Shown here piece by piece: positions 1-64,000 of a stretch of 64,000 bases of DNA. The notes beneath the pieces are model-generated. The model ran no database searches, had not been told where the DNA came from, and was given only the letters and a program-made list of their open reading frames with translations. The position numbers and the translations under genes were made by a program. The stretch's first letter is position 1. Every line of letters starts with the position of its first letter. The stretch covers positions 416,001-480,000 of the forward strand of contig OZ219785.1 of NCBI GenBank assembly GCA_964291285.2, read 5' to 3'. Origin of the DNA: Alphaproteobacteria bacterium (GTDB lineage: Bacteria; Pseudomonadota; Alphaproteobacteria; Bin95).

Positions 1-7700: not shown

Positions 7701-10669
7701 GCCGCCGTGGCGTCGCTCGTGATCCGCAGCGTCCCCGCATACGCCTTCGTCAGCGCCACCGTGTAGGTCGCCGTGGAACCGGGCGCCACCGTCACCGGCG
7801 TCCCGGTCAGCGTGAGCGCCGCCGTGGTGTCGTCCTTGAAGGTCACCGTACGGATGTTCGACCAGGGACCCTGAAGGTTGCCCGTTCCCCCGGCGACACC
7901 CGCCATGCGATAGCCCGTTGCCCGAACCCGGACCTCGACCGATGCCCCGTCAGGATAGTTCAGCAGAAGCCGATTGCTGCGAGAGCCCGGGTTCTGTCTG
8001 GCACTGGCCTGGTTGAGACTGCGATCCGTCCAGGCGGTTTCGCCCTTCAGCCGGGTCTGCGCTCTCCACCAATGGAACTTGGCCGCGTCTTTCACATAGT
8101 CGTCCGCATCCGACAACTCGTTCGAGCCGCCGGCATGGGTCCAGGTCAGGTCGATCTGCCCGTTCGTCGTCGAGGTCGCCGCCGTCAGCACCGGGGCCGC
8201 CGGATCGGTCTTCGCCGTCACCTCGTCCGACCACACCGACTGCACCCCGGGACTGACCGCCGCAAACAGGCGGAACGTGTAGTCCGTCCCCTTCGTCAGC
8301 CCCGTCACCCGGACGCTCGTCCTGCTTCTGCCCGTGACCGTCGTGGTCGTGTTCCAGCCCCCCGTGCTCTTGTACTGGTAGCCCCAGCTCGTTATCGGAA
8401 TGCCCGACAGGCCGCTCCAGCTCAGGGTGACCGAGGCATCGCCTCCTGCCGCCGTCAGGACCGGCTTGGGAACCGTGTTCGTCGGCGTCGCCTTCACCTG
8501 GTCCGACCACACCGACTGCACACCGGGACCGACCGCGGCGAACAGCCGGAACGTGTATTCCGTGCCGATCGTCAGTCCCGTCACCGTGGTGCTCGTCGTG
8601 CTGCCGCCCGTGACCGTCCGGGTCCTGATCCAGCTGCCGCCCGCGGGCTTGTACTGATAACCCCAGCTCGCAACCGTCACACCCGACAAGGCGCTCCAGC
8701 TCAGGGTGACCCTGGCGTAACCCGGTTCGGCGCTCAGCACCGGCTTGGGAACCGCCGCCGACGCCGACGGCGTCGCCTCCACCACCGCCGACGCGGCGCC
8801 GTTGCCGCCGCTGTTCCGCGCCCGGATGCGGAAGCGGTACTCGCTGTCGTTGTTCAGACCCGTCACCGTGTGGGTCGTGGTGTCCGCGTCCGAACCGGAA
8901 ATCGCGGCCCAGCTGCCCCAGGCGGCGCTGCCCTTCCTCTGCTGCACCCGATACCTCGTGATCGAATCGTCGTCCGGATCGGTCCACGTCAGCTTCACCT
9001 GACGGTTGCCCGCCTCCGCCGACAACCCCGTCGGCGCCGCGGGGACGGCGACGGTGGGGGGATCGTCGTCGTCGGTGATGGTCAGAGTGAGTTTGCCGGC
9101 GGTCCAGCCGGACTTGTAACCAAGCAGCTTGATGGTCTCGTTCGGCTCGTCCCGGGTGTCGCCGAGAATGCGAAGGGTCCTCGTGCCCTCGGTCTCGCCT
9201 GCGGCGATGGAGACCGAAGCGTCACTGTTCGGCCAGCACCAGTCGGTATCCGCCGGGTTCAGGGGCGCGGTGCACTGGTCGCTCCCCTTGTTGGAGCCTT
9301 GGGCCGTGCCGGTGGTGATGTCAGAACCAAGTGTGATCGAAAAGTCCGCCGGCGCCGCCTCGCCGAGCGTGGCGGTCACCGTCACGTCCGTCGAACCGGA
9401 GTTGCCCTCGGTGATCGAGGTCGAGGTAGCCGACAAGGTGATCGTCTTCGTGGAAGCGGCCGCGAGGGTTGTGCCGGTGGCTTTTACGATGACGCCCGGA
9501 GGGCAGACCGCAGAAGGATTATAAGTAGAATGGGTCGCTGTAAGACTGATCTCATATTCGGTGTTGGCGTCCAGACCGGTCAGCGTGCGGCTGGTCGCGG
9601 CGGCATTCGAGATGGTGACAGAGGTCGAACTTTCCCCGGTCTTGCCGTAAGAAAACGTCCAGCCGTTGCGGAATACATCGGTCGGCGCCGTCCAGGTGAC
9701 GACAAACCCGTCCGAACGCGGCGCGAGGCTCAGGTTCGTCGGGCTGAGCACGGAAGGGCAGCTGTCCATAGGCGTCGCCGTCACCCAGCCCGTGGCGGCG
9801 CCGTCGCCGGAGGCGTTCACGGCGCGGATCATGAAACTGTATTCGGCGTCGTCTTCCAGCCCCGTTACCATGTGCCTCACGGTGTTCGCGCCCGAACCCG
9901 CCATGGCGGCCCAGGTGGCGCTGCCCTTTGCCGGTGTCTTGGCGTAGCGCAGCTTGTAGCCGGTGATCGTGCCGGCCGGCTTGGTCCACGTCAGCAACAC
10001 CTGTGTGGTGCCGGCCCCCGTCGCCGTCAGACCCGTCGGCGCCGCGGGGACAGAAGCGGTGGTGCCGTCGTTGTCAGTGATGGTGAGAATGAGCGTGTTG
10101 CTGTTCTGCGTCCAGCCATCCGAACGTGCCAGACTGTTGGGCACAAGCCTCAGGGCGACGGTTTCCCCGGTTCCCTCATCGACCGTGTCGCCCAGTATGC
10201 CGATTCCGAAACTTCCATTCGTCCCGACGTTAACATTTACAAATGCGTTGTCGCTGAATACACCGGGATAACAGATATCCGCGCCGCTGGACGGAGCACT
10301 GCAAGATGTGGTGCCAACATTGGTGTTGTCGCTTGCCGTGCTGCTGGCGGCAACAAACTCAACGTCAAATCCCACTCTAGTTGGCGTGCCCTCCCCGAGC
10401 TTGACGTTGATCGTCACATCCTTCTTGCCGGAATCGCCCTCGGTGATCGTGGTTGACGCGGTCGATATGGTGACGGTCTTGGCGGCGCGCGCGTTTTCGG
10501 GTGCGGTGAGCACCACCAGCGCGAAGAAGACAAAGACGAATCCCGCCTTCAGGCGGCGGGCGGTTCTCCCGAGGGCGCCCACCGGCTCAGCCCCGCGCCC
10601 TGACTCTTGAGGGGGGGGGGGGGTACAACGAGTTCGGGTTCGCGCGCGCGTGAGGCGCTCACATCCCAC
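4757..10669 (-). CDS. Giant autotransporter adhesin with FN3 and Calx-beta-like repeats; true start possibly ATG 10719 across the poly-C tract
   Basis: Signal-like h-region ending ARA; repeated FN3 units (VPAAPTGL...W...Y.F.IRA.N); Calx-beta-like ITEGDSG units; C-terminal beta-barrel ending in RW. Confidence 0.9.
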   Translation of the reverse strand: MGCERLTRARTRTRCTPPPPQESGRGAEPVGALGRTARRLKAGFVFVFFALVVLTAPENARAAKTVTISTASTTITEGDSGKKDVTINVKLGEGTPTRVGFDVEFVAASSTASDNTNVGTTSCSAPSSGADICYPGVFSDNAFVNVNVGTNGSFGIGILGDTVDEGTGETVALRLVPNSLARSDGWTQNSNTLILTITDNDGTTASVPAAPTGLTATGAGTTQVLLTWTKPAGTITGYKLRYAKTPAKGSATWAAMAGSGANTVRHMVTGLEDDAEYSFMIRAVNASGDGAATGWVTATPMDSCPSVLSPTNLSLAPRSDGFVVTWTAPTDVFRNGWTFSYGKTGESSTSVTISNAAATSRTLTGLDANTEYEISLTATHSTYNPSAVCPPGVIVKATGTTLAAASTKTITLSATSTSITEGNSGSTDVTVTATLGEAAPADFSITLGSDITTGTAQGSNKGSDQCTAPLNPADTDWCWPNSDASVSIAAGETEGTRTLRILGDTRDEPNETIKLLGYKSGWTAGKLTLTITDDDDPPTVAVPAAPTGLSAEAGNRQVKLTWTDPDDDSITRYRVQQRKGSAAWGSWAAISGSDADTTTHTVTGLNNDSEYRFRIRARNSGGNGAASAVVEATPSASAAVPKPVLSAEPGYARVTLSWSALSGVTVASWGYQYKPAGGSWIRTRTVTGGSTTSTTVTGLTIGTEYTFRLFAAVGPGVQSVWSDQVKATPTNTVPKPVLTAAGGDASVTLSWSGLSGIPITSWGYQYKSTGGWNTTTTVTGRSRTSVRVTGLTKGTDYTFRLFAAVSPGVQSVWSDEVTAKTDPAAPVLTAATSTTNGQIDLTWTHAGGSNELSDADDYVKDAAKFHWWRAQTRLKGETAWTDRSLNQASARQNPGSRSNRLLLNYPDGASVEVRVRATGYRMAGVAGGTGNLQGPWSNIRTVTFKDDTTAALTLTGTPVTVAPGSTATYTVALTKAYAGTLRITSDATAAARVSPASLTFTTSNYSTARTVTVTGVANGTAVINHAFRLTGATADAIPDAGTVDVTVADTPGVTVSTAALTVAEGGSRTYTMRLNTPPTSDVTITVGGASGDVTVTGSPLTFTRTDWNQPQTVTVNAGTDTDTNTDPAVTLTHGASGGGYDSVTIADVVVSVAEKDAAPLKPAGLAGAAGNGSVTLSWTDPDNPTITKWQVRQKAGSGEWGEWEDIAGSGAGTTSHEVSGLTNGTAYQFEVRAVNGAGNGAGPDAPVTATPVAPAAPAPPSGGGGGGGGGTTPAADGSVTVTPTALRVSEGSSAAYTVVLDTEPSGDVTVTVGGASGDVTVEPASLTFTTTNWDTAQTVTVRAARDEDTVDDTATLTHGASGGGYGSVTIDPVAVTVTDTTLLPVLTLAQDPAAVTEGDDIRLTVTADRALTGSLSVNLTLAARNASGFDAGDVPGGLGPRSFDAVFGAAGRTTGVVTIPTAADADTEGAEAYRITLNDGAGYAVGSDATAAGVLRDRAPGSVSRANRVNAAVLPHVAAAAMSRTLGAVTDRIEAAASGRPGSSLRFGALPSSPVGHARAARSAPPRPEEHGPTLSEILDGASFTLAAGAGEDEAPPLAVWGRGEWLSLSGSEKDVTWDGGLWSAQLGADLRVRPDLLAGAALSHARGELDTRTTGAAGGRVKGVHETTITSVHPYAAWLLPDGSTLWASLGYGTGEVRIAEEGAPSRSADLTQWSASAGGRSVLVEDAELIGGGMTRLAVKGEGSASRLRTGSDDGLAGLTARTTRLRLLLEGSYEHALAGGATLTPALEAGVRHDGGDVAEGAGLEAGAGVTWHDPAAGLTAELRARLLAAHEADRDEWGVSALVRLDPGADGRGTFLAFGPAHGRTESGLDRLFDHGLPAAASGTAPEGAESRLEAEVGHGFGLAGPGPLAVLTPWAGLSLAETGGRTLRLGARYRLGAGLSLGLEGAHRPGPAPEDSLMLRGALRW
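10611..10623 (-). repeat. C13 homopolymer in the autotransporter 5' coding region
   Basis: 13 consecutive G on the + strand. Confidence 0.9.
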
Positions 10670-10839
10670 CCGAAGAGCCGCAGGTCATGCATCCCGATAT
10701 CGCCCGGCATCCGCGTCATGACCTCATCCTCCCGTCCCGAATTCCAAGCATGCGCCGCGCCCGCAGGACCGCAGCGAACCCGCCGGTGCAACCCATAACC
10801 CGTTCGCAGGCCGGTTTCAATGCGCGCTGTGCCCGATAG

Positions 10840-11003
10840 CCCGCCATCGGCAAGATGGCGGGCGTGGCCCAGCGGTACCAGTGTGGATGGCATTGCACGA
10901 CGCCCATCTCGCCGACCGTGATATCGAAGCCGCCGCGGAATACATCGGGCAGGTGTAGGTGATCGCGCGGGCCATGGCGGGTCAACCGCGAAAGCGTCGG
11001 TGA
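10840..11003 (+). pseudogene. Tyrosine-recombinase (integrase) C-terminal remnant
   Basis: PAIGKMAG, then (frameshifted) MALHDAHLADRDIEAAAEYIGQV*VIARAM. This resembles the integrase tail LPxIGKLLGH...TxRYAHL with the catalytic Tyr position now Asp and an internal stop. Confidence 0.55.
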
Positions 11004-11113
11004 CAGCAGGGTATGGGCTGCGGGTTCCGGGGGCAGGGAGCCTGAGGCCGGCATGGAGGTTACATGCCATGGTTCCTGCAAAGACGGGCCACGACAATAT
11101 CGTTTCAGGCCGG

Positions 11114-12001
11114 CTATATGGGCGCCGAGGTCAGCGCATCATTGAGTCTGGCGAGGTCATCGCGGTTCTCCTTCGGGGAGCGCAACTCGATGGCCCGCCA
11201 GGCGCTCTGGGCGGCAAGCGCGTCGATGACTCGCGGAAGGTCGCCGGCCGGCAACGACTCCTCTTCCCGTAGAAACAGGATCAGGCCGCCGAAAACATTC
11301 TCGGGACTGAGATAGCTGCGCCCGGAATGCATTTTTTCGGCGATAATCGCGTATCGGGGACCGGTCAGTATTTGCAGGATGTCGTCCCGTCCAATACCCA
11401 GCAATTCGGCCATCCGTTCGGCCCAGTGCAAGCGCCACCACGACTTCCCGAGCGGAAAATCGTCGAATACGACACGAGCACCCCGAGGCTCAGGATTGCA
11501 GAGTGAACGCAGTATACGCCGGACGCAACGGTCCCTTGCTTTCGCCGATGCGTCATCCTCCGCACTCAAGGCGTCCTCGATATTGGACAAGCCGGCTTCG
11601 TCATGCGTGTCGCTGGCATTCGCGGCCAACCACGACGCCTGGACAAGGCCACGCTCGACCATTTCCCGCATGACAACGCCCCAGAAGCAGACATCCGCAT
11701 ACAATTCCTCGTTCCCGCCTCCGTCAGCAAGCGCAAATCCCTCCCGGATCTCCTTTTGTGTCGTAGGCGGCGGCTCGATGAATTCGTGTTCGGAAAACCG
11801 ATAATCGAAATCCCCAAGCGCACTGCAACCTTCAATGCTGTCAACAGGCAGATAGTCGTCCATATATTCGAGAAATTCCTCCTTGGAGCAACAAGCTTCA
11901 AGAAATTCCCTTTGAGCCTGTTCGGTTCCTCCCTTGCTCAGCAGGACTCGTTTTCCGAAATCATGCCATTCTTGCTTCGGATAGCGCTTCCGCTGGCCCA
12001 C
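11114..12001 (-). CDS. Hypothetical protein (295 aa), last gene of the 4-gene operon; loosely DUF6339-like
   Basis: GTG start 3 bp after the upstream stop; Trp motifs CFWGVVM and LGKSWWRLHWA. The family resemblance is from memory only. Confidence 0.7.
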   Translation of the reverse strand: MGQRKRYPKQEWHDFGKRVLLSKGGTEQAQREFLEACCSKEEFLEYMDDYLPVDSIEGCSALGDFDYRFSEHEFIEPPPTTQKEIREGFALADGGGNEELYADVCFWGVVMREMVERGLVQASWLAANASDTHDEAGLSNIEDALSAEDDASAKARDRCVRRILRSLCNPEPRGARVVFDDFPLGKSWWRLHWAERMAELLGIGRDDILQILTGPRYAIIAEKMHSGRSYLSPENVFGGLILFLREEESLPAGDLPRVIDALAAQSAWRAIELRSPKENRDDLARLNDALTSAPI

Positions 12002-12004
12002 GGA

Positions 12005-12913
12005 TCAATCCTCGTCTTCGGTATCGTCGGTTTTCAAAATAGCGTATGGCCGCATTTTCGTTGCCGCCAGACTCGGGTTGAAGTCGTCCTCGTCCCAGAA
12101 CATGTCGGTCTTTTCCTTCAGATGCCTTCCGTGTGCGAGCAATATCCGATTGATTGCACCTTCCTCATCATCATCGTGCCCGTCGCCATTGTTACATGAC
12201 ATCTGCATATAGCTATAGATGGCGCAAAGTGCCTGGGTCAGAATTGCCGACCGCATGGCGTCCCGGCTTGTCGATGGCGTCGTCTCTGTGAACGCCCGTA
12301 ATTCATCATAAACATCGCTGGCGCAGTAAAGGATCACGGGTTTCTCGTCTTCCCTGGCGTGTTCGCGTACGACAGTTTTCATTTCCCCTTTCCCGAGTTC
12401 CGTGTCTGGAAACACATGGATAAGGCTGATGAGCGAATCGTCGTCGAAACTCAGCTTCGCATGACGACCGATGCGGGCATGGCGCGGAATGTCGATCCGC
12501 TCTCCCTCCTGCCAAAGGTCCGTCAGGCCGGATCCGGGATGGTTGACGATCAGTTGCCTGTCGTTTGTCGTAACGATGCCAGGGAACACTTCCGGGGTTT
12601 CAAGATATCGGATCGGGATGCCCTGCTTCGCCGACAACGTGTCGGGAGACTCATCCCATGAGCCATCGAATAGCCACGCTTCGCGGCGGGCGCCGTTGCG
12701 GAACAGCAGCCGCGTCGAAAAGCGCGCGTCGCCCGAGACTATCCAGTCCCGAACGAAGGATACGCCGGTCAGGCGGTGCTCGACCGTCAGCATCCTCGGC
12801 TGGCCGCACCGCGCACCGCTTATCGTCGCCGCCACCTCGTAACGAATACCGTCAGCGAAACCCGCCCCATCCTCGTCGAGGACGGGGAAATCGAGAGCGA
12901 CAATCTCCGTCAT
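12005..12913 (-). CDS. Hypothetical protein (302 aa)
   Basis: ATGA overlap with the ATPase stop; acidic, globular-looking sequence. Confidence 0.75.
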   Translation of the reverse strand: MTEIVALDFPVLDEDGAGFADGIRYEVAATISGARCGQPRMLTVEHRLTGVSFVRDWIVSGDARFSTRLLFRNGARREAWLFDGSWDESPDTLSAKQGIPIRYLETPEVFPGIVTTNDRQLIVNHPGSGLTDLWQEGERIDIPRHARIGRHAKLSFDDDSLISLIHVFPDTELGKGEMKTVVREHAREDEKPVILYCASDVYDELRAFTETTPSTSRDAMRSAILTQALCAIYSYMQMSCNNGDGHDDDEEGAINRILLAHGRHLKEKTDMFWDEDDFNPSLAATKMRPYAILKTDDTEDED

Positions 12914-14763
12914 TCCGCGTCCTCCGGTTTCGCAGCATCGCCTTCCGTCTCCGACGGTCGCTCCCGTTTCAGCGAAACCAGAGGAAGGACGCCGACCGTC
13001 ATGCCTTGCGCGCTGCCGGGCGGCAAAGCCAGCACCGCCTCTACAACCACCCGCGCGTGCTTGGCCAGCCTGCCCAACGGGACGGTCTGGTCGTTCAAGA
13101 TTTCCGTGCTTCCATTTACCAGAACACTCTCCGGAGTGAACCGGTCTCCGGCGATGCTGTCGTCCCTGTCTTCGGCGACGCAGAACGAAAGCATGGCGCT
13201 GTCCCTGGGGTGCGTGTCCTCAAGTGGCGTGATTCTCACACGAACCCGCAGCCTGTCCTCTCTCCGCTCCGCCCTGGCCTCGACCCTCGCCTCGGCCGGG
13301 CGTCCGAACATCGGCGGGCGCGGGCTGTTGCCACCTCCACCGCCGCCCCTTTTTCTTTGTCCCTTTCCGGGAGGGCTGATTCCGAACCTTTCCACGCGCT
13401 TGGCCCTGCGGTTTCCGCCGACTGCCGCATCCACAGAGTCAAAAATGGGCAACTCGAACCCCTCCCGTTCGATTTTCGGCAGGCGCTCCCGAACTTTACC
13501 AGCCAGCTCTGCGAGCAACTCCCGAAGCCGGCGTTCGTCCCCATTGTTGAGTTGTCCTCTGTTAAGGCTGTTATGGTATGGGCCTTCCGCAGCCTTGACC
13601 AAGCCGAACAGCTCCTTGCCTGCCTGCGCTTGATTGACATCTATCACCAAGGAAAAACGAGCCACATCCTCCGACTTGCGCAGAGTATCGAACTCCGACA
13701 CCAGCATGGAATCGTGTCGGGCGATGAGCATATCGCTGCGAATCAGGGCAACCGACGACGCCGAAATGTCCTCGGTGTGGATATAGATATTCACTCGATC
13801 ATCATTGCTCAATTGAATCTCGGTGGCACTCGAGTCCCGAACAGCCAGATATGACTGCCATGTATGGCTCCCGGAGAGAATTTCTCCTCTTCTTCTCTTT
13901 CTCCTTTGCCTGTCTCTACCCTCCATCAACACTTTCTCGATTATACCTTGGTCCAGAATGACATTATCCTTACGATTCTTCCTGTGAATACATACCGATA
14001 ATCTTTCGTGTAAAATGGCACTGAAGAAGTGATTTGCAATTGCTGTTTCAAAATCATCACCCCACTTATCCGACAAACCGAGAATTCCGATGATACTACC
14101 ATGTCCTCTATCTCCCATGGCACGCGCCATAAATTGTGGCATATCGTTCGGGTAATCAAAACAAGGGTTGGCCTCATCTTCGGGCTTTGAATTCAATATT
14201 CTCCCGACATTACCGCGTTTGGCATCGGTGTCCTGAAAACCGGCAAGAATGGGAACGCCGGTAAATAGTGTTGTTTCTTCTCTTCGGGAAGCATAAAGAA
14301 CATACCTTAGCGAAGACAGATCATACGCTTTGAGGTGACCGACCCCGAATGATCCGCCGCTGCCTTCCCGCTTGCTGCTGCGGTGTTCTATCAGGGAATC
14401 GAGTATTTTGCTGTCCATCCCATTGCCATTGTCGGTAAACAAGAGGACAGGAATTTTCTTTTTGTTCAGCTCCGACTCAATGTTCTCAACAATCATTTCC
14501 TGCTGACGTTTGTAAGCATTTAGTTCTTTTTGAGTTTCAACCGCTTTATGCAAATACTGTCTGTAACTGTCAATATGAGGAATATCGCCAATTGAAATTT
14601 CATCAATGGTAATTTCTACACGGCACTCCGTGCCATCTGTAGTTGCATCGAGAGAATTCTGCATCAGTTCCCGTATCGGGATATCCAGACCTTCCTGCCT
14701 GTCCGCAGTCGTACTGGAGGTAAAGCCGTCCATACTGCCGTAGGGGAAATAAAGTTCGGTCAT
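12910..14763 (-). CDS. GHKL (HATPase/MORC-like) ATPase, 617 aa
   Basis: Bergerat motifs IRELMQNSLDA, FTDNGNGMD and GGSFGVG; visibly AT-richer than its flanks. Confidence 0.85.
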   Translation of the reverse strand: MTELYFPYGSMDGFTSSTTADRQEGLDIPIRELMQNSLDATTDGTECRVEITIDEISIGDIPHIDSYRQYLHKAVETQKELNAYKRQQEMIVENIESELNKKKIPVLLFTDNGNGMDSKILDSLIEHRSSKREGSGGSFGVGHLKAYDLSSLRYVLYASRREETTLFTGVPILAGFQDTDAKRGNVGRILNSKPEDEANPCFDYPNDMPQFMARAMGDRGHGSIIGILGLSDKWGDDFETAIANHFFSAILHERLSVCIHRKNRKDNVILDQGIIEKVLMEGRDRQRRKRRRGEILSGSHTWQSYLAVRDSSATEIQLSNDDRVNIYIHTEDISASSVALIRSDMLIARHDSMLVSEFDTLRKSEDVARFSLVIDVNQAQAGKELFGLVKAAEGPYHNSLNRGQLNNGDERRLRELLAELAGKVRERLPKIEREGFELPIFDSVDAAVGGNRRAKRVERFGISPPGKGQRKRGGGGGGNSPRPPMFGRPAEARVEARAERREDRLRVRVRITPLEDTHPRDSAMLSFCVAEDRDDSIAGDRFTPESVLVNGSTEILNDQTVPLGRLAKHARVVVEAVLALPPGSAQGMTVGVLPLVSLKRERPSETEGDAAKPEDAE

Positions 14764-14775
14764 CGGCGTCAGGCG

Positions 14776-16020
14776 TCAATCCGTGCAATTGCAATCATCG
14801 TAGGATTCGTCCACCAGAAATTCGGCTTCCGGCATGGCTGGCGAGCAACCCGCAGCCTCTTTGGCGGCGTCCCGGATTGCCCCATAGACCGGCCCGCCGG
14901 CCGGCCCGAAGAAGCCGAAATGCGTGACGCTCTCGTGTGTCCTGTTGCGCTTCTCTTCAATGAGGTTACGGCCGTATCGTCCTTCCATCGCCGCCCACCA
15001 GTCAATCGATTCCGGGTTCGAGGCGTCCGAGGGGCACTCCCGAGCCAGCGTCATCAGGCTGGATCGGCCTTTCATCATGCAGAACACACAATTGCCGTAA
15101 CGCCCGTCGGGGGGCAGTCCGAGATCAAACTGCTGCAACTTCCAGAACGCCGTCACGGCTTCCCTGTCAATATCGCCTTCCACCAAGGGCGCACTGACGG
15201 CCTCGCCCGGCGGCTGGTCCCCCCAAGCCCGGCCCTTCCGCCTCTGGGCGCTGGCGATACGGGCCTTCATCTTGGCGAGCCTGTGCGCTTCATCGGCCCG
15301 GATGCCGAGACAGGATTCGAATCGTATCGCCTTCGGACCGAAAAGCCTTGCAGGCGGCGTCGCCCGCCACAAGTCAGGGACGGATGAGAAATCGGCGAAA
15401 CGCTGCGCGGGCCGGGTCAGCGGACAACTCCTCACATAGCATTTCTTGTCGAGTAGAATCGCTGGCGGCGTTCGACCGCGATTCCGTCTGTGCCCGGCGA
15501 GCAGGCTTTCGTCGGTGATGCGGGAGCCTGATCCGGAATGGCCCAGCCGCTTCGGACCGTCGCCGCGACCGAACCAGTCCGACAGGAACGCATTGGACGG
15601 GGCGACCTTCATCATTCGGGTGCAGAACCGGGCCTGTATCGAAGGCGTTGCGCACTCGTAGGACAGCATTTCCTCGAACACTTCGCCCCGGTGGCGATAC
15701 CCGGCCGGATTATCCGGCCCGAAGGGGCGTTCGTTCACCAGACGGTAGGCCGGGCGGCGCGCCCAGTCGCCGCGAACCGCATCTTCATAAGTGCAGAATT
15801 CGAGCCAGAAAAAGGGCAGGCCGCGGTTTTCCGCCAGAACCTTCAGGTGCCCCAGATAGTCGTAAGTCGCCGGATGCTCGGCAGAGGTGTTCGTGAAGAT
15901 GGCGACGTCGCCGCGCGATGGATCCAGGGCGCGCGCATCCAGCAGGCGCAGCAGCATCATGCCCGACGAACGCCCGCCTGAGACTTTCACGATCCTGGGT
16001 ACGTCCGGGCCTGTTTCCAT
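14776..16020 (-). CDS. PAPS-reductase-like PP-loop (adenine nucleotide alpha-hydrolase) protein with probable Fe-S cysteines
   Basis: SGGRSS PP-loop, FTNTSAEHPATY, RFCT, GIRADE, GNCVFC and C-terminal CNCTD; GGAGG RBS before ATG 16020. Confidence 0.85.
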   Translation of the reverse strand: METGPDVPRIVKVSGGRSSGMMLLRLLDARALDPSRGDVAIFTNTSAEHPATYDYLGHLKVLAENRGLPFFWLEFCTYEDAVRGDWARRPAYRLVNERPFGPDNPAGYRHRGEVFEEMLSYECATPSIQARFCTRMMKVAPSNAFLSDWFGRGDGPKRLGHSGSGSRITDESLLAGHRRNRGRTPPAILLDKKCYVRSCPLTRPAQRFADFSSVPDLWRATPPARLFGPKAIRFESCLGIRADEAHRLAKMKARIASAQRRKGRAWGDQPPGEAVSAPLVEGDIDREAVTAFWKLQQFDLGLPPDGRYGNCVFCMMKGRSSLMTLARECPSDASNPESIDWWAAMEGRYGRNLIEEKRNRTHESVTHFGFFGPAGGPVYGAIRDAAKEAAGCSPAMPEAEFLVDESYDDCNCTD

Positions 16021-16236
16021 GCGTCCAGTGCCTCCCATCGGAGACAGAACAATATGGTTCGACGATGAGCAACACAAATCGGGACTGACAGAACCATCTT
16101 TGGATTTCTGTTCGAGGCGGCCATCGCTCCTGAAGACCCGCGCGCGGCGCAGAACGACCGCCCCGCGGGCTGCCGTGACAAGACTGTCCTTGCGGACGAC
16201 TATGGGCGGACGGCCCATCCGGTCTAGGATGCGCGC

Positions 16237-16875
16237 ATGGTGGCGACGGTGACGAGCCTTTCGTCGGCGAGTTCGACGGTCCACTATTTCGAGCAGGACG
16301 GCTACTACGCGAAGAACGATCCGGAGCACCGCAAGGCGAGCTTCTGGCATGAGGAGCTGGCGCGGGCTGCCGGGTCTCGGGCGGCATGTTTCGCCGACGC
16401 TCTTCAACGCGATTCTTCAGGGTCATGTACCCGGCACGGATATCCGGCTGGGCCGGGTGCGCGACGGCGGGCGCCAGCACCGTCCGGGGGTGGACGTCAC
16501 GCTTTCGGCGCCGAAGTCGGTCTCGCTGGCGGCGCTGCTGCACGGTGACCGTCGGGTGATCCGCGCGCATGACGAGGCGGTGCGGGAGACGCTGGACCGG
16601 CTGGAGGCGGAGCTGCTGCAGACGCGGGGCTGGGACCCGGCGACGCGGCGGCGCTCGCGTGTGAAGGCGCACGGCATGATCGCGGCGACGTTCCGGCATC
16701 TTGCGAGCCGCAATCTGGACCCGCAGCTGCACACGCACTGCGTGGTGGCGAACATGTCCCGGAACGGTGCCGGGGAGTGGCGGAGCATCGAGGCGACGGC
16801 GATCCGCCGCAACAGGAAGCTGATCGGGGCGCATTACCGCAACGGGCTGGCGCGGCGTCTGGAGGCGTTCGGTCA
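16237..16875 (+). pseudogene. Truncated, frameshifted MobF/TrwC relaxase N-terminus
   Basis: YFEQDGYY, a +1 frameshift near 16350-16380, then TLSAPKSVS and DPQLHTHCVVAN; similarity to the 18168 relaxase stops after LARRLEAFG. Confidence 0.8.
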
Positions 16876-17004
16876 CGTTCGGGATTGCCGGATTCCCGGC
16901 GCTCGTCATGTCGTCCGTCGCAGCCTGCCACGGCAGATGAATTTTCCCCCCGCCTCGTCCATGCTGTCCGTTTACGGACGCATCGGCGAGGGGGAGCGGC
17001 GAAG

Positions 17005-18114
17005 ATGACCTCGAAGAAGAAGGGAGGCAACGGCGCACCGCCGCCGGACGGTGCCGGCGAGGACATGAACCTGCTGATCGGCTGGCGCGCCGGCAGGGCG
17101 GATGGGGCGGGCGAGCCGACGCCGGACAGGAGTGCCGAGCCAGCCGCCGGACCCGGCGCGGAGACCGCCCCCGCTCCTGCCGCGGTGCTGGCGGAACTCG
17201 CCGCCGGCCAGCGGCGCATCCTTGCCCTGCTGGAGGAGCTGACCGCGAAGCCGGGCGCCACGGCGGGCGAAGACGGGGCGGACCTCGGGGAGGCGGCGCG
17301 TTCGATCGCGGCGGCGACGGAGTGGGCGAACGACATCCGGGCGGCGATGGACAGCCTGCTGGTGACGGCGGGCACGTCGATCCGGGACCTCGGGAAGGCG
17401 GAGCGGGGCCTCGCTGGCGAGGTGGCGGCGCTGAAGGCCCGGGAGGAGGGGTTCGACCGTCAGATCGAGACCCTTTCCGGCAATGCCGGGACGCTCGGCG
17501 CGCGCCTGCGGCAGCTGGACGAGGCGCGGCAGAAGCTGGACGCGCGTTCGGCCGAGCTCCAGGCGGTGAAGCAGGATATCGTCGGATACTACGATGAGTG
17601 GAGCACCGCCGCGCTGGCCTGCCGGCAGGAGATGGCCGTGCTGACCGACCGCCTCGCCGAGGGCGAGAACCTCGTTTCGCGGGTGGAGCAGGCGATCGGC
17701 CCCTGGACGGCGCGGATCGAGAAGAGTCTGGATGAGAACGCGGAGGTGCAGGAGCTGGCAGTGGCGCGGACCTCCGGCAATGTGCAAAGGCTGACCGAGA
17801 GCGGAGACGCATTCCTCAAGAGGTTCGGCTCGGTCTGGCAGGGGGCGCTGGAGGATTTCCGGAAGGAGTGGCGGAACACGCGGCGCTGGACCGTGCCGGT
17901 GCTGGCGGCGGTGCTGGTCGTGATGGTGCCGACCCTGACCGTGGTGGGGGCGGTCGGCCAGAGCAAGGTGGGCGTCTTCGCGCCCTACGACGACACGGGC
18001 AACTGGAAACGGATCGTCTGGGAGCAGCAGGGCGAGCAGGTAAAGCAGTGCCTGAAGGAATCCCTGAGGTCCGGCGAGCCCGTCATATGCACCCTCGAGG
18101 TCCAGTGGAAATGA
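17005..18114 (+). CDS. Coiled-coil protein with a C-terminal transmembrane helix (mobilization accessory?)
   Basis: Long heptad-rich segment and hydrophobic WTVPVLAAVLVVMVPTLTVVG; lies directly upstream of the relaxase. Confidence 0.7.
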   Translation: MTSKKKGGNGAPPPDGAGEDMNLLIGWRAGRADGAGEPTPDRSAEPAAGPGAETAPAPAAVLAELAAGQRRILALLEELTAKPGATAGEDGADLGEAARSIAAATEWANDIRAAMDSLLVTAGTSIRDLGKAERGLAGEVAALKAREEGFDRQIETLSGNAGTLGARLRQLDEARQKLDARSAELQAVKQDIVGYYDEWSTAALACRQEMAVLTDRLAEGENLVSRVEQAIGPWTARIEKSLDENAEVQELAVARTSGNVQRLTESGDAFLKRFGSVWQGALEDFRKEWRNTRRWTVPVLAAVLVVMVPTLTVVGAVGQSKVGVFAPYDDTGNWKRIVWEQQGEQVKQCLKESLRSGEPVICTLEVQWK

Positions 18115-18167
18115 GTGCCGTGGCTGCGAGCGGTGCGATTGCGGCCGGGCAAGGCTGATCGAGGCGC

Positions 18168-21100
18168 ATGGTTGCGGGCCTGACGGACCTCACCTCGACC
18201 ACGATGACGGTCGGGTATTTCTCCAGGGAGGGTTACTACGCGAAGAACGACCCGCGCCAGCGCCGGGCGAGCTTCTGGCACGGGGCCGGAGCGGCGGCGC
18301 TCGGCATGGCCAGGCATGTCTCGCCGCGGGCGTTCGGGCGCATCCTGTCGGGCCATGTGCCCGGCACGGACATCCGGCTCGGGCGGGTGCGGGACGGGGA
18401 GCACCAGCACCGGCCGGGCTTCGACCTGACGCTGTCGGCGCCGAAGACGGTCTCGCTGGAGGCGCTGCTCCATGGGGACCGGCGGGTGCTGGGCGCGCAC
18501 GACGCGGCCGTGAAGGCGACCCTGGACTGGCTGGAGAGGGAGCTGCTGCAGACGCGGTCGTACGATCCCGTGACCCGGCAGCGTCCGCGCGTGGCGGCGA
18601 ACGGACTGGTGGCGGCCGGGTTCCGTCACCTGACGAGCCGGGACCAGGACCCGCAGCTTCACACGCACTGCATCATCGCCAACATGACGCGCGACCGGTC
18701 GGGCGCGTGGCGGAGCGTCGAGCCGACGGAAATCCGGCGCAACGTGCGGCTGATCGGGGCGGTCTACCGCCAGGAACTGGCGCGGCGGCTGCTGGCGCTC
18801 GGGTTCGCGATCGAGGCGACGATGATCGGCGGCGTGCCGGGGTTCGAGATCGCGGGCTACGGGCGGGAGTTCGTGGACGCGTTCTCGTCGCGGCGCCGGG
18901 AGATTCTGGCGTGGCTGGACAAGCACGGCCTGCCCTGGAGCGCGGCGCTGACGCAGCAGGCGGCGCTGATCACCCGGAAGAAGAAGGCGGACAGGGACGT
19001 CGACGAGCTGCGGGCGGAGTGGAAGACGCGCGCCGAGGAGCTCGGGCTCTCCCGCGACCGCAGCATCGCCAGGCCCGGGCTCCGGCGGACGACGACCGCG
19101 TCGCGGAAGACGGCGCGCAAGGCGGGCCGGCCCTATGTGCGGACAGCGGAGGAGCTGCAGCCCGAGCCGCCGGGGCTGAGCGCGCGGGAGGTGACCTGGC
19201 GCGCGGTGGAGCATCTGGCGGAGCGGGCCCCGGTGATCCGGGAGCGCGAGATCAGGGCGATCGCGCTCGGCCATGCGCCGGGCCGGCACGGGCTGGGAGA
19301 CATCGACGCGGCGTTGGCGGGGCTGATCGGGGACGGCCACCTCGTGGAAGCGCAGCTCCGGGGCGGGCGCTCGTTCGTGACCTCGGAGGCGCTCGGCCTG
19401 GAGCGCGGGATCATGGCCATGAAGCGCCGGGCGCTGGGCGCCTCGCAACCGCTGGCGGAGGAGACGGCCGTCTCGTGCCGATTGGCCGAAACGGCGCTGA
19501 CCGAAGGGCAGCAGGAGGCGGTGCGCACCATCCTGCTGTCGCAAGACGGCATCGTGGCGGTGCAGGGCGCGGCCGGCACCGGCAAGACGACGATGCTGAA
19601 GGAGGCGCTGGGGCTGCTGGGCGGACGCAGGGCGGTCCTGCTGGCGCCCTCGGCAGCCGCCGCGCGGGTTCTGCGGGAGGAGACCGGCGTCCGGTCCCGG
19701 CCGCTGCAATGGTTCCTCACCCGCCACGGCGATCTGGGCAATGCCGCGCGCGTGGCCCGGGACCGGCAGGACCACGAGGGCGCGGTGCTGGTGGTGGACG
19801 AGGCCTCGATGGTCTCGACCGCGGAGATGGAGTTGCTGATGCGGATCGCGGCGCGGTTCCGCGTCGCGCGGCTGGTGCTGGTGGGCGACCGGCGGCAGCT
19901 GCGGGCCGTGCGGGCGGGCGAGCCGTTCCGGGCGCTGCAGGAGGCGGGCGTGGCGACGGCGGAGATGGAGGAGGTCCTGCGCCAGCGCGACCCGGCCTTG
20001 AAGGCTGCGGTCGAGCATCTGAAGGAGGGCCGTCCCCGCGAGGCGCTTCGGGAGCTCGAACATGTCCACGAGGCGCCGCAGCAGGAGTTGGGCGCGGAGG
20101 CGGCCCGGCTCTGGCTGGCGCTCGACCCGGAGGACCGGGCGCGGACGGCGATCCTGGCGCCGACGCATTTCATCCGGGCGGAGATCCACCGGGTCGTGCG
20201 GGACGGGCTTGCGCGCGAGGGCGTGCTGCACGGGCGCGAGCTGGAACTCGAACGCTATGCGAACCGCCACCTGACGGCGGCGCAGCGCGCGGACCTGCGC
20301 AACCACGAGCCGGGCGACATCGTGCTGTTCCACTCGCGCGTGGCGCCGCTGCGGGTGGAGAAGGGCGACGCCTGCCGGGTGATGCGCGCGGAGGGAGAGT
20401 TCGTCTTCCTGGAGCACCCGACGGGGCGGACGGTGCGCATCCGCCCCGGCGACAGCTGGGTGCGCTACCGGTTCGGGCTCTACGAGACGGCGCGCATCCG
20501 CATCCGGGCGGGCGACCGCATCCGCTGGACGATGAACGACGAGCGGCGCGGGCTTGTGAACGGCGGCGGTGCGGTGGTGCGGGAGATCGGGTCGCGCCGG
20601 GTGAGGTTCGATCTGGGAGACGGCAGGACCCTGTCGCTGGCGCGCACCGACCCGCAACTCCGCCATATCGACCATGCCTGGAGCACGACCCTGCATGCGG
20701 CGCAGGGCATGACAAGCGACGGCGCGATCGGCGTGCTCGACACGGGGCACGGGGCGCTGACCGGCCAGGCGGGCCTCCATGTGGAGGCGAGCCGGGCCCG
20801 GGACCGGTTCGTGCTGGTGACGAACGATCGCGAGCGGCTGGAGGAGGTGCTGGAGGCGAATGACGGCTCGCGCATGACGGCGCTGGAGGCGGTGGGCGAG
20901 AACGGGGACCCGCCGCCCGCCGCGGCGCTTGCCATGTTGCGCGGGCTGGAGGCGGACTGGCGGGAACTCGTTGCCCGGGCTGAAACGCAGGGCAGCGACC
21001 TTGTCCGCACGGAGGGCTATGCCCGTATCGTGACCGGCACGGCGATGCTGGCGGAGGACATGGCGCTTCCGGCGGACCTGCGGGCGTTCGTGGAGGAGGT

Positions 21101-23348
21101 CCGCAGCAGGGACGCGCAGGCCATTGCGGAGCGCCGGCAGGGGTTCGCGTTCCTGCGCCGGGCGGAGAGGCACGGCCGCGACTGGCCGCTGCTGAAACGG
21201 GCGGCGGCGAAGCGCGGGCGGTCGATGGGCGAACTTCCCGAACATGCGGCCTGGCTGGCGGAGGGCAGGACGCTCGCCGATACGGGACAGGAACTCCGGG
21301 AGGGCGGCGGCCAGGGCATCGCCGCCAGGATCGGCGCCGCGCTCCGGCGCCTGGTGCGGGGCCGGGAGCTCGACGAGGCGGAACGGTTCCGCGAGGCTGC
21401 GGCGCGGCACGAGGCCGGCGCGCGGGCGGCGGGCGTCGATCCCCGAGAAACGGCCGGCGCCGAAGCGCTGGCGGAATGGGCGGGGCGGCTCCGGGGCCGG
21501 GAGGTACCGCAGGCGGCGCGTCCGGCGGTCGAGGCCTGGTGCGCGGCACACACGGAACGCGGGCCCGCTTCCGGAACGCCGCCGACGCCCCGGGACAGGA
21601 AGGCCGTGCTCGGCATCGAGACGTTCCTGCTGGACTGCGACGGTCTTCTGTTCGATGCCGGCCCCGGAGGTGCTGCGGAACCGGATTCCTGGGACGAGCG
21701 GGCGGCGAGGCTTCGCCAACAGGGCCTCGGAATGCTCGGCGAGGGACCGGGCGCGAAGCTCGGCGATCCGCTCCGCATCCGCCTTGCGCGCGTCGGGGCC
21801 GAGCGCGCGCGGGTTCGCGAGGCGGTCGACAGGCTTGCGGCGGCGGCGCTGCGACGCCGCTCGGCAAGGTTCGCGGCGCTTGTCAGGACGGTGGGCCGGC
21901 AACGCCGCGGGTCCGGCTCCGACCCCGTCGACCTGCCGTCCTGGGCCGGGCTCCGCGACCGGGCGGAGGAACTCAGGGGCGAGGCGTCTCTTGAGCCCGA
22001 GGTGCGGCGCGCCGTGGACCGGGTGTTCGACCTCGATGCCCGCGCAAAGGCGGAGACCGAACCGGTCATGTCGTTCCTGAAGGCAGGCGAAGGACATCTG
22101 CGCCAAAGGGAGGGTCTGGAGGAGAAAGCCGGCGAGGCCGGGATCGCGCCCTTCGTGCTCGGGGACATGAAGGCATGGCGGGAGGGCTCCCGGGAACTCC
22201 GGGCCGTCGGCCGGCGTCTGCTGGGCGAGGCGGAGGCCGGCGCGGCCGAGGCCAGGGCCGCCTCCCGCCTGAAGGTCATGCCCCGCCTCCGGGACCGGGT
22301 GCGGGAGGTGCTGGCCGGGCTCGAGGCCGTGCGGCTGCGAGACGCGGGCGACGCCTTCATGTCGCTCGCGGACCGGGTCGAGCGGCTCGCCGTCCGGGAC
22401 GACACGCTGGCGCTCCATGCGGAAGGTTATGCGCGGGTCACCATGTACGCGAAGGAGCTGGAGGCGCTGCCGGAGCCGGCCCGCCGGAGGGCCGGGGAGT
22501 GGCTTGCCCGCGACCGCCGGTGGACCGAGGACCTGGCGTCGGTCGCCGGGCTCGCCGGCGGGTTCGGACAATCGGCCGATCCGGCCGCGCAGCGTGAGGC
22601 GGCCGGCCGGCCCGCCGTGGCGGAGGCCATCCGCCGCGAGAGGGAGCGGCTTGCGCGCGTGCCGGAACCCGCACACTGGCTTCGCTGGACCGGGGAGGAA
22701 CCGCTCGTTCCGGGCGACCGGGTCCGCGTCGGCGACGACATCATGGAAATCATCGTCGTCTCCGCAGGAGCGGCCGGCGGCATGCACGAGGACGACCTGC
22801 TGCAGGTGCGGATGCTGGATGTCGCGGGTCCGGACGAACCGCCCGGGCTTGGGGCGGTCATCCCCCGAACGGCCGAATCCCTCGTCAGCATCGGCTGCGC
22901 CCGCGCCGCCTGGTCCGACGAGAGGCTCCGGGAACTGGAACTGGCCCGGCACCGGTCGGTGCCGTCATGGCTCTGCCGGCTGGCCTGCGGCGAACCGGTG
23001 CCGGGCGACCGCATCGCCTGGACCGAGGACGCCGGCGAAGGCCGGGTCCTCACGGTCGAGGCGAAGGTGACGGCGCGCATGGACGATATCCGCTTCGGCA
23101 GCCCGAGGCTCCGGCTCGAAACCGTCGAGGCCTCGGGCCCGGACGCGCCCGAGCCGGGCAGCGATATCGAGAGGACGGTCGCCGCGGTCACCGCGCGCGG
23201 ATGCTTCCGCGCCGAATGGAGCGACGAGACCCGCCGCGCACGTATCCTGAACCCGCCGAAGCCGGTTCAGACGCCCCGGCAGGTGCAAGAAACGACCCAG
23301 GAGCAGCGCGTCGACCGCTCCGAAGGCGGCGGGCTCAGCGCGGGCTGA
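18168..23348 (+). CDS. MobF (TrwC/TraI-like) relaxase-helicase with long C-terminal extension
   Basis: YFSREGYY, FDLTLSAPKTVS, DPQLHTHC (HUH), Walker A GAAGTGKTT, VDEASM, GDRRQL and HAAQGMT. Confidence 0.92.
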   Translation: MVAGLTDLTSTTMTVGYFSREGYYAKNDPRQRRASFWHGAGAAALGMARHVSPRAFGRILSGHVPGTDIRLGRVRDGEHQHRPGFDLTLSAPKTVSLEALLHGDRRVLGAHDAAVKATLDWLERELLQTRSYDPVTRQRPRVAANGLVAAGFRHLTSRDQDPQLHTHCIIANMTRDRSGAWRSVEPTEIRRNVRLIGAVYRQELARRLLALGFAIEATMIGGVPGFEIAGYGREFVDAFSSRRREILAWLDKHGLPWSAALTQQAALITRKKKADRDVDELRAEWKTRAEELGLSRDRSIARPGLRRTTTASRKTARKAGRPYVRTAEELQPEPPGLSAREVTWRAVEHLAERAPVIREREIRAIALGHAPGRHGLGDIDAALAGLIGDGHLVEAQLRGGRSFVTSEALGLERGIMAMKRRALGASQPLAEETAVSCRLAETALTEGQQEAVRTILLSQDGIVAVQGAAGTGKTTMLKEALGLLGGRRAVLLAPSAAAARVLREETGVRSRPLQWFLTRHGDLGNAARVARDRQDHEGAVLVVDEASMVSTAEMELLMRIAARFRVARLVLVGDRRQLRAVRAGEPFRALQEAGVATAEMEEVLRQRDPALKAAVEHLKEGRPREALRELEHVHEAPQQELGAEAARLWLALDPEDRARTAILAPTHFIRAEIHRVVRDGLAREGVLHGRELELERYANRHLTAAQRADLRNHEPGDIVLFHSRVAPLRVEKGDACRVMRAEGEFVFLEHPTGRTVRIRPGDSWVRYRFGLYETARIRIRAGDRIRWTMNDERRGLVNGGGAVVREIGSRRVRFDLGDGRTLSLARTDPQLRHIDHAWSTTLHAAQGMTSDGAIGVLDTGHGALTGQAGLHVEASRARDRFVLVTNDRERLEEVLEANDGSRMTALEAVGENGDPPPAAALAMLRGLEADWRELVARAETQGSDLVRTEGYARIVTGTAMLAEDMALPADLRAFVEEVRSRDAQAIAERRQGFAFLRRAERHGRDWPLLKRAAAKRGRSMGELPEHAAWLAEGRTLADTGQELREGGGQGIAARIGAALRRLVRGRELDEAERFREAAARHEAGARAAGVDPRETAGAEALAEWAGRLRGREVPQAARPAVEAWCAAHTERGPASGTPPTPRDRKAVLGIETFLLDCDGLLFDAGPGGAAEPDSWDERAARLRQQGLGMLGEGPGAKLGDPLRIRLARVGAERARVREAVDRLAAAALRRRSARFAALVRTVGRQRRGSGSDPVDLPSWAGLRDRAEELRGEASLEPEVRRAVDRVFDLDARAKAETEPVMSFLKAGEGHLRQREGLEEKAGEAGIAPFVLGDMKAWREGSRELRAVGRRLLGEAEAGAAEARAASRLKVMPRLRDRVREVLAGLEAVRLRDAGDAFMSLADRVERLAVRDDTLALHAEGYARVTMYAKELEALPEPARRRAGEWLARDRRWTEDLASVAGLAGGFGQSADPAAQREAAGRPAVAEAIRRERERLARVPEPAHWLRWTGEEPLVPGDRVRVGDDIMEIIVVSAGAAGGMHEDDLLQVRMLDVAGPDEPPGLGAVIPRTAESLVSIGCARAAWSDERLRELELARHRSVPSWLCRLACGEPVPGDRIAWTEDAGEGRVLTVEAKVTARMDDIRFGSPRLRLETVEASGPDAPEPGSDIERTVAAVTARGCFRAEWSDETRRARILNPPKPVQTPRQVQETTQEQRVDRSEGGGLSAG

Positions 23349-23736
23349 TCGTTAGCGATACAAGCTACTGCGGAGCTGGTGCGTAGCTGGACAGGGCAGG
23401 CAAATCGCCCGAATGCAACGTCCAACGTCTTCATGAATTGGCCATGGAAGATTCCCAGTCGTTCTCCTGAGAGGCGGATGCCCGCTTCATCCCAAATGCC
23501 ACCGGGATATCAGGGCAAGAGAAATCCCGAGCCTCCCGGGGCTCCGGTCCGACAAGCCGCCCCGAACGGCGCACCTCTCTCATTGCTTGGCACGCCGTTG
23601 CAAATTGCGGTCCGTTTGCGACCGTGCGGACAGTAGAACGTCGCCCGGGTTCTCCCGTGCCGCCGTCATGCTCTCAACCTCCGAACTGGCCATGGAACGA
23701 GGCCTCTGGCCGGGCGACGAGACTTTCCGTCTCATT

Positions 23737-23776
23737 TCGGAACAATAGGGGCAGGGTCGGAACAATAGGGGCAGGG
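23737..23776. repeat. Perfect 20-bp tandem duplication
   Basis: TCGGAACAATAGGGGCAGGG twice. Confidence 0.9.
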
Positions 23777-25411
23777 CATGGCCAACGCAGGGCGGGAAGC
23801 GCCTGATCGCCCCTGCGCTCACCCGAAATTTCCCGAAATCCGATATTCGCAGGAGCAGGAAAGGTTTCGGGCCTCCCAGGACCATGGCCCGACAGGCGTC
23901 ACCGACAGCGCGCCTCTCCCAAGTTGGGCGAAGCTCTCCATTCCAGCCGTCGGGGCCCTCAGAAATCATTCACGACAATGATCGCGCCGCGTATCGGGAA
24001 AGGTGCTGGCGACGGTCAAGACGTATGCACATTCGTTGATGTCCGCCGGGCCGCCAGCCGTTCGGCGCAGGCCTCCATCGACACGCGCCCCGTCCTGATC
24101 CCGTCTACCCGGCGCCGCCAGCGTTCGGGGATTGCCGCGAGGCCGAACCGCGCCCCGAGCACCGCGCCGACAATGGCGCCGTTGGTGTCCGTATCGCCAC
24201 CCGCCTCGACGGCCTTGCGCAAACCGGACTCGAAGTCTTCCGCCTGCCAGTACGAGAGCAGCGCCGCCTGGAGGGACAGAAGCGTGAAGCCCATGTCGTC
24301 GCCGTCGAACCCCAGATCGTCCATCGTGGACCGCGACGCCAGGGTCACCGCTTCCGATACCGATGACGGAATTTCGGCGCGGTAGCCGTAATCGCGGAGC
24401 GCAGGCAGGGATGCCGCCATACCGTCCCGCGCCGACCGCAACAGGGCTTCCGCAGACAGTGTTTCGCCATGCAGCGCGGCGGCGCAGGCCAGGTTCGCAA
24501 GCGCGCAGGACCAGCCACAGCGCCAGTCCCAGTGCGTTGGCACGGCCGAGAGCACGCTCTCCCGCACCAGCCGATGCGGATCGTCATGCCACCGGATCGC
24601 GAGCGGCGCACACCGCATCAGCGCGCCGTTGCCGGCCCGGCCTCCTTCCCACGCCTGCCGCGACGCCTCGACGATCGGAACACCTTCCGGCGTCCGTGCG
24701 GTCCCTGTATCGCGGTTGCGGGCAAGCCGCCGGGGATAGCTGCCGCCGTACAATGCCAGCACGTCCCCGGTCAGGCCGCCCATGCCCGCGCCGTTCGTTT
24801 CGGCCCACGCCCAGAAGCGCCTGCCCAGGTCGTCTACATCCAGTCCCCCGTCGGCCGTTGCCGCGTCGGCGATTTCGATGGCCTGCGCCAGATCGTCGTC
24901 GTCGGGATATCCCGGTTTCGCGGCGATCTCCCGAACACCTGCCGGGTACTCCCGGGCGATGCGCTGCCGCGGCCACCCTTCCATTGCGATTCCCAGCAGG
25001 TTTCCCACCGCGATCCCGGCCTGTAGGTGACGGTCGTAAAAGGCGCTTATTTGCTGGCGTTGCGCGTTTTTGCGGGGCGTGATGATCGCAGTGATTGTGG
25101 TGCGGCGGTGTTTGTGACGGGGGCCGGGGACGGAAGGAGGGCGTAGCCCGACTGGAGTCGCCGGCCCCCGTCGCGTTGATATTTTCGCCTGCCGAGGGGA
25201 GGGTGTCCTGGCGCTGTCGGCGGGGGTCGCCGGGCTGCGCGAGGGGGTAGACTGGGGCTGCTGAGAACGATGCGGCGCCGGCCCCGTTTGCTAGGTGGCA
25301 ACGACCGGCGCCGCACCCCCCGAGCCATGCAAGCCATGCAAGGCACGGCCCGTATGCGCAGTATCGTAGGCGTTCGGGCGTGGGTCCACCCCGTTCTCAT
25401 CGGTCATTGCG

Positions 25412-25846
25412 ATGAGGAACGCCGCCCGCCTGTTCACCTGCGCTTCGTGCCATCGCCAGGTTGTGCTGTGCCGGCGGTGCGACCACGGCAACATCTACTG
25501 CTCGCGTCCGTGCAGCGGCCGGGCGCGGCGGCGCTCGCTGCGCCTTGCCGGGCGTCGCTACCAGAACAGCCGGCGGGGCCGTCACAAGCATGCCGAACGC
25601 CAGCGGCGCTACCGCGAGCGCCGTCGCGTCCGTGCGCCTGAGGAGGGGCGCCGTGCGCAGAAAGTGACGCATCACCCTTTGACCCGTTCACCGCGCCGTC
25701 CTGTTGTGGCGGGCATGCCGGCGGGGCGCTCGGGAAGGAGGCCCTTCGGACCCGACCGTCCCGCCGGAGTGTTCCGCTGCGATCACTGCGGGCGGTTCTG
25801 CGCCCGGGCGGTCTATCCGGGCCTGCGCCCGGCGCGAAGGGAGTGA
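25412..25846 (+). CDS. Small Cys-rich (Zn-finger-like) basic ORF of the IS21 element
   Basis: CxxC-x5-CxxC-x6-CxxxC and CDHC; stops 1 bp before istA. Confidence 0.65.
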   Translation: MRNAARLFTCASCHRQVVLCRRCDHGNIYCSRPCSGRARRRSLRLAGRRYQNSRRGRHKHAERQRRYRERRRVRAPEEGRRAQKVTHHPLTRSPRRPVVAGMPAGRSGRRPFGPDRPAGVFRCDHCGRFCARAVYPGLRPARRE

Positions 25847-25847
25847 G

Positions 25848-27353
25848 ATGGCGATCGACCAGCAGACCCGGGCCGAGATCCTGCGGCTGTATTTTGCCGA
25901 GAAGTGGCGGATCGGCACGATCGCGCGCCAGCTCGGCGTCCACCACGGCACGGTCGAGCGCGCGGTGGCGGCCGCCGGGGCGCCCACGCCTGAGAAGCGG
26001 CGCAGATCTTCGATGATCGATCCGTTCCTGCCCTTCGTCCGCCAGACCCTGGCGGTCTGGCCGAAGTTGCCCTCCAGCCGGCTCTACCGGATGGCGGTCG
26101 AGCGCGGTTACCGGGGGTGCGAGAGCCACTTCCGGCGCATGATCGCGCCCGAGCGTCCGCGGCCGGTGGCCGAGGCCTATCTGCGCCTCAAGGCCCTGCC
26201 CGGCGAGCAGGCCCAGGTCGACTGGGCCCACTTCGGCAAGGTGAGGATCGGGCGTGCGGAGCGCCCGCTGATGGCCTTCGTGATGGTGCTCGGCCACTCG
26301 CGCCGCCTCTTCCTGCGCTTCTACCTCAACGCCGGGATGGACAACTTCCTGCGCGGCCATGTCGAGGCCTTCGAGGCTTGGCAGGGCGTGCCCCGCGAGC
26401 TCTGGTACGACAATCTGAAGAGCGTCGTGCTGGAGCGGCGCGGCGACGCCATCCGCTTCAATCCCCGGCTTCTCGACTTCGCAGGCGCCTACCGCTTCCT
26501 GCCGAAGCCGGTCGCGGTCGCCCGAGGCAACGAGAAGGGCCGCGTCGAGCGGGCCATACGCTATGTGCGCGACAGCTTCTTCGCCGCCCGCGCCTGGCGT
26601 GACCTCGACGATCTCAACGCCCAGGCCCGGGAGTGGTGCGAGGGCGTCGCCGCCGACCGCCCCTGGCCGGACGACCGCTCCCTCACCGTGAGCGAGGCCT
26701 TCGAGCGCGAGCGCGGCTCCCTGATGGCGCTGCCCGACGACCGTCCCCCCGTCGACGAGAGGGTCGAGGTCAGGATCGCCAAGACCCCCTATGCCAGGTT
26801 CGACCTCAATGACTACAGCGTCCCGCATACCCATGTCCGGCGCACCCTCACCGTGGCCGCGACGCTGGAAGAGGTGCGCATCCTCGACGGCATGGAGGTC
26901 ATCGCCCGCCATCCGCGCAGCTTCGACAAGGCGGCCCGCATCGAGAACCCCGAACACATTGAGGAGCTGGTCAGGCGCAAGCGTCACGCCCGCAGCCTGC
27001 GCGGGCAGAGCCGGCTGCTCCAGGCCGCGCCCAACAGCGAGCGCCTGATCGCCGAGGCCGCCCCCCGCGGCGCTTATATCGGCGCCACCGTCGCCGCCCT
27101 GCTGCGCCTGCTCGACCAATACGGCGCCGCCGAGCTCGAAGCCGCCATCGACGAGGCCCTCGAACGCGGCGTCCCCCATCCCAATGCCGTGCGCCTCAGC
27201 CTCACACGGCGGCGCGAACTGCAGGACAGGCCGCCGCCGATCCCCATCGACCTGCCCAGGGACCCGCGCGTGCGCGACATCGCCGTGCGCGATCACGATC
27301 TCGGCGGATACGACGGGCTGGCCGGCTACCATGAAAAGGACAGCGAAGAATGA
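25848..27353 (+). CDS. istA: IS21 transposase
   Basis: N-terminal HTH, PGEQAQVDW, YDNLK and KGRVERAIRY. Confidence 0.95.
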   Translation: MAIDQQTRAEILRLYFAEKWRIGTIARQLGVHHGTVERAVAAAGAPTPEKRRRSSMIDPFLPFVRQTLAVWPKLPSSRLYRMAVERGYRGCESHFRRMIAPERPRPVAEAYLRLKALPGEQAQVDWAHFGKVRIGRAERPLMAFVMVLGHSRRLFLRFYLNAGMDNFLRGHVEAFEAWQGVPRELWYDNLKSVVLERRGDAIRFNPRLLDFAGAYRFLPKPVAVARGNEKGRVERAIRYVRDSFFAARAWRDLDDLNAQAREWCEGVAADRPWPDDRSLTVSEAFERERGSLMALPDDRPPVDERVEVRIAKTPYARFDLNDYSVPHTHVRRTLTVAATLEEVRILDGMEVIARHPRSFDKAARIENPEHIEELVRRKRHARSLRGQSRLLQAAPNSERLIAEAAPRGAYIGATVAALLRLLDQYGAAELEAAIDEALERGVPHPNAVRLSLTRRRELQDRPPPIPIDLPRDPRVRDIAVRDHDLGGYDGLAGYHEKDSEE

Positions 27354-28144
27354 CCGACACCCTCATGAACCGCGCCCGCGCGCTGGGCCTGCACGGCCTC
27401 CTCGCCCATTGGGGCGAAGTCGCGGAGCGCGACTGGCTCGCCTCCCTGATCGCGTGGGAAGAAGATGAGAAGCGCGCCCGAAGCCTCAAACGCCGCCTCG
27501 CCGACGCCCGCCTCGGACAGTTCAAGCCGCTCGCAGACTTCGACTGGGACTGGCCAAGGCGCTGCGACCGCATGGCCGTCGAGGACCTCATGACCCTCGA
27601 CTTCCTCAAGGAGGCCGCAAACCTCGTACTGGTCGGACCCAACGGCGTCGGAAAGTCCACCATCGCCGCCAATATCGCCCACCGCGCCGTCCTCGAAGGC
27701 CACATCGTGCGCTTCGCAACCGCCGCCAGCCTGCTCGGCGAACTCGCCGCCATCGACTCCGACACCCTGCTCCAGCGCAGGCTGCGCTTCTACGCCCGAC
27801 AGCACCTGCTGGTCATCGACGAAGTCGGATATCTCTCCTACTCCAACCGCCACGCCGACCTGCTGTTCAACATCGTCTCAAGCCGCAGCCAGCAGAACTC
27901 AACCATAATCACCACGAACCGCCCCTTCGCCGAGTGGAGCGAGGCCTTCCCAAACGCCGCCTGCCTGGTCGCCCTCGTCGACCGGCTCGTCCACAACGCC
28001 GAGATCGTCGCCATCGACGGCGACTCCTGGCGCCGCAAGGAAGCCGAGGAACGTCAGAAGCAGCGCAGCGCCGAACGCCGCCGCCGGCGCGGACCGAAAG
28101 CCGGGCAAAGCACTGGAAAGGCGAACCCGGTCCCGTCGCCATAG
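27350..28144 (+). CDS. istB: IS21 helper AAA+ ATPase
   Basis: GPNGVGKS, IDEVGY, TTNRPFAEW and DRLVH; ATGA overlap with istA. Confidence 0.95.
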   Translation: MTDTLMNRARALGLHGLLAHWGEVAERDWLASLIAWEEDEKRARSLKRRLADARLGQFKPLADFDWDWPRRCDRMAVEDLMTLDFLKEAANLVLVGPNGVGKSTIAANIAHRAVLEGHIVRFATAASLLGELAAIDSDTLLQRRLRFYARQHLLVIDEVGYLSYSNRHADLLFNIVSSRSQQNSTIITTNRPFAEWSEAFPNAACLVALVDRLVHNAEIVAIDGDSWRRKEAEERQKQRSAERRRRRGPKAGQSTGKANPVPSP

Positions 28145-28146
28145 CC

Positions 28147-29019
28147 ATGCATCCCTCCCGCCCCCGCGAGCGGCGGGTGCGGGCCGAGAGCCTGCGGGGC
28201 TATCCCCTCGAACCCGTCGCCCGAGCCCTCGGCTACCGCAGCGATCCCGACAATGCCGTGCGCTGGAGACGGCCAGGATCGGTCCTCTCCATCAACCGCT
28301 TCATGTTCTACGACCATCTGCGCGCAGAGGAGGGAGCCGGGGCTATCGAACTGGCGGTCCATGCGCTCGGATGCACCCCGCCGGACGCCATCGACTTCCT
28401 CGCCGAACTGTCCGACCTCTCAATGCCCCCAGGCGGCCGCCGGCAGGCGCCGGCCAAGGACCCCCGCTGGCCCAACCTCCGGCGATACCTCGTCGAGCGG
28501 CGCGGCCTCGCGGACGCGCTCGTCACCCTGTGCCGCGACCTCGGCCTGGTCCATGCCGACCCTCACGGCAACCCCGTGTTCGTCCGCCGAAACGCCGCCG
28601 GCGAGGCTACCGGCATCGAAACCGTCACCGCTGACCGCAAAACGACCGCGGGCGGCGGCTTCTGGATGTCCTGGGAGACCGAATGGCCACACGCCGTCAT
28701 CCTGGACGGCAACGCCCTCGACGCACTCTCCATCCTCTCCCTCCACCTCGGCCCGGTAAAACGCACCGAATGCGCCACCGTCTCCACCGGCGCCGTCGCC
28801 ACCAAAGTCCCCAAATGGATCGAGGCATGGAACCCGCGCCTCATCTTCTGTGCATACGACGCCACCACAAACGGCGATCACGCCGCAAGGCGCCTCGCCC
28901 GCAACGACACCAGAATCGTCCGGCTGCGACCCGCACTCGACAACCGGGACTGGAACGACATGCTCATCCGCGACCGAGCCGGCGAACCAATCGAAACCGA
29001 TGACCAACAGATCAACTGA
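28147..29019 (+). CDS. DUF3991/Toprim primase-like passenger protein
   Basis: GAGAIELAVH, YLVERRGL, DALS, AYDATTNGD and DWNDML motifs, typical of plasmid Toprim proteins. Confidence 0.75.
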   Translation: MHPSRPRERRVRAESLRGYPLEPVARALGYRSDPDNAVRWRRPGSVLSINRFMFYDHLRAEEGAGAIELAVHALGCTPPDAIDFLAELSDLSMPPGGRRQAPAKDPRWPNLRRYLVERRGLADALVTLCRDLGLVHADPHGNPVFVRRNAAGEATGIETVTADRKTTAGGGFWMSWETEWPHAVILDGNALDALSILSLHLGPVKRTECATVSTGAVATKVPKWIEAWNPRLIFCAYDATTNGDHAARRLARNDTRIVRLRPALDNRDWNDMLIRDRAGEPIETDDQQIN

Positions 29020-29108
29020 AAAACCGCAACCGGCCGAAAAATGTCAGCGAATAGGCGCGCTCTGTAACCGTCGCTAACACGGCCATCAGCCCTCGCGCGC
29101 GATTCGTG

Positions 29109-30068
29109 TCAACCATGACAGCAACCATGACAGTTCCTTCCCTTTCGACCATGATCGGTTTGTTCTTTGCGAGCGTCCCGCGAGAAGGCCGCATGGACCA
29201 CCGCACCGTACAGCGCCAGCACCTGCCCGGCCAGCCTGCCGGCGTGGATGCGATATTCGACGCCAAGGCCCACGCCCGGCATTTCCCGCGCAGGTGCCCG
29301 TCCGAAACGCCGGATGAGCGACAGGACACGGTCCAGGGACGGCCGCCCTCCCACCAGCGCCGGTTCGACATAATGCGAGCGCACCAGCCGCCCCCAGTGG
29401 GCCGAGAGCAGGTGCGGCGCGCCGAACAGGTCCATCCCCGTCACCCGGCCGCCGTGGGCAACGACGATTCCGCACTGGCCCGGCAGCGGACCGCCTGCGA
29501 CGAGTTCCTCGACGGCTTCCGCGCGAGACGATTCCCGCCGGTATGCCCGCTTCAGGTCCGATGCCGCCACCGTGTTTGATACGACACCTTCCTCCTCCAG
29601 CATCGCATCGACTTCCTGCCAGACGCCGCCCTGGTCGCCCTCGCGCGAACCGTCCCGCCGCAGGGACCGGACGACACCCGCGTGCTGTGCCGCCCGAATG
29701 CGGGGCGGCGCAAACTCCTCGGCGCGCCGCCATGCCTGGCGGCGTCCCCAGCGTCCCTGCTCCACGCACGATACCGGGATTTCCACTTTCGACATGGCGG
29801 CCACCAGCACGGTGGCGTTGACCGCGCGGTTCTGCAGGCCGCCCAGAAAGTGCTCCCCCTCGACGACCAGCGCCGGCTTGTCAGTGGGATTGGTCGCCCG
29901 CAACGCTTCCACCGACGCGGTGTCGAGTTCGTCCACCAGCAGCCCGGAGGATTCGCCGGTGGCGATCGCCGGCAGCCGGTTGCCCGGCGCGTAGACCGGG
30001 AAGAACGATATGCCGAGCCGCGTGATCGGCGCGCCCACGGCGGCGGCGTCCAGGTTCAGGACTGTCAT
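29109..30068 (-). CDS. ARPP-1/DUF6569-like protein (alternative start 30080)
   Basis: N.TDKP.L.VEGE...GG.QNR.VN.TVLV...IPVSCVEQGRW motif; its stop overlaps the ADP-ribosylglycohydrolase start. Confidence 0.75.
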   Translation of the reverse strand: MTVLNLDAAAVGAPITRLGISFFPVYAPGNRLPAIATGESSGLLVDELDTASVEALRATNPTDKPALVVEGEHFLGGLQNRAVNATVLVAAMSKVEIPVSCVEQGRWGRRQAWRRAEEFAPPRIRAAQHAGVVRSLRRDGSREGDQGGVWQEVDAMLEEEGVVSNTVAASDLKRAYRRESSRAEAVEELVAGGPLPGQCGIVVAHGGRVTGMDLFGAPHLLSAHWGRLVRSHYVEPALVGGRPSLDRVLSLIRRFGRAPAREMPGVGLGVEYRIHAGRLAGQVLALYGAVVHAAFSRDARKEQTDHGRKGRNCHGCCHG

Positions 30069-30186
30069 GCATGTCTCCATCACAGGCTCGCCAGAACGAC
30101 GTAGAGGAGGAACGCTCCGGAGAGCGCAAAGGAAAGGAAGTTGAGAACGAGCACGATTTCATTCATCGAAGCCGGGCCACCGCTTT

Positions 30187-30238
30187 TAATTGTTGTTCAG
30201 ACAATATATGGTGCTTGATATTGTCAAATCAACAATTT
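30187..30238. promoter_or_regulatory. Two NrtR-type operator palindromes
   Basis: ATTGT-TGTTCAG-ACAAT and ATTGT-CAAATCA-ACAAT both fit the NrtR GT-N7-AC consensus and lie between divergent genes. Confidence 0.75.
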
Positions 30239-30249
30239 ATTTTGGAGAG

Positions 30250-31050
30250 ATGGTTTCCGAAGCTTCATCCCGATACGACGCAAGGTCATTCCCGCCGTTC
30301 GCTGTCACGGCGGACATCGCGTTGTTCACCGTCAGGGACGACGCGCTCCAGGTGCTGCTGATCGAGCGGGGCGGAGAGCCCTATTCCGGGGCCTGGGCCT
30401 TGCCCGGCGGCTTCGTGCGCCCGGACGAGGATCTGGAGGAAGCCGCCGCCCGGGAACTTGCGGAGGAGACCGGACTCATCGAAGGAGCCTGGCGCCTGGA
30501 GCAGCTGGCCGCCTACGGCGCCCCGGACCGGGACCCGCGCATGCGGGTCGTTACCGTCGCCTATTGGGCGGTTTGCGCCCGCCTGCCGGCCCCGCGCGGT
30601 GGCGGGGACGCTGCTGCGGCCCGTCTTGTGCCTGTGGAGCGCATCGAGAGCGGTGCCATCCGCCTCGCCTTCGACCATGAGCGGATTGTCAGGGATGCCC
30701 TGGGGCGGATTCGTTCCGGGCTGGAGCACACGGCGCTTGCCGCAGGGTTCTGTCCGCCGGAGTTTACGATCCGGCAACTCAGACGGGTTTATGAGGTCGT
30801 CTGGAACGCTTCGCTCGATCCCGGCAATTTCCAGCGCCATGTGCGCGAGAGCGGGGCCTTCGAGCAACGAGCCCCGCAGCCCCCGCCGAAGGCCGGGCAA
30901 GGCGCGCGGCCGGAGCGCGGCCGGCCCGCATCGCTGTGGGCGGCGAGACGGACGCAAACCGGGCGCCCGGCGATGGCGGCCCGAACGCTCGCGAGGCCGG
31001 GACATTCGTCGCAGGCCGGCGCTTCGCTTTCAGCCGGAACCCAACGATAA
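30250..31050 (+). CDS. nrtR: Nudix-related transcriptional regulator
   Basis: WALPGGFV...ARELAEETG Nudix box, RDPR, LAFDH, and wHTH FTIRQLRRVYE...NFQR...GRPASLW. Confidence 0.88.
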   Translation: MVSEASSRYDARSFPPFAVTADIALFTVRDDALQVLLIERGGEPYSGAWALPGGFVRPDEDLEEAAARELAEETGLIEGAWRLEQLAAYGAPDRDPRMRVVTVAYWAVCARLPAPRGGGDAAAARLVPVERIESGAIRLAFDHERIVRDALGRIRSGLEHTALAAGFCPPEFTIRQLRRVYEVVWNASLDPGNFQRHVRESGAFEQRAPQPPPKAGQGARPERGRPASLWAARRTQTGRPAMAARTLARPGHSSQAGASLSAGTQR

Positions 31051-31206
31051 GCGGTCCTGCCCCTTACCGGAAGCGACCCCGACAGAAGCGGCGCCGCTGC
31101 GGAGGCCGGCGCCGATGAGTGAGCGCTCTGGCTGGCCGAAAACGCCGGCGCTTCCGAAACAACCCGATCGAGCAGCATCGGCACGCCGCAGGGACAATAC
31201 TGCCGC

Positions 31207-31668
31207 TCAGCCCAACAGCGGCGTCCCGTTCTCCATCCATTTGCGGAACTGCCGTTCGATCTCCGGGGCGTGGTCGGCGCCGAACGTCTCCGCCAGCAGC
31301 GGCCCGAGTTCGTCCTCCCGGCCCTGCCGGACCATGTCGCGCAGCACCGTCATGAGCAGCAGCTCCACCGATTGCCGGAGCCGTTCGATGGAACTCCCGC
31401 CCGGGCCCGCCGCCGCCAGGGTGCTGTCCGCCATGCGCGCGACCCGGTCGAACAGAAGCCGCTGCTCCGCCCCGGACAGGACGAGCGAAGGACCGGACAA
31501 CGCCTCCGGGTCGAGCTCGACGCTCAGCCCGGCGGAAATCATGTGCCCGTTGATCGAAATGCCCCGCCGGTCCGCGATCTCCCGGCTTCGCTCCCAGTCC
31601 AGGTCGGAGCACGAGATGGTCAGCCGCACCCGCGCGCCGGAACCGCGCGCCGTCATCGATCCGCCCAT
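31207..31668 (-). CDS. Ribbon-helix-helix (MobC-like) protein
   Basis: RLTISCSDLDWERSREIADRRGISINGHM RHH pattern. Confidence 0.65.
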   Translation of the reverse strand: MGGSMTARGSGARVRLTISCSDLDWERSREIADRRGISINGHMISAGLSVELDPEALSGPSLVLSGAEQRLLFDRVARMADSTLAAAGPGGSSIERLRQSVELLLMTVLRDMVRQGREDELGPLLAETFGADHAPEIERQFRKWMENGTPLLG

Positions 31669-31982
31669 CCCGAAGGGCGCTCCCGAAGCGCGCGCTGGAT
31701 GAACGCGATCGCGCCGAACAGCGACAGGTCCGTGCCGGGAAGCGCCTCGTGCAAGGCACGATGGACGGCGTCCATCCGCGCCACCCGCTCATGCAATGTC
31801 CGCTGTTCCTCCTCCGAGAGCACGAGCCGGGGCTCCTCGCGGGGCGCCCCGCCCGCATCCTCGTGCAGCGCGCAGGCTATCAGGAAGCGCGAGACCGGCA
31901 TGCCCGCCGCCTCGGCCCTCTCCCTGATCGCCGCCTTTTCGACCACCGTGCAGCGCAGGGTGCGGCGAACCACCTTTGCCAT
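31653..31982 (-). CDS. Ribbon-helix-helix (MobC-like) protein
   Basis: RTLRCTVVEKAAIRERAEAAGMPVSRFL RHH pattern. Confidence 0.75.
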   Translation of the reverse strand: MAKVVRRTLRCTVVEKAAIRERAEAAGMPVSRFLIACALHEDAGGAPREEPRLVLSEEEQRTLHERVARMDAVHRALHEALPGTDLSLFGAIAFIQRALRERPSGWADR

Positions 31983-31989
31983 GACCGCC

Positions 31990-32373
31990 TCAGGGCTGCG
32001 GCGCGGGGCCGCCCTCCGGATCGGCGCTGACCGAGACCGCCTGCCAGCGCGCCGCCGCGCCGGGATCGGTCAGGCGGTCCAGGTCGCCCTCACGGGAGAG
32101 CCAGGCATCCACGGCATCGCCGAGAGCGGCCCAGCGGTCCCCCAGGTCGAGATCCACCATGCGCTCCTGCTCCACCTTCGCCAGCACCAGCAGTTCGCGC
32201 ACAGCGCGCCGCATGATGACGGCCGGCACGGCCTCCGCCATGATGGCCCGGTGAACGATGTAGCGCGAGATTTCCATGCCCGCCTCGTCGGCAAGCTCCC
32301 TGATGCGCGCCCACTCGTTCGCCGTCGCCATCACCGCATGCTGCGTGCGGCGGCCCCCCGGAGCCCGGCTCAT
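31990..32373 (-). CDS. Ribbon-helix-helix (MobC-like) protein
   Basis: HAVMATANEWARIRELADEAGMEISRYIV RHH pattern. Confidence 0.72.
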   Translation of the reverse strand: MSRAPGGRRTQHAVMATANEWARIRELADEAGMEISRYIVHRAIMAEAVPAVIMRRAVRELLVLAKVEQERMVDLDLGDRWAALGDAVDAWLSREGDLDRLTDPGAAARWQAVSVSADPEGGPAPQP

Positions 32374-32421
32374 GACGACGCCCCCGGACCTGCCGCAACC
32401 ATCAGAATTCCGTGCTTTACC

Positions 32422-32450
32422 GGCAATCTTGCCTGCGTTTCTCCTATATC
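32422..32450 (+). other. Candidate MOBF oriT nic site
   Basis: GGCAA-TC-TTGCC hairpin followed by TGCGTTTCTCCT/ATAT, similar to the R388 nic TGCGTATTGTCT/ATAG; adjacent to the RHH genes. Confidence 0.4.
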
Positions 32451-32720
32451 AACTATCATATTTATCCTCTCACAGGTCGATTTGGTGCATCACCACGATG
32501 GTCGTGACTTCCTTCTTACCAGAAGCGCATTCATGCATCAGGCTACCCTCAATGCCCCCCGGAAACAATGCGTTGTCACTGTTTTACTTCCCCCAGTGCC
32601 ACTATCGCGTTCAGGACCTTCCTGTAGGTCAGTCGGATTTCGTGCCAATGCCTCTTGCCATGCCCGGAAATATCCTGTATTCAGGCCTCCTTCATGGGAG
32701 GAATGCGACCCTCTGTCAGA

Positions 32721-33074
32721 TAGTGCCCTAACTCGAAAAATCACGTTCGAGATTTACACCCCTGAACGGCTCAGACGGTGAAAACGCCGCCATACCGTAT
32801 TCCAGTGCCCGAACCGCTCCGGCAGCGCCCGCCAGGTGATGTTGTGAACCGCAAAGAAGTGCAGCGCCTCCAGAAACAGACGGTCGTCCTTCGCCTTCGC
32901 ACCCCGCCTCGGAAGGCAAAGCCGGAAAACCTCCAGCGCAACCTCCCAGTCTCCATTCGTCATCTTCGTCGACATCAACGAAACCCCCGAATCGCCGACG
33001 CCTCATGATTCAGACAAATCCTCGCACGGGAATCCCTGAACACGCTCCTGAGTCAATACGTCCACAGGGCCTAG
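32721..33074 (-). pseudogene. Truncated IS5-family (DUF4096) transposase/IS remnant
   Basis: ORF 32754-32978 ...DDRLFLEAL...WRALPERFGHWNTVWRRFHRL stops prematurely; CTAG at 33071-33074. Confidence 0.75.
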
Positions 33075-33166
33075 CACCACAATCCGAACAGCCGCGACTG
33101 CCGCCGGGAGGCGGGGTCTGTTTTGCTGTCCTTGTCCCCGGCGGTCCGGGCGGGAAGGACAGGACC

Positions 33167-34372
33167 ATGACGACAATCGCAGAGCCGCAGGCGGAAAATG
33201 CGGCGCACGATCCCTACGGGGCGCTGATGGAAATTACCCGGCGGCCCCCGATCGCCTTCACCCACGGGCGCGGCGGGCTGCTCTGGGACAGCGAGGGCAA
33301 CCGCTATCTGGATTTCATCCAGGGCTGGGCGGTGAACTGCCTCGGGCACAGCCCGCCGGCCGTCGCCCGCGCGCTGGCCGAACAGTCCGCCAGGCTGCTG
33401 AACTGCAGCCCCGCCTATTACAACGAGCCGATGATGCGCTACGCGGACGCGCTGACGGCCGCTGCGGGCCTGGAGCGGGTGTTCTTCGCCAACAGCGGCG
33501 CGGAGGCCAATGAGGGGGCCATCAAGCTCGCGCGGAAATGGGGCGCCAAGCACCGGGGCGGCGCCTGGGAGATCGTCACCACCGTCGGCGGCTTCCACGG
33601 CCGGACCCTCGCCACCATGTCCGCGTCGGGCAAGGCGGCCTGGGACGGGCTGTTCGAACCCAGGGTGGCCGGGTTCCCGAAAGTGCCGTTGAACGACATC
33701 GGGGCCGTCGAAGCCGCGATTACGGACAGGACCGTGGCCGTCATGCTGGAGCCGATCCAGGGCGAGTCGGGCGTCCGGCCCGCCGGCGACGGTTATCTGA
33801 GGGCCCTGCGCGCCCTGGCCGACCGGCGGGGCATCCTGCTGATCCTCGACGAGATCCAGACCGGCATGGGGCGGACCGGCGCCCTGTTCTGCTTCGAGCA
33901 TGCCGGCGTCCGCCCGGACATCATGACCCTCGGCAAGGGGATCGGCGCCGGAACCCCGCTGGCGGCGCTGCTCGCACGGGAAGAGGTCTGCTGTTTCGAG
34001 CCCGGCGACCAGGGCGGCACCTATAACGGCAACGCGCTGATGGCCGCCGTCGGCCATGCGGTGCTCGAAGAGCTCACTGCCGAAGGCTTCCTCGAGCGCG
34101 TGTGCGAGGCGGGGGCGGTGCTGCGGCGCGGCCTGGAGAGCCTGAGCGGGAAATACGGCCTCGGCGGCGTGCGCGGCCGGGGGCTGCTCCTCGCCCTCGA
34201 CCTGAAGCCGCGGACGGACGGATTCGCGCTGGTGGAGAAGGCGCTGGCGGCGGGACTGCTGCTCAATGCCCCTGCCCCCGACGCGCTCCGCTTCGTGCCG
34301 GCGCTCAACGTCACCGACGAGGAGATCGCGGAGATGCTCGATCTGCTGGACGGGCTGCTGAAGCGCCCATAG
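33167..34372 (+). CDS. argD: Acetylornithine aminotransferase (class III PLP)
   Basis: [42 protein letters not shown] and TLGKG. Confidence 0.88.
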
Positions 34373-34475
34373 CCCGAGGCATGGCGCCGCGCCGGGGTCT
34401 GAGGCCTGCCTCGCCCCGGCTTCCCCTTCCGCGGATGCGAAAGTTCGAAGGGCAGGGCCGGCGGGGGAACGGGAC

Positions 34476-34730
34476 ATGGCCTTCGACCCGGTTATCGCCG
34501 ACGGCACGGTGGCGGCTCCGGCATGGCCGCCGACATCCCGGTGTTCGACGAGGCGGCGGTGAAACCCCGCCTGCCGACGGTGGAACACGGCCTGCCGGGC
34601 GGCGAGCGCAGGCCGGCGCAGAAGGCCGAGGCCATCGACGCCGCCATCGTCAAAGGCGAGGTCAGGCTGGAACGCGGCGAGAGCGCCAGCGCCGTTCCGG
34701 GAAGGGTCATCGGGGCCCGCTCGCGGCGTA
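34476..34730 (+). pseudogene. Internally deleted N-acyl-D-amino-acid deacylase-type amidohydrolase
   Basis: N-terminal MAFDPVIADGTV joined directly to C-terminal AADIPVFD...LPGGERR..QKAEAIDAAIVKGEV...PGRVI; the catalytic core is absent. Confidence 0.6.
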
Positions 34731-34997
34731 ACGGCGGCCTCCCGTCCGGCTTCCGCCGCCGGCGAATGCCGCACGCCGCCGCGACACGGTATTTTCGCCG
34801 ACGGCATGCCCGCTTGCGCGGCGCCTCGATGTCCCGGTTCCAATCCCGGACCGGCGGGAATTGGCGGCCGAAAATTATAGAAAGCATTTGAAAATAATAT
34901 CGCCGCAAGCGGCATGATTCCGCCTGAACGACATCGTTCTTTATTGAAAGTCCAGTCTGCCGTTCCCACCTCGGAATTATCGCTACAGGAGGCAAAA

Positions 34998-35252
34998 ATG
35001 CTGAGGAAGATTGCCGGAATTCTGACGGTAGTCGCAATGTTCGCGGCGTCCGCAGCACACGCTCACTCTGTCCACTATGCGATGGCGGCCACCGATGCGA
35101 CGCTCGCCGTTCAGCCGCTTCCGGGCAAGGTTTACACCGCGCTCGCGGGCGATACCGCCTTGGCGAAGGCCGAGGCGCTGGCACAATGCCGCGATGCGGG
35201 CCACGACAGCTGCACTGTCGTCGGAAGCGGCGTGCTCCTGCACCGCCACTAA
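34998..35252 (+). CDS. Small secreted protein (DUF4189-like)
   Basis: AGGAGG RBS, signal peptide ending AHA, A...AL..C.....C pattern. Confidence 0.75.
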   Translation: MLRKIAGILTVVAMFAASAAHAHSVHYAMAATDATLAVQPLPGKVYTALAGDTALAKAEALAQCRDAGHDSCTVVGSGVLLHRH

Positions 35253-35375
35253 TCCGCAGACCCCGCGGAAGAGGCCCGTCCTCCTCGGGCCGAGAAGGCT
35301 CTCCCCAGGCCCCTTCGACTGCCGCCGCCTCCACCTCCCGGGGCGGCGGCCCCTTTTTCGGTTTCGTCGAACGGC

Positions 35376-35500
35376 CTAATGCCCGTCCCCCTCGGCGATA
35401 TCCGTCTTCAGCGCCCGTTTCACCCCCTCGCTGCGGCTGTGGATTGGGACGCACCCGCCGTCCGGCCCAGGGCGCTGCGCGGCGTTGCCACAATTGAGGC
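35376..35500 (-). pseudogene. Degenerate duplicate of the 3' end of the enoyl-CoA hydratase gene
   Basis: PIHSRSEGVKRALKTDIAEGDGH* versus PIHSRSAGVKRALKSDIADGG* at 36433. Confidence 0.75.
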
Positions 35501-35667
35501 GCATATGCCGGTTATCCTGGCCGTCCACCCGCCGGGAGGGGGAACGAATGCGCCAGGGCGACGGTATCGGAACGGGGAGTCCGGCGCGGCCGCCGGGGCC
35601 GGGGGCGTGGACCGACCGAAACCGGAAAAGAGCGCGCGCTCTCCGCGCTGGCGGGATGCCGGCCGCC

Positions 35668-36402
35668 GTGAAATGGATTGGCCTGGGAGCCATCGCTGCG
35701 GTCTGTGCGGTCGCAGTTCAGGGTTGTGCGACATACACAACGCCGGCCGCCGGCGCCAATTTGAAGGCGCTGGCCGACGAGGATATCGGGGCGCTGATGG
35801 AGGTCGAACCGGCCAGCCCGTTTCCGGCACGGGTCGCCGTTGTGAGAATCCAGGCCCCCGGCTACGCCTCCAGGACCAACATCGGTTATGGCGCGGGCAG
35901 ATACAGCGTCGTAACGGCAAGAGACATAGAAGACGAAGACCTGTTCGCCAGGATTTCCGCCTTGCCGATGGTCGCAGGAGTCGCGCCCCTGAGCAGGATC
36001 ATCCTGCCTCGAAATCCGGAATCGATAAAGGACCTCAGGATTTCCGCAGCACGCCTCAGGACGGATCTCGTCCTCATCTACTCTGTCGATACGGTGTTCC
36101 ATATCGAAGGCACGCCGCTCGGACCCTTGTCCCCGATCACGCTGGGACTGCTTCCCGACAAGAAGGCGTTCGTTTCGTCGACGACATCGGGTGCCATGGT
36201 CGATGTCCGCACCGGCTTCGTGTACGGCGTTTCCGAGGCCACGGAAAGGGAGGAACAGCTTGCCACGATCTGGAATACGCAGGACGTAATCGACGGGGCG
36301 AGACTCAGGTCCGAGACGGCGAGCTTCCGGAGTTTCGCCGGAGAGTTCGGGAAATTATGGAAGAATATCCTGGCGCAATACGCATCCGGGGAAACCAGCT
36401 GA
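35668..36402 (+). CDS. Putative lipoprotein
   Basis: Hydrophobic leader with lipobox-like VQGC; AT-richer codon usage. Confidence 0.72.
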   Translation: MKWIGLGAIAAVCAVAVQGCATYTTPAAGANLKALADEDIGALMEVEPASPFPARVAVVRIQAPGYASRTNIGYGAGRYSVVTARDIEDEDLFARISALPMVAGVAPLSRIILPRNPESIKDLRISAARLRTDLVLIYSVDTVFHIEGTPLGPLSPITLGLLPDKKAFVSSTTSGAMVDVRTGFVYGVSEATEREEQLATIWNTQDVIDGARLRSETASFRSFAGEFGKLWKNILAQYASGETS

Positions 36403-36432
36403 CATTTCCCTCGGACGCGCCGGGCTCAGGCC

Positions 36433-37233
36433 TTATCCGCCGTCTGCAATATCGCTCTTCAGCGCCCGTTTCACGCCCGCGCTGCGGCTGTGGATCGGCG
36501 CGAGCTGGCCGTTCAGGCGGAGGAGCTGGTTCAGCTGGTTGCCGAAATTGAGCGCACCGTGGAGCGCCATGTCCTCGGCGAGGCGGTAGGTCGTCTTGGT
36601 GCGCCGGACGGCCCAGGGCGCACGGTCGGTCAGCGTGCCGACGAAGTCCGCCACCGCCTCTGCCAGCCCGCCCGGCTCGGCCAGCCGGTTGACCAGGCCG
36701 AACTCGCGATACTGCTCGGCGGTGTAGAGGTCGCCGGTGATGGCGATCTCCAGCCCCCGCCGGCGCCCGATCTGTCGGGTCAGCAGCGCGATGTTCATGG
36801 CGGCGGGGAAGCCGTAGGCCATCTCCACATTGCCGAAGCGCGCGCCGCGTTCGGCCACCACGAAATCGCAGGCGAGCGACATCGCCTGCCCGCCGCCGAG
36901 CGCCATGCCGTGCACGGCGGCCACGGTCGGCTTCGGCGATTCGATCAGCAGCGAGAGCGCCTCCAGGAAGATGTCCACCGCCGCATCCACGGACATGTCC
37001 TGCAGGACGGCCGCCTGCTCGAACTCGGAGGCGTCGCGCCCGGAGGTGAAGCAGCCGCCCGCGCCCCGGACGACGATGGCGCGCACTTCGTCGTCGGCAT
37101 TGGCGCTGCGCACGGCCGCCACGAACGCCTCCAGCAGCGCGTCGTTCATCGCGTTCTTCTTCTCCGGCCGGTTCAGGGTCAGCACGGCGGCGCGGCCTTC
37201 CTGAGAGACGAGCACGAGCGGTCGGTCGGGCAT
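36433..37233 (-). CDS. Enoyl-CoA hydratase/isomerase family protein
   Basis: LNRPEKKNAMN, FTSGRD and KPTVAAVHGMALGGG. Confidence 0.9.
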   Translation of the reverse strand: MPDRPLVLVSQEGRAAVLTLNRPEKKNAMNDALLEAFVAAVRSANADDEVRAIVVRGAGGCFTSGRDASEFEQAAVLQDMSVDAAVDIFLEALSLLIESPKPTVAAVHGMALGGGQAMSLACDFVVAERGARFGNVEMAYGFPAAMNIALLTRQIGRRRGLEIAITGDLYTAEQYREFGLVNRLAEPGGLAEAVADFVGTLTDRAPWAVRRTKTTYRLAEDMALHGALNFGNQLNQLLRLNGQLAPIHSRSAGVKRALKSDIADGG

Positions 37234-37285
37234 GGGACAGGCTCCTCGGGTTCCGGGCGATTCCGGCGGGCGGCGGGGCGACGCT

Positions 37286-37591
37286 TCAACCCGGCGCGCG
37301 CAGCCGGTCGTCGGTATCGAGAGCAGGCAGACGGGCAATCTCCGCGCCGCTCTTCCGCTCCGCCAACCGCAATTCGTAGAGCTTCTGGAGGTTGAGCCAG
37401 AACTCTCCCGACGTGCCGAAGAAGCGCCCCAGACGCAGCGCCGTGTCGCCGGTGACAGCGCGGCGCCCGTTCAGGATTTCGGTAATGCGGTTCACCGGAA
37501 CCTCGATCCGCCGGGCCAGTTCGGCTGCACTCATGCCCAGAGCGTCGAGGTCCTCCCGCAAGGTTTCGCCCGGATGGATGGGGTCACGCAT
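37286..37591 (-). CDS. higA: HigA-family addiction-module antitoxin (orphan)
   Basis: PIHPGETLRE...ITEILNGRRAVTGDTALRLGRFFGTSGEFWLNLQ. Confidence 0.88.
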   Translation of the reverse strand: MRDPIHPGETLREDLDALGMSAAELARRIEVPVNRITEILNGRRAVTGDTALRLGRFFGTSGEFWLNLQKLYELRLAERKSGAEIARLPALDTDDRLRAPG

Positions 37592-37737
37592 CGCGATGAG
37601 CATACCTGGCACAGACAACCGCCCCTCGTTGCGTACCAGCATAGCGATTCCCAAGTCCTTGCTCCATCTATCCGGTTGCTCATGGGCAGGCCCCCGCCGG
37701 CGCGCGGGACTGGCGGGAGCCGGAACCTTGCGGGCGT

Positions 37738-38511
37738 TCAGGCGGTCCAGATATCCCGGCTCTGAAACACCCGCTTCAGGAGTTCCGCCTCGTCGGTCAT
37801 GATGCCGTCCACGCCGAGGTCGAGAAGGCGGTTCATGTCCGCCTCGTCGTTGATGGTCCATGCATGCACCGGCAGGCCGCGGGCGTGCGCCGCCGCCATG
37901 AATGCGCGGTCGATGACCGGGAGTCCGTAGCGGCGCGGCGGGACCTGCGCGCAATCGGCCGCAAATCCGCCGAGAGGCAGGACATGGCCGGCCAGCCAGA
38001 GACGGGCGGCTTCGGCCGTGCCCATCGACGTGCAGAGCCGGTCGCCGGCCGCGGCCCGGATGCGGCGAAGACGGCGGCCGGACTCCGATCCGACGCAGAC
38101 CCGCTCCCACGCATCGGTGTCCCGGAGCAGGTCGAGCAGGGGCCCGACGGCACTGTCCTGCTTCGGGTCTATGTTGACCCGCAGGCCGTCCCAGGTGGTC
38201 AGCAGGTCCTCGAGGCGCGGAATCGGTTCCCGTCCGCCGACGCGGGCGCGGCGCAGCTCCGGCCAGCTCCTCTCCGAGAGAAGGCCGCGCATGTCCGTGA
38301 GGCGGTCCAGGCGGCTGTCGTGAAACACGACGAGGACATTGTCGGCGGTGGCGTGAACGTCGGTCTCGACGACCCGGTAGCCGAGCTCGACCGCGGCGGC
38401 GAAGGCGGCCATCGTGTTCTCGGGATACCGGGCGGAATAGCCGCGGTGCGCGATCGCGGCCGGCAGGGGATGGCCGGGATGGCGGAGAAACGGATGCAGG
38501 TCGCGCGTCAT
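37738..38511 (-). CDS. Glycerophosphodiester phosphodiesterase
   Basis: IAHRG, PENTMAAF, ETDVH, HD, WTIND and GVDGIMTD. Confidence 0.92.
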   Translation of the reverse strand: MTRDLHPFLRHPGHPLPAAIAHRGYSARYPENTMAAFAAAVELGYRVVETDVHATADNVLVVFHDSRLDRLTDMRGLLSERSWPELRRARVGGREPIPRLEDLLTTWDGLRVNIDPKQDSAVGPLLDLLRDTDAWERVCVGSESGRRLRRIRAAAGDRLCTSMGTAEAARLWLAGHVLPLGGFAADCAQVPPRRYGLPVIDRAFMAAAHARGLPVHAWTINDEADMNRLLDLGVDGIMTDEAELLKRVFQSRDIWTA

Positions 38512-38722
38512 GTCCTCGCCCCCGGATGGCTGAAGCGGCTCCTGCAAGGATAAGGCCCGAACCGGGTCCGGCGGAAATCGCGTAAGCTGGCGCGGACCCT
38601 GGCGCTGCGCCGGAGCCTTTGAGGGAGTGGAAGCCCTCTCGCAATCGAAACTGCAAGCCGTTTGAGCTATAACCGCGTCGACCGTGCCCGTGGCGAGGCC
38701 GGTGGACCGCCGGAGGCTTGAG

Positions 38723-39778
38723 ATGACCTTCCTTACCAGTTTCGAGGCCGTCCGCTATCGTGGCATAGACGGCTTGTCCTTCTCCCGCCTCGCACCGGCA
38801 AATCTCATCACCGGCGAGAACGGTGTCGGGAAGACGGCGGCCCTGGAGGCGATGTGGCTGTTCACCGGGCGGTATAACACCGGACTACTGTGGAACCAGC
38901 ATGTACAGCGCACCGACAAGCCTGTACTGGATCCCGTTGCAAGACTGGCGAAAGGCGCGCTGGAACTTCGGGGCGAGGAAAGAGGATCCTCCCATAGCAT
39001 GAAGGCTGTTTTCCGGAAATTGGCGGATATGGAAAGAACCAAGGAAACGCCAGCTGGACCTAGCCCAGGAAATCCCTTTATGACGCCGCCGGTGATCGCA
39101 CGCATCTATTCCGATTTAGACGGAAATCCCGCGACTCGGGAGACTACGGGGGCAAAGGTAACACCTTGGGGGTCTGTTGTATTCGATAGACAACAAATGC
39201 CACTGGAAAGACCGGACTCTATTATTTTCGGGACTAGATTCCAAGTTCAAACTCTTGACGAATACCTTCAAAGATATTCAGATATGGTTAGGGCGAATCT
39301 GAAGAAGAATTTCACGGAAGCAATCAACCTGATTCTGCCAAAAATCCAAGATGTGGAAATTCTAACGGACGAAATGGGTGGATCCTATCTTTCTGCCCTT
39401 ACGGATGCCGACGTGCAGTTACCGCTCCACGACTTGGGTGGCGGTGTTGAGCGGTTATATCAGTTATATTTGAGCTTTTTCGGCGCCCGCGGTGGCGCGC
39501 TTTATGCGGATGAAGTAGAAAACGGCCTGCATCATTCCGTTCTGGAGAATGTATGGTCCCATTCACGCAAGTGGATGCGGCAGTGGAATGTGCAGTTGGT
39601 GGCGACCACCCACAGTGACGAATGCATCCGGGCGGCGATGGCGGCCTTTGAGGACGCGCCAGACGACTTGGCGATCCACAAGCTCTACAGGAACGCAGAA
39701 ACAGGGAAAATTGAGGTAACAACCTTCAGTGGCGAGGCCCTGGAAGGCGCGCGAGACCTCAATCTGGAGACCCGGTGA
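38723..39778 (+). CDS. ABC-type AAA ATPase (AAA_15/AAA_21-like)
   Basis: GENGVGKT, LGGG signature, DEVENGLH and TTHS. Confidence 0.88.
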   Translation: MTFLTSFEAVRYRGIDGLSFSRLAPANLITGENGVGKTAALEAMWLFTGRYNTGLLWNQHVQRTDKPVLDPVARLAKGALELRGEERGSSHSMKAVFRKLADMERTKETPAGPSPGNPFMTPPVIARIYSDLDGNPATRETTGAKVTPWGSVVFDRQQMPLERPDSIIFGTRFQVQTLDEYLQRYSDMVRANLKKNFTEAINLILPKIQDVEILTDEMGGSYLSALTDADVQLPLHDLGGGVERLYQLYLSFFGARGGALYADEVENGLHHSVLENVWSHSRKWMRQWNVQLVATTHSDECIRAAMAAFEDAPDDLAIHKLYRNAETGKIEVTTFSGEALEGARDLNLETR

Positions 39779-40431
39779 TGGCGGCCGCGGACGGCGGCGT
39801 GCCAAGGCTGGAAATTCGTTCTGACTGCCTGCTTCTGGTCGAAGGCCGGGACGAGGTGAACCTGTTCGAAGCGCTCCTGAAACATTGCTTCGGCGCCGCA
39901 GGGAAGCGGGACATACAGATTATCGACGCGGTAGGAAGGCACAGCTTCCGAAGAAATCTCACGGCAATCGCGGCTGCGGCCTGCGCGCGGCCGACACTCC
40001 GGGCAATCGGCGCGGTTCGGGATGCAGACGACAGCGCCCGGAGCGCATTCCAGAGCGTGTGCGATGCACTTCGCCATGCCGGCTACGAACCGCCTTCGGC
40101 CCATGGAGCGATCTCGGACAGCCACCCGCCGGTAGGCGTGTTCATCCTGCCGGACGGCGCGGGAACCGGCGCTGTCGAGACCCTCTGCCGACGGTCCGTC
40201 GCCGAGGACGAGGCAAGCCGCTGCGTCGAAGCTTTTATCGACTGCCTGAAGAAACAGGAAGCTTTGCAATCCCGGAATGAGGACAAGACCTTCGCCCATG
40301 CCTGGCTCGCCGCTGGGGATGATCCCGTGGCACGGGTGGGCGAAGGCGCGCAGCAGGGCGCGTGGGACTTCGACTCCGGCGCCTTCGCGGACCTGACCGA
40401 TTTCCTCCAGAGGCTCTTCGCCCTCGCCTAA
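39775..40431 (+). CDS. DUF3226-like Toprim-fold protein
   Basis: LLVEGRDE, RDADD, FILPD..G..ETL and WDFD; overlaps the ATPase stop. Confidence 0.8.
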   Translation: MMAAADGGVPRLEIRSDCLLLVEGRDEVNLFEALLKHCFGAAGKRDIQIIDAVGRHSFRRNLTAIAAAACARPTLRAIGAVRDADDSARSAFQSVCDALRHAGYEPPSAHGAISDSHPPVGVFILPDGAGTGAVETLCRRSVAEDEASRCVEAFIDCLKKQEALQSRNEDKTFAHAWLAAGDDPVARVGEGAQQGAWDFDSGAFADLTDFLQRLFALA

Positions 40432-41519
40432 CCCGGCCGGTGCGCCGCGAGCGCCTCCCAGTCGAACGTGATGCCGTGGCCGGGGCGGTCGGGGGCGCGG
40501 GCGTAGCCGTCCTCGACGGTCAGCGGGTCCGCCATGAACTTGTCGAGGCCGAAGGCGTGCCATTCCAGATAGGCCGCGTTCGGGGCCGCCGCCAGCAGGT
40601 GGATGTGCAGGTCGTGCGCGCCGTGGCTCATCACCGGCAGGCCGTGCGCCTCGGCGAGGTGCGCCACCTTCATGAAGGGCGTGATGCCGCCGCAGGTGGT
40701 GAGGTCGGGCTCCGGGAAATCGACCCCGCCGGCCCCGATCAGCGCCGCGAACTCCGCGAGCGTGTGGTGGTTCTCGCCCGCCGCCAGCGGCACCTTTCCG
40801 AGCGAGCGCAGATGCGCGTAGCCGGCCGTGTTGTCGGGCGCAATCGGCTCCTCCAGCCAAACCAGGTCGAAGGGCTGCAGCAGGGTCATGGCGCGCATCG
40901 CCTGCTCGACCCGCCAGGCTTCGTTGGCGTCCGCCATCAACTCGATCTCGTCCGGCAGATGGTTGCGCATCGCCTCGACGCGGGCGATGTCCTCCCGCAG
41001 GGTCGGGCGGCCGAGCCGCATCTTGACCGACCGGAAGCCCGCCTCGACGCTCGCCATGCCGCCTTCCAGCAGGCGGTCCACCGGGAAGTTCAGGTCGATA
41101 TTGCCGGCATAGGCCCGGACCGAGGGATTGGCCCCGCCGAGCAGCCGCCAGAGCGGCGCGCCCAGCCTGTTGCCCTTCAGGTCCCAGAGCGCGACATCGA
41201 CGGCCGCCATCGCGAAGCCGGTGGCCCCGCCCCGCCCGGCATAGTGGTGGCGCTTGTAGATGTCCCGCCAGATCGTCTCGATCAGGTCCGGGTCCCGGCC
41301 CTCGATGCCGGCGCGGAAGGAGCCGTCGCACATCGCCGCGATCGGGCCGCCCTGTCCCGCATGCATCACGGTATAGCCGACGCCCGCCGCGCCGTCGCTG
41401 TCGGTGATCCGCGCCGTCACCATGTCGAAGGCGGTCATCACGCCCGCGGCCGAAGCCTCCATCGCCACCGGCAGCGGCAGGCGGAACAGGTCGATTTCCA
41501 GCTTGTCGATTGTCGCCAC
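40428..41519 (-). CDS. Mandelate racemase/muconate lactonizing enzyme family protein
   Basis: DVALWDLKG, KMRLG, MADANE, WLEEP and AAGEN. Confidence 0.9.
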   Translation of the reverse strand: MATIDKLEIDLFRLPLPVAMEASAAGVMTAFDMVTARITDSDGAAGVGYTVMHAGQGGPIAAMCDGSFRAGIEGRDPDLIETIWRDIYKRHHYAGRGGATGFAMAAVDVALWDLKGNRLGAPLWRLLGGANPSVRAYAGNIDLNFPVDRLLEGGMASVEAGFRSVKMRLGRPTLREDIARVEAMRNHLPDEIELMADANEAWRVEQAMRAMTLLQPFDLVWLEEPIAPDNTAGYAHLRSLGKVPLAAGENHHTLAEFAALIGAGGVDFPEPDLTTCGGITPFMKVAHLAEAHGLPVMSHGAHDLHIHLLAAAPNAAYLEWHAFGLDKFMADPLTVEDGYARAPDRPGHGITFDWEALAAHRPG

Positions 41520-41618
41520 GGTCCCGGTTCCCCCTCTTGCGCGTCCGGCGGTCCTGTTGGCGGGATAATTCACCATGCGCTATAGGGTGGCAACCGGAGG
41601 CCAAGCGGAGCGCGCCCC

Positions 41619-42698
41619 ATGCCCTACGACGCCGAACGCCTGCACGAGGTTCCCGACGACCCGCTCGCCGCCATCGACTATTGCTACGAGCAGGGCTGGA
41701 CGGACGGCCTGCCCGTGGTGCCGCCGGCGACCGGGCGCGTGGAAGAGATGCTCGGCTATGAGGGCCGCCCGCCCGAGACGCCCATCGCCCGCCACCCCGC
41801 GACCGGCCTCGAATGCACGGTCCACGCCGCGGCGGTGAACGCCGTCATGGCCGGCTGCCGGCCCGAATATTTCCCGGTGCTGGTCGCGGCCTTCGAGGCT
41901 ATGGACGAGCCCGGCTTCAACTTCCACGGCTCGACCGCCTCCACCGGCGGCTCGGCCCCGCTGCTGGTGGTCAGCGGCCCGGTCACCGACGACATCGCCA
42001 TGAACTCGGACGTGAACCTGTTCGGCCCCGGCAACCGCGCCAACGCCACCATCGGCCGCGCCGTGCGCCTCATCCTGATGAACGTCTTCCGGATGGTCCC
42101 CGGCATTTCCGACAAATCGACCCAGGGCCATCCCGGCAAATACGCCTTCTGCATCGCGGAGCGCAGCCGCGGCAATCCCTGGCCGCTGCTCTGCGAGGAG
42201 CAGGGCTATCCCGAGGGGGTCAGCAGCGTCACCGTGTTCGCCGGCGGCGGCTTCTGCAATATCGAGAACCATGGCGGCAACACGCCGGAGCAGATCCTCG
42301 GCACCTTCGCCGACGCGATGGCGAATTACGGCTGCATCACGCTCGGCCAGTCCGTGGTGGTGATGGCGCCGGAGCATATGCGCATCCTCGCCGGCGCCGG
42401 CTGGACGCGGAGACAGGCGCGGGAATACCTGTTCGCCCATGCGCGGCGCAGCGTCGAGGGCATGAAATCCGTCGGCAAGCACCGCGACGTCGAATACGGC
42501 AAGCAGCACGGCGAGGAGGGCGCGCACCCGCTGGCGGGAGACGGCCACTTCCACCGCGGCCTCGGCCCGGACGACATCCTGATCGTCATGGGCGGCGGCG
42601 ACGCCGGCGGCCACTCCAGCTTCATCCCCTCCTGGAGCCGCGGCCGCGGCTCCCTCATGCAGTCGAAACCCATCGGCGTGTGCATCGACTGCGAGTAG
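41619..42698 (+). CDS. UGSC-associated conserved protein
   Basis: GWTDGLPVVPP, AVNAVMAGC and NRANATIGRA; directly upstream of the UGSC gene. Confidence 0.78.
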   Translation: MPYDAERLHEVPDDPLAAIDYCYEQGWTDGLPVVPPATGRVEEMLGYEGRPPETPIARHPATGLECTVHAAAVNAVMAGCRPEYFPVLVAAFEAMDEPGFNFHGSTASTGGSAPLLVVSGPVTDDIAMNSDVNLFGPGNRANATIGRAVRLILMNVFRMVPGISDKSTQGHPGKYAFCIAERSRGNPWPLLCEEQGYPEGVSSVTVFAGGGFCNIENHGGNTPEQILGTFADAMANYGCITLGQSVVVMAPEHMRILAGAGWTRRQAREYLFAHARRSVEGMKSVGKHRDVEYGKQHGEEGAHPLAGDGHFHRGLGPDDILIVMGGGDAGGHSSFIPSWSRGRGSLMQSKPIGVCIDCE

Positions 42699-42731
42699 AC
42701 TGAAACCGACAACGGACGGGAGACGACAGGC

Positions 42732-43253
42732 ATGCTTCTTTGCGACCCCACGGTTCCGGGGCCGGAGCGGAACCTGAGCCGGGCGGCGGCGCTGGCCGGG
42801 CTGGAGGGCCGGACCATCGGCCTGCTGGAGAACGGCAAGCTCAACGCCACCGCCATGCTGCGGGAGACCGCCGCGCTCTTCGAGGAACGGCACGGCTGCA
42901 CGGTCGTTCCGGTCTGGTCCAAGTGGAACGCGAGCGCGCCCGCGCCCGAAGAGGTGCTGCAGGACGCGGCCGGGAAGGTCGATTTCCTGATAACGGGACT
43001 GGGCGACTGAGGCTCCTGTTCGACGTGCAGTTTGCATGACGGCATCAGCTTCGAGCAGCTCGGCAAGCGCGCGGCGGTCATCTGCACCGAACCCTTCGAG
43101 GTAACGGCGCGGAACATCGCCCGGACGCTCGGCCTCCCGGACTATCCCTTCATCATGGTCGAGCACCCGATCGGCAGCCGCCGGCCGGACGAGATCAGGG
43201 TCCTGGCCGAAGCGGCCTACCGGCAGGCGCTGCCGATCCTGACTGCGGCGTGA
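42732..43253 (+). CDS. UGSC-family selenoprotein (in-frame UGA at 43008-43010)
   Basis: ...GLGD-UGA-GSCSTCSLHD... continues in frame into the 43032 ORF. Confidence 0.85.
43020..43042 (+). promoter_or_regulatory. Candidate bacterial SECIS hairpin
   Basis: UCG-A-CGUGCA-GUU-UGCAUG-A-CGG stem-loop with a G-first apical loop about 20 nt after the UGA. Confidence 0.6.
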
Positions 43254-43260
43254 CTGGGGC

Positions 43261-44907
43261 GTGACCGCCATCGTCTATCCTGCGGCCCGGATCGTCACCA
43301 TGAACCCGGCCCGGCCGCACGCCACCCATGTGGCGGTGCGGGAGGGCCGCATCCTCGGCGCCGGGACGCTGGAGGAGCTGGCCGGCTGGGGCGAGTACCG
43401 CCTCGACGGGCGCTTCGCGGACAAGGTGCTGATGCCGGGCCTCGTGGAAGGCCACAGCCATGTCATGGAAGGCTCGCTCTGGGCCTATGTCTATTGCGGC
43501 TTCTTCGACCGCATGGACCCCGAAGGCAGGGTCTGGGCGGGCCTGAAGTCCATCGACGAGGTGGTGGAGCGGCTCGCCGAAGCGGCGGGCGCGCTGGAGG
43601 ACCCGGCGGCGCCGCTCGCCGGCTGGTCGCTCGACGCGATCTACTATGGCGGCCGGCGCATCGACCGCCACGACCTCGACAGGGTCTCGACCGAACGCGC
43701 GGTCGGCGTGCTGAACGCCTCCGGCCATATCCTGAACGTCAACACGAAGGCGCTGGAGCTCGCCGGCCTGCTGCGCACCGGCGTCAACCATCCCGGCGTC
43801 CCGCTCGGCGCGGACGGCCTGCCGACCGGCGAGATGAAGGGGCCCGACGCCATGGCCCCGCTCGGCGTCCACACCGGCTTCGACCGCGACCTGCTGGCCT
43901 GCGACGAACCGGGCCTGCGCCGCTTTGCCAAGCTCTGCGTGCGCACCGGCGTCACCACGGCCGCAGACCTCGCCAACCTGCTGCCGGAAGAGGCCGTGGA
44001 AATGATGCTCAGGGTGACAAGCGAGCCGGACTACCCGGCGCGCATCGTCTCGCTGCGGCGCTTCTACGGCCTGACGCCCGAAGAGCTGATCGACCGGGCG
44101 CTCGAGCTCAGGGGCCGCAGCCGGGACAGGCTCCGCCTCGGCATCATCAAGGTGGTGGCGGACGGCTCGATCCAGGGCTTCTCCGCCCGGCTGCGCTGGC
44201 CCGGCTATTACAACGGCGCGCCGGAGGGGCTCTGGTACGTGCCGCCGGAGCACCTGCTGGAGATCTACGAACGCGCGCTCGCCGCCGGCCTCCAGGTGCA
44301 CACGCACACCAATGGCGACGAGGCGACGGAGCTGGCGCTCGACTGCATGGAATCCGCGCTCCGCAAGCATCCCGCGCCCGACCACCGCTTCACCCTCCAG
44401 CACTGCCAGCTTGCCGACGCCGCGCAGTTCCGCCGCATCCGCGCGCTCGGCCTCTGCGTCAACCTGTTCCCCAACCACCATTTTTACTGGGGCGACCAGC
44501 ACTACGCCGTGACCGTGGGCCCCGAGCGCGCCGAGCGCATGAACGCCTGCGCGACCGCGCTCCGCGAGGGCGTGCCGCTCGCCATCCACTCCGATGCGCC
44601 GGTGACGCCGCTCGGGCCGCTCTTCACCGCATGGTGCGCCGTCAACCGCCGGACCGCGTCGGGGCGCACCCTCGGCGGGCATGAGCGGATCGGCGTCGCC
44701 GACGCGCTCCGCACGATCACGCTCGGCGCCGCCTGGACGCTCGGCCTCGACGGCGAGGTCGGCTCCATCGAGACCGGCAAGCGCGCCGATTTCGCCGTGC
44801 TGGAGGACGACCCGGAGACCGTCGGCGGAGAGCGGCTGAAGGATGTCCGCGTCTGGGGCACGGTGCAGGGCGGCCGCATCTTCCGGGCCGCGGACCTCCA
44901 GCCATGA
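43261..44907 (+). CDS. Amidohydrolase 3 family (YtcJ-like)
   Basis: PGLVEGHSH, KVVADGS, HTNGD, HSDAP and GSIETGKRADF. Confidence 0.9.
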   Translation: MTAIVYPAARIVTMNPARPHATHVAVREGRILGAGTLEELAGWGEYRLDGRFADKVLMPGLVEGHSHVMEGSLWAYVYCGFFDRMDPEGRVWAGLKSIDEVVERLAEAAGALEDPAAPLAGWSLDAIYYGGRRIDRHDLDRVSTERAVGVLNASGHILNVNTKALELAGLLRTGVNHPGVPLGADGLPTGEMKGPDAMAPLGVHTGFDRDLLACDEPGLRRFAKLCVRTGVTTAADLANLLPEEAVEMMLRVTSEPDYPARIVSLRRFYGLTPEELIDRALELRGRSRDRLRLGIIKVVADGSIQGFSARLRWPGYYNGAPEGLWYVPPEHLLEIYERALAAGLQVHTHTNGDEATELALDCMESALRKHPAPDHRFTLQHCQLADAAQFRRIRALGLCVNLFPNHHFYWGDQHYAVTVGPERAERMNACATALREGVPLAIHSDAPVTPLGPLFTAWCAVNRRTASGRTLGGHERIGVADALRTITLGAAWTLGLDGEVGSIETGKRADFAVLEDDPETVGGERLKDVRVWGTVQGGRIFRAADLQP

Positions 44908-45881
44908 CGCCCGCCGCCCCGCTGCCCGTCACCGTGGTCGGCGGCTATCTGGGCGCCGGCAAGACGACGCTGGTCAACAGCCTGCTCCGGCAGGCGAACG
45001 GCCGGCGGCTCGCAATCATGGTGAACGAATTCGGCGCGCTTCCCATAGACGCGAGCCTCGTCGAGGCTGCGGACGAGAGGATCGTCAGCCTTGTCGGCGG
45101 CTGCGTCTGTTGCAGCTACGGGGAGGACCTCGTGTCCTCGCTCACCATGCTGGAGGCGCTGGAGCCGAGGCCCGACCATGTGCTGCTGGAGGCGAGCGGC
45201 GTCGCCTTCCCCGGCGCCATCGCCGGCACGGTCGGCCTGCTGCAGGGCTTCGCGCTCGACGGGGCGGTGGTGCTGGCCGACGCCGAGACCGTGCGCGAGC
45301 GCGCCGGTGACCGCTATCTCGGCAGCACCGTCCGCCGGCAGCTTGCCGAAGCCGACCTCATCCTGCTCAACAAGTGCGACCTCGCGGGCGATGCGGACGA
45401 AGTGGAAGCCTGGCTCGGCGGGACCGCGCCCGAGGCCCGGCTTCTGCGCACGGTGCGCTCCGAGGCCCCCATCGACATCGTGCTCGGCGCCTGGACCGGC
45501 CGCGCGCCCCTGCCGGCCGCCGGCGGGCCGTTCGACCACACGCACGGCTACGCAACCGCCGCGCTCGACCCGCCCGAGGGCGCCGAACCGGAGGCGCTCG
45601 CCCGCACCCTCGCCGACCCCGCCCACGCCCTGTTGCGCGCCAAGGGCTTCATACGCCGGCCCGGCGGCGGCATGGCCGCCATCCAGACCGTCGGCAGCCG
45701 CTGGGCCGTCTCCGACGCACCCGCAGACGCCCCCGCCGGCCTCGTCTGCATCGGCCTCGAAGAACAGACGGACTTCGCCGCCCTCCGGCGGGCGTTTGGC
45801 CTGGCTGCCCCTGATGCCGACGGCCGCCGGTCCGGGGCTTTGCGGACGAGCCCGGTTCAGCCCGGCCGGACCGGCTTCTGA
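44904..45881 (+). CDS. CobW/COG0523 metallochaperone GTPase
   Basis: GYLGAGKTT, VNEFG, GCVCC, EASG, NKCD and RAKG. Confidence 0.9.
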   Translation: MTPAAPLPVTVVGGYLGAGKTTLVNSLLRQANGRRLAIMVNEFGALPIDASLVEAADERIVSLVGGCVCCSYGEDLVSSLTMLEALEPRPDHVLLEASGVAFPGAIAGTVGLLQGFALDGAVVLADAETVRERAGDRYLGSTVRRQLAEADLILLNKCDLAGDADEVEAWLGGTAPEARLLRTVRSEAPIDIVLGAWTGRAPLPAAGGPFDHTHGYATAALDPPEGAEPEALARTLADPAHALLRAKGFIRRPGGGMAAIQTVGSRWAVSDAPADAPAGLVCIGLEEQTDFAALRRAFGLAAPDADGRRSGALRTSPVQPGRTGF

Positions 45882-46333
45882 TTTTCCGCCGGAACGGCTG
45901 CGCGGGCTCGTTCAGCGACCGGGGTAAACGCGGCGGGTGTTCTGCGCTGCGCATCGGACGGGTTGTTTCGCGCCGTATCGAGAGCCAGTTCCAGAAGACT
46001 GCGCAGCATCGCAAGGCGGGTTTCACCGGCATTTTCGCCGCAGGGCCGGTCTTCGAACAACTCGTCATGCGCGCGCACGGCCCGGACCGCCTTCGGAAAA
46101 AATACGAGCCCGGCCTCGGTTAACTGCGTGCGCCCGACCTGGCGGGGCTCGCGCGGCCAGGATGTTTCGAGCAATTTCCGCCCGACGGATTTTTCCACTG
46201 CGAGGACATGCTGAGTCACGCTCTGGCGCGGAATTCCCAAGCGCCGGACGGCTCTTGCGCTGCTTCTTTCCTCCACCATCGCCAGGAAAGAACAAAGATG
46301 TTTCATATTAATGTTCGGATTTATATATGACAT
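45857..46333 (-). CDS. Small LysR-type HTH protein lacking an effector domain (alternative start 46306)
   Basis: MKHLCSFLAMVEERSSARAVRRLGIPRQSVTQHVLAVEKSVGRKLLE...LTEAG matches the LysR HTH; only ~150 aa. Confidence 0.72.
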   Translation of the reverse strand: MSYINPNINMKHLCSFLAMVEERSSARAVRRLGIPRQSVTQHVLAVEKSVGRKLLETSWPREPRQVGRTQLTEAGLVFFPKAVRAVRAHDELFEDRPCGENAGETRLAMLRSLLELALDTARNNPSDAQRRTPAAFTPVAERARAAVPAENQKPVRPG

Positions 46334-46360
46334 AATCGCAGAATTGGCATTATGAGAAAT
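46333..46360 (+). other. dif-like Xer recombination site (left)
   Basis: TAATCGCAGAA-TTGGCA-TTATGAGAAAT versus E. coli dif GGTGCGCATAA-TGTATA-TTATGTTAAAT (XerD arm 9/11); contains the porin ATG. Confidence 0.75.
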
Positions 46361-47752
46361 TGCCTTTTTGCGACCGCAGGTCTGGCGTTCGTTAGCAGCC
46401 CCGCAATGGCGGCCGACATGCTGTCGGTCGGCGTTGGCGGCTACATGCAGCAATGGTTCGGCTACGCCGACCGCGACGACGGCGCCGAAGGCGGCTTCGA
46501 CACCCAGTCGGACAGCGAGGTCTATTTCTCGGGCTCGCTCGAGTCGGATTCGGGCCTCAAGTTCGGCGTGGACGTTCAGCTGGAGGGCAATAACGGCCCG
46601 AAGGAGTACACCCATCCGGCCACCGGCACGAACAACAATCCGACGGGCTCGACCAACATCGACGAGTCCTTCGCCTGGGTGAGCGGCGATTTCGGACGGC
46701 TTGAGATCGGCGCGCGCGACTCGATCCATGCCCGTACGCATGTCGGCATCAGGGATGTCGGCGTCGGCATCAGCGGCGGCGACACGCACAAATGGATTCC
46801 GGGCGCCTACCACGACACCAATGGCTGGTGGGTCGGCATGGGCGACAACAAGAACGTGATCTACATCTCGCCGCGCGTGAACGGCGTGCAGCTCGGCGTG
46901 TCCTACGGGCCGGACGTCGCCAACGAAAGCAAGTGGCCGGGCGCCCCGACCGGAAGCGAGGACTCCGTCTGGGCCGCCGGCCTCAACTTCCAGCAGGACA
47001 TCGGCGACACCAGCTTCAGCTTCTCGGTCGGGCATCGCAGCCGCGAGAACAACGCCGACGCCACGTTCGACCTCGACATGGACGATGACAACATGCTGGT
47101 GACGGCGGCCGACAGGTCGATGGACAACAAGATGAAGGGGCGCGACAGCGACACCTTCACCAATGTCGGCCTCGGCGTGGGCTTCGGCGCGTTCACCTTC
47201 AATGTCGCTTACGCCATGCGCGACAGGGGCCAGGTTTCCAGCGAATGCCGCTTCGTCGGCAGCGACGACAGTAACGACGCAGAAACACTGGATGCAGTGG
47301 ATGCCACGGCGACCGCAGCCGCAATACCGGCTGTGAATGAGGGCGACACGGTGGCCTGCGACCGGGCCGGCGTGGTTCTCATGGGTAGCATGGTGACCGC
47401 TGGCGACGGGACCCAGAGCGACGCCCCCACCACCGGCAACGGCGCCGTCAACGCCACCCACATGTTCGTGGATAACAAGAGCGGCGCGTGGGACACCTGG
47501 GGCGCCAGCGTCACCTATACGGACGGCCCGATGGCGCTGAGCCTCGCCCATATGCAACTGGACGCCGATGACAACACCGGGCGCACCGCGACCATGGTTT
47601 CGGCCGCCTACACGCTCGCGCCGGGTGTCGCCTGGAGGAGCTCTATCTTCCAGGTCGAGGACGACACGACCCAGAACCTGGGCGGCGAGGAAGCCAGGCA
47701 GGACGTGAACGAGGGCACGGCCTTCGTAACCGGCATCACGCTCAGCTTCTAG
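46352..47752 (+). CDS. Alphaproteobacterial-type outer-membrane porin
   Basis: Signal peptide ending AMA; DSEVYFSG, GLKFG, IDESF.W.SG.FGRLEIG, YISPR, YTLAPG and terminal Phe. Confidence 0.92.
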   Translation: MRNCLFATAGLAFVSSPAMAADMLSVGVGGYMQQWFGYADRDDGAEGGFDTQSDSEVYFSGSLESDSGLKFGVDVQLEGNNGPKEYTHPATGTNNNPTGSTNIDESFAWVSGDFGRLEIGARDSIHARTHVGIRDVGVGISGGDTHKWIPGAYHDTNGWWVGMGDNKNVIYISPRVNGVQLGVSYGPDVANESKWPGAPTGSEDSVWAAGLNFQQDIGDTSFSFSVGHRSRENNADATFDLDMDDDNMLVTAADRSMDNKMKGRDSDTFTNVGLGVGFGAFTFNVAYAMRDRGQVSSECRFVGSDDSNDAETLDAVDATATAAAIPAVNEGDTVACDRAGVVLMGSMVTAGDGTQSDAPTTGNGAVNATHMFVDNKSGAWDTWGASVTYTDGPMALSLAHMQLDADDNTGRTATMVSAAYTLAPGVAWRSSIFQVEDDTTQNLGGEEARQDVNEGTAFVTGITLSF

Positions 47753-47824
47753 GCCGGGCTACCTGAAAGGGCGGCGGCGGCGTCACGGGTCGTATCCCCG
47801 ACCCTCCTTCTGCTGCGGCCGTCC

Positions 47825-47856
47825 GGGGTGGCGTTGGGTTGCAACGACGCCACCCC
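47825..47856. terminator. GC-rich hairpin downstream of the porin, inside the putative invertible segment
   Basis: GGGGTGGCGTTG...CGACGCCACCCC inverted repeat. Confidence 0.55.
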
Positions 47857-47864
47857 ACCCTTGC

Positions 47865-47927
47865 TTAAATGCAATAATTTCCCATAATGCCAATTCTGCG
47901 ACCGGCGTTCGGAGGTGCTTTTCTCAT
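47865..47927 (-). CDS. 20-aa leader ORF MRKAPPNAGRRIGIMGNYCI (orphan porin start)
   Basis: GGAGG RBS 8 nt before ATG 47927; reads through the right dif-like site in the same frame as the porin ATG in the left site. Confidence 0.55.
   Translation of the reverse strand: MRKAPPNAGRRIGIMGNYCI
47877..47904 (-). other. dif-like Xer recombination site (right, inverted)
   Basis: Minus strand CGGTCGCAGAA-TTGGCA-TTATGGGAAAT; same 6-bp spacer as the left site. Confidence 0.75.
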
Positions 47928-48023
47928 TCCGAATTCCTCCGGTAACAGCCGTCCGGGATTGGACAGCGCGGCCATCCTGCCCTGCCCGGCCGGCGGCTGC
48001 AATCCGCCCGATGCCGATTTTCG

Positions 48024-48051
48024 AGCCCTGTTGCGAAAATGCAACAGGGCT
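48024..48051. promoter_or_regulatory. Perfect 11-bp-arm palindrome (operator candidate) overlapping a TTGCAT -35-like hexamer
   Basis: AGCCCTGTTGC-GAAAAT-GCAACAGGGCT, about 100 bp upstream of the leader ATG on the minus strand. Confidence 0.5.
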
Positions 48052-48140
48052 GCGCCCGGACGCAGGCACGGGCCGGTCCCGCCGCAGCGGTGTAAGCCGC
48101 GCCTGCCGTTGGATGAGAAGCGCGGCATGAGCCCCGTGAA

Positions 48141-49589
48141 GATCGTGCCCCCGCGGGTGGTGTAAGAGCCTGGCGTCCGTAGCGGTGTCCGGCGGGTAGG
48201 GCCGGAACGCTCAGGCTGCCACGGCGGGCAACTTGACGGTTGTATTGTCGCTCACGGGAGCGATGGATTCCAGCGTCATGTATCTGGCTCTCTGGACTGC
48301 CCATTCATCGTTCTGCTCGAGCAGGATTGCGCCGATCAGCCGGGTGATGGCGTCCTCGTTGGGGAAGATGCCGACGGTGTTTGTGCGCCGCTTGATCTCG
48401 CCGTGGAGGCGTTCGAGCGGGTTTGTCGAGTGCAGCTTGGCGCGGTGCGCGGCCGGGAAGGTCATGTAGGCGAGAACATCGTGCTCGGCCTCGTCCATGA
48501 TGGCGGCGAGCTTTGGCGCCTTGGGCCTGAGCTGGTCGGCGACCTGGCGCCACTGGGCGGAGGCGCTGTCTGCATCCTCCTGGGCGAAGGCGGTAGTGAC
48601 GAAGGCGGAGACGACGCGCCGGCCCTGCTTGCCGGCATGGGCGAGCAGGTTGCGCATGAAGTGGACGCGGCATCTCTGCCAGGTGGCGCCGAAGATGCGG
48701 GTGGCGGCGGCCTTCAGGCCCTTGTGGTCGTCGGAGATCACCAGCTTGACGCCGCGCAGGCCGCGGCGGGCGAGCGAGCGCAGGAAGTCGGTCCAGAAGG
48801 TCTCGGCCTCGGACGCGCCGATCGCCATGCCGAGCACCTCGCGCCGGCCCTGATCGTTGACCGCCACCGCGATGGTGACCGCGACCGAGACGACGCGCCC
48901 GGCCTCGCGCATCTTCACATAGGTCGCGTCAAGCCAGAGATACGGCCAGTCGCCCTCCAGCGGCCGGTCGAGGAAGTCGCGGATCTTGTCGTCGATCTCG
49001 CCGCACAGCCGCGACACCTGGCTCTTGGAGATGCCCGACATGCCCATCGCCTGCACCAGGTCGTCCACCGAGCGGGTCGATACGCCCTTGATGTAGGCCT
49101 CCTGGATCACCGCCGTCAGCGCCTTCTCCGCCATCCGCCGCGGTTCAAGGAAGCCCGGGAAGTAGCTCCCCTTGCGCAGCTTCGGGATCTTCAGTTCGAC
49201 CGTGCCGGCCCGCGTCTCCCAGACCCGGTCCCGGTAGCCGTTGCGCTGCGTGATCCGGTCCGGCGAGCGCTCGCCGTGCGCGGCGCCCGCAAGGCCCTCA
49301 ACCTCAAGCGCCATCAGACGCGCGGCCGTGAACCCGATCATCTCGCGAAGCAGGTCGGCGTCGGAACTCTTCTCCAACAGCGCCCGCAGGGTCATCATGT
49401 CGGTGGTGGTCATCGTGGTACTCCTCCGGTCAGGTGGACTGTGACAGCCCAACCCTAACCGGCACCGCGATGGCCTCCGCTGTGGGTAAGTGGCCCGCCG
49501 CCTGACTCCAGACGGTCGCGGCGGCGGGCCACTTACCCACAGCTACCACCGGAAGCTTCAGCTCCTACACCACCCCTGGGGACACGACC
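48141..49589 (-). mobile_element. IS256-family element with 8-bp TSD
   Basis: CCCGTGAA at 48133-48140 and 49590-49597; ~29-bp imperfect IRs. Confidence 0.92.
48211..49413 (-). CDS. IS256 transposase
   Basis: [31 protein letters not shown] and STNPLER. Confidence 0.95.
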
Positions 49590-50041
49590 CCCGTGAACGG
49601 CGATGTCCATGCGGCGCATGTTCGGTCAGAGCACGGTCCGTCCGGGTCCAAACGGGACGGCGGGCTTATTCACGAATTCAGAAATATTTCCTCATTAAAG
49701 CTTGATCGCGGAACATTGATACTGATATAGGTCGGGCGGAAGCGGCGTCCGGAGGCCGCTTCGGGTTGCGACGGCGCGAGCAAGGCCCCCGAGGGAGCAG
49801 GCGGGAGGGGTGCGCCCTGCGTCTCGCGCGCGGGCAATCAGGCGCGCGAACCGCGCCGGCGGCGACGCGCGGGCCCGCCCGCGCGCGATACGCGCGAAAC
49901 AGGGTCCCGCCGCACGGAGGAGCCGGCGGCGGGGAGAACGGAACGGAGGGGAACGAAACGGGATGCGAAGCGGCAGGCAGGATTGTGAAAGCGGGGGCCG
50001 CCAAGCCCCTCTCCGTCCCACCGGACGGCGCAGACTGGACC

Positions 50042-50099
50042 CGTGACAGACCATGACATTCCGCAGCCGGAACATGACAAAACATGACATTCCATGACA
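50042..50099. repeat. Five helically phased CRTGACA heptamers
   Basis: Starts at 50042, 50052, 50073, 50083 and 50093. Confidence 0.75.
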
Positions 50100-50137
50100 C
50101 TCCGCGCAGGGGTCCCGCCGGGCGGGGCGCGGGCCTG

Positions 50138-51583
50138 CTACTGCGCGCCCGCCGCGTGCCGACCGGCGCGGCGGCCGAACACGGCGCCGCGCATGACGGA
50201 GGTGGCGCCCGTATAGTCGCCGTAATAGAGCCCGGCGGTCTCGCCGGCGGCGTAGAGGCCCGGGATCGGGTCGCCGTCGAGGTCGATGACGCGCCCGCTC
50301 GCGTCGATGCGCAGGCCCCCGAAGGTGAAGCAGTTGGCGCAGATCACCGGCCAGGCCCGGAAGGGCGGCCTGAGGAGCGGCCGCGCCCAGTTGCTCTTCG
50401 GAGGCCGGAGGCCCCGCGTGGCGAGGCCGTCCGGCCCGTCCGGGCGGAAGGCCGATACGTCCTCCGGGCAGGCGGCGTTGTAGGCGGCAAGCGTGGCGGA
50501 GAGCGCCGCCGGGTCGAGGCCGGCCGCCTCCGCCAGCGCCCTGACCGTCGGCGCTTCCAGCGGTTCGCGGTCGCTGCGCACCGTCACCCGCCAGTGCGGC
50601 GCGTCGTCGAGCCCGGCGTCGAACACCGCCCAGGCAAGGCCCTGCGGCTGCTCCAGAACGGCGCGCGCGACCCGCTCATAGCCGGCATCGACCGGCCCGG
50701 CCGCCTCGTCGGTGAAGCGCCCGCCCTCGCGGTTCACCAGCACGCCGTAGCCGTAATGCAGCACCACCGGCTCGATGGCCCCGGAGCGCGGATCGACCGG
50801 CTGCGCGTGGAAGGCGCCGAACTCGCCCGCCGGCGCCGCACCCGCGGCAAGGCCCATCGCCACGCCCTCGCCCCGGTTGTAGTAGCCGCCGCGCGCGACG
50901 GGCCGCGTCCATTGCGCCTTCGGCCCGATATAGCGCGCGAGCATTTCGGGATTGCCCTCGAAGCCGCCCGAGGCCAGCACGACCCGGCCGAGGAAATGGC
51001 CGGGCCGGCCGCGCTGCACGGCCTCGACGCCGACGATTCCGCCCTCGTCGCTGAGCACGAGGCCGCGCGCGGCGGTCTCGTAGTAGATCGAGGCGGAGAG
51101 CCGCTCCGCCTCCGCCGCCAGCGCCTCCACCAGCGCCAGCCCGCCGCCCACCGGCGCAATCCGCGTCGTGGACTGGTAGGGGAAATATGTGGGCAGGAAG
51201 TCCCAGCGCACGCCGAAGCCCTCCAGCCAGCGCAGCGCCGGGCCGGCATCCTCGCCCCAGACGCGGATCAGCTCCGGGTCGGTGAAGCCGAAGGCGCGGA
51301 GCGGGCGCGGCCAGTCCTCGTAAGGCCGTCCCGCATCCTTTACGAACTCCGGGTCGAAATGCCCGCCGGCATTGCTTGCCAGCCTCTCGTCGAAATCCTC
51401 GGAGACCGTGTCGCGGTCCCGCATCCGCCAGAAGCTCTCCGTGTAGCGGGTGTTGCCGCCCCGCTCCTCGTGCGCCGCGCGCTCCAGCACCGCCACGGAC
51501 GCGCCCGCCTCCAGCGCCGAGACGGCCGCCGACAAGCCCGCAATGCCCGCCCCCACGACCACAACATCGAAAGATCCGCCCAT
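50138..51583 (-). CDS. FAD-dependent oxidoreductase, TcuA (tricarballylate dehydrogenase)-like
   Basis: GAGIAG, RGGNTRYT, ASGGFEGN, FTFGGL, GLYAAGE and GAVFGR. Confidence 0.85.
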   Translation of the reverse strand: MGGSFDVVVVGAGIAGLSAAVSALEAGASVAVLERAAHEERGGNTRYTESFWRMRDRDTVSEDFDERLASNAGGHFDPEFVKDAGRPYEDWPRPLRAFGFTDPELIRVWGEDAGPALRWLEGFGVRWDFLPTYFPYQSTTRIAPVGGGLALVEALAAEAERLSASIYYETAARGLVLSDEGGIVGVEAVQRGRPGHFLGRVVLASGGFEGNPEMLARYIGPKAQWTRPVARGGYYNRGEGVAMGLAAGAAPAGEFGAFHAQPVDPRSGAIEPVVLHYGYGVLVNREGGRFTDEAAGPVDAGYERVARAVLEQPQGLAWAVFDAGLDDAPHWRVTVRSDREPLEAPTVRALAEAAGLDPAALSATLAAYNAACPEDVSAFRPDGPDGLATRGLRPPKSNWARPLLRPPFRAWPVICANCFTFGGLRIDASGRVIDLDGDPIPGLYAAGETAGLYYGDYTGATSVMRGAVFGRRAGRHAAGAQ

Positions 51584-51595
51584 GGGCCGGACCAT

Positions 51596-51862
51596 AGCCC
51601 GCATTTCTCGCCAGGGTCACGGTCTGCGTCGCGTCCAGGCGCTCGATCCGCAAGGAGCGGGCCGAAAAGCGTAGCGGTGCCTACGCTTGAGGCCCGCGAC
51701 GCCGCGGGCGGGCGCTTGGGCGCGACCCGAAGGGCGGAGCTGTCGGGCCGTCAGGGTAGGAGGGCCGCGCAGCGCGATGCGGGGCATCGGGCAAGCGGCT
51801 CGACGCAGCCTGACGGCCCGACAGCGCCGCGCAGACCATGACCCTGGCGAGAAATGCGGGCT
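51596..51862. mobile_element. MITE-like palindromic element (~267 bp)
   Basis: 33-bp terminal IRs (AGCCCGCATTTCTCGCCAGGGTCA...) with one mismatch, internal hairpins, no transposase. Confidence 0.7.
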
Positions 51863-51930
51863 GGCCCGGACGGCGCCCGGCCGCACACCCGTCCTTGCCT
51901 CCTTCGCCCGCGGCGGCGAGAGTGCGGGCC

Positions 51931-52875
51931 ATGACGGCGCGCGACCCCCTTGCCGCAACCGATATCCGCATCCGCGGCGCCTGGGAGCGGGCGATCCCGC
52001 TGCGGCTGGTGCCCTATTCGCGCCTGGCGCGCTGGGACCGGCCCATCGGCGCCTGGCTGCTGCTGCTGCCCTGCTGGTGGGGCACAGCGCTGGCAGCAGC
52101 GGGCGCGCCCGGCTTCTCCGCGCTCGAAACCGCATGGCTGGTCGCGCTGTTCGCCGTCGGCGCCTTTGCGATGCGGGGTGCGGGCTGCACCTACAACGAC
52201 ATCGTGGACCGGGACTTCGACGCCCGCGTCTCGCGCACCGCGATCCGCCCCCTGCCGGCCGGCCACACGACCGTCTTCCGCGCCTGGGCGTTCATCGCGT
52301 TGCAGGGCGCGGTCGGGCTCGCCGTGCTGCTGGCGCTGGAGCCGGGCGCGGTCCTGGTGGGCCTCGGCTCGATCCCGCTGGTGCTCGCCTACCCCTTCAT
52401 GAAGCGCCTGAGCCACTGGCCGCAGGCCTGGCTCGGCCTCACCTTCAACTGGGGAGCGCTGGTCGGCTGGGCGGCGGTCCAGGGCGAGGTCTCGGGGCCG
52501 GCCTACGCCCTCTACGCCGCCGGCATCGCCTGGACGCTCGGCTACGACACGATCTACGCCCACCAGGACAAGGAGGACGATGCGCTGGTGGGCGTCAAAT
52601 CGACGGCGCTCCTGTTCGGCGCGCGCACCCGGCCCTGGGTCGCGGGCTTCTACGGGGCCGCGCTTGCCCTGCTGGCGCTCGCCGGCTGGCTGGCGGGCCT
52701 CGGCTGGCCGTTCTACGCCGGCCTCGCGGTCGTCGGCGCGCAGTTCGCCTGGCAGGTCCGCAGCCTCGACATCGACGACCCGGACCGCTGCCTCGCGCTC
52801 TTCAAGTCCAACCGCCCCGCCGGCCTGCTGGTCCTCGGAGCCATCGCGCTGGGCATGGCGGGGCCCGGCGTCTGA
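51931..52875 (+). CDS. ubiA: 4-hydroxybenzoate polyprenyltransferase
   Basis: RWDRPIG, MRGAGCTYNDIVDRDFD, YPFMKR and YDTIYAHQDKEDD. Confidence 0.95.
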   Translation: MTARDPLAATDIRIRGAWERAIPLRLVPYSRLARWDRPIGAWLLLLPCWWGTALAAAGAPGFSALETAWLVALFAVGAFAMRGAGCTYNDIVDRDFDARVSRTAIRPLPAGHTTVFRAWAFIALQGAVGLAVLLALEPGAVLVGLGSIPLVLAYPFMKRLSHWPQAWLGLTFNWGALVGWAAVQGEVSGPAYALYAAGIAWTLGYDTIYAHQDKEDDALVGVKSTALLFGARTRPWVAGFYGAALALLALAGWLAGLGWPFYAGLAVVGAQFAWQVRSLDIDDPDRCLALFKSNRPAGLLVLGAIALGMAGPGV

Positions 52876-52903
52876 CGGGCGGCGGTTGGCCTTGGCCTTA
52901 TTC

Positions 52904-53032
52904 GTCGCCCCGGACCCCGATCCGGGGCCCATCTCCCGCCGGTTCGGATTGGCGCGAAAGTCGGAAGATGGGCCCCCGGCTCTCCCCCGGATCAAGTCCG
53001 GGGCAGGCTGCTTCGCTCCTGCCGGGGTGACG
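52904..53032. repeat. REP/RPE-like intergenic palindromic repeat
   Basis: GCCCCGGACCCCGATCCGGGGC and CCCCGGATCAAGTCCGGGG hairpins, flanked by GTCGCCCCGG / CCGGGGTGAC, between convergent genes. Confidence 0.65.
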
Positions 53033-53079
53033 GTTGTGTGCTCGCTGCGAAACACGGTCCGGGGCGAATGGATTCCGTT

Positions 53080-53820
53080 CTAGCCCAGCGCCGCCGCGAG
53101 TGCGTCGCCGATGCGCCGGGCCCAGAGGGCGGCGCCGGCTCCGTCGCGGATCAGGTCGTTGCGGATCTCCAGGCCGAGATGCGGGATGCCGCGCGGCTCG
53201 GCATGGCGCCGGGTGGTGTAGCCGCGCCGGGACCGGCCGGAATAGGGAAGGTTGTCGCCGACGAGGATGCCCGGCTCCGCCAGCGCCGCCATGAACGGCC
53301 GGGCGAGCGCCTCGCTCTCGTTCCAGAAGGTGCCGACATGCCAGGGCCGCGGGTCGCCGCCGGCCAGCCGCGGCGTGAAGCTGTGGACCGACACGAACGC
53401 CCGGGGCGCGAGGCAGCCGTCCAGCATGTCCTCGACCGCGGCGTGGTAGGGCTCGAACAGCGCGTCCCGCCGCCAGGCGCGCGCGGCGGCGTCGAGGCCC
53501 CGGTTGCCGGGCACGGCCACGCCGTCGCTCTCCTCCAGGATCGAGGTCGGATCGCCGGGGTCGCGGTTGCAGTCGATGGCGAGGCGCGAATAGCCGGACC
53601 GGACGGCCGGGGCGTCGAAGCGCGCCGCCAGCAGTTCGAAGACAGCGGCCGCGCCCGGGTCCCAGCCGATATGGTCGCAAAGCTCGGCCCCGGATATGCC
53701 GAGGTCTCCGAGGCGGGCCGGCAGGGCATGGCTCGCATGGTCGCAGACGAAGACGACGGGCGACTCCGCCCGGCCGGGCCGGACGGCGAAGGGCGGCGGG
53801 TCTCCGGGGGCGAGCGTCAC
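53080..53820 (-). CDS. N-formylglutamate amidohydrolase
   Basis: CDHAS, HIGWDPG, SRLAIDCNR, PYH, HSFTP and EIRNDLI. Confidence 0.9.
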   Translation of the reverse strand: MTLAPGDPPPFAVRPGRAESPVVFVCDHASHALPARLGDLGISGAELCDHIGWDPGAAAVFELLAARFDAPAVRSGYSRLAIDCNRDPGDPTSILEESDGVAVPGNRGLDAAARAWRRDALFEPYHAAVEDMLDGCLAPRAFVSVHSFTPRLAGGDPRPWHVGTFWNESEALARPFMAALAEPGILVGDNLPYSGRSRRGYTTRRHAEPRGIPHLGLEIRNDLIRDGAGAALWARRIGDALAAALG

Positions 53821-53888
53821 GGGCGCGGCCTGCCTTTCGCGCCGTCCGGGGACGCGGCAGGATGCGCCCCGCCAGCCGGGAGACCGCC

Positions 53889-54806
53889 ATGACCGACGCC
53901 GACCTGCCGATCGTCGATGCCCACCACCATCTCTGGGACCTGGGCGCGCTCCGCTATCCCTGGCTCCACGACCCGGAACCGCATGGCGGCTTCTTCCTCG
54001 GCGACTACGCGCCGCTCCGCCGGAACTACCTGCCGGCGGACTACCGCCGCGACGCCGCCGGCCACAATGTCGTCGCGACCGTCCATGTCGAGGCGGAATG
54101 CGACCGGAGCCTCCAGGTCGAGGAGACCCTCTGGGTGGACGGCATCGCCGAAGAGCACGGCATGCCGGCCGCCATCGTCGGCCATGCCTGGTTCCACCGG
54201 GAGGACTGCGCGGAAGTGCTGGAGCACCATATCGCCGCCTCCCGGCGCTTCCGGGGCGTGCGCTCGAAGCCGGTGACCGCGGACCGGCCCGGCCTTTCGG
54301 TGCGCGGCCAACCGGGCACGATGCAGGACGAGCGCTGGCTGGAAGGCTTCGCTCTGCTGGAGCGCTACGGCCTCTCCTGGGACCTGCGCGTGCCGGCCTG
54401 GCATCTGGAGGAGGCGGCGGAGGTCGCCCGCGCCTTCCCCGCCGTTCCCGTCGTGCTCAACCACACGGGCTTTCCCTGGGACCGCTCCGCGGCCGGGCTC
54501 GACCTCTGGCGGCAGGGCATGGCGGCGCTGGCCGGGTGCCCCAATGTCTCCGTCAAGCTCTCCTGCCTCTGCCTGCCGGACGGCCCCTGGCGCGAGGAGG
54601 AAAACGGCCCGCTGGTGCGCGAGACGATCCGGCTCTTCGGCGCGGAGCGCTGCATGTTCGCGAGCAACTTCCCCGTGGACGGGCTCAGGACCGGCTTCGG
54701 CGACATGATGAGCGCCTACAAGCGCATGGTCCGCGACCTGCCCGATGCGGACCGGCGCGCCCTCTTCCACGACACCGCCGCCCGCTTCTACCGGCTGGAC
54801 GGCTGA
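53889..54806 (+). CDS. Amidohydrolase 2 family (lactonase-like)
   Basis: DAHHHLWD, LNHTG, PNVSVKLS and MFASNFPVD. Confidence 0.9.
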   Translation: MTDADLPIVDAHHHLWDLGALRYPWLHDPEPHGGFFLGDYAPLRRNYLPADYRRDAAGHNVVATVHVEAECDRSLQVEETLWVDGIAEEHGMPAAIVGHAWFHREDCAEVLEHHIAASRRFRGVRSKPVTADRPGLSVRGQPGTMQDERWLEGFALLERYGLSWDLRVPAWHLEEAAEVARAFPAVPVVLNHTGFPWDRSAAGLDLWRQGMAALAGCPNVSVKLSCLCLPDGPWREEENGPLVRETIRLFGAERCMFASNFPVDGLRTGFGDMMSAYKRMVRDLPDADRRALFHDTAARFYRLDG

Positions 54807-55027
54807 TCCCCTGCGGTGGGGCGCGTTCTGCGTCCCGGTCTGGAACATTCTCATTCGCGGAACTGTATCCGGAGCCCGCCTGCGAGGCTCCCAAGAGCCC
54901 GACCGACGCCCCCGGCGGGCTGCGATACAGCGGCGGATGTTACACCATGTGTCCCCGGTCCCGCACCTTGCCGGACAGATACGATCGCCGGCGACCGGGA
55001 AGCCTTGCCTTTCCGCTTATGTCGGGC

Positions 55028-55061
55028 TTGACATGAATGTGCTTTTGATGCACATTCATGT
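55028..55061 (+). promoter_or_regulatory. TTGACA -35 overlapped by a perfect 12-bp-arm operator palindrome
   Basis: ACATGAATGTGC-N7-GCACATTCATGT at 55031-55061, upstream of the XRE gene start at 55098. Confidence 0.7.
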
Positions 55062-55221
55062 GTACAAGCACAAGTTTCCCGGAGCGGGGGTCGTCCAATG
55101 AAGTCGGAAACGACATACCAAACGGTGCTCGGCCGCCTGATCGCATTGAAGCGCCGACAGATGTTAGCGACGGTTACAGAGCGCGCCTATTCGCTGACAT
55201 TTTTCGGCCGGTTGCGGTTTT

Positions 55222-56094
55222 TCAGTTGATCTGTTGGTCATCGGTTTCGATTGGTTCGCCGGCTCGGTCGCGGATGAGCATGTCGTTCCAGTCCCGGTTG
55301 TCGAGTGCGGGTCGCAGCCGGACGATTCTGGTGTCGTTGCGGGCGAGGCGCCTTGCGGCGTGATCGCCGTTTGTGGTGGCGTCGTATGCACAGAAGATGA
55401 GGCGCGGGTTCCATGCCTCGATCCATTTGGGGACTTTGGTGGCGACGGCGCCGGTGGAGACGGTGGCGCATTCGGTGCGTTTTACCGGGCCGAGGTGGAG
55501 GGAGAGGATGGAGAGTGCGTCGAGGGCGTTGCCGGCCAGGATGACGGCGTGTGGCCATTCGGTCTCCCAGGACATCCAGAAGCCGCCGCCCGCGGTCGTT
55601 TTGCGGTCAGCGGTGACGGTTTCGATGCCGGTAGCCTCGCCGGCGGCGTTTCGGCGGACGAACACGGGGTTGCCGTGAGGGTCGGCATGGACCAGGCCGA
55701 GGTCGCGGCACAGGGTGACGAGCGCGTCCGCGAGGCCGCGCCGCTCGACGAGGTATCGCCGGAGGTTGGGCCAGCGGGGGTCCTTGGCCGGCGCCTGCCG
55801 GCGGCCGCCTGGGGGCATTGAGAGGTCGGACAGTTCGGCGAGGAAGTCGATGGCGTCCGGCGGGGTGCATCCGAGCGCATGGACCGCCAGTTCGATAGCC
55901 CCGGCTCCCTCCTCTGCGCGCAGATGGTCGTAGAACATGAAGCGGTTGATGGAGAGGACCGATCCTGGCCGTCTCCAGCGCACGGCATTGTCGGGATCGC
56001 TGCGGTAGCCGAGGGCTCGGGCGACGGGTTCGAGGGGATAGCCCCGCAGGCTCTCGGCCCGCACCCGCCGCTCGCGGGGGCGGGAGGGATGCAT
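55222..56094 (-). CDS. DUF3991/Toprim passenger protein (copy 2)
   Basis: Same as 28147-29019 except VILAG instead of VILDG. Confidence 0.75.
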   Translation of the reverse strand: MHPSRPRERRVRAESLRGYPLEPVARALGYRSDPDNAVRWRRPGSVLSINRFMFYDHLRAEEGAGAIELAVHALGCTPPDAIDFLAELSDLSMPPGGRRQAPAKDPRWPNLRRYLVERRGLADALVTLCRDLGLVHADPHGNPVFVRRNAAGEATGIETVTADRKTTAGGGFWMSWETEWPHAVILAGNALDALSILSLHLGPVKRTECATVSTGAVATKVPKWIEAWNPRLIFCAYDATTNGDHAARRLARNDTRIVRLRPALDNRDWNDMLIRDRAGEPIETDDQQIN

Positions 56095-56096
56095 GG

Positions 56097-56891
56097 CTAT
56101 GGCGACGGGACCGGGTTCGCCTTTCCAGTGCTTTGCCCGGCTTTCGGTCCGCGCCGGCGGCGGCGTTCGGCGCTGCGCTGCTTCTGACGTTCCTCGGCTT
56201 CCTTGCGGCGCCAGGAGTCGCCGTCGATGGCGACGATCTCGGCGTTGTGGACGAGCCGGTCGACGAGGGCGACCAGGCAGGCGGCGTTTGGGAAGGCCTC
56301 GCTCCACTCGGCGAAGGGGCGGTTCGTGGTGATTATGGTTGAGTTCTGCTGGCTGCGGCTTGAGACGATGTTGAACAGCAGGTCGGCGTGGCGGTTGGAG
56401 TAGGAGAGATATCCGACTTCGTCGATGACCAGCAGGTGCTGTCGGGCGTAGAAGCGCAGCCTGCGCTGGAGCAGGGTGTCGGAGTCGATGGCGGCGAGTT
56501 CGCCGAGCAGGCTGGCGGCGGTTGCGAAGCGCACGATGTGGCCTTCGAGGACGGCGCGGTGGGCGATATTGGCGGCGATGGTGGACTTTCCGACGCCGTT
56601 GGGTCCGACCAGTACGAGGTTTGCGGCCTCCTTGAGGAAGTCGAGGGTCATGAGGTCCTCGACGGCCATGCGGTCGCAGCGCCTTGGCCAGTCCCAGTCG
56701 AAGTCTGCGAGCGGCTTGAACTGTCCGAGGCGGGCGTCGGCGAGGCGGCGTTTGAGGCTTCGGGCGCGCTTCTCATCTTCTTCCCACGCGATCAGGGAGG
56801 CGAGCCAGTCGCGCTCCGCGACTTCGCCCCAATGGGCGAGGAGGCCGTGCAGGCCCAGCGCGCGGGCGCGGTTCATGAGGGTGTCGGTCAT
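56097..56891 (-). CDS. istB: IS21 helper ATPase
   Basis: Same translation as copy 1. Confidence 0.95.
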   Translation of the reverse strand: MTDTLMNRARALGLHGLLAHWGEVAERDWLASLIAWEEDEKRARSLKRRLADARLGQFKPLADFDWDWPRRCDRMAVEDLMTLDFLKEAANLVLVGPNGVGKSTIAANIAHRAVLEGHIVRFATAASLLGELAAIDSDTLLQRRLRFYARQHLLVIDEVGYLSYSNRHADLLFNIVSSRSQQNSTIITTNRPFAEWSEAFPNAACLVALVDRLVHNAEIVAIDGDSWRRKEAEERQKQRSAERRRRRGPKAGQSTGKANPVPSP

Positions 56892-58393
56892 TCTTCGCTG
56901 TCCTTTTCATGGTAGCCGGCCAGCCCGTCGTATCCGCCGAGATCGTGATCGCGCACGGCGATGTCGCGCACGCGCGGGTCCCTGGGCAGGTCGATGGGGA
57001 TCGGCGGCGGCCTGTCCTGCAGTTCGCGCCGCCGTGTGAGGCTGAGGCGCACGGCATTGGGATGGGGGACGCCGCGTTCGAGGGCCTCGTCGATGGCGGC
57101 TTCGAGCTCGGCGGCGCCGTATTGGTCGAGCAGGCGCAGCAGGGCGGCGACGGTGGCGCCGATATAAGCGCCGCGGGGGGCGGCCTCGGCGATCAGGCGC
57201 TCGCTGTTGGGCGCGGCCTGGAGCAGCCGGCTCTGCCCGCGCAGGCTGCGGGCGTGACGCTTGCGCCTGACCAGCTCCTCAATGTGTTCGGGGTTCTCGA
57301 TGCGGGCCGCCTTGTCGAAGCTGCGCGGATGGCGGGCGATGACCTCCATGCCGTCGAGGATGCGCACCTCTTCCAGCGTCGCGGCCACGGTGAGGGTGCG
57401 CCGGACATGGGTATGCGGGACGCTGTAGTCATTGAGGTCGAACCTGGCATAGGGGGTCTTGGCGATCCTGACCTCGACCCTCTCGTCGACGGGGGGACGG
57501 TCGTCGGGCAGCGCCATCAGGGAGCCGCGCTCGCGCTCGAAGGCCTCGCTCACGGTGAGGGAGCGGTCGTCCGGCCAGGGGCGGTCGGCGGCGACGCCCT
57601 CGCACCACTCCCGGGCCTGGGCGTTGAGATCGTCGAGGTCACGCCAGGCGCGGGCGGCGAAGAAGCTGTCGCGCACATAGCGTATGGCCCGCTCGACGCG
57701 GCCCTTCTCGTTGCCTCGGGCGACCGCGACCGGCTTCGGCAGGAAGCGGTAGGCGCCTGCGAAGTCGAGAAGCCGGGGATTGAAGCGGATGGCGTCGCCG
57801 CGCCGCTCCAGCACGACGCTCTTCAGATTGTCGTACCAGAGCTCGCGGGGCACGCCCTGCCAAGCCTCGAAGGCCTCGACATGGCCGCGCAGGAAGTTGT
57901 CCATCCCGGCGTTGAGGTAGAAGCGCAGGAAGAGGCGGCGCGAGTGGCCGAGCACCATCACGAAGGCCATCAGCGGGCGCTCCGCACGCCCGATCCTCAC
58001 CTTGCCGAAGTGGGCCCAGTCGACCTGGGCCTGCTCGCCGGGCAGGGCCTTGAGGCGCAGATAGGCCTCGGCCACCGGCCGCGGACGCTCGGGCGCGATC
58101 ATGCGCCGGAAGTGGCTCTCGCACCCCCGGTAACCGCGCTCGACCGCCATCCGGTAGAGCCGGCTGGAGGGCAACTTCGGCCAGACCGCCAGGGTCTGGC
58201 GGACGAAGGGCAGGAACGGATCGATCATCGAAGATCTGCGCCGCTTCTCAGGCGTGGGCGCCCCGGCGGCCGCCACCGCGCGCTCGACCGTGCCGTGGTG
58301 GACGCCGAGCTGGCGCGCGATCGTGCCGATCCGCCACTTCTCGGCAAAATACAGCCGCAGGATCTCGGCCCGGGTCTGCTGGTCGATCGCCAT
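56888..58393 (-). CDS. istA: IS21 transposase
   Basis: Same translation as copy 1. Confidence 0.95.
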   Translation of the reverse strand: MAIDQQTRAEILRLYFAEKWRIGTIARQLGVHHGTVERAVAAAGAPTPEKRRRSSMIDPFLPFVRQTLAVWPKLPSSRLYRMAVERGYRGCESHFRRMIAPERPRPVAEAYLRLKALPGEQAQVDWAHFGKVRIGRAERPLMAFVMVLGHSRRLFLRFYLNAGMDNFLRGHVEAFEAWQGVPRELWYDNLKSVVLERRGDAIRFNPRLLDFAGAYRFLPKPVAVARGNEKGRVERAIRYVRDSFFAARAWRDLDDLNAQAREWCEGVAADRPWPDDRSLTVSEAFERERGSLMALPDDRPPVDERVEVRIAKTPYARFDLNDYSVPHTHVRRTLTVAATLEEVRILDGMEVIARHPRSFDKAARIENPEHIEELVRRKRHARSLRGQSRLLQAAPNSERLIAEAAPRGAYIGATVAALLRLLDQYGAAELEAAIDEALERGVPHPNAVRLSLTRRRELQDRPPPIPIDLPRDPRVRDIAVRDHDLGGYDGLAGYHEKDSEE

Positions 58394-58394
58394 C

Positions 58395-58829
58395 TCACTC
58401 CCTTCGCGCCGGGCGCAGGCCCGGATAGACCGCCCGGGCGCAGAACCGCCCGCAGTGATCGCAGCGGAACACTCCGGCGGGACGGTCGGGTCCGAAGGGC
58501 CTCCTTCCCGAGCGCCCCGCCGGCATGCCCGCCACAACAGGACGGCGCGGTGAACGGGTCAAAGGGTGATGCGTCACTTTCTGCGCACGGCGCCCCTCCT
58601 CAGGCGCACGGACGCGACGGCGCTCGCGGTAGCGCCGCTGGCGTTCGGCATGCTTGTGACGGCCCCGCCGGCTGTTCTGGTAGCGACGCCCGGCAAGGCG
58701 CAGCGAGCGCCGCCGCGCCCGGCCGCTGCACGGACGCGAGCAGTAGATGTTGCCGTGGTCGCACCGCCGGCACAGCACAACCTGGCGATGGCACGAAGCG
58801 CAGGTGAACAGGCGGGCGGCGTTCCTCAT
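58395..58829 (-). CDS. Cys-rich ORF of the IS21 element (copy 2)
   Basis: Same translation as copy 1. Confidence 0.65.
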   Translation of the reverse strand: MRNAARLFTCASCHRQVVLCRRCDHGNIYCSRPCSGRARRRSLRLAGRRYQNSRRGRHKHAERQRRYRERRRVRAPEEGRRAQKVTHHPLTRSPRRPVVAGMPAGRSGRRPFGPDRPAGVFRCDHCGRFCARAVYPGLRPARRE

Positions 58830-60472
58830 CGCAAAGACCGATGAGAACGGGGTGGACCCACGCCCGAACGCCTACGATACTGCGCATACGGGCCGTGCCT
58901 TGCATGGCTCGGGGGGTGCGGCGCCGGTCGTTGCCACCTAGCAAACGGGGCCGGCGCCGCATCGTTCTCAGCAGCCCCAGTCTACCCCCTCGCGCAGCCC
59001 GGCGACCCCCGCCGACAGCGCCAGGACACCCTCCCCTCGGCAGGCGAAAATATCAACGCGACGGGGGCCGGCGACTCCAGTCGGGCTACGCCCTCCTTCC
59101 GTCCCAGGCCCCCGTCACAAACACCGCCGCACCACAATCACTGCGATCATCACGCCCCGCAAAAACGCGCAACGCCAGCAAATAAGCGCCTTTTACGACC
59201 GTCACCTACAACAGAAGCAAATGGATCAGGAGGAGTTAGCGCAGCATGTGGGCGTTAACCGCTCCACCTGGTCGCGCATCGAGGCGGGGCTGTCGGCGCT
59301 GAGCATCGATCAATTGGCCAAGGCCGCATCGAAGCTCGACGTGTCCGTGAGCGAACTGACGACGGAAGCGGACGATGTCGTCCGGGCGTTGCGGCGAGAG
59401 AATGTCGAAGTCCACAACAGCCGCGACCGGGCCGACTCCAACACATCCGGCCCCACAGCCCCCGGAGAGTCTGCGGGGCCGATGGGCGTGTTTCTCAAGG
59501 GCGAGGTATTGACGGCTATGGTTTCAACAATCCTGGGCTCGCAAAAGGGACGAATCACCATGAGCTACGAGTACAGGCCCGATGAAGGTCTGGATTTCCT
59601 GGAGGGCGTTGCAAGCGAAGACCTTCACGGCCTCGTCGAGTTTCTGACCGGGCAGAGGAACCAGGGACTCACGCAGACGGAGCGCTACAAGTCCCATTCC
59701 CCCGACCACAACAGGTACTGGAGGGAGATTGCCACCGAAATCCAAACCTTCGGGGGCAACTCGGTCTCCAACCTCTACAGAGGCACGGGCACATATTACC
59801 GGGACATCCTCTATGACGTGTGCGACCGGTTGAAGGTCAACTACAACAAGGGGTCGAGCATTCTGTCGATCGAGGGGAATCTCCTGCAGAAGGCGCTGGC
59901 GGACACGTTTGAAGAGCTCGATTCGGAACAGCGCGCCGCGCTCCTCGAAGCGTTGGGCAAGGAAAACGCATCGAAACTCGGAGCCAATGCGGCGGTGGCC
60001 GCAGCCCAGATGCTGCTGCGAGCCGGTGGCTTTGCAACGTACAAATGGGCGCTCATCGTCGTTAACGGGATCATAGGCGGCATCGGAAAGCACACCGTTG
60101 GCAAAGGCCTGGCCCTGGGTGCCAACGCTTTGTTGGCGCGCAGTTTGTCAGTTGCCGTCGGGCCGGTGGGGCTGGCGCTTACGGCAGCCTGGACGACTTA
60201 CGATCTGGCCGGTCCCGCATATCGCGTGACCGTTCCGTCTGTGCTCTACATCGCCGCGCTGCGACTAAAGAAAATCCAGGACGAACACCCCGAAGACGAT
60301 TTGGCCTGAGTGGCTTTCATCATCCTGATCGCGAGACGGAGAAAACCCGGGATGGCGGCTTCGGAGTTCGGCCGGCGGAAAAGGAGTGCATGGGCGGCGC
60401 TGCGCGGTTGCGCCGCCCATGCAGCGGCAGGGAAAGACGGAGGAGGCCTCCCTGCCGTTTCGCGATACGGCT

Positions 60473-61480
60473 TCAGCCGTCGTAATCGACGCGGTCCACC
60501 ATCCGGCCGGCTTCCTCGCGCAGCTCGGCCACGCGGGCGAGCGGCAGGTCGTCCGCCTTGAAGGCCGCGAGCCTTTCGGGGCCTTCGACACCGGGCTTGA
60601 CCGGATATTCGCCGTTCACCCTGGCGTAGATGTTCTGGCCTTCCTCGCCGGACGCGAATTCGAGCAGCGCTACCGCGTTGTCGCGATTGGGCGCGCCCTT
60701 CACCAGCGAGGCGCCGGAAATGTTGACATGCGCGCCGCGCCCGGCCTGGTTCGGGAAGACGACCCTGACCGAGTCGGCCCAGGCCTTCTGCTTCGGGTCG
60801 TCCAGCATCTTGTGGTAGTAGTAGTGGTTGCCGATGGAGACATCGCACTCGCCGGCATGGATGGCCTTGACCTGCGCGCGGTCATTGCCCTGGGGCCGGC
60901 GCGCCAGGTTCGCTTTCAGACCGGCCAGCCAGTCCTCCGCCTTCTCCTTGCCGTGATGCGCGATCATCGAGGCGATCAGCGCGATCATGTACACATGCTT
61001 TCCGCTGCGCGTGCAGATGCGCCCCTTCCACTCCGGCTCGACAAGCTGCTCATAGGTCTCGATGCCCCCCTCCGGCACGCGGTCATGCGAGGCGTAGATG
61101 AGGCGCGTGCGGGTCGTGAGCCCGTACCAGTTGCCGTCCGGGTCGCGCAGCGAAGCCGGGATGTTGGCCGACAGCGTGTCGGTCTTGACGGGCTCGACGA
61201 CGCCGGCCTTCACCGCGTCGTGCAGCCGGCCGATATCCACGGTGAAGATCAGGTCCGCCGGGCTTGCCGTCCCCTCGGTCTTGAGCCGTTCGATCAACCC
61301 CTTCTTCGCGAAGACCACGTTCACCTTGATGCCGGTCTTGTCCATGAACGCCTTGAATAGCGGTTTGACGAGGAAGGGCTGGCGGTAGGAATAGACATTG
61401 ACGTCCGTCGCCTGCGCCGACGCGGCCGCGATGACCGCGATTCCGGCAACCGCAGCGATTTCAACAATCCGGCTACGCAT
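60473..61480 (-). CDS. Fe(III) ABC transporter substrate-binding protein (FutA/FbpA-like)
   Basis: Signal peptide; VNVYSYRQ, SPAD, GNDRAQ, GNHYYY and HVNISG. Confidence 0.9.
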   Translation of the reverse strand: MRSRIVEIAAVAGIAVIAAASAQATDVNVYSYRQPFLVKPLFKAFMDKTGIKVNVVFAKKGLIERLKTEGTASPADLIFTVDIGRLHDAVKAGVVEPVKTDTLSANIPASLRDPDGNWYGLTTRTRLIYASHDRVPEGGIETYEQLVEPEWKGRICTRSGKHVYMIALIASMIAHHGKEKAEDWLAGLKANLARRPQGNDRAQVKAIHAGECDVSIGNHYYYHKMLDDPKQKAWADSVRVVFPNQAGRGAHVNISGASLVKGAPNRDNAVALLEFASGEEGQNIYARVNGEYPVKPGVEGPERLAAFKADDLPLARVAELREEAGRMVDRVDYDG

Positions 61481-61501
61481 TGCTTCCTCCGCGCAATACC
61501 A

Positions 61502-61572
61502 TGCGATTGATAGTCATTCGCAAATATACAGCGCTGCCAGACGCGCGCAAGATGCGAATACTTCTCATTATC
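61502..61572. promoter_or_regulatory. Two Fur-box-like iron-regulatory sites
   Basis: Palindrome TGCGATTGATAGTCATTCGCA (61502-61522) and TGCGAATACTTCTCATTATC (61553-61572) upstream of the iron-binding protein. Confidence 0.65.
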
Positions 61573-61728
61573 GCGACAAAGTGGCACAGTTGCCGGACTG
61601 CCGGAGGAATGTCCCGGCCGGGCCCGCCCCTGTCGTCCTGCTAACGGTCAGGCGCGGCCGAACTCGTCGGCCGGATTGCAAAGAGGCCGGCCGGCGGCTC
61701 GCCGCCCGCCCGAAGGCCGGGACTGCCT

Positions 61729-62829
61729 TTATGCTGCGGCGGCGGCCTCGGGCTTGAGGTGGCTTACCCTCGGCAGCACCTCGTTCATCAGCAGGCCCAT
61801 GGAGGTGTGCCAGGCTTCCGGCTTGTCGGCGTAGTCGAAGCAGAACAGGAGGAGCTGCCCGAAGCCGCCGACATCGTCATAGACCGCCTCCAGCTTTTCG
61901 GCGACGGTCGCCGGCGAGCCGACCAGCCAGTTGTGCTTCGCGCAGTATTCCGGCGTCACGTCGCTGTCCGCCACGTCCTGGTCGTGCTTCAGGAACTCCA
62001 GGAAGCCGAAATTGGCGAGCAGCGGCAGGAAATAGTCTCCCATCATCCGCCCCATCATGTCGCCGACCGACAGCCGCCAGGCCTCCTCGTCGGTCTCGGC
62101 GACGAACACCTCGCGCACCATGCGCCACTCGCCGCGGCTGGCGGTGCGCCCGGCCCTCGCCGCGCCCTCCTCGACCGCATCCCAGTGGCTGCCGACATAG
62201 GCCGGATTCAGGTTCAGGCTCATCGGCAGGAAGCCGCGCTCGCCGGCGAGCTTGAGCGTGTCGGAGTTCTTGGAGAGGCCGGCCACGCCGATGGGCGGAT
62301 GCGGCTTCTGCAGGGGGAACAGGTGCGGGCGCAGGAAGCCGAACATTTCCGCGCCCTTGGTCACATGCCAGAACCGGCCCTTGTAGTCGAACTCCGGCTC
62401 GTCGGACCAGAGCCGCAGGATGATGTCGAGCGCCTCGCGCGTCATGTCGCGGTTCTCGCCGGACATGCCGTCCACGTTGAACATCTGCCAGTCGCTCGGC
62501 AGCCCGCTCGCGGCGACGCCGAAATTGAGCCGCCCCTGGCTCAACCGGTCCATCATCGCAATCCGGTTGGCGAGCTCGGCCGGGTGATGGTAGGGCAGCA
62601 GGAAGCCGCCCGGGCCGAGCCGGATGGTCTCCGTCTGCCGGAGGCCCTCGACCACCAGGAAATCGGGCGCGGGATGCGGCTCCCAGGGCGCGGTGTGGTG
62701 CTCCCCGATCCAGCCTTCGGTAAAGCCGAGCTCGTCGGCCCAGCGGATATGCTGGAGGTCCCATTCGTGGCCCTCGCGCAGGTCGCGCTCAGGCGGGTGG
62801 GAAGGCATGCTGAAAAAGCCGATTTCCAT
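61729..62829 (-). CDS. LLM-class flavin-dependent monooxygenase
   Basis: WIGEHH, LLPYHHP, P.QKPHPP and VGSPATV. Confidence 0.9.
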   Translation of the reverse strand: MEIGFFSMPSHPPERDLREGHEWDLQHIRWADELGFTEGWIGEHHTAPWEPHPAPDFLVVEGLRQTETIRLGPGGFLLPYHHPAELANRIAMMDRLSQGRLNFGVAASGLPSDWQMFNVDGMSGENRDMTREALDIILRLWSDEPEFDYKGRFWHVTKGAEMFGFLRPHLFPLQKPHPPIGVAGLSKNSDTLKLAGERGFLPMSLNLNPAYVGSHWDAVEEGAARAGRTASRGEWRMVREVFVAETDEEAWRLSVGDMMGRMMGDYFLPLLANFGFLEFLKHDQDVADSDVTPEYCAKHNWLVGSPATVAEKLEAVYDDVGGFGQLLLFCFDYADKPEAWHTSMGLLMNEVLPRVSHLKPEAAAAA

Positions 62830-62905
62830 CGGGGCGTATCCTCTCGTCACCGCTCTGCCGGCGCCCGGCAGACGAAGGAAACTTTCGGGGGCCGGGCGCG
62901 TGGAG

Positions 62906-64000
62906 TCAATCGGCCTTCGGCACCAGCCAGCGATGGGCGGAGAAGGACACGAGCCCGCAGACCGCGACCGTGAGTGCGAGCGGCAGCGCCGTGCCGTCAT
63001 GGAACTGGCCGACCGCGAGGCCCGACAGTGTGCCGAGGGCGAAATGCCCCGCGCCGATGAGCGCGATGACGGTGCCGGCGAGCTCCGCCTTGTCGGCCGT
63101 CGCGATCACGATGGTGTTGGCGGCGATCAGGTTGAGCGCGAACATGAAACAGAGAAGCGCGGCGACAATGGCGGCGAGGCTCCCGGGAAGCAGCAGGACG
63201 ACGAGAACCAGCGCAAGGCCCGCCGCCAGCAGCAGCCATGTGCCCGCCGTCATCATACCGGCAGGCCCGGCGCGGCCGACCAGCCGGCGGTTGGTCCAGG
63301 CGCCTGCCATGATCGCCAGGATATGGACCGCGAACAGCAGCCCGTAGGTTTGCGGCGAGACGCCGAACACCTCCATGAACACGAAGGGCGTGCCGGAGAT
63401 GTAGGCGAACATGCCGGCAAAGGCGCCGCCGCTTGCGAGCGCGCAGCCGAGCGTCCGCCGCTCCGAGACGAGGCGGGCGTAGTTCACGAAGATCGAGCCG
63501 AGGCCCGCGCGGATGCGCGTTTCGGGAGGCCGCGTTTCAGGCAGCAGGAAGAGGACCGCCAGCAGCGCCAGCGCGCCCCAGCCGGCCAGGATCAGGAAGA
63601 TCGCGCGCCAGTCGGCGAAATGCAGCACCTGCGCGCCGAGCGAGGGCGCCAGCAGGGGCGCGGCCGCCATGATGAGCATGAGGGTGGAGAGCATCCGCGC
63701 GGCTTCCGCACCCGAATGGCGGTCGCGCACCGAGGCCCGCGCGATCACCGTCGCCGCCCCGCCGCCGAGCGCCTGGAAGAAGCGCGCCGCGGTCAGCGCC
63801 CCGATATCCGGCGCGAACGCCGCGCCTGCGCTCGCCGCCAGATAGACCGAGACGCCGATGAGCAGCATCGGCCGGCGCCCGTAGCGGTCCGAGAGCGGGC
63901 CGTAGAGAAGCTGCCCGATGCCGAAGCCGACGAAGAAGGCGGACAGCGTGAACTGCACATCGCCGGCGGACGCACCGAATTCGCGCCCGATGGCCGGCAG
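62906..64000 (-). CDS. Bcr/CflA-family MFS efflux transporter (5' end beyond window)
   Basis: GQLLYGPLSDRYGRRP, RFFQALGG, APSLG, LPET and multiple TM helices. Confidence 0.9.
   Translation of the reverse strand: MPAIGREFGASAGDVQFTLSAFFVGFGIGQLLYGPLSDRYGRRPMLLIGVSVYLAASAGAAFAPDIGALTAARFFQALGGGAATVIARASVRDRHSGAEAARMLSTLMLIMAAAPLLAPSLGAQVLHFADWRAIFLILAGWGALALLAVLFLLPETRPPETRIRAGLGSIFVNYARLVSERRTLGCALASGGAFAGMFAYISGTPFVFMEVFGVSPQTYGLLFAVHILAIMAGAWTNRRLVGRAGPAGMMTAGTWLLLAAGLALVLVVLLLPGSLAAIVAALLCFMFALNLIAANTIVIATADKAELAGTVIALIGAGHFALGTLSGLAVGQFHDGTALPLALTVAVCGLVSFSAHRWLVPKAD

Follow-up and report, generated by a model that had tools for sequence, protein, structure and literature searches.

A four-gene cassette carrying a PP-loop enzyme at the methylase position of a PDC-M33-like candidate defence system

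Organization of the locus

Four open reading frames, all on the minus strand and running in order from gene 1 to gene 4, lie tightly coupled at positions 11114-16020 of the window, the 64,000-nucleotide stretch of alphaproteobacterial DNA that was analysed (Table 1). Genes 1 and 2 are separated by a 12-bp gap, genes 2 and 3 share an ATGA overlap, and genes 3 and 4 are 3 bp apart. The GC content is 0.49-0.58 over 11-15.5 kb, as against 0.64-0.76 in the flanks. The coupled arrangement and the AT-richness had both been described in an earlier note on this DNA and were reproduced here. A search of the minus strand from 10500 to 16600 found no sigma-70-like site.

The same note had placed the genes between relaxase genes and an integrase remnant. 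The relaxase genes do adjoin the cassette, and the truncated TrwC paralogue was found to be a partial duplicate of the 5' end of the relaxase-helicase gene, with direct repeats between the two regions. The integrase remnant was not confirmed: the 182-aa ORF at 10552-11097 has no Pfam match, and of the 119 matches (E<=1) that PF00589 gave over all six frames of the genome none fell at 10.4-11.2 kb of the window. As the note had also stated, no desulfurase, DndD/E, SspB/C, methylase or nuclease family is matched by the four proteins in Pfam, PADLOC or NCBIfam; by the same searches, the DNA methyltransferase and the restriction endonuclease of a classical type II restriction-modification (R-M) system are both absent from them. 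Nor was a nuclease or other effector domain recognised in the four proteins by profile searches, fold searches of gene 3, or sequence matches. Two strong class-V aminotransferase (desulfurase-type) genes are present in the genome.

Table 1. Features of the cassette and its surroundings (window positions)
Feature	Position	Strand	Remarks
ORF, 182 aa	10552-11097		no Pfam family matched
Gene 4	11114-12001	-	295 aa; GTG start
Gene 3	12005-12913	-	302 aa
Gene 2	12910-14763	-	617 aa
Gene 1	14776-16020	-	414 aa; ATG start, preceded by GGGAGG (Shine-Dalgarno)
Putative upstream promoter region	16021-16236	-	non-coding; no ORF matching any family
Truncated TrwC relaxase paralogue	16237-17008	+	abuts cassette; Pfam TrwC E 1.2e-48 for 16349-17005
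TrwC relaxase-helicase gene	18168-23348		near cassette
Direct repeats	16233-16354 / 18164-18285		71%
Direct repeats	16420-16569 / 18350-18499		83%

Gene 1, a PP-loop enzyme

Gene 1 carries the PP-loop motif SGGxxS in the form SGGRSS (residues 14-19), together with R-F-C133, C311-x-x-C314 and a terminal C410-N-C412-T-D. These elements, listed in the earlier note as a PP-loop with RFC, CxxC and CxC, vary little or not at all among 14 orthologues, and a free-standing paralogue keeps C133, C311, C314, C410 and C412 along with the loop, there as SGGRTS. The cysteine pattern fits a 4Fe-4S cluster plus a sulfur-relay cysteine pair, and the product is probably a PP-loop ATP-pyrophosphatase-like Fe-S enzyme of a new family.

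Its relation to named families is distant. Gene 1 matches no Pfam family, DNA_methylase included; PAPS_reduct (PF01507) was missed at E<=0.1 and also, in a six-frame search of the genome, at E<=1, and no DNA-binding domain was recognised with Pfam. Among PADLOC models, SspD gave E 1.7e-9 over residues 118-154 only (37 residues) and is itself unspecific, matching ordinary genes in 7 of 14 control genomes; BrxP gave 5.9e-4 and DndC 0.069, and none of the three matches gene 1 over its full length. Fold searches were made with a weak AF2 model (pLDDT 61.9), for which VIA placed PAPS reductase (7rge) at the top with Z 7.4, rmsd 3.7 and 137 aligned residues (Z<8 being the common range), followed by the FAD synthase PAPS domain, Cap9, ThiI and NcsA, and Foldseek gave TtuA as its best match (E 6.4e-3, probability 0.84). 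By motif, by the local SspD and BrxP matches and by these best folds, gene 1 can be called PP-loop/PAPS-reductase-like. One paralogue, on a mobile element (an ICE-like region), immediately follows a type IA topoisomerase gene, and another lies directly downstream of a C5 methylase.

Genes 2 to 4 and their relation to PDC-M33A, B and C

PDC-M33 is a multi-gene "phage defence candidate" of PADLOC-DB v2, and by profile comparison gene 2 is a divergent homologue of its component A, with genes 3 and 4 as probable divergent homologues of B and C. Gene 2 is accordingly classed as a GHKL (Bergerat-fold) ATPase and a divergent PDC-M33A. Its N-terminal ~440 residues are homologous to PDC-M33A and are followed by a Gly/Pro/Lys/Arg-rich linker and a C-terminal domain of ~130 residues. 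The three GHKL motifs claimed for it (E32/N36/D39, D111-x-G-x-G115 and G137-S-F-G-V-G142) are all conserved in 16 orthologues. The PADLOC PDC-M33A model matched residues 31-434 with E 9.2e-25 in hmmscan (true members reach 6.9e-96 and 5.1e-97), and alignment to 16 canonical M33A proteins with hhalign gave 99.9% and E 6.9e-33, over columns 9-437 / 22-439 only. Matches to other ATPase models were weaker, namely Pfam HATPase_c (E 6e-4), the NCBIfam sacsin ATP-binding model (E 1.5e-4) and PADLOC TmtA of Tiamat (E 5.4e-4, residues 32-150 only). No nuclease family was found in gene 2 with Pfam, including the PD-(D/E)xK family NOV_C/DUF3883, and no DUF3684; the best PDB sequence matches, MORC3 and MORC4, cover the G1 box only and fall short of significance (E 0.53 and 0.96).

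Gene 3 is a remote homologue of PDC-M33B, an assignment that is moderately supported. An Ig/FN3-like beta-sandwich was predicted at its N-terminus, with a helical C-terminal part behind it that ends in an acidic tail; the AF2 model (pLDDT 79.3) matches ApaG/PDIP38 and FN3 folds at Z<=8.0. Its 63 homologues in 5.8 billion protein clusters carry no Pfam family. The PDC-M33B model did not match gene 3 in hmmscan (E<=0.1), but profile alignment with hhalign gave 82% and E 1e-5 over 157 collinear columns from the N-terminus, and natural fusion proteins match both the gene 3 and the M33B profiles.

Gene 4 is linked through intermediate sequences to the DUF6339 / PDC-M33C superfamily, of which it is probably a divergent member. 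It has 44 close homologues in the same clusters and does not itself match DUF6339 or PDC-M33C in Pfam or PADLOC. Its profile, however, collected 254 representatives at E<=1e-3, and among 106 sequences scanned (105 distant hits and the protein from the window) 30 match DUF6339, while 12 and 9 match two PDC-M33C models. With hhalign, the small direct alignment to M33C/DUF6339 scored 0.6%, and the alignment by way of the 105 intermediates 95.1% (E 3.2e-8). The products of genes 3 and 4 were further predicted to bind each other: the best of 3 controls scored an ipSAE of 0.01, and the modelled complex a median of 0.63 in 3 runs, a mark that 58 of 80 solved complexes attained, as did 2 of 110 mismatched pairs. 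The runs share at least 37% of contacts, with partner pLDDT of at least 68. Proteins that join a gene 3-like to a gene 4-like part occur naturally, and so does a fusion of M33B with DUF6339.

Distribution and conservation

The earlier note had proposed looking for the neighbourhood in other genomes. The four genes recur together in unchanged order, far beyond chance, in unrelated bacteria, at 17 genome loci and as a complete cassette in one further genome (G063) in addition to the window. Among the 16 loci assessable for genes 1 and 2, gene 2 stands beside genes 3-4 in every case and a full-length gene 1 directly upstream in 13; no fifth gene was found to recur across unrelated hosts among the neighbours of the cassette loci. 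A GHKL protein 78% identical between a gammaproteobacterial and a Nitrospina locus indicates that the cassette has spread horizontally, across phyla. Both the gene 1 family and the cassette are rare, the latter patchily so (each in 2 of 401 sampled genomes), and at least 5 of the 17 loci belong to candidate taxa named as sponge-associated. Decay mediated by IS elements was seen at 3 of the 17 loci. In one genome (G401), an ISL3 element interrupts gene 1, whose first ~178 residues are missing, with no intact copy elsewhere in the assembly, and in another (G402) no match to gene 1 exists in the assembly; the trio of genes 2-4 looks intact in both. Around the 17 loci the neighbouring genes vary, some of them defence genes and others housekeeping genes, and enrichment in defence islands, which the note had likewise put forward for checking, is therefore not evident.

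Exchange at the methylase slot

Comparison with canonical PDC-M33 loci bears on the role of gene 1. A total of 41 such loci were found in metagenomes, none with gene 1 in the slot upstream of M33A. In all 24 of them with upstream sequence to assess, a C5 cytosine methylase lies directly upstream of M33A, as it does in 2 of 2 canonical loci from genomes, and a methylase adjoins the trio in two more divergent variants. A canonical copy is also present in the cassette's own genome, on a different contig, and there the methylase and ATPase ORFs overlap (L025, 8243-8246), indicating translational coupling. The two systems share a four-slot operon consisting of a modifier, a GHKL ATPase of ~620 aa, a B or B-like protein of ~280 aa and a DUF6339 C or C-like protein of ~250-300 aa. 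They differ in that the modifier slot of the cassette is taken by the PP-loop enzyme and not by a C5 cytosine methylase, the PADLOC B and C models miss genes 3 and 4, and the C-terminal ~180 residues of gene 2 cannot be aligned to M33A.

Since the methylase is constant upstream of the canonical trio, gene 1 occupies the slot of a DNA-modifying enzyme, and the PP-loop enzyme in that slot hints at self-marking of DNA by means not yet described. The statement of the earlier note that the trio resembles modules beside cytosine methylases proved sound. The description "unassigned" was only half right, as the trio belongs to the candidate family PDC-M33 that PADLOC has catalogued. Of the note's "R-M-like system", the modifier slot is supported; classical restriction by the trio is weakened by the two genomes that keep the trio without an intact gene 1.

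Relation to other systems

A comparable substitution is described for BREX type 4, where BrxP, a PAPS-reductase protein, stands in for the methylase PglX and forms phosphorothioate, the desulfurase being provided in trans; all known phosphorothioate pathways need a P-loop NTPase (DndD, SspC or BrxC) (PMC12914056). The cassette resembles BREX type 4, Dnd and Ssp in having a PAPS-reductase-like PP-loop protein in place of a DNA methylase as candidate self-marker, in the local matches to SspD and BrxP, and possibly in a desulfurase supplied in trans. The gene 1 cysteines would also suit a 4Fe-4S cluster and cysteine dyad like those described for DndC (PMC10853773). The cassette departs from all three in that no DndD/SspC/BrxC P-loop NTPase was found among the four genes, which have no further conserved neighbour, in the absence of DndE/SspB and of PglZ/BrxL, in a gene 1 not seen by Pfam PAPS_reduct, and in its partners, a GHKL ATPase and two further proteins. 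In the established enzymatic systems for sulfur in the DNA backbone or bases (Dnd, Ssp, BREX type 4 and Tdp), the PAPS-reductase-like protein is, to our knowledge, always accompanied by a P-loop NTPase.

Two groups of ATPases offer parallels to gene 2. Iyer, Abhiman and Aravind are said to have linked, in 2008, prokaryotic MORC and paraMORC ATPases to restriction-modification operons. The cassette likewise has a GHKL ATPase sharing an operon with a putative DNA-modification gene, but an S5-fold transducer and an associated helicase or endonuclease were not identified in it. Tiamat-like GHL ATPases, of the Tiamat/SACSIN type, are defence-associated and often adjoin DNA methylases (bioRxiv 10.64898/2026.09.30.754977). 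Gene 2 recalls these in its weak TmtA and sacsin matches; it is shorter (617 aa, against a model of 1063 positions), lacks the NOV_C/DUF3883 nuclease and DUF3684, and comes with two additional proteins.

Proposed mechanism and alternatives

The reading preferred here, to which an even chance is given, is that the cassette tells self from non-self by a DNA modification, for defence or exclusion, and that it uses the PDC-M33 chassis after exchange of the methylase for gene 1. Gene 1 would use ATP to adenylate a position in DNA and would then transfer a group, most plausibly sulfur from a housekeeping cysteine desulfurase, by way of a [4Fe-4S] cluster bound by Cys133/311/314 and of the Cys-x-Cys tail, mobile at the C-terminus, thereby marking resident DNA. 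The GHKL ATPase may act as a dimerising, ATP-driven DNA clamp, and the heterodimer formed by the products of genes 3 and 4 would inspect DNA and block any that lacks the mark. As intact trios persist without gene 1, the modifier or the mark is probably required for activity of the trio, as in BREX or SspABCD-SspE, and autonomous restriction by the trio is improbable. In a more specific form, which is tentative and rather doubtful, gene 1 would found a new DNA-modifying PP-loop Fe-S family that makes an undescribed mark (e.g., a thiolated base, possibly cytosine, or a phosphorothioate formed without an NTPase of DndD/SspC/BrxC type); a nuclease-free GHKL clamp with the beta-sandwich/DUF6339 heterodimer would read this mark, and orphan copies on mobile elements would serve counter-defence.

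A classical R-M system, with gene 1 marking host DNA and the GHKL trio autonomously destroying or blocking unmarked DNA, would account for gene 1 in the methylase slot, for the coupled canonical methylase and ATPase in the same genome, and for carriage close to relaxase genes. An autonomous restriction module without its modifier should be self-toxic, however, and yet both G401 and G402 keep an intact-looking trio. No nuclease was recognised in the cassette either, and this reading is unlikely. The tolerated orphan trio and the failure to find a nuclease would sit comfortably with a role outside immunity, in which a MORC-like clamp on marked DNA serves mobile-element maintenance, epigenetic regulation or DNA compaction, possibly to the benefit of symbionts, given the sponge-associated taxa; the window copy among relaxase genes and flanks that are not consistently defence islands point the same way. 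Against this, PADLOC catalogued its PDC candidates, the PDC-M33 chassis included, from recurrent embedding in known defence loci, and cross-phylum transfer, IS decay and patchy rarity typify defence genes, so that a non-immune role is likewise improbable.

The target of gene 1 could also be something other than DNA. Action on a protein or nucleotide, in the manner of the QueC-family proteins Cap9/QatC (CBASS type IV, Qat), may prime or regulate the GHKL complex or yield a small-molecule signal; PP-loop enzymes are diverse in their substrates, gene 1 has no recognised DNA-binding domain, and Cap9 (9nto) is among the three best folds of the weak model (Z 7.3, rmsd 4.0, 142 aligned). It is nevertheless quite improbable, in view of the exchange with a DNA methylase, the paralogues adjoining a topoisomerase and a C5 DNA methylase, and cysteines patterned like those of Fe-S sulfur-transfer enzymes and presumably unlike those of QueC. 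The combination of PP-loop and cysteine ligands, TtuA as best Foldseek match and NcsA and ThiI in the VIA list would alternatively fit an RNA (tRNA) thiolation enzyme of TtuA/NcsA/TtcA type merely co-travelling with the trio. Tight operon coupling, seen in different phyla at 13 of the 16 loci that allow assessment, a rarity unlike that of housekeeping tRNA enzymes, and partners that are DNA enzymes make this very improbable indeed.

Significance

In the cassette, a highly divergent PP-loop enzyme has a GHKL ATPase as its partner, in place of a P-loop NTPase, and stands at the position taken by the methylase in the sister system. The same chassis with two modifiers provides a natural experiment on what is recognised by the GHKL/B/C trio and on how a trio with no recognisable nuclease can act, and gene 1 becomes a candidate source of a new DNA modification. 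DUF6339 and PDC-M33B/C gain a testable context in the predicted B-C heterodimer, with natural fusions in support. If the tentative reading of an undescribed mark is true, the cassette would represent a new self-marking chemistry coupled to a MORC-like, non-degradative exclusion of foreign DNA.

Organization of the cassette and its surroundings

The four genes had been described in the earlier note as tightly coupled minus-strand genes between an integrase remnant and relaxase genes. The ORFs and their spacing were confirmed, with 12 bp between genes 1 and 2, a 4-bp ATGA overlap between genes 2 and 3, and 3 bp between genes 3 and 4; GGGAGG lies about 10 nt ahead of the gene 1 ATG. As also claimed, the cassette is AT-richer than its flanks, with GC of 0.49-0.58 versus 0.64-0.76 on both sides. 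The relaxase genes are present as a truncated TrwC and a TrwC-helicase; the truncated paralogue is a partial duplicate of the longer gene's 5' end, which lies 1.9 kb off (71-83% identity over 122-150 nt). The supposed integrase remnant was not upheld: the ORF left of the cassette has no Pfam match, and of the 119 matches to PF00589 in a six-frame search of the whole genome (E<=1), none falls in that stretch. Many of these 119 tyrosine recombinase matches lie, on all five contigs, in adjacent pairs or triplets of equal score; recombinase-bearing elements thus crowd the genome in many copies.

Features of the cassette and its surroundings in the window
Feature	Positions	Strand	Description
Gene 1	14776-16020	-	ORF, 414 aa; PP-loop enzyme
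Gene 2	12910-14763	-	ORF, 617 aa; GHKL ATPase
Gene 3	12005-12913	-	ORF, 302 aa; partner protein
Gene 4	11114-12001	-	ORF, 295 aa, GTG start; partner protein
Truncated TrwC relaxase	16349-17005 (TrwC match); 16237-17008 (whole truncated paralogue)		right of cassette
TrwC-helicase	18168-23348		1726 aa; right of cassette
Large surface protein	4757-10669	-	1970-aa ORF, at least six fibronectin type III repeats; directly left of cassette
ADP-ribosylglycohydrolase gene	24019-25008	-	Pfam E 5.8e-48; between relaxase and Mu-type transposase
Inverted repeat	25332-29079 / 55162-58909		perfect, 3748 nt; carries Mu-type transposase gene

The C-terminal region of the large surface protein resembles an outer-membrane anchor. 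The arms of the inverted repeat flank about 26 kb, with a 315-nt pair of 99% identity just outside, an arrangement like that of a composite transposon or of a recent inversion. In 9500-18500, no repeats, direct or inverted, were found to bound the cassette, and a scan of 10500-16600 for promoters and terminators gave a site number not above that of shuffles. Contigs of three runs of one study were compared with the cassette: one (X1) carried it with no difference and another (X2) carried a variant about 96-99% alike. In the third (X3), 11409-16216 was not covered, the relaxase side was covered from 16263, and no contig spanned the gap, so that neither absence nor a boundary is established.

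Relation of genes 2-4 to PDC-M33

Gene 2 has all Bergerat motifs, as the GHKL assignment had stated, and matches PDC-M33A, the ATPase of a PADLOC candidate defence system, at E 9.2e-25. Weak matches to Tiamat TmtA and to a sacsin ATP-binding model were also seen, and a PDB sequence search returned only MORC3/4 (E 0.53 and 0.96). When the PDC-M33A model was searched against 401 genomes, a different contig of the window's own genome gave a far stronger match (E 6.9e-96), and a second genome gave one at 5.1e-97. In both, the operon has the canonical order of C5 cytosine methylase (PF00145), PDC-M33A, PDC-M33B and PDC-M33C, the last equivalent to Pfam DUF6339. The operon of the window's genome lies on contig 3 (locus L025, 7146-11798); its M33B ORF has 207 aa versus about 278 in relatives, a 228-bp gap precedes M33C, and this copy may be truncated.

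In metagenomes, an M33B alignment found 41 loci, of which 17 are truncated by the end of a contig. In all 24 that retain sequence upstream of M33A, the gene immediately before it is an orthologous C5 methylase, bearing out the likening of genes 2-4 (the trio) to modules found beside cytosine methylases; gene 1 was found in none of the 41. Two divergent GHKL+B+C variants (L027 and L029) likewise have an adjacent C5 methylase.

Profile comparison by hhalign aligned gene 2 with 16 M33A proteins at 99.9% (E 6.9e-33, columns 9-437 vs 22-439), leaving about 180 C-terminal residues without alignment; this part of the ATPase is a candidate mark reader or modifier contact. Gene 3 aligned with 26 M33B proteins at 82% (E 1e-5) over 157 collinear columns from the N-terminus, within which both share an R-D-(S/T)-x-x-x-R motif. 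The link of genes 3 and 4 to PDC-M33 required deeper alignments, since small-alignment and HMM-to-sequence searches failed or were marginal: gene 4 against three DUF6339 proteins gave 0.6% in hhalign, and genes 3 and 4 against PDC-M33 neighbours gave E 0.0085 and 0.21 (20-sequence set). A gene 4 profile reached 254 representatives at E<=1e-3. In a bridge scan of 106 sequences (105 distant matches and the window's protein), 30 matched DUF6339, 12 and 9 matched two PDC-M33C models, and 5 PDC-M33B; the widened gene 4 alignment matched M33C at 95.1% (E 3.2e-8).

The earlier note had proposed a system distinct from those already named. Genes 2-4 tie instead to the PADLOC candidate PDC-M33, whereas gene 1 lies outside it, and the cassette is a variant of a catalogued but uncharacterised candidate family. 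In the main reading, to which we give about an even chance, the cassette would be a modification-based system of self/non-self discrimination on a PDC-M33 chassis, with a PP-loop, probably Fe-S, enzyme in place of the methylase: the modifier of PDC-M33 is a C5 cytosine methylase, whereas that of the cassette would be gene 1. Literature searches found no paper mentioning PDC-M33 or DUF6339 and none joining PAPS reductase, GHKL and defense system; papers found for GHKL, anti-phage and cytosine methyltransferase do not describe this system.

The PP-loop enzyme

Gene 1 matched nothing in Pfam or NCBIfam, and PF01507 gave no match even at E<=1. Among PADLOC models, SspD matched residues 118-154 alone (E 1.7e-9), and E was 5.9e-4 for BrxP and 0.069 for DndC; the SspD model is unspecific, since in 7 of 14 control genomes it also matches ordinary genes. 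The PP-loop and cysteine motifs previously reported proved invariant in 14 orthologues, as SGGRSS, R-x-C133-T...K138, N-C311-x-x-C314-x-x-K and, as the very last residues, C410-x-C412-T-D. No PDB sequence matched the gene 1 profile at E<=1. AF2 gave only a low-confidence model (pLDDT 61.9), whose best fold matches are nonetheless all PP-loop/HUP enzymes: TtuA by Foldseek (E 6.4e-3), PAPS reductase 7rge in a wide VIA search (Z 7.4, rmsd 3.7, 137 aligned), and a FAD synthase PAPS domain, Cap9, ThiI, LarE, NcsA, TilS and APS reductase. Values of Z below 8 are common by the tool's own scale, and assignment of the fold therefore rests on the motif and on the coherence of these matches.

Three elements make up the cysteine pattern: a single Cys after the RxC motif, a CxxC, and two Cys on the C-terminal tail. 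Fe-S APS reductases have a similar arrangement of cluster ligands and a mobile catalytic tail. The pattern also parallels DndC, for which a three-Cys cluster and a Cys dyad have been described (PMC10853773). On its sequence, gene 1 is a new enzyme family in the putative modifier slot. The window's genome has strong desulfurase-type genes, which are candidate sulfur donors.

Two paralogues stand outside the cassette. In the genome that holds a further complete cassette (G063), a free-standing paralogue of 442 aa, 38% identical and retaining every motif, immediately follows a type IA topoisomerase gene (L080, 9248-12777). That region is ICE- or plasmid-like, with DUF2857, DUF7831, KilA-N and Rep3 genes, and the paralogue could be an orphan modifier on a mobile element. 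In another genome (G403), a distant paralogue of 423 aa, 30% identical and with CQCTN at its C-terminus, follows a C5 cytosine methylase gene after 37 bp and precedes the gene of a 295-aa protein for which no PDB relatives were found (L085, 6682-10153); this may be another small system pairing both modifiers. Because the two paralogues adjoin a topoisomerase and a C5 methylase, respectively, they further support a gene 1 family that would work on DNA.

The partner proteins

The gene 3 model (pLDDT 79.3) has an Ig/FN3-like beta-sandwich (about residues 11-158), then a helical part and an acidic tail. Its fold matches are ApaG/PDIP38 and FN3 domains (Z at most 8.0), with no nuclease fold among them; a PDB sequence search gave no match at E<=10, and its nearest ESM Atlas clusters are unnamed hypotheticals. 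Gene 4 had no match in Pfam, PADLOC or NCBIfam, a single meaningless PDB sequence match (E 0.57), and no ESM Atlas score above 0.76.

A predicted complex of genes 3 and 4 gave an ipSAE of 0.63 (median of three runs), with 0.01 for the best of three controls, and passed the tool's mark. Of 80 solved complexes, 58 attained that mark, as against 2 among 110 mismatched pairs, counts that are approximate here, own alignments having been used. Contact agreement among runs was at least 37% and partner pLDDT at least 68, and conserved stretches fall in the predicted interface (gene 3 66-81 and 143-147; gene 4 224-233 and 267-274). The modeling supports, but does not show, binding of gene 3 to gene 4. 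Fusion proteins of about 580-610 aa, gene 3-like then gene 4-like, also occur; in some, the N-terminus matches the gene 3 profile as well as that of M33B, and an M33B-DUF6339 fusion was found too.

Distribution, conservation and decay

Among 5.8 billion protein clusters, gene 3 has 63 relatives, none with a Pfam family, and gene 4 has 44. When one genome of each species was scanned with the alignment of gene 3, 17 loci emerged, on which all four proteins were placed by tblastn, genes 1 and 2 being judged in 16 (L013 starts at gene 3). The proposed check of neighbourhood conservation was favorable: gene 2 adjoins genes 3 and 4 in 16 of 16, and full-length gene 1 lies directly upstream in 13. 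Clustering of all ORFs of the loci gave no fifth gene common to unrelated hosts, and the cassette is conserved and self-contained. It is also decaying in some lineages, with insertion sequences within or in place of its genes: an ISL3 transposase gene splits gene 1 (L007), a DDE_Tnp_1 transposase gene splits gene 2 (L003), and an rve-type element occupies the expected place of gene 1 (L012). Elsewhere that place is non-coding (L011), gene 3 has a frame change (L017), or a contig end truncates gene 4 (L006).

By record title, hosts include Alpha- and Gammaproteobacteria, Nitrospirales and Nitrospina, and at least five titles are of sponge-associated candidate taxa. The cassette moves between phyla, since the GHKL proteins of a gammaproteobacterial and a Nitrospina locus are 78% identical. 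Within the window's phylum it was found in 2 of 401 sampled genomes, the window's own included.

The expectation of a defence island was answered only in part. The 125 flanking ORFs of the 17 loci were compared with defence models and gave matches to mad8 (6), mad3 (5), NsnB (4), AbiEii (1), REase_II (1) and several type II methylases. Among many housekeeping matches were ABC transporters, epimerases, histidinol dehydrogenase, EPSP synthase, SufBD and RuvB. The flanks are thus of mixed content and do not clearly form defence islands, and no enrichment is claimed because distinct ORFs with a defence match were not countable.

Possible mechanism

Among worked-out systems, BREX type 4 is the nearest precedent: in it BrxP, with a PAPS-reductase domain, replaces the methylase PglX, as gene 1 would stand for the methylase here, and BrxP and BrxC make phosphorothioate with SufS in trans (PMC12914056). 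Known phosphorothioate pathways need a P-loop NTPase (PMC12914056), which is absent from the cassette. As had been noted earlier, no nuclease was recognised in the four proteins.

The restriction-modification-like system envisaged in the earlier note is largely borne out in its architecture. In its classical form, the trio would be an autonomous restriction module, which should not survive without its modifier. Yet two genomes, one with gene 1 split by an ISL3 element (G401) and one with no gene 1 match (G402), have a full-length trio with intact ATPase motifs in an assembly that lacks an intact gene 1 altogether. This is the most telling counterpoint, and it is because such trios survive that a BREX- or Ssp-like dependence is favored, in which the trio would depend on the modifier or its mark.

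PDC candidates stem from "guilt by embedding", and most are experimentally unproven. For the cassette, we infer from sequence both modification and protection: the PP-loop enzyme would take the place of the methylase as modifier, and the trio would act in dependence on it or on its mark.

What the first reader, a model, noticed from the sequence alone, without database searches (positions are those of the whole stretch)
46333..47940. Porin gene flanked by inverted dif-like sites: candidate XerCD-driven invertible ON/OFF porin switch
Seen: two 28-bp sites in inverted orientation, 46333-46360 (TAATCGCAGAA TTGGCA TTATGAGAAAT) and 47904-47877 (CGGTCGCAGAA TTGGCA TTATGGGAAAT). Both have the 11-6-11 dif architecture, XerD arms 9/11 identical to E. 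coli dif, and identical 6-bp spacers. The porin ATG lies inside the left XerD arm and has no RBS. Outside the right site sits a GGAGG RBS + ATG (47927) that now encodes only a 20-aa peptide followed by a hairpin. Crossover in TTGGCA would flip ~1.54 kb and give, in frame, MRKAPPNAGRRIGI-MRNCLFATAGLAFVSSPAMA-porin downstream of a palindrome-bearing promoter region. Known: Xer recombination needs matching spacers, and inverted sites yield inversion; plasmid pdif modules and IMEX elements exploit XerCD. Inference: the housekeeping Xer machinery (no local recombinase is encoded) phase-varies a surface porin or phage receptor, or swaps porin cassettes into an expression site. The assembled state would be OFF. 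I do not know of a described chromosomal whole-porin switch of this kind.
Basis: partly seen in the sequence, partly recalled or inferred. Interest (0 to 1): 0.93.

Follow-up and report, generated by a model that had tools for sequence, protein, structure and literature searches.

The report
Invertible porin gene between dif-like sites
A porin gene lies between two inverted copies of the bacterium's own chromosome-resolution (dif) site, facing away from its promoter, and a public protein shows the flipped, switched-on form, so the housekeeping Xer recombinase may act here as a gene switch.

Summary
Two inverted 28-bp 11-6-11 sites (46333-46360, 47877-47904) flank a Porin_4 gene and occur nowhere else in the genome. 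Their arms nearly equal the genus's own single-copy dif, and their spacers are identical.

About 26 homologous modules exist in about 10 related genomes. In 15 of 16 complete modules the left and right spacers are identical, although the spacer is the most variable part between modules. That pattern is the signature of tyrosine-recombinase partner sites.

Outside the right site lie a conserved porin-type operator, promoter-like hexamers, a 5'UTR hairpin, a Shine-Dalgarno sequence and an ATG 42 nt in frame with the site's ATG. All of these point into the porin's 3' end.

Every assembled module, three runs of this organism included, is in this "OFF" orientation. However, one public protein (P0073) begins with the leader fused to the porin, which is exactly the predicted "ON" junction.

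Best reading (about 0.65): a chromosomal, Xer-site-bounded invertible porin switch that is OFF by default. XerCD catalysis, switching within a population and expression are inferred, not shown. It is a new variant of known kinds (Acinetobacter dif modules, inverton switches).

The parts
45857..46306 (-). Small LysR-type HTH-only protein (149 aa), divergent from the porin and conserved beside the left site of the modules
   Evidence: Pfam HTH_1 covers residues 2-66 only. An intact 132-158 aa ORF is present in 11 of 15 modules; 3 are cut by contig ends and 1 is disrupted. Alignment A1 has 69% mean column identity. PDB matches cover only the LTTR DNA-binding domain plus linker helix of BenM/CatM/CbnR.
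46307..46332 (.). Short AT-rich gap between the HTH gene start and the left site; holds the weak TTAATG-17-CATAAT (46308-46336)
   Evidence: Sequence. GC falls to 0.50 here. The promoter scan does not call it. In relatives the gap varies in length and sequence (2 to 41 nt from site to HTH start codon).
46333..46360 (+). Left dif-like site: XerC-type arm 46333-46343, spacer TTGGCA 46344-46349, XerD-type arm 46350-46360 holding the porin ATG
   Evidence: It matches the own dif at 17 of 19 positions over the 8-nt XerC core plus the XerD arm.
46352..47752 (+). Porin gene (466 aa, Porin_4) with signal peptide MRNCLFATAGLAFVSSPAMA
   Evidence: Pfam PF13609, E 4e-34. The ORF is intact in 15 of 15 modules. 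dN/dS is 0.18-0.79.
47825..47856 (+). 12-bp GC-rich hairpin after the porin stop, terminator-like without a clean T run
   Evidence: Fold of 47756-47905: -69.4 kcal/mol, z -3.7. Position is conserved, 122-124 nt from stop to right site in the G000-type modules.
47877..47904 (-). Right dif-like site: XerC-type arm 47904-47894, spacer TTGGCA 47893-47888, XerD-type arm 47887-47877 (identical to the own dif's XerD arm)
47865..47927 (-). Leader ORF (20 codons plus stop) that runs through the right site; its first 14 codons would be fused in frame to the porin after inversion
   Evidence: the ATG lies 42 nt upstream of the site ATG in 15 of 15 modules. P0073 carries such a leader fused to a porin.
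47936..47940 (-). Shine-Dalgarno GGAGG of the leader, inside a small hairpin (CGGAGG...CCTCCG)
   Evidence: Relatives have GGAAGG or AGGAG at the same place.
47948..47967 (-). Conserved 5'UTR hairpin (GCTGTCC-AATCCC-GGACGGC on the minus strand)
   Evidence: In 16 sequences 97% of cells are paired. There are 15 one-sided changes to G-U and 1 compensatory change. G-U pairs exist only when the minus strand is read.
47974..48002 (-). Promoter-like hexamers TTGCAG (48002-47997), 17 nt, CAGGAT (47979-47974)
   Evidence: Both hexamers are conserved across diverged clades while the spacer between them varies. The strict sigma-70 scan does not call them.
48028..48047 (.). Palindrome CTGTTGC-N6-GCAACAG, a porin-promoter operator
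   Evidence: There are 3 copies in the genome and all 3 lie by porin genes. Four control palindromes gave 0, 0, 0 and 1 matches.
48141..49589 (-). IS256/Mutator-family insertion sequence, not part of the module; it sits about 85 nt beyond the conserved right flank
   Evidence: Pfam PF00872, E 2e-121. The genome holds about 23 full or nearly full copies plus fragments.

Best explanation
This is a chromosomal invertible gene module. A porin gene is bounded by two inversely oriented Xer-type core sites whose XerD arms face inward (a 'D module' in Acinetobacter terms). Outside the right site sits the porin's expression region: operator palindrome, promoter, structured 5'UTR, Shine-Dalgarno sequence, ATG and 14 leader codons. 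In the assembled state this region reads into the porin's 3' end and makes only a 20-residue peptide, and perhaps antisense RNA, so the porin is OFF or at most weakly expressed. A crossover within the identical 6-bp spacers would flip about 1.54 kb. That would fuse the leader in frame to the porin's signal peptide (ON) and place the terminator and the small HTH gene downstream. The most likely recombinase is the host's own XerC/XerD, because the arms are those of the host dif. Shown: the anatomy, its conservation, the spacer co-variation and one natural ON-type product. Inferred: XerCD catalysis, reversibility, switching frequency and the effect on expression.
For: (1) Site identity. The genus dif TCGCATAA-TGTATA-TTATGGGAAAT is single-copy in 15 of 17 genomes; G008 has five matches (its dif plus four module sites) and G004 has none. 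It is letter-exact in 12 of the 17. In G000 it lies at the cumulative GC-skew maximum of contig C2. The window's right site differs from dif at 1 of 19 arm positions and the left site at 2 of 19. Four modules in G008 match at 19 of 19 with another spacer.

(2) Spacer co-variation. In 15 complete modules from 7 genomes, 14 have identical left and right spacers. In 100,000 shuffles the mean was 2.5 and the maximum 10. Between modules the spacer is the most variable part (0.32 differences per nt, against 0.06-0.13 in the arms). Within modules it differs least: 1 of 90 spacer positions against 24 of 165 XerD-arm positions. A 16th module is also matched. Orthologous porins carry different matched spacers: TTGGCA, TAGGCA, TGGGCA and AGTGCA.

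(3) Published precedent. XerCD inverts Acinetobacter dif modules only between inversely oriented sites with identical or one-mismatch spacers (passages read in PMC13141974 and PMC9947245).

(4) The right flank is an expression region that points inward. The hexamers, Shine-Dalgarno sequence and ATG are conserved. The 5'UTR hairpin has G-U changes that pair only on that strand. The palindrome occurs 3 times in the genome, always by porins. After inversion its distance to the porin ATG (about 141 nt) would match a conventional paralog (142-156 nt).

(5) The porin start lacks a Shine-Dalgarno sequence, and the left gap is not conserved.

(6) The modules are under selection. Porin ORFs are intact in 15 of 15, and dN/dS is 0.18-0.79.

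(7) ON form. P0073 (548 aa, from an 86.9-kb ENA contig) starts MRKAIPDAGRRIGI, which is identical to the G014 leader, followed directly by MRNCLFATASLAFVSSPAMA... Its porin is 77% identical to the OFF porin of G014.

(8) No tyrosine or serine recombinase gene lies in the window. XerC-like and XerD-like genes exist elsewhere in the genome.
Against: All roughly 26 modules or module halves seen in assemblies are in the same OFF arrangement: 11 of 11 right flanks with a porin directly adjacent, 4 of 4 in G008 and 18 of 18 HTH loci with a porin. Contigs of 3 runs of this organism each span both sites in the assembled orientation, with no strand-changing joint. Those were contigs, which drop rare variants.

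Only 1 of 33 module-type porin representatives carries the leader. Its DNA context could not be seen, so it might be a gene that never inverted.

No RNA data were available. The strict sigma-70 scan finds no promoter on either strand. The XerC and XerD matches score 300 and 297 bits, below the curated cut-offs of 335 and 330. In G008 the right XerD arm has 2 or 3 mismatches to dif, and in G014 the spacers differ at one position. The modules lie far from dif, where FtsK-activated Xer recombination is expected to be weak (established knowledge from E. coli, not tested). Porin paralogs without a partner site also start with a dif-like motif, so part of the XerD-arm likeness is simply the family's conserved start region.
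Confidence: 0.65

Rival explanations
1. The sites are real Xer recombination sites and occasionally invert, but inversion is not a switch. The porin is normally expressed in the assembled orientation, for example as a leaderless or short-leader mRNA using the XerC-arm CAGAAT/CATAAA as a -10 box, under the divergent HTH regulator. The right-flank promoter then serves antisense control or HTH expression.
For: Every assembly has this orientation. The porins are under purifying selection. The divergent regulator-target layout is classical for LysR-type regulators. The left gap is AT-rich, and a -10-like hexamer in the XerC arm ends 7 nt before the ATG (sequence).
Against: This does not explain why spacers must match within modules, why a Shine-Dalgarno sequence plus ATG stays exactly in frame outside the right site in 15 of 15 modules, or why a protein with that leader fused to the porin exists. 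The left gap is not conserved in length or sequence.
Confidence: 0.15
2. A dedicated tyrosine recombinase encoded elsewhere, not XerCD, inverts the module. The genome has many candidates.
For: The genome holds 115 matches to PF00589, many in pairs or trios. Precedents are Xer-like paralogs in Mollicutes; for Ureaplasma XerC I read the abstract of PMC3599477.
Against: The arms are identical or nearly identical to the host dif, 19 of 19 in G008, so XerC/XerD should bind them. No recombinase gene is conserved beside any module: flank homology among the four G008 modules ends about 700 bp to the left and 160-350 bp to the right.
Confidence: 0.1
3. The arrangement is fixed and does not recombine. 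The inverted repeat acts as paired operators or as an RNA element, such as 5'-3' pairing of the porin mRNA or a decoy of its start region.
For: The orientation is fixed in all assemblies. The repeat covers the porin start codon.
Against: Co-variation is confined to the spacer, while the arms differ consistently between left and right, which is unlike a duplex. In G008 a canonical terminator (hairpin plus T run) lies between the porin stop and the right site, so the mRNA should end before it (sequence). Transcripts from the two sides carry the same sequence, not complementary ones. P0073 shows a junction exactly at the site.
Confidence: 0.07
4. It is a relic of one ancient inversion or duplication, or the terminal repeats of a decayed mobile element, with no present function.
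For: The neighbourhood is rich in insertion sequences. In G006 the module is broken at both sites.
Against: The porin, HTH gene, leader and hexamers are intact across about 10 genomes, and spacers co-changed repeatedly. There is no target-site duplication and no transposase inside.
Confidence: 0.03

Closest known systems
Acinetobacter plasmid dif modules (pdif / pXerC/D sites; D modules)
   Same: Genes are bounded by inversely oriented 11-6-11 Xer sites with the XerD arms internal. [quoted passage not shown] One inversion was seen as a minority form in 8% of junction reads (passages read in PMC13141974 and PMC9947245).
   Different: Here the module is chromosomal or on a large replicon, in uncultured Alphaproteobacteria. 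It is an isolated pair, not an alternating array. The left and right spacers of a single module are matched, whereas adjacent pdif sites in the table of PMC13141974 mostly differ. The cargo is a porin, wired to an outside promoter and an in-frame leader. The boundaries of similarity between copies do not fall at the sites, so there is no sign of module transfer.
Xer-like recombinase inversion systems of Mollicutes (Ureaplasma mba/UU172; Mycoplasma vsa, vpma)
   Same: A tyrosine recombinase of the Xer family inverts DNA at short inverted repeats in the 5' ends of surface-protein genes, swapping which gene sits behind the promoter. For Ureaplasma I read the abstract of PMC3599477. The Mycoplasma cases are recalled.
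   Different: Those systems use a dedicated paralog, and in Ureaplasma a different protein binds dif. They have several silent genes per expression site. Here the sites equal the host dif arms, no local recombinase exists, and each module has its own promoter.
Dichelobacter nodosus Omp1 multiple-inversion model
   Same: Whole major outer-membrane-protein genes are proposed to be switched by site-specific inversion. It is cited in PMC4196234 and PMC5903667, of which I read passages. The original 1995 paper was not read.
   Different: That locus has four linked genes and a different, non-Xer type of site (recalled). It has no dif likeness.
Classical invertons (fimS, hin, cwpV)
   Same: Inverted repeats connect a gene to its promoter or disconnect it. 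The OFF state often dominates in reference genomes (recalled).
   Different: In those systems the promoter or a leader flips and the recombinase is dedicated. Here the whole gene flips between housekeeping-type sites, and a translational fusion forms across the site.

Membership tests
Xer/dif-type core recombination site | 11-6-11 layout with inner dyad CAnAA-N6-TTATG | tested here: met
   both sites match CGCANAA-N6-TTATG, a pattern found at only 5 places in 6.1 Mb.
Xer/dif-type core recombination site | Arms match the host's own dif | tested here: met
   18 of 19 (right) and 17 of 19 (left); 19 of 19 in the left sites of four G008 modules. dif was identified by being single-copy in 15 of 17 genomes, plus a fifth match in G008, and by its position at the GC-skew maximum.
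Xer/dif-type core recombination site | Host encodes XerC and XerD | tested here: inconclusive
   Full-length reciprocal best matches exist: XerC model 300 bits at C1:357272-358141 and XerD model 297 bits at C4:752761-753624. Both fall below the curated cut-offs of 335 and 330 bits.
Xer/dif-type core recombination site | XerC/XerD bind and cleave the site | not testable with these tools
   Needs EMSA or an in vivo assay.
Acinetobacter-type dif module | Cargo bounded by inversely oriented sites (D configuration) | tested here: met
   the XerD arms are internal in all modules.
Acinetobacter-type dif module | Sits in alternating arrays on Rep_3/OrfX plasmids | tested here: not met
   there are only two such sites in contig C1; tblastn with the HTH protein found no relative among 72,556 plasmid records.
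Acinetobacter-type dif module | The same module is found in different contexts, with boundaries at the sites | tested here: not met
   similarity among the four G008 copies runs through the sites, about 160 nt into the porin 5' end and 250-450 nt before the right site.
Invertible phase-variation switch | Inverted repeats flank the segment | tested here: met
Invertible phase-variation switch | Both orientations exist | tested here: inconclusive
   Between lineages, yes at protein level: P0073 is ON against about 26 OFF modules. Within one population it was not seen, and only contigs could be laid.
Invertible phase-variation switch | Orientation changes the coupling of gene and promoter | tested here: met
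   Met at sequence level only: conserved outside promoter, Shine-Dalgarno sequence and ATG in frame. Expression was not testable.
Mollicute Xer-like expression-site systems | Dedicated recombinase gene beside the locus | tested here: not met
   none in the window; no conserved neighbour beyond the HTH gene.
IMEX (Xer-integrated mobile element) | Element flanked by directly repeated dif-like sites next to dif | tested here: not met
   The sites are inverted. They lie on a different contig from dif.
Transposon or MITE terminal inverted repeats | Target-site duplication and a transposase or many dispersed copies | tested here: not met
   The letters outside the repeats differ (ACATAA / CCGGCG). 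There are only two copies in the genome.

The most novel reading that the evidence does not exclude
The housekeeping XerCD/dif machinery has been recruited as the invertase of a family of chromosomal porin contingency switches. Each genome carries up to four modules. In some genomes (G009, G004) each module has its own 6-bp spacer, which would act as a private address keeping the switches independent, as engineered heterospecific lox/FRT sites do. Flipping creates a translational fusion across the recombination site. The small LysR-HTH protein downstream would be a feedback regulator or accessory factor.
Probability: 0.45. Interest if true: 0.9.

Novelty: new variant of a known kind. Interest (0 to 1): 0.8.

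Why it matters
XerCD is known as a chromosome- and plasmid-dimer resolvase that phages and Acinetobacter plasmid modules exploit. If confirmed, this would be a chromosomal gene-expression switch that uses sites with the host's own dif arms. It would add a regulatory role to a near-universal housekeeping recombinase. It would also show natural use of spacer variants to keep several switches apart. Finally, it would give uncultured Alphaproteobacteria (a relative was laid from a sponge-metagenome run) a way to vary surface porins, which are nutrient channels and likely phage receptors. The module is small and self-contained, so the question can be tested directly with a plasmid reporter and cloned xerC/xerD.

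Tried and rejected
RNA duplex between the porin 5' end and its 3' UTR. Rejected because co-variation is confined to the spacer and because a terminator precedes the right site in G008.

Transposon ends. Rejected because there is no target duplication and only two copies exist.

Truncated LysR pseudogene. Rejected because the 132-158 aa form is conserved.

Cassette exchange at the sites. Not supported, because similarity boundaries do not fall at the sites.

Search for a flipped module. None was found among the 17 genus genomes using the right flank, among all species genomes using the HTH protein or among the 37 genomes of the order using P0073.

Metagenome scan with a 20-nt leader pattern. 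It gave 6 loci, all chance matches without a site or porin.

Plasmid collection. tblastn with the HTH protein found no match.

Sequencing runs. No RNA holder was listed. Only Logan contigs could be laid, so minority orientations could not be assessed.

The G006 locus, where homology breaks inside or just after the spacer on both flanks. It looks like replacement by a repeated element with similar ends, not a clean Xer junction. It is left unresolved.

The hairpin that sequesters the Shine-Dalgarno sequence. The local fold is -10 kcal/mol with z -1.7, which is not significant on its own. Whole-structure co-variation is modest, reached by 35 of 500 shuffles.

A third protein search, with the N-terminus of the G009_C10 porin. 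It returned 4 proteins, none with a leader.

Literature. Searches found no described chromosomal Xer-site porin switch. Supplementary files were not consulted.
Full report
1. Observation

The tool reports a 26-nt inverted repeat at 46336-46361 / 47876-47901 with one mismatch. It has two copies in the window against none in 100 shuffles and no further exact copy in the 6.1-Mb genome.

Between the sites lies a 466-aa Porin_4 gene whose ATG sits in the inner arm, with no Shine-Dalgarno sequence. On the minus strand outside the right site, GGAGG and ATG (47927) open a 20-codon ORF that runs through the site and stops just before a 12-bp GC hairpin. No tyrosine or serine recombinase gene lies in the window. 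An IS256-family element starts at 48141, about 85 nt beyond the conserved flank.

2. Are the sites dif-like by the organism's own standard?

A strict inner-dyad pattern finds five places in the genome. One is a canonical TCGCATAA-TGTATA-TTATGGGAAAT on contig C2. That string matches in 16 of 17 genomes of the genus and is letter-exact in 12. It occurs once per genome except in G008, which has five matches. In G000 it lies at 122,984, against a cumulative GC-skew maximum at about 130,000. I take it as the true dif.

Over the 8-nt XerC core and the 11-nt XerD arm, the window's right site matches dif at 18 of 19 positions and the left site at 17 of 19. Their spacer, TTGGCA, is different from that of dif. 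In relative G008, four porin genes start with sites whose arms match dif at 19 of 19, with spacer AGTGCA. XerC-like and XerD-like genes are present, full-length and reciprocal best, but they score below NCBIfam's cut-offs.

3. The module is a conserved, multi-copy unit

Homologues appear in 7 of 17 genus genomes with the right-flank query and in further MAG records with the HTH query. I count about 26 modules or module halves. Each consists of these parts, in order:
- a small LysR-HTH-only gene (132-158 aa);
- the left site;
- a porin;
- a hairpin or terminator;
- the right site;
- the leader and promoter flank.

All 15 complete porin ORFs are intact (462-571 aa). Orthologous pairs give dN/dS of 0.18-0.79. 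The module is therefore maintained, not a relic.

4. Spacer co-variation, the strongest comparative result

In 14 of 15 complete modules the left and right spacers are identical. In 100,000 shuffles of partners the mean was 2.5 and the maximum 10. A 16th module is also matched. Seven spacer types occur among the matched pairs.

Between modules the spacer is the most variable segment, at 0.32 differences per nt against 0.06-0.13 in the arms. Within modules it is the least different: 1 of 90 spacer positions against 24 of 165 XerD-arm positions. Orthologous porins in four genomes carry four different matched spacers. G009 and G004 each hold four modules with four different spacers, while G008 holds four modules with the same one. 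Kinship between modules inflates the shuffle statistic, so the count of independent spacer types is the sounder measure.

Matching that is limited to the crossover region, with arms free to differ, is what a tyrosine recombinase requires of partner sites. It is also the published rule for XerCD inversions of Acinetobacter dif modules. The single exception, G014 (TGGGCA / TTGGCA), differs at one position near the XerC side, a kind of mismatch reported there as tolerated.

5. The right flank is a porin expression region pointing inward

Across diverged clades the hexamers TTGCAx and yAGGAT (CAGCAT in G014), 16-17 nt apart, are kept while the bases between them vary. A hairpin follows them, then a Shine-Dalgarno sequence and an ATG exactly 42 nt before the site's ATG, in 15 of 15 modules.

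The hairpin is 97% paired in 16 sequences. Its 15 one-sided changes are all to G-U, which pair only if the minus strand is the RNA, and there is one compensatory change. Overall co-variation is modest, reached by 35 of 500 shuffles.

The palindrome CTGTTGC-N6-GCAACAG occurs three times in the genome, each time by a porin gene. At a conventional divergent pair it lies 142-156 nt from the start codons. In the window it lies beyond the porin's 3' end, but it would be about 141 nt from the porin ATG after inversion.

The left gap, by contrast, varies in length and sequence. The strict sigma-70 scan calls nothing on either strand, so the promoter is inferred from conservation.

6. Orientation

Every assembled module is in the same "OFF" arrangement:
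- 11 of 11 right flanks with a porin directly adjacent, plus two with an extra 0.6-kb segment;
- 4 of 4 modules in G008;
- 18 of 18 HTH loci with a porin.

Contigs of three runs of this organism (one study) each bridge both sites in the assembled orientation, and a related sponge-metagenome run does so at both junctions. No strand-changing joint is listed. These were contigs, so a minority form could not be seen.

7. The ON form exists

Among proteins related to the porin in the public collection, P0073 (548 aa, from an 86.9-kb ENA contig) begins MRKAIPDAGRRIGI-MRNCLFATASLAFVSSPAMAADMLSV. The first 14 residues equal the leader encoded outside the right site of G014. The rest is a porin 77% identical to G014's module porin, and that similarity starts at residue 9, where the arm and spacer codons begin. 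Residues 1-8 cannot come from a left flank, which reads ...YILHGRRMGIM in G014.

It is 1 of 33 representatives with this signal-peptide type. Clustering at 90% identity may hide others. P0073's genome is not among the 37 genomes of the order, and its DNA could not be fetched, so the second junction is unseen.

8. Mechanism proposed

- XerC and XerD bind both sites. This is inferred from arm identity.
- A crossover in the matched spacers inverts 1.54 kb. This is inferred, with precedent in Acinetobacter.
- The ON state joins promoter, 5'UTR, Shine-Dalgarno sequence and 14 leader codons to the signal peptide, giving a longer, positively charged n-region. The junction is shown at protein level in one lineage.
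- In the ON state the terminator then shields the HTH gene.
- In the OFF state the same promoter makes a short peptide and may read antisense through the porin into the HTH gene. This is speculative.
- OFF is the default state. This is shown for assemblies.

9. Comparison with known systems and novelty

The module works like an Acinetobacter D-type dif module and like classical invertons, but it is a member of neither. It is not on Rep_3 plasmids or in arrays, shows no sign of transfer at the sites and has no dedicated recombinase. Mollicute Xer-like systems and the Dichelobacter Omp1 model are functional analogues. My literature searches found no chromosomal dif-arm switch of a porin. I rate it a new variant of a known kind, with interest 0.8.

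10. Limits

There is no expression data, no raw reads, no binding data and no DNA for the ON contig.

Noticed in passing
window 48141-49589 and about 23 other places in the genome: An IS256/Mutator-family insertion sequence of about 1.45 kb is present in about 23 full or nearly full copies, 17 of them at 100% identity over its full length, plus fragments. This suggests recent expansion.
   Followed up: partly
whole genome G000, e.g. C1:413130-414745 just left of the window: The 6.1-Mb genome has 115 matches to the tyrosine-recombinase domain PF00589. Many lie as adjacent pairs or trios of similar size, which looks like recombinase-in-trio elements.
   Followed up: no
window 46118-46124: In run X3 the contigs break here, with loose ends that are reverse complements of each other and a 7-nt overlap. 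This looks like an insertion inside the small HTH gene in that sample. X2 and X3 also carry T>C at 47875, next to the right site.
   Followed up: no
L055, L058, L059, L060 (G008), about 550-850 bp left and 250-380 bp right of the modules: Repeats of about 130 bp, in tandem on the left and single on the right, bound the conserved unit in all four G008 modules. Their nature is unknown.
   Followed up: no
L076 (G006:C104) and L030 (G006:C144): In G006 both flanks survive but the porin is gone. Homology stops just after the spacer on the left and inside the spacer on the right, and both sides run into similar sequence (GArYTGAGCCGCG...). This suggests a repeated element inserted at or replacing the module.
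   Followed up: partly
L051 2700-3290 (G009:C10) and L088: One module type carries an extra 0.6 kb, with a small ORF, between the porin terminator and the right site. The invertible segment can therefore hold more than the porin.
   Followed up: no
G000 C1:177848-177872; C4:371351 and C4:399296: Porin paralogs without a partner site also begin with a dif-like motif (TCGCAGAA-CGGGGA-TTATGAGAAAT or TCCCGCAA-CGGGGA-...). The C4 pair has a second ATTATGGGCAATTT 10 nt upstream in direct orientation. The ancestral porin start region may have seeded the sites.
   Followed up: partly
window 44904-45881 and 45857-46306: A CobW/GTPase-family gene converges on the HTH gene and overlaps its end by 25 nt.
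   Followed up: no
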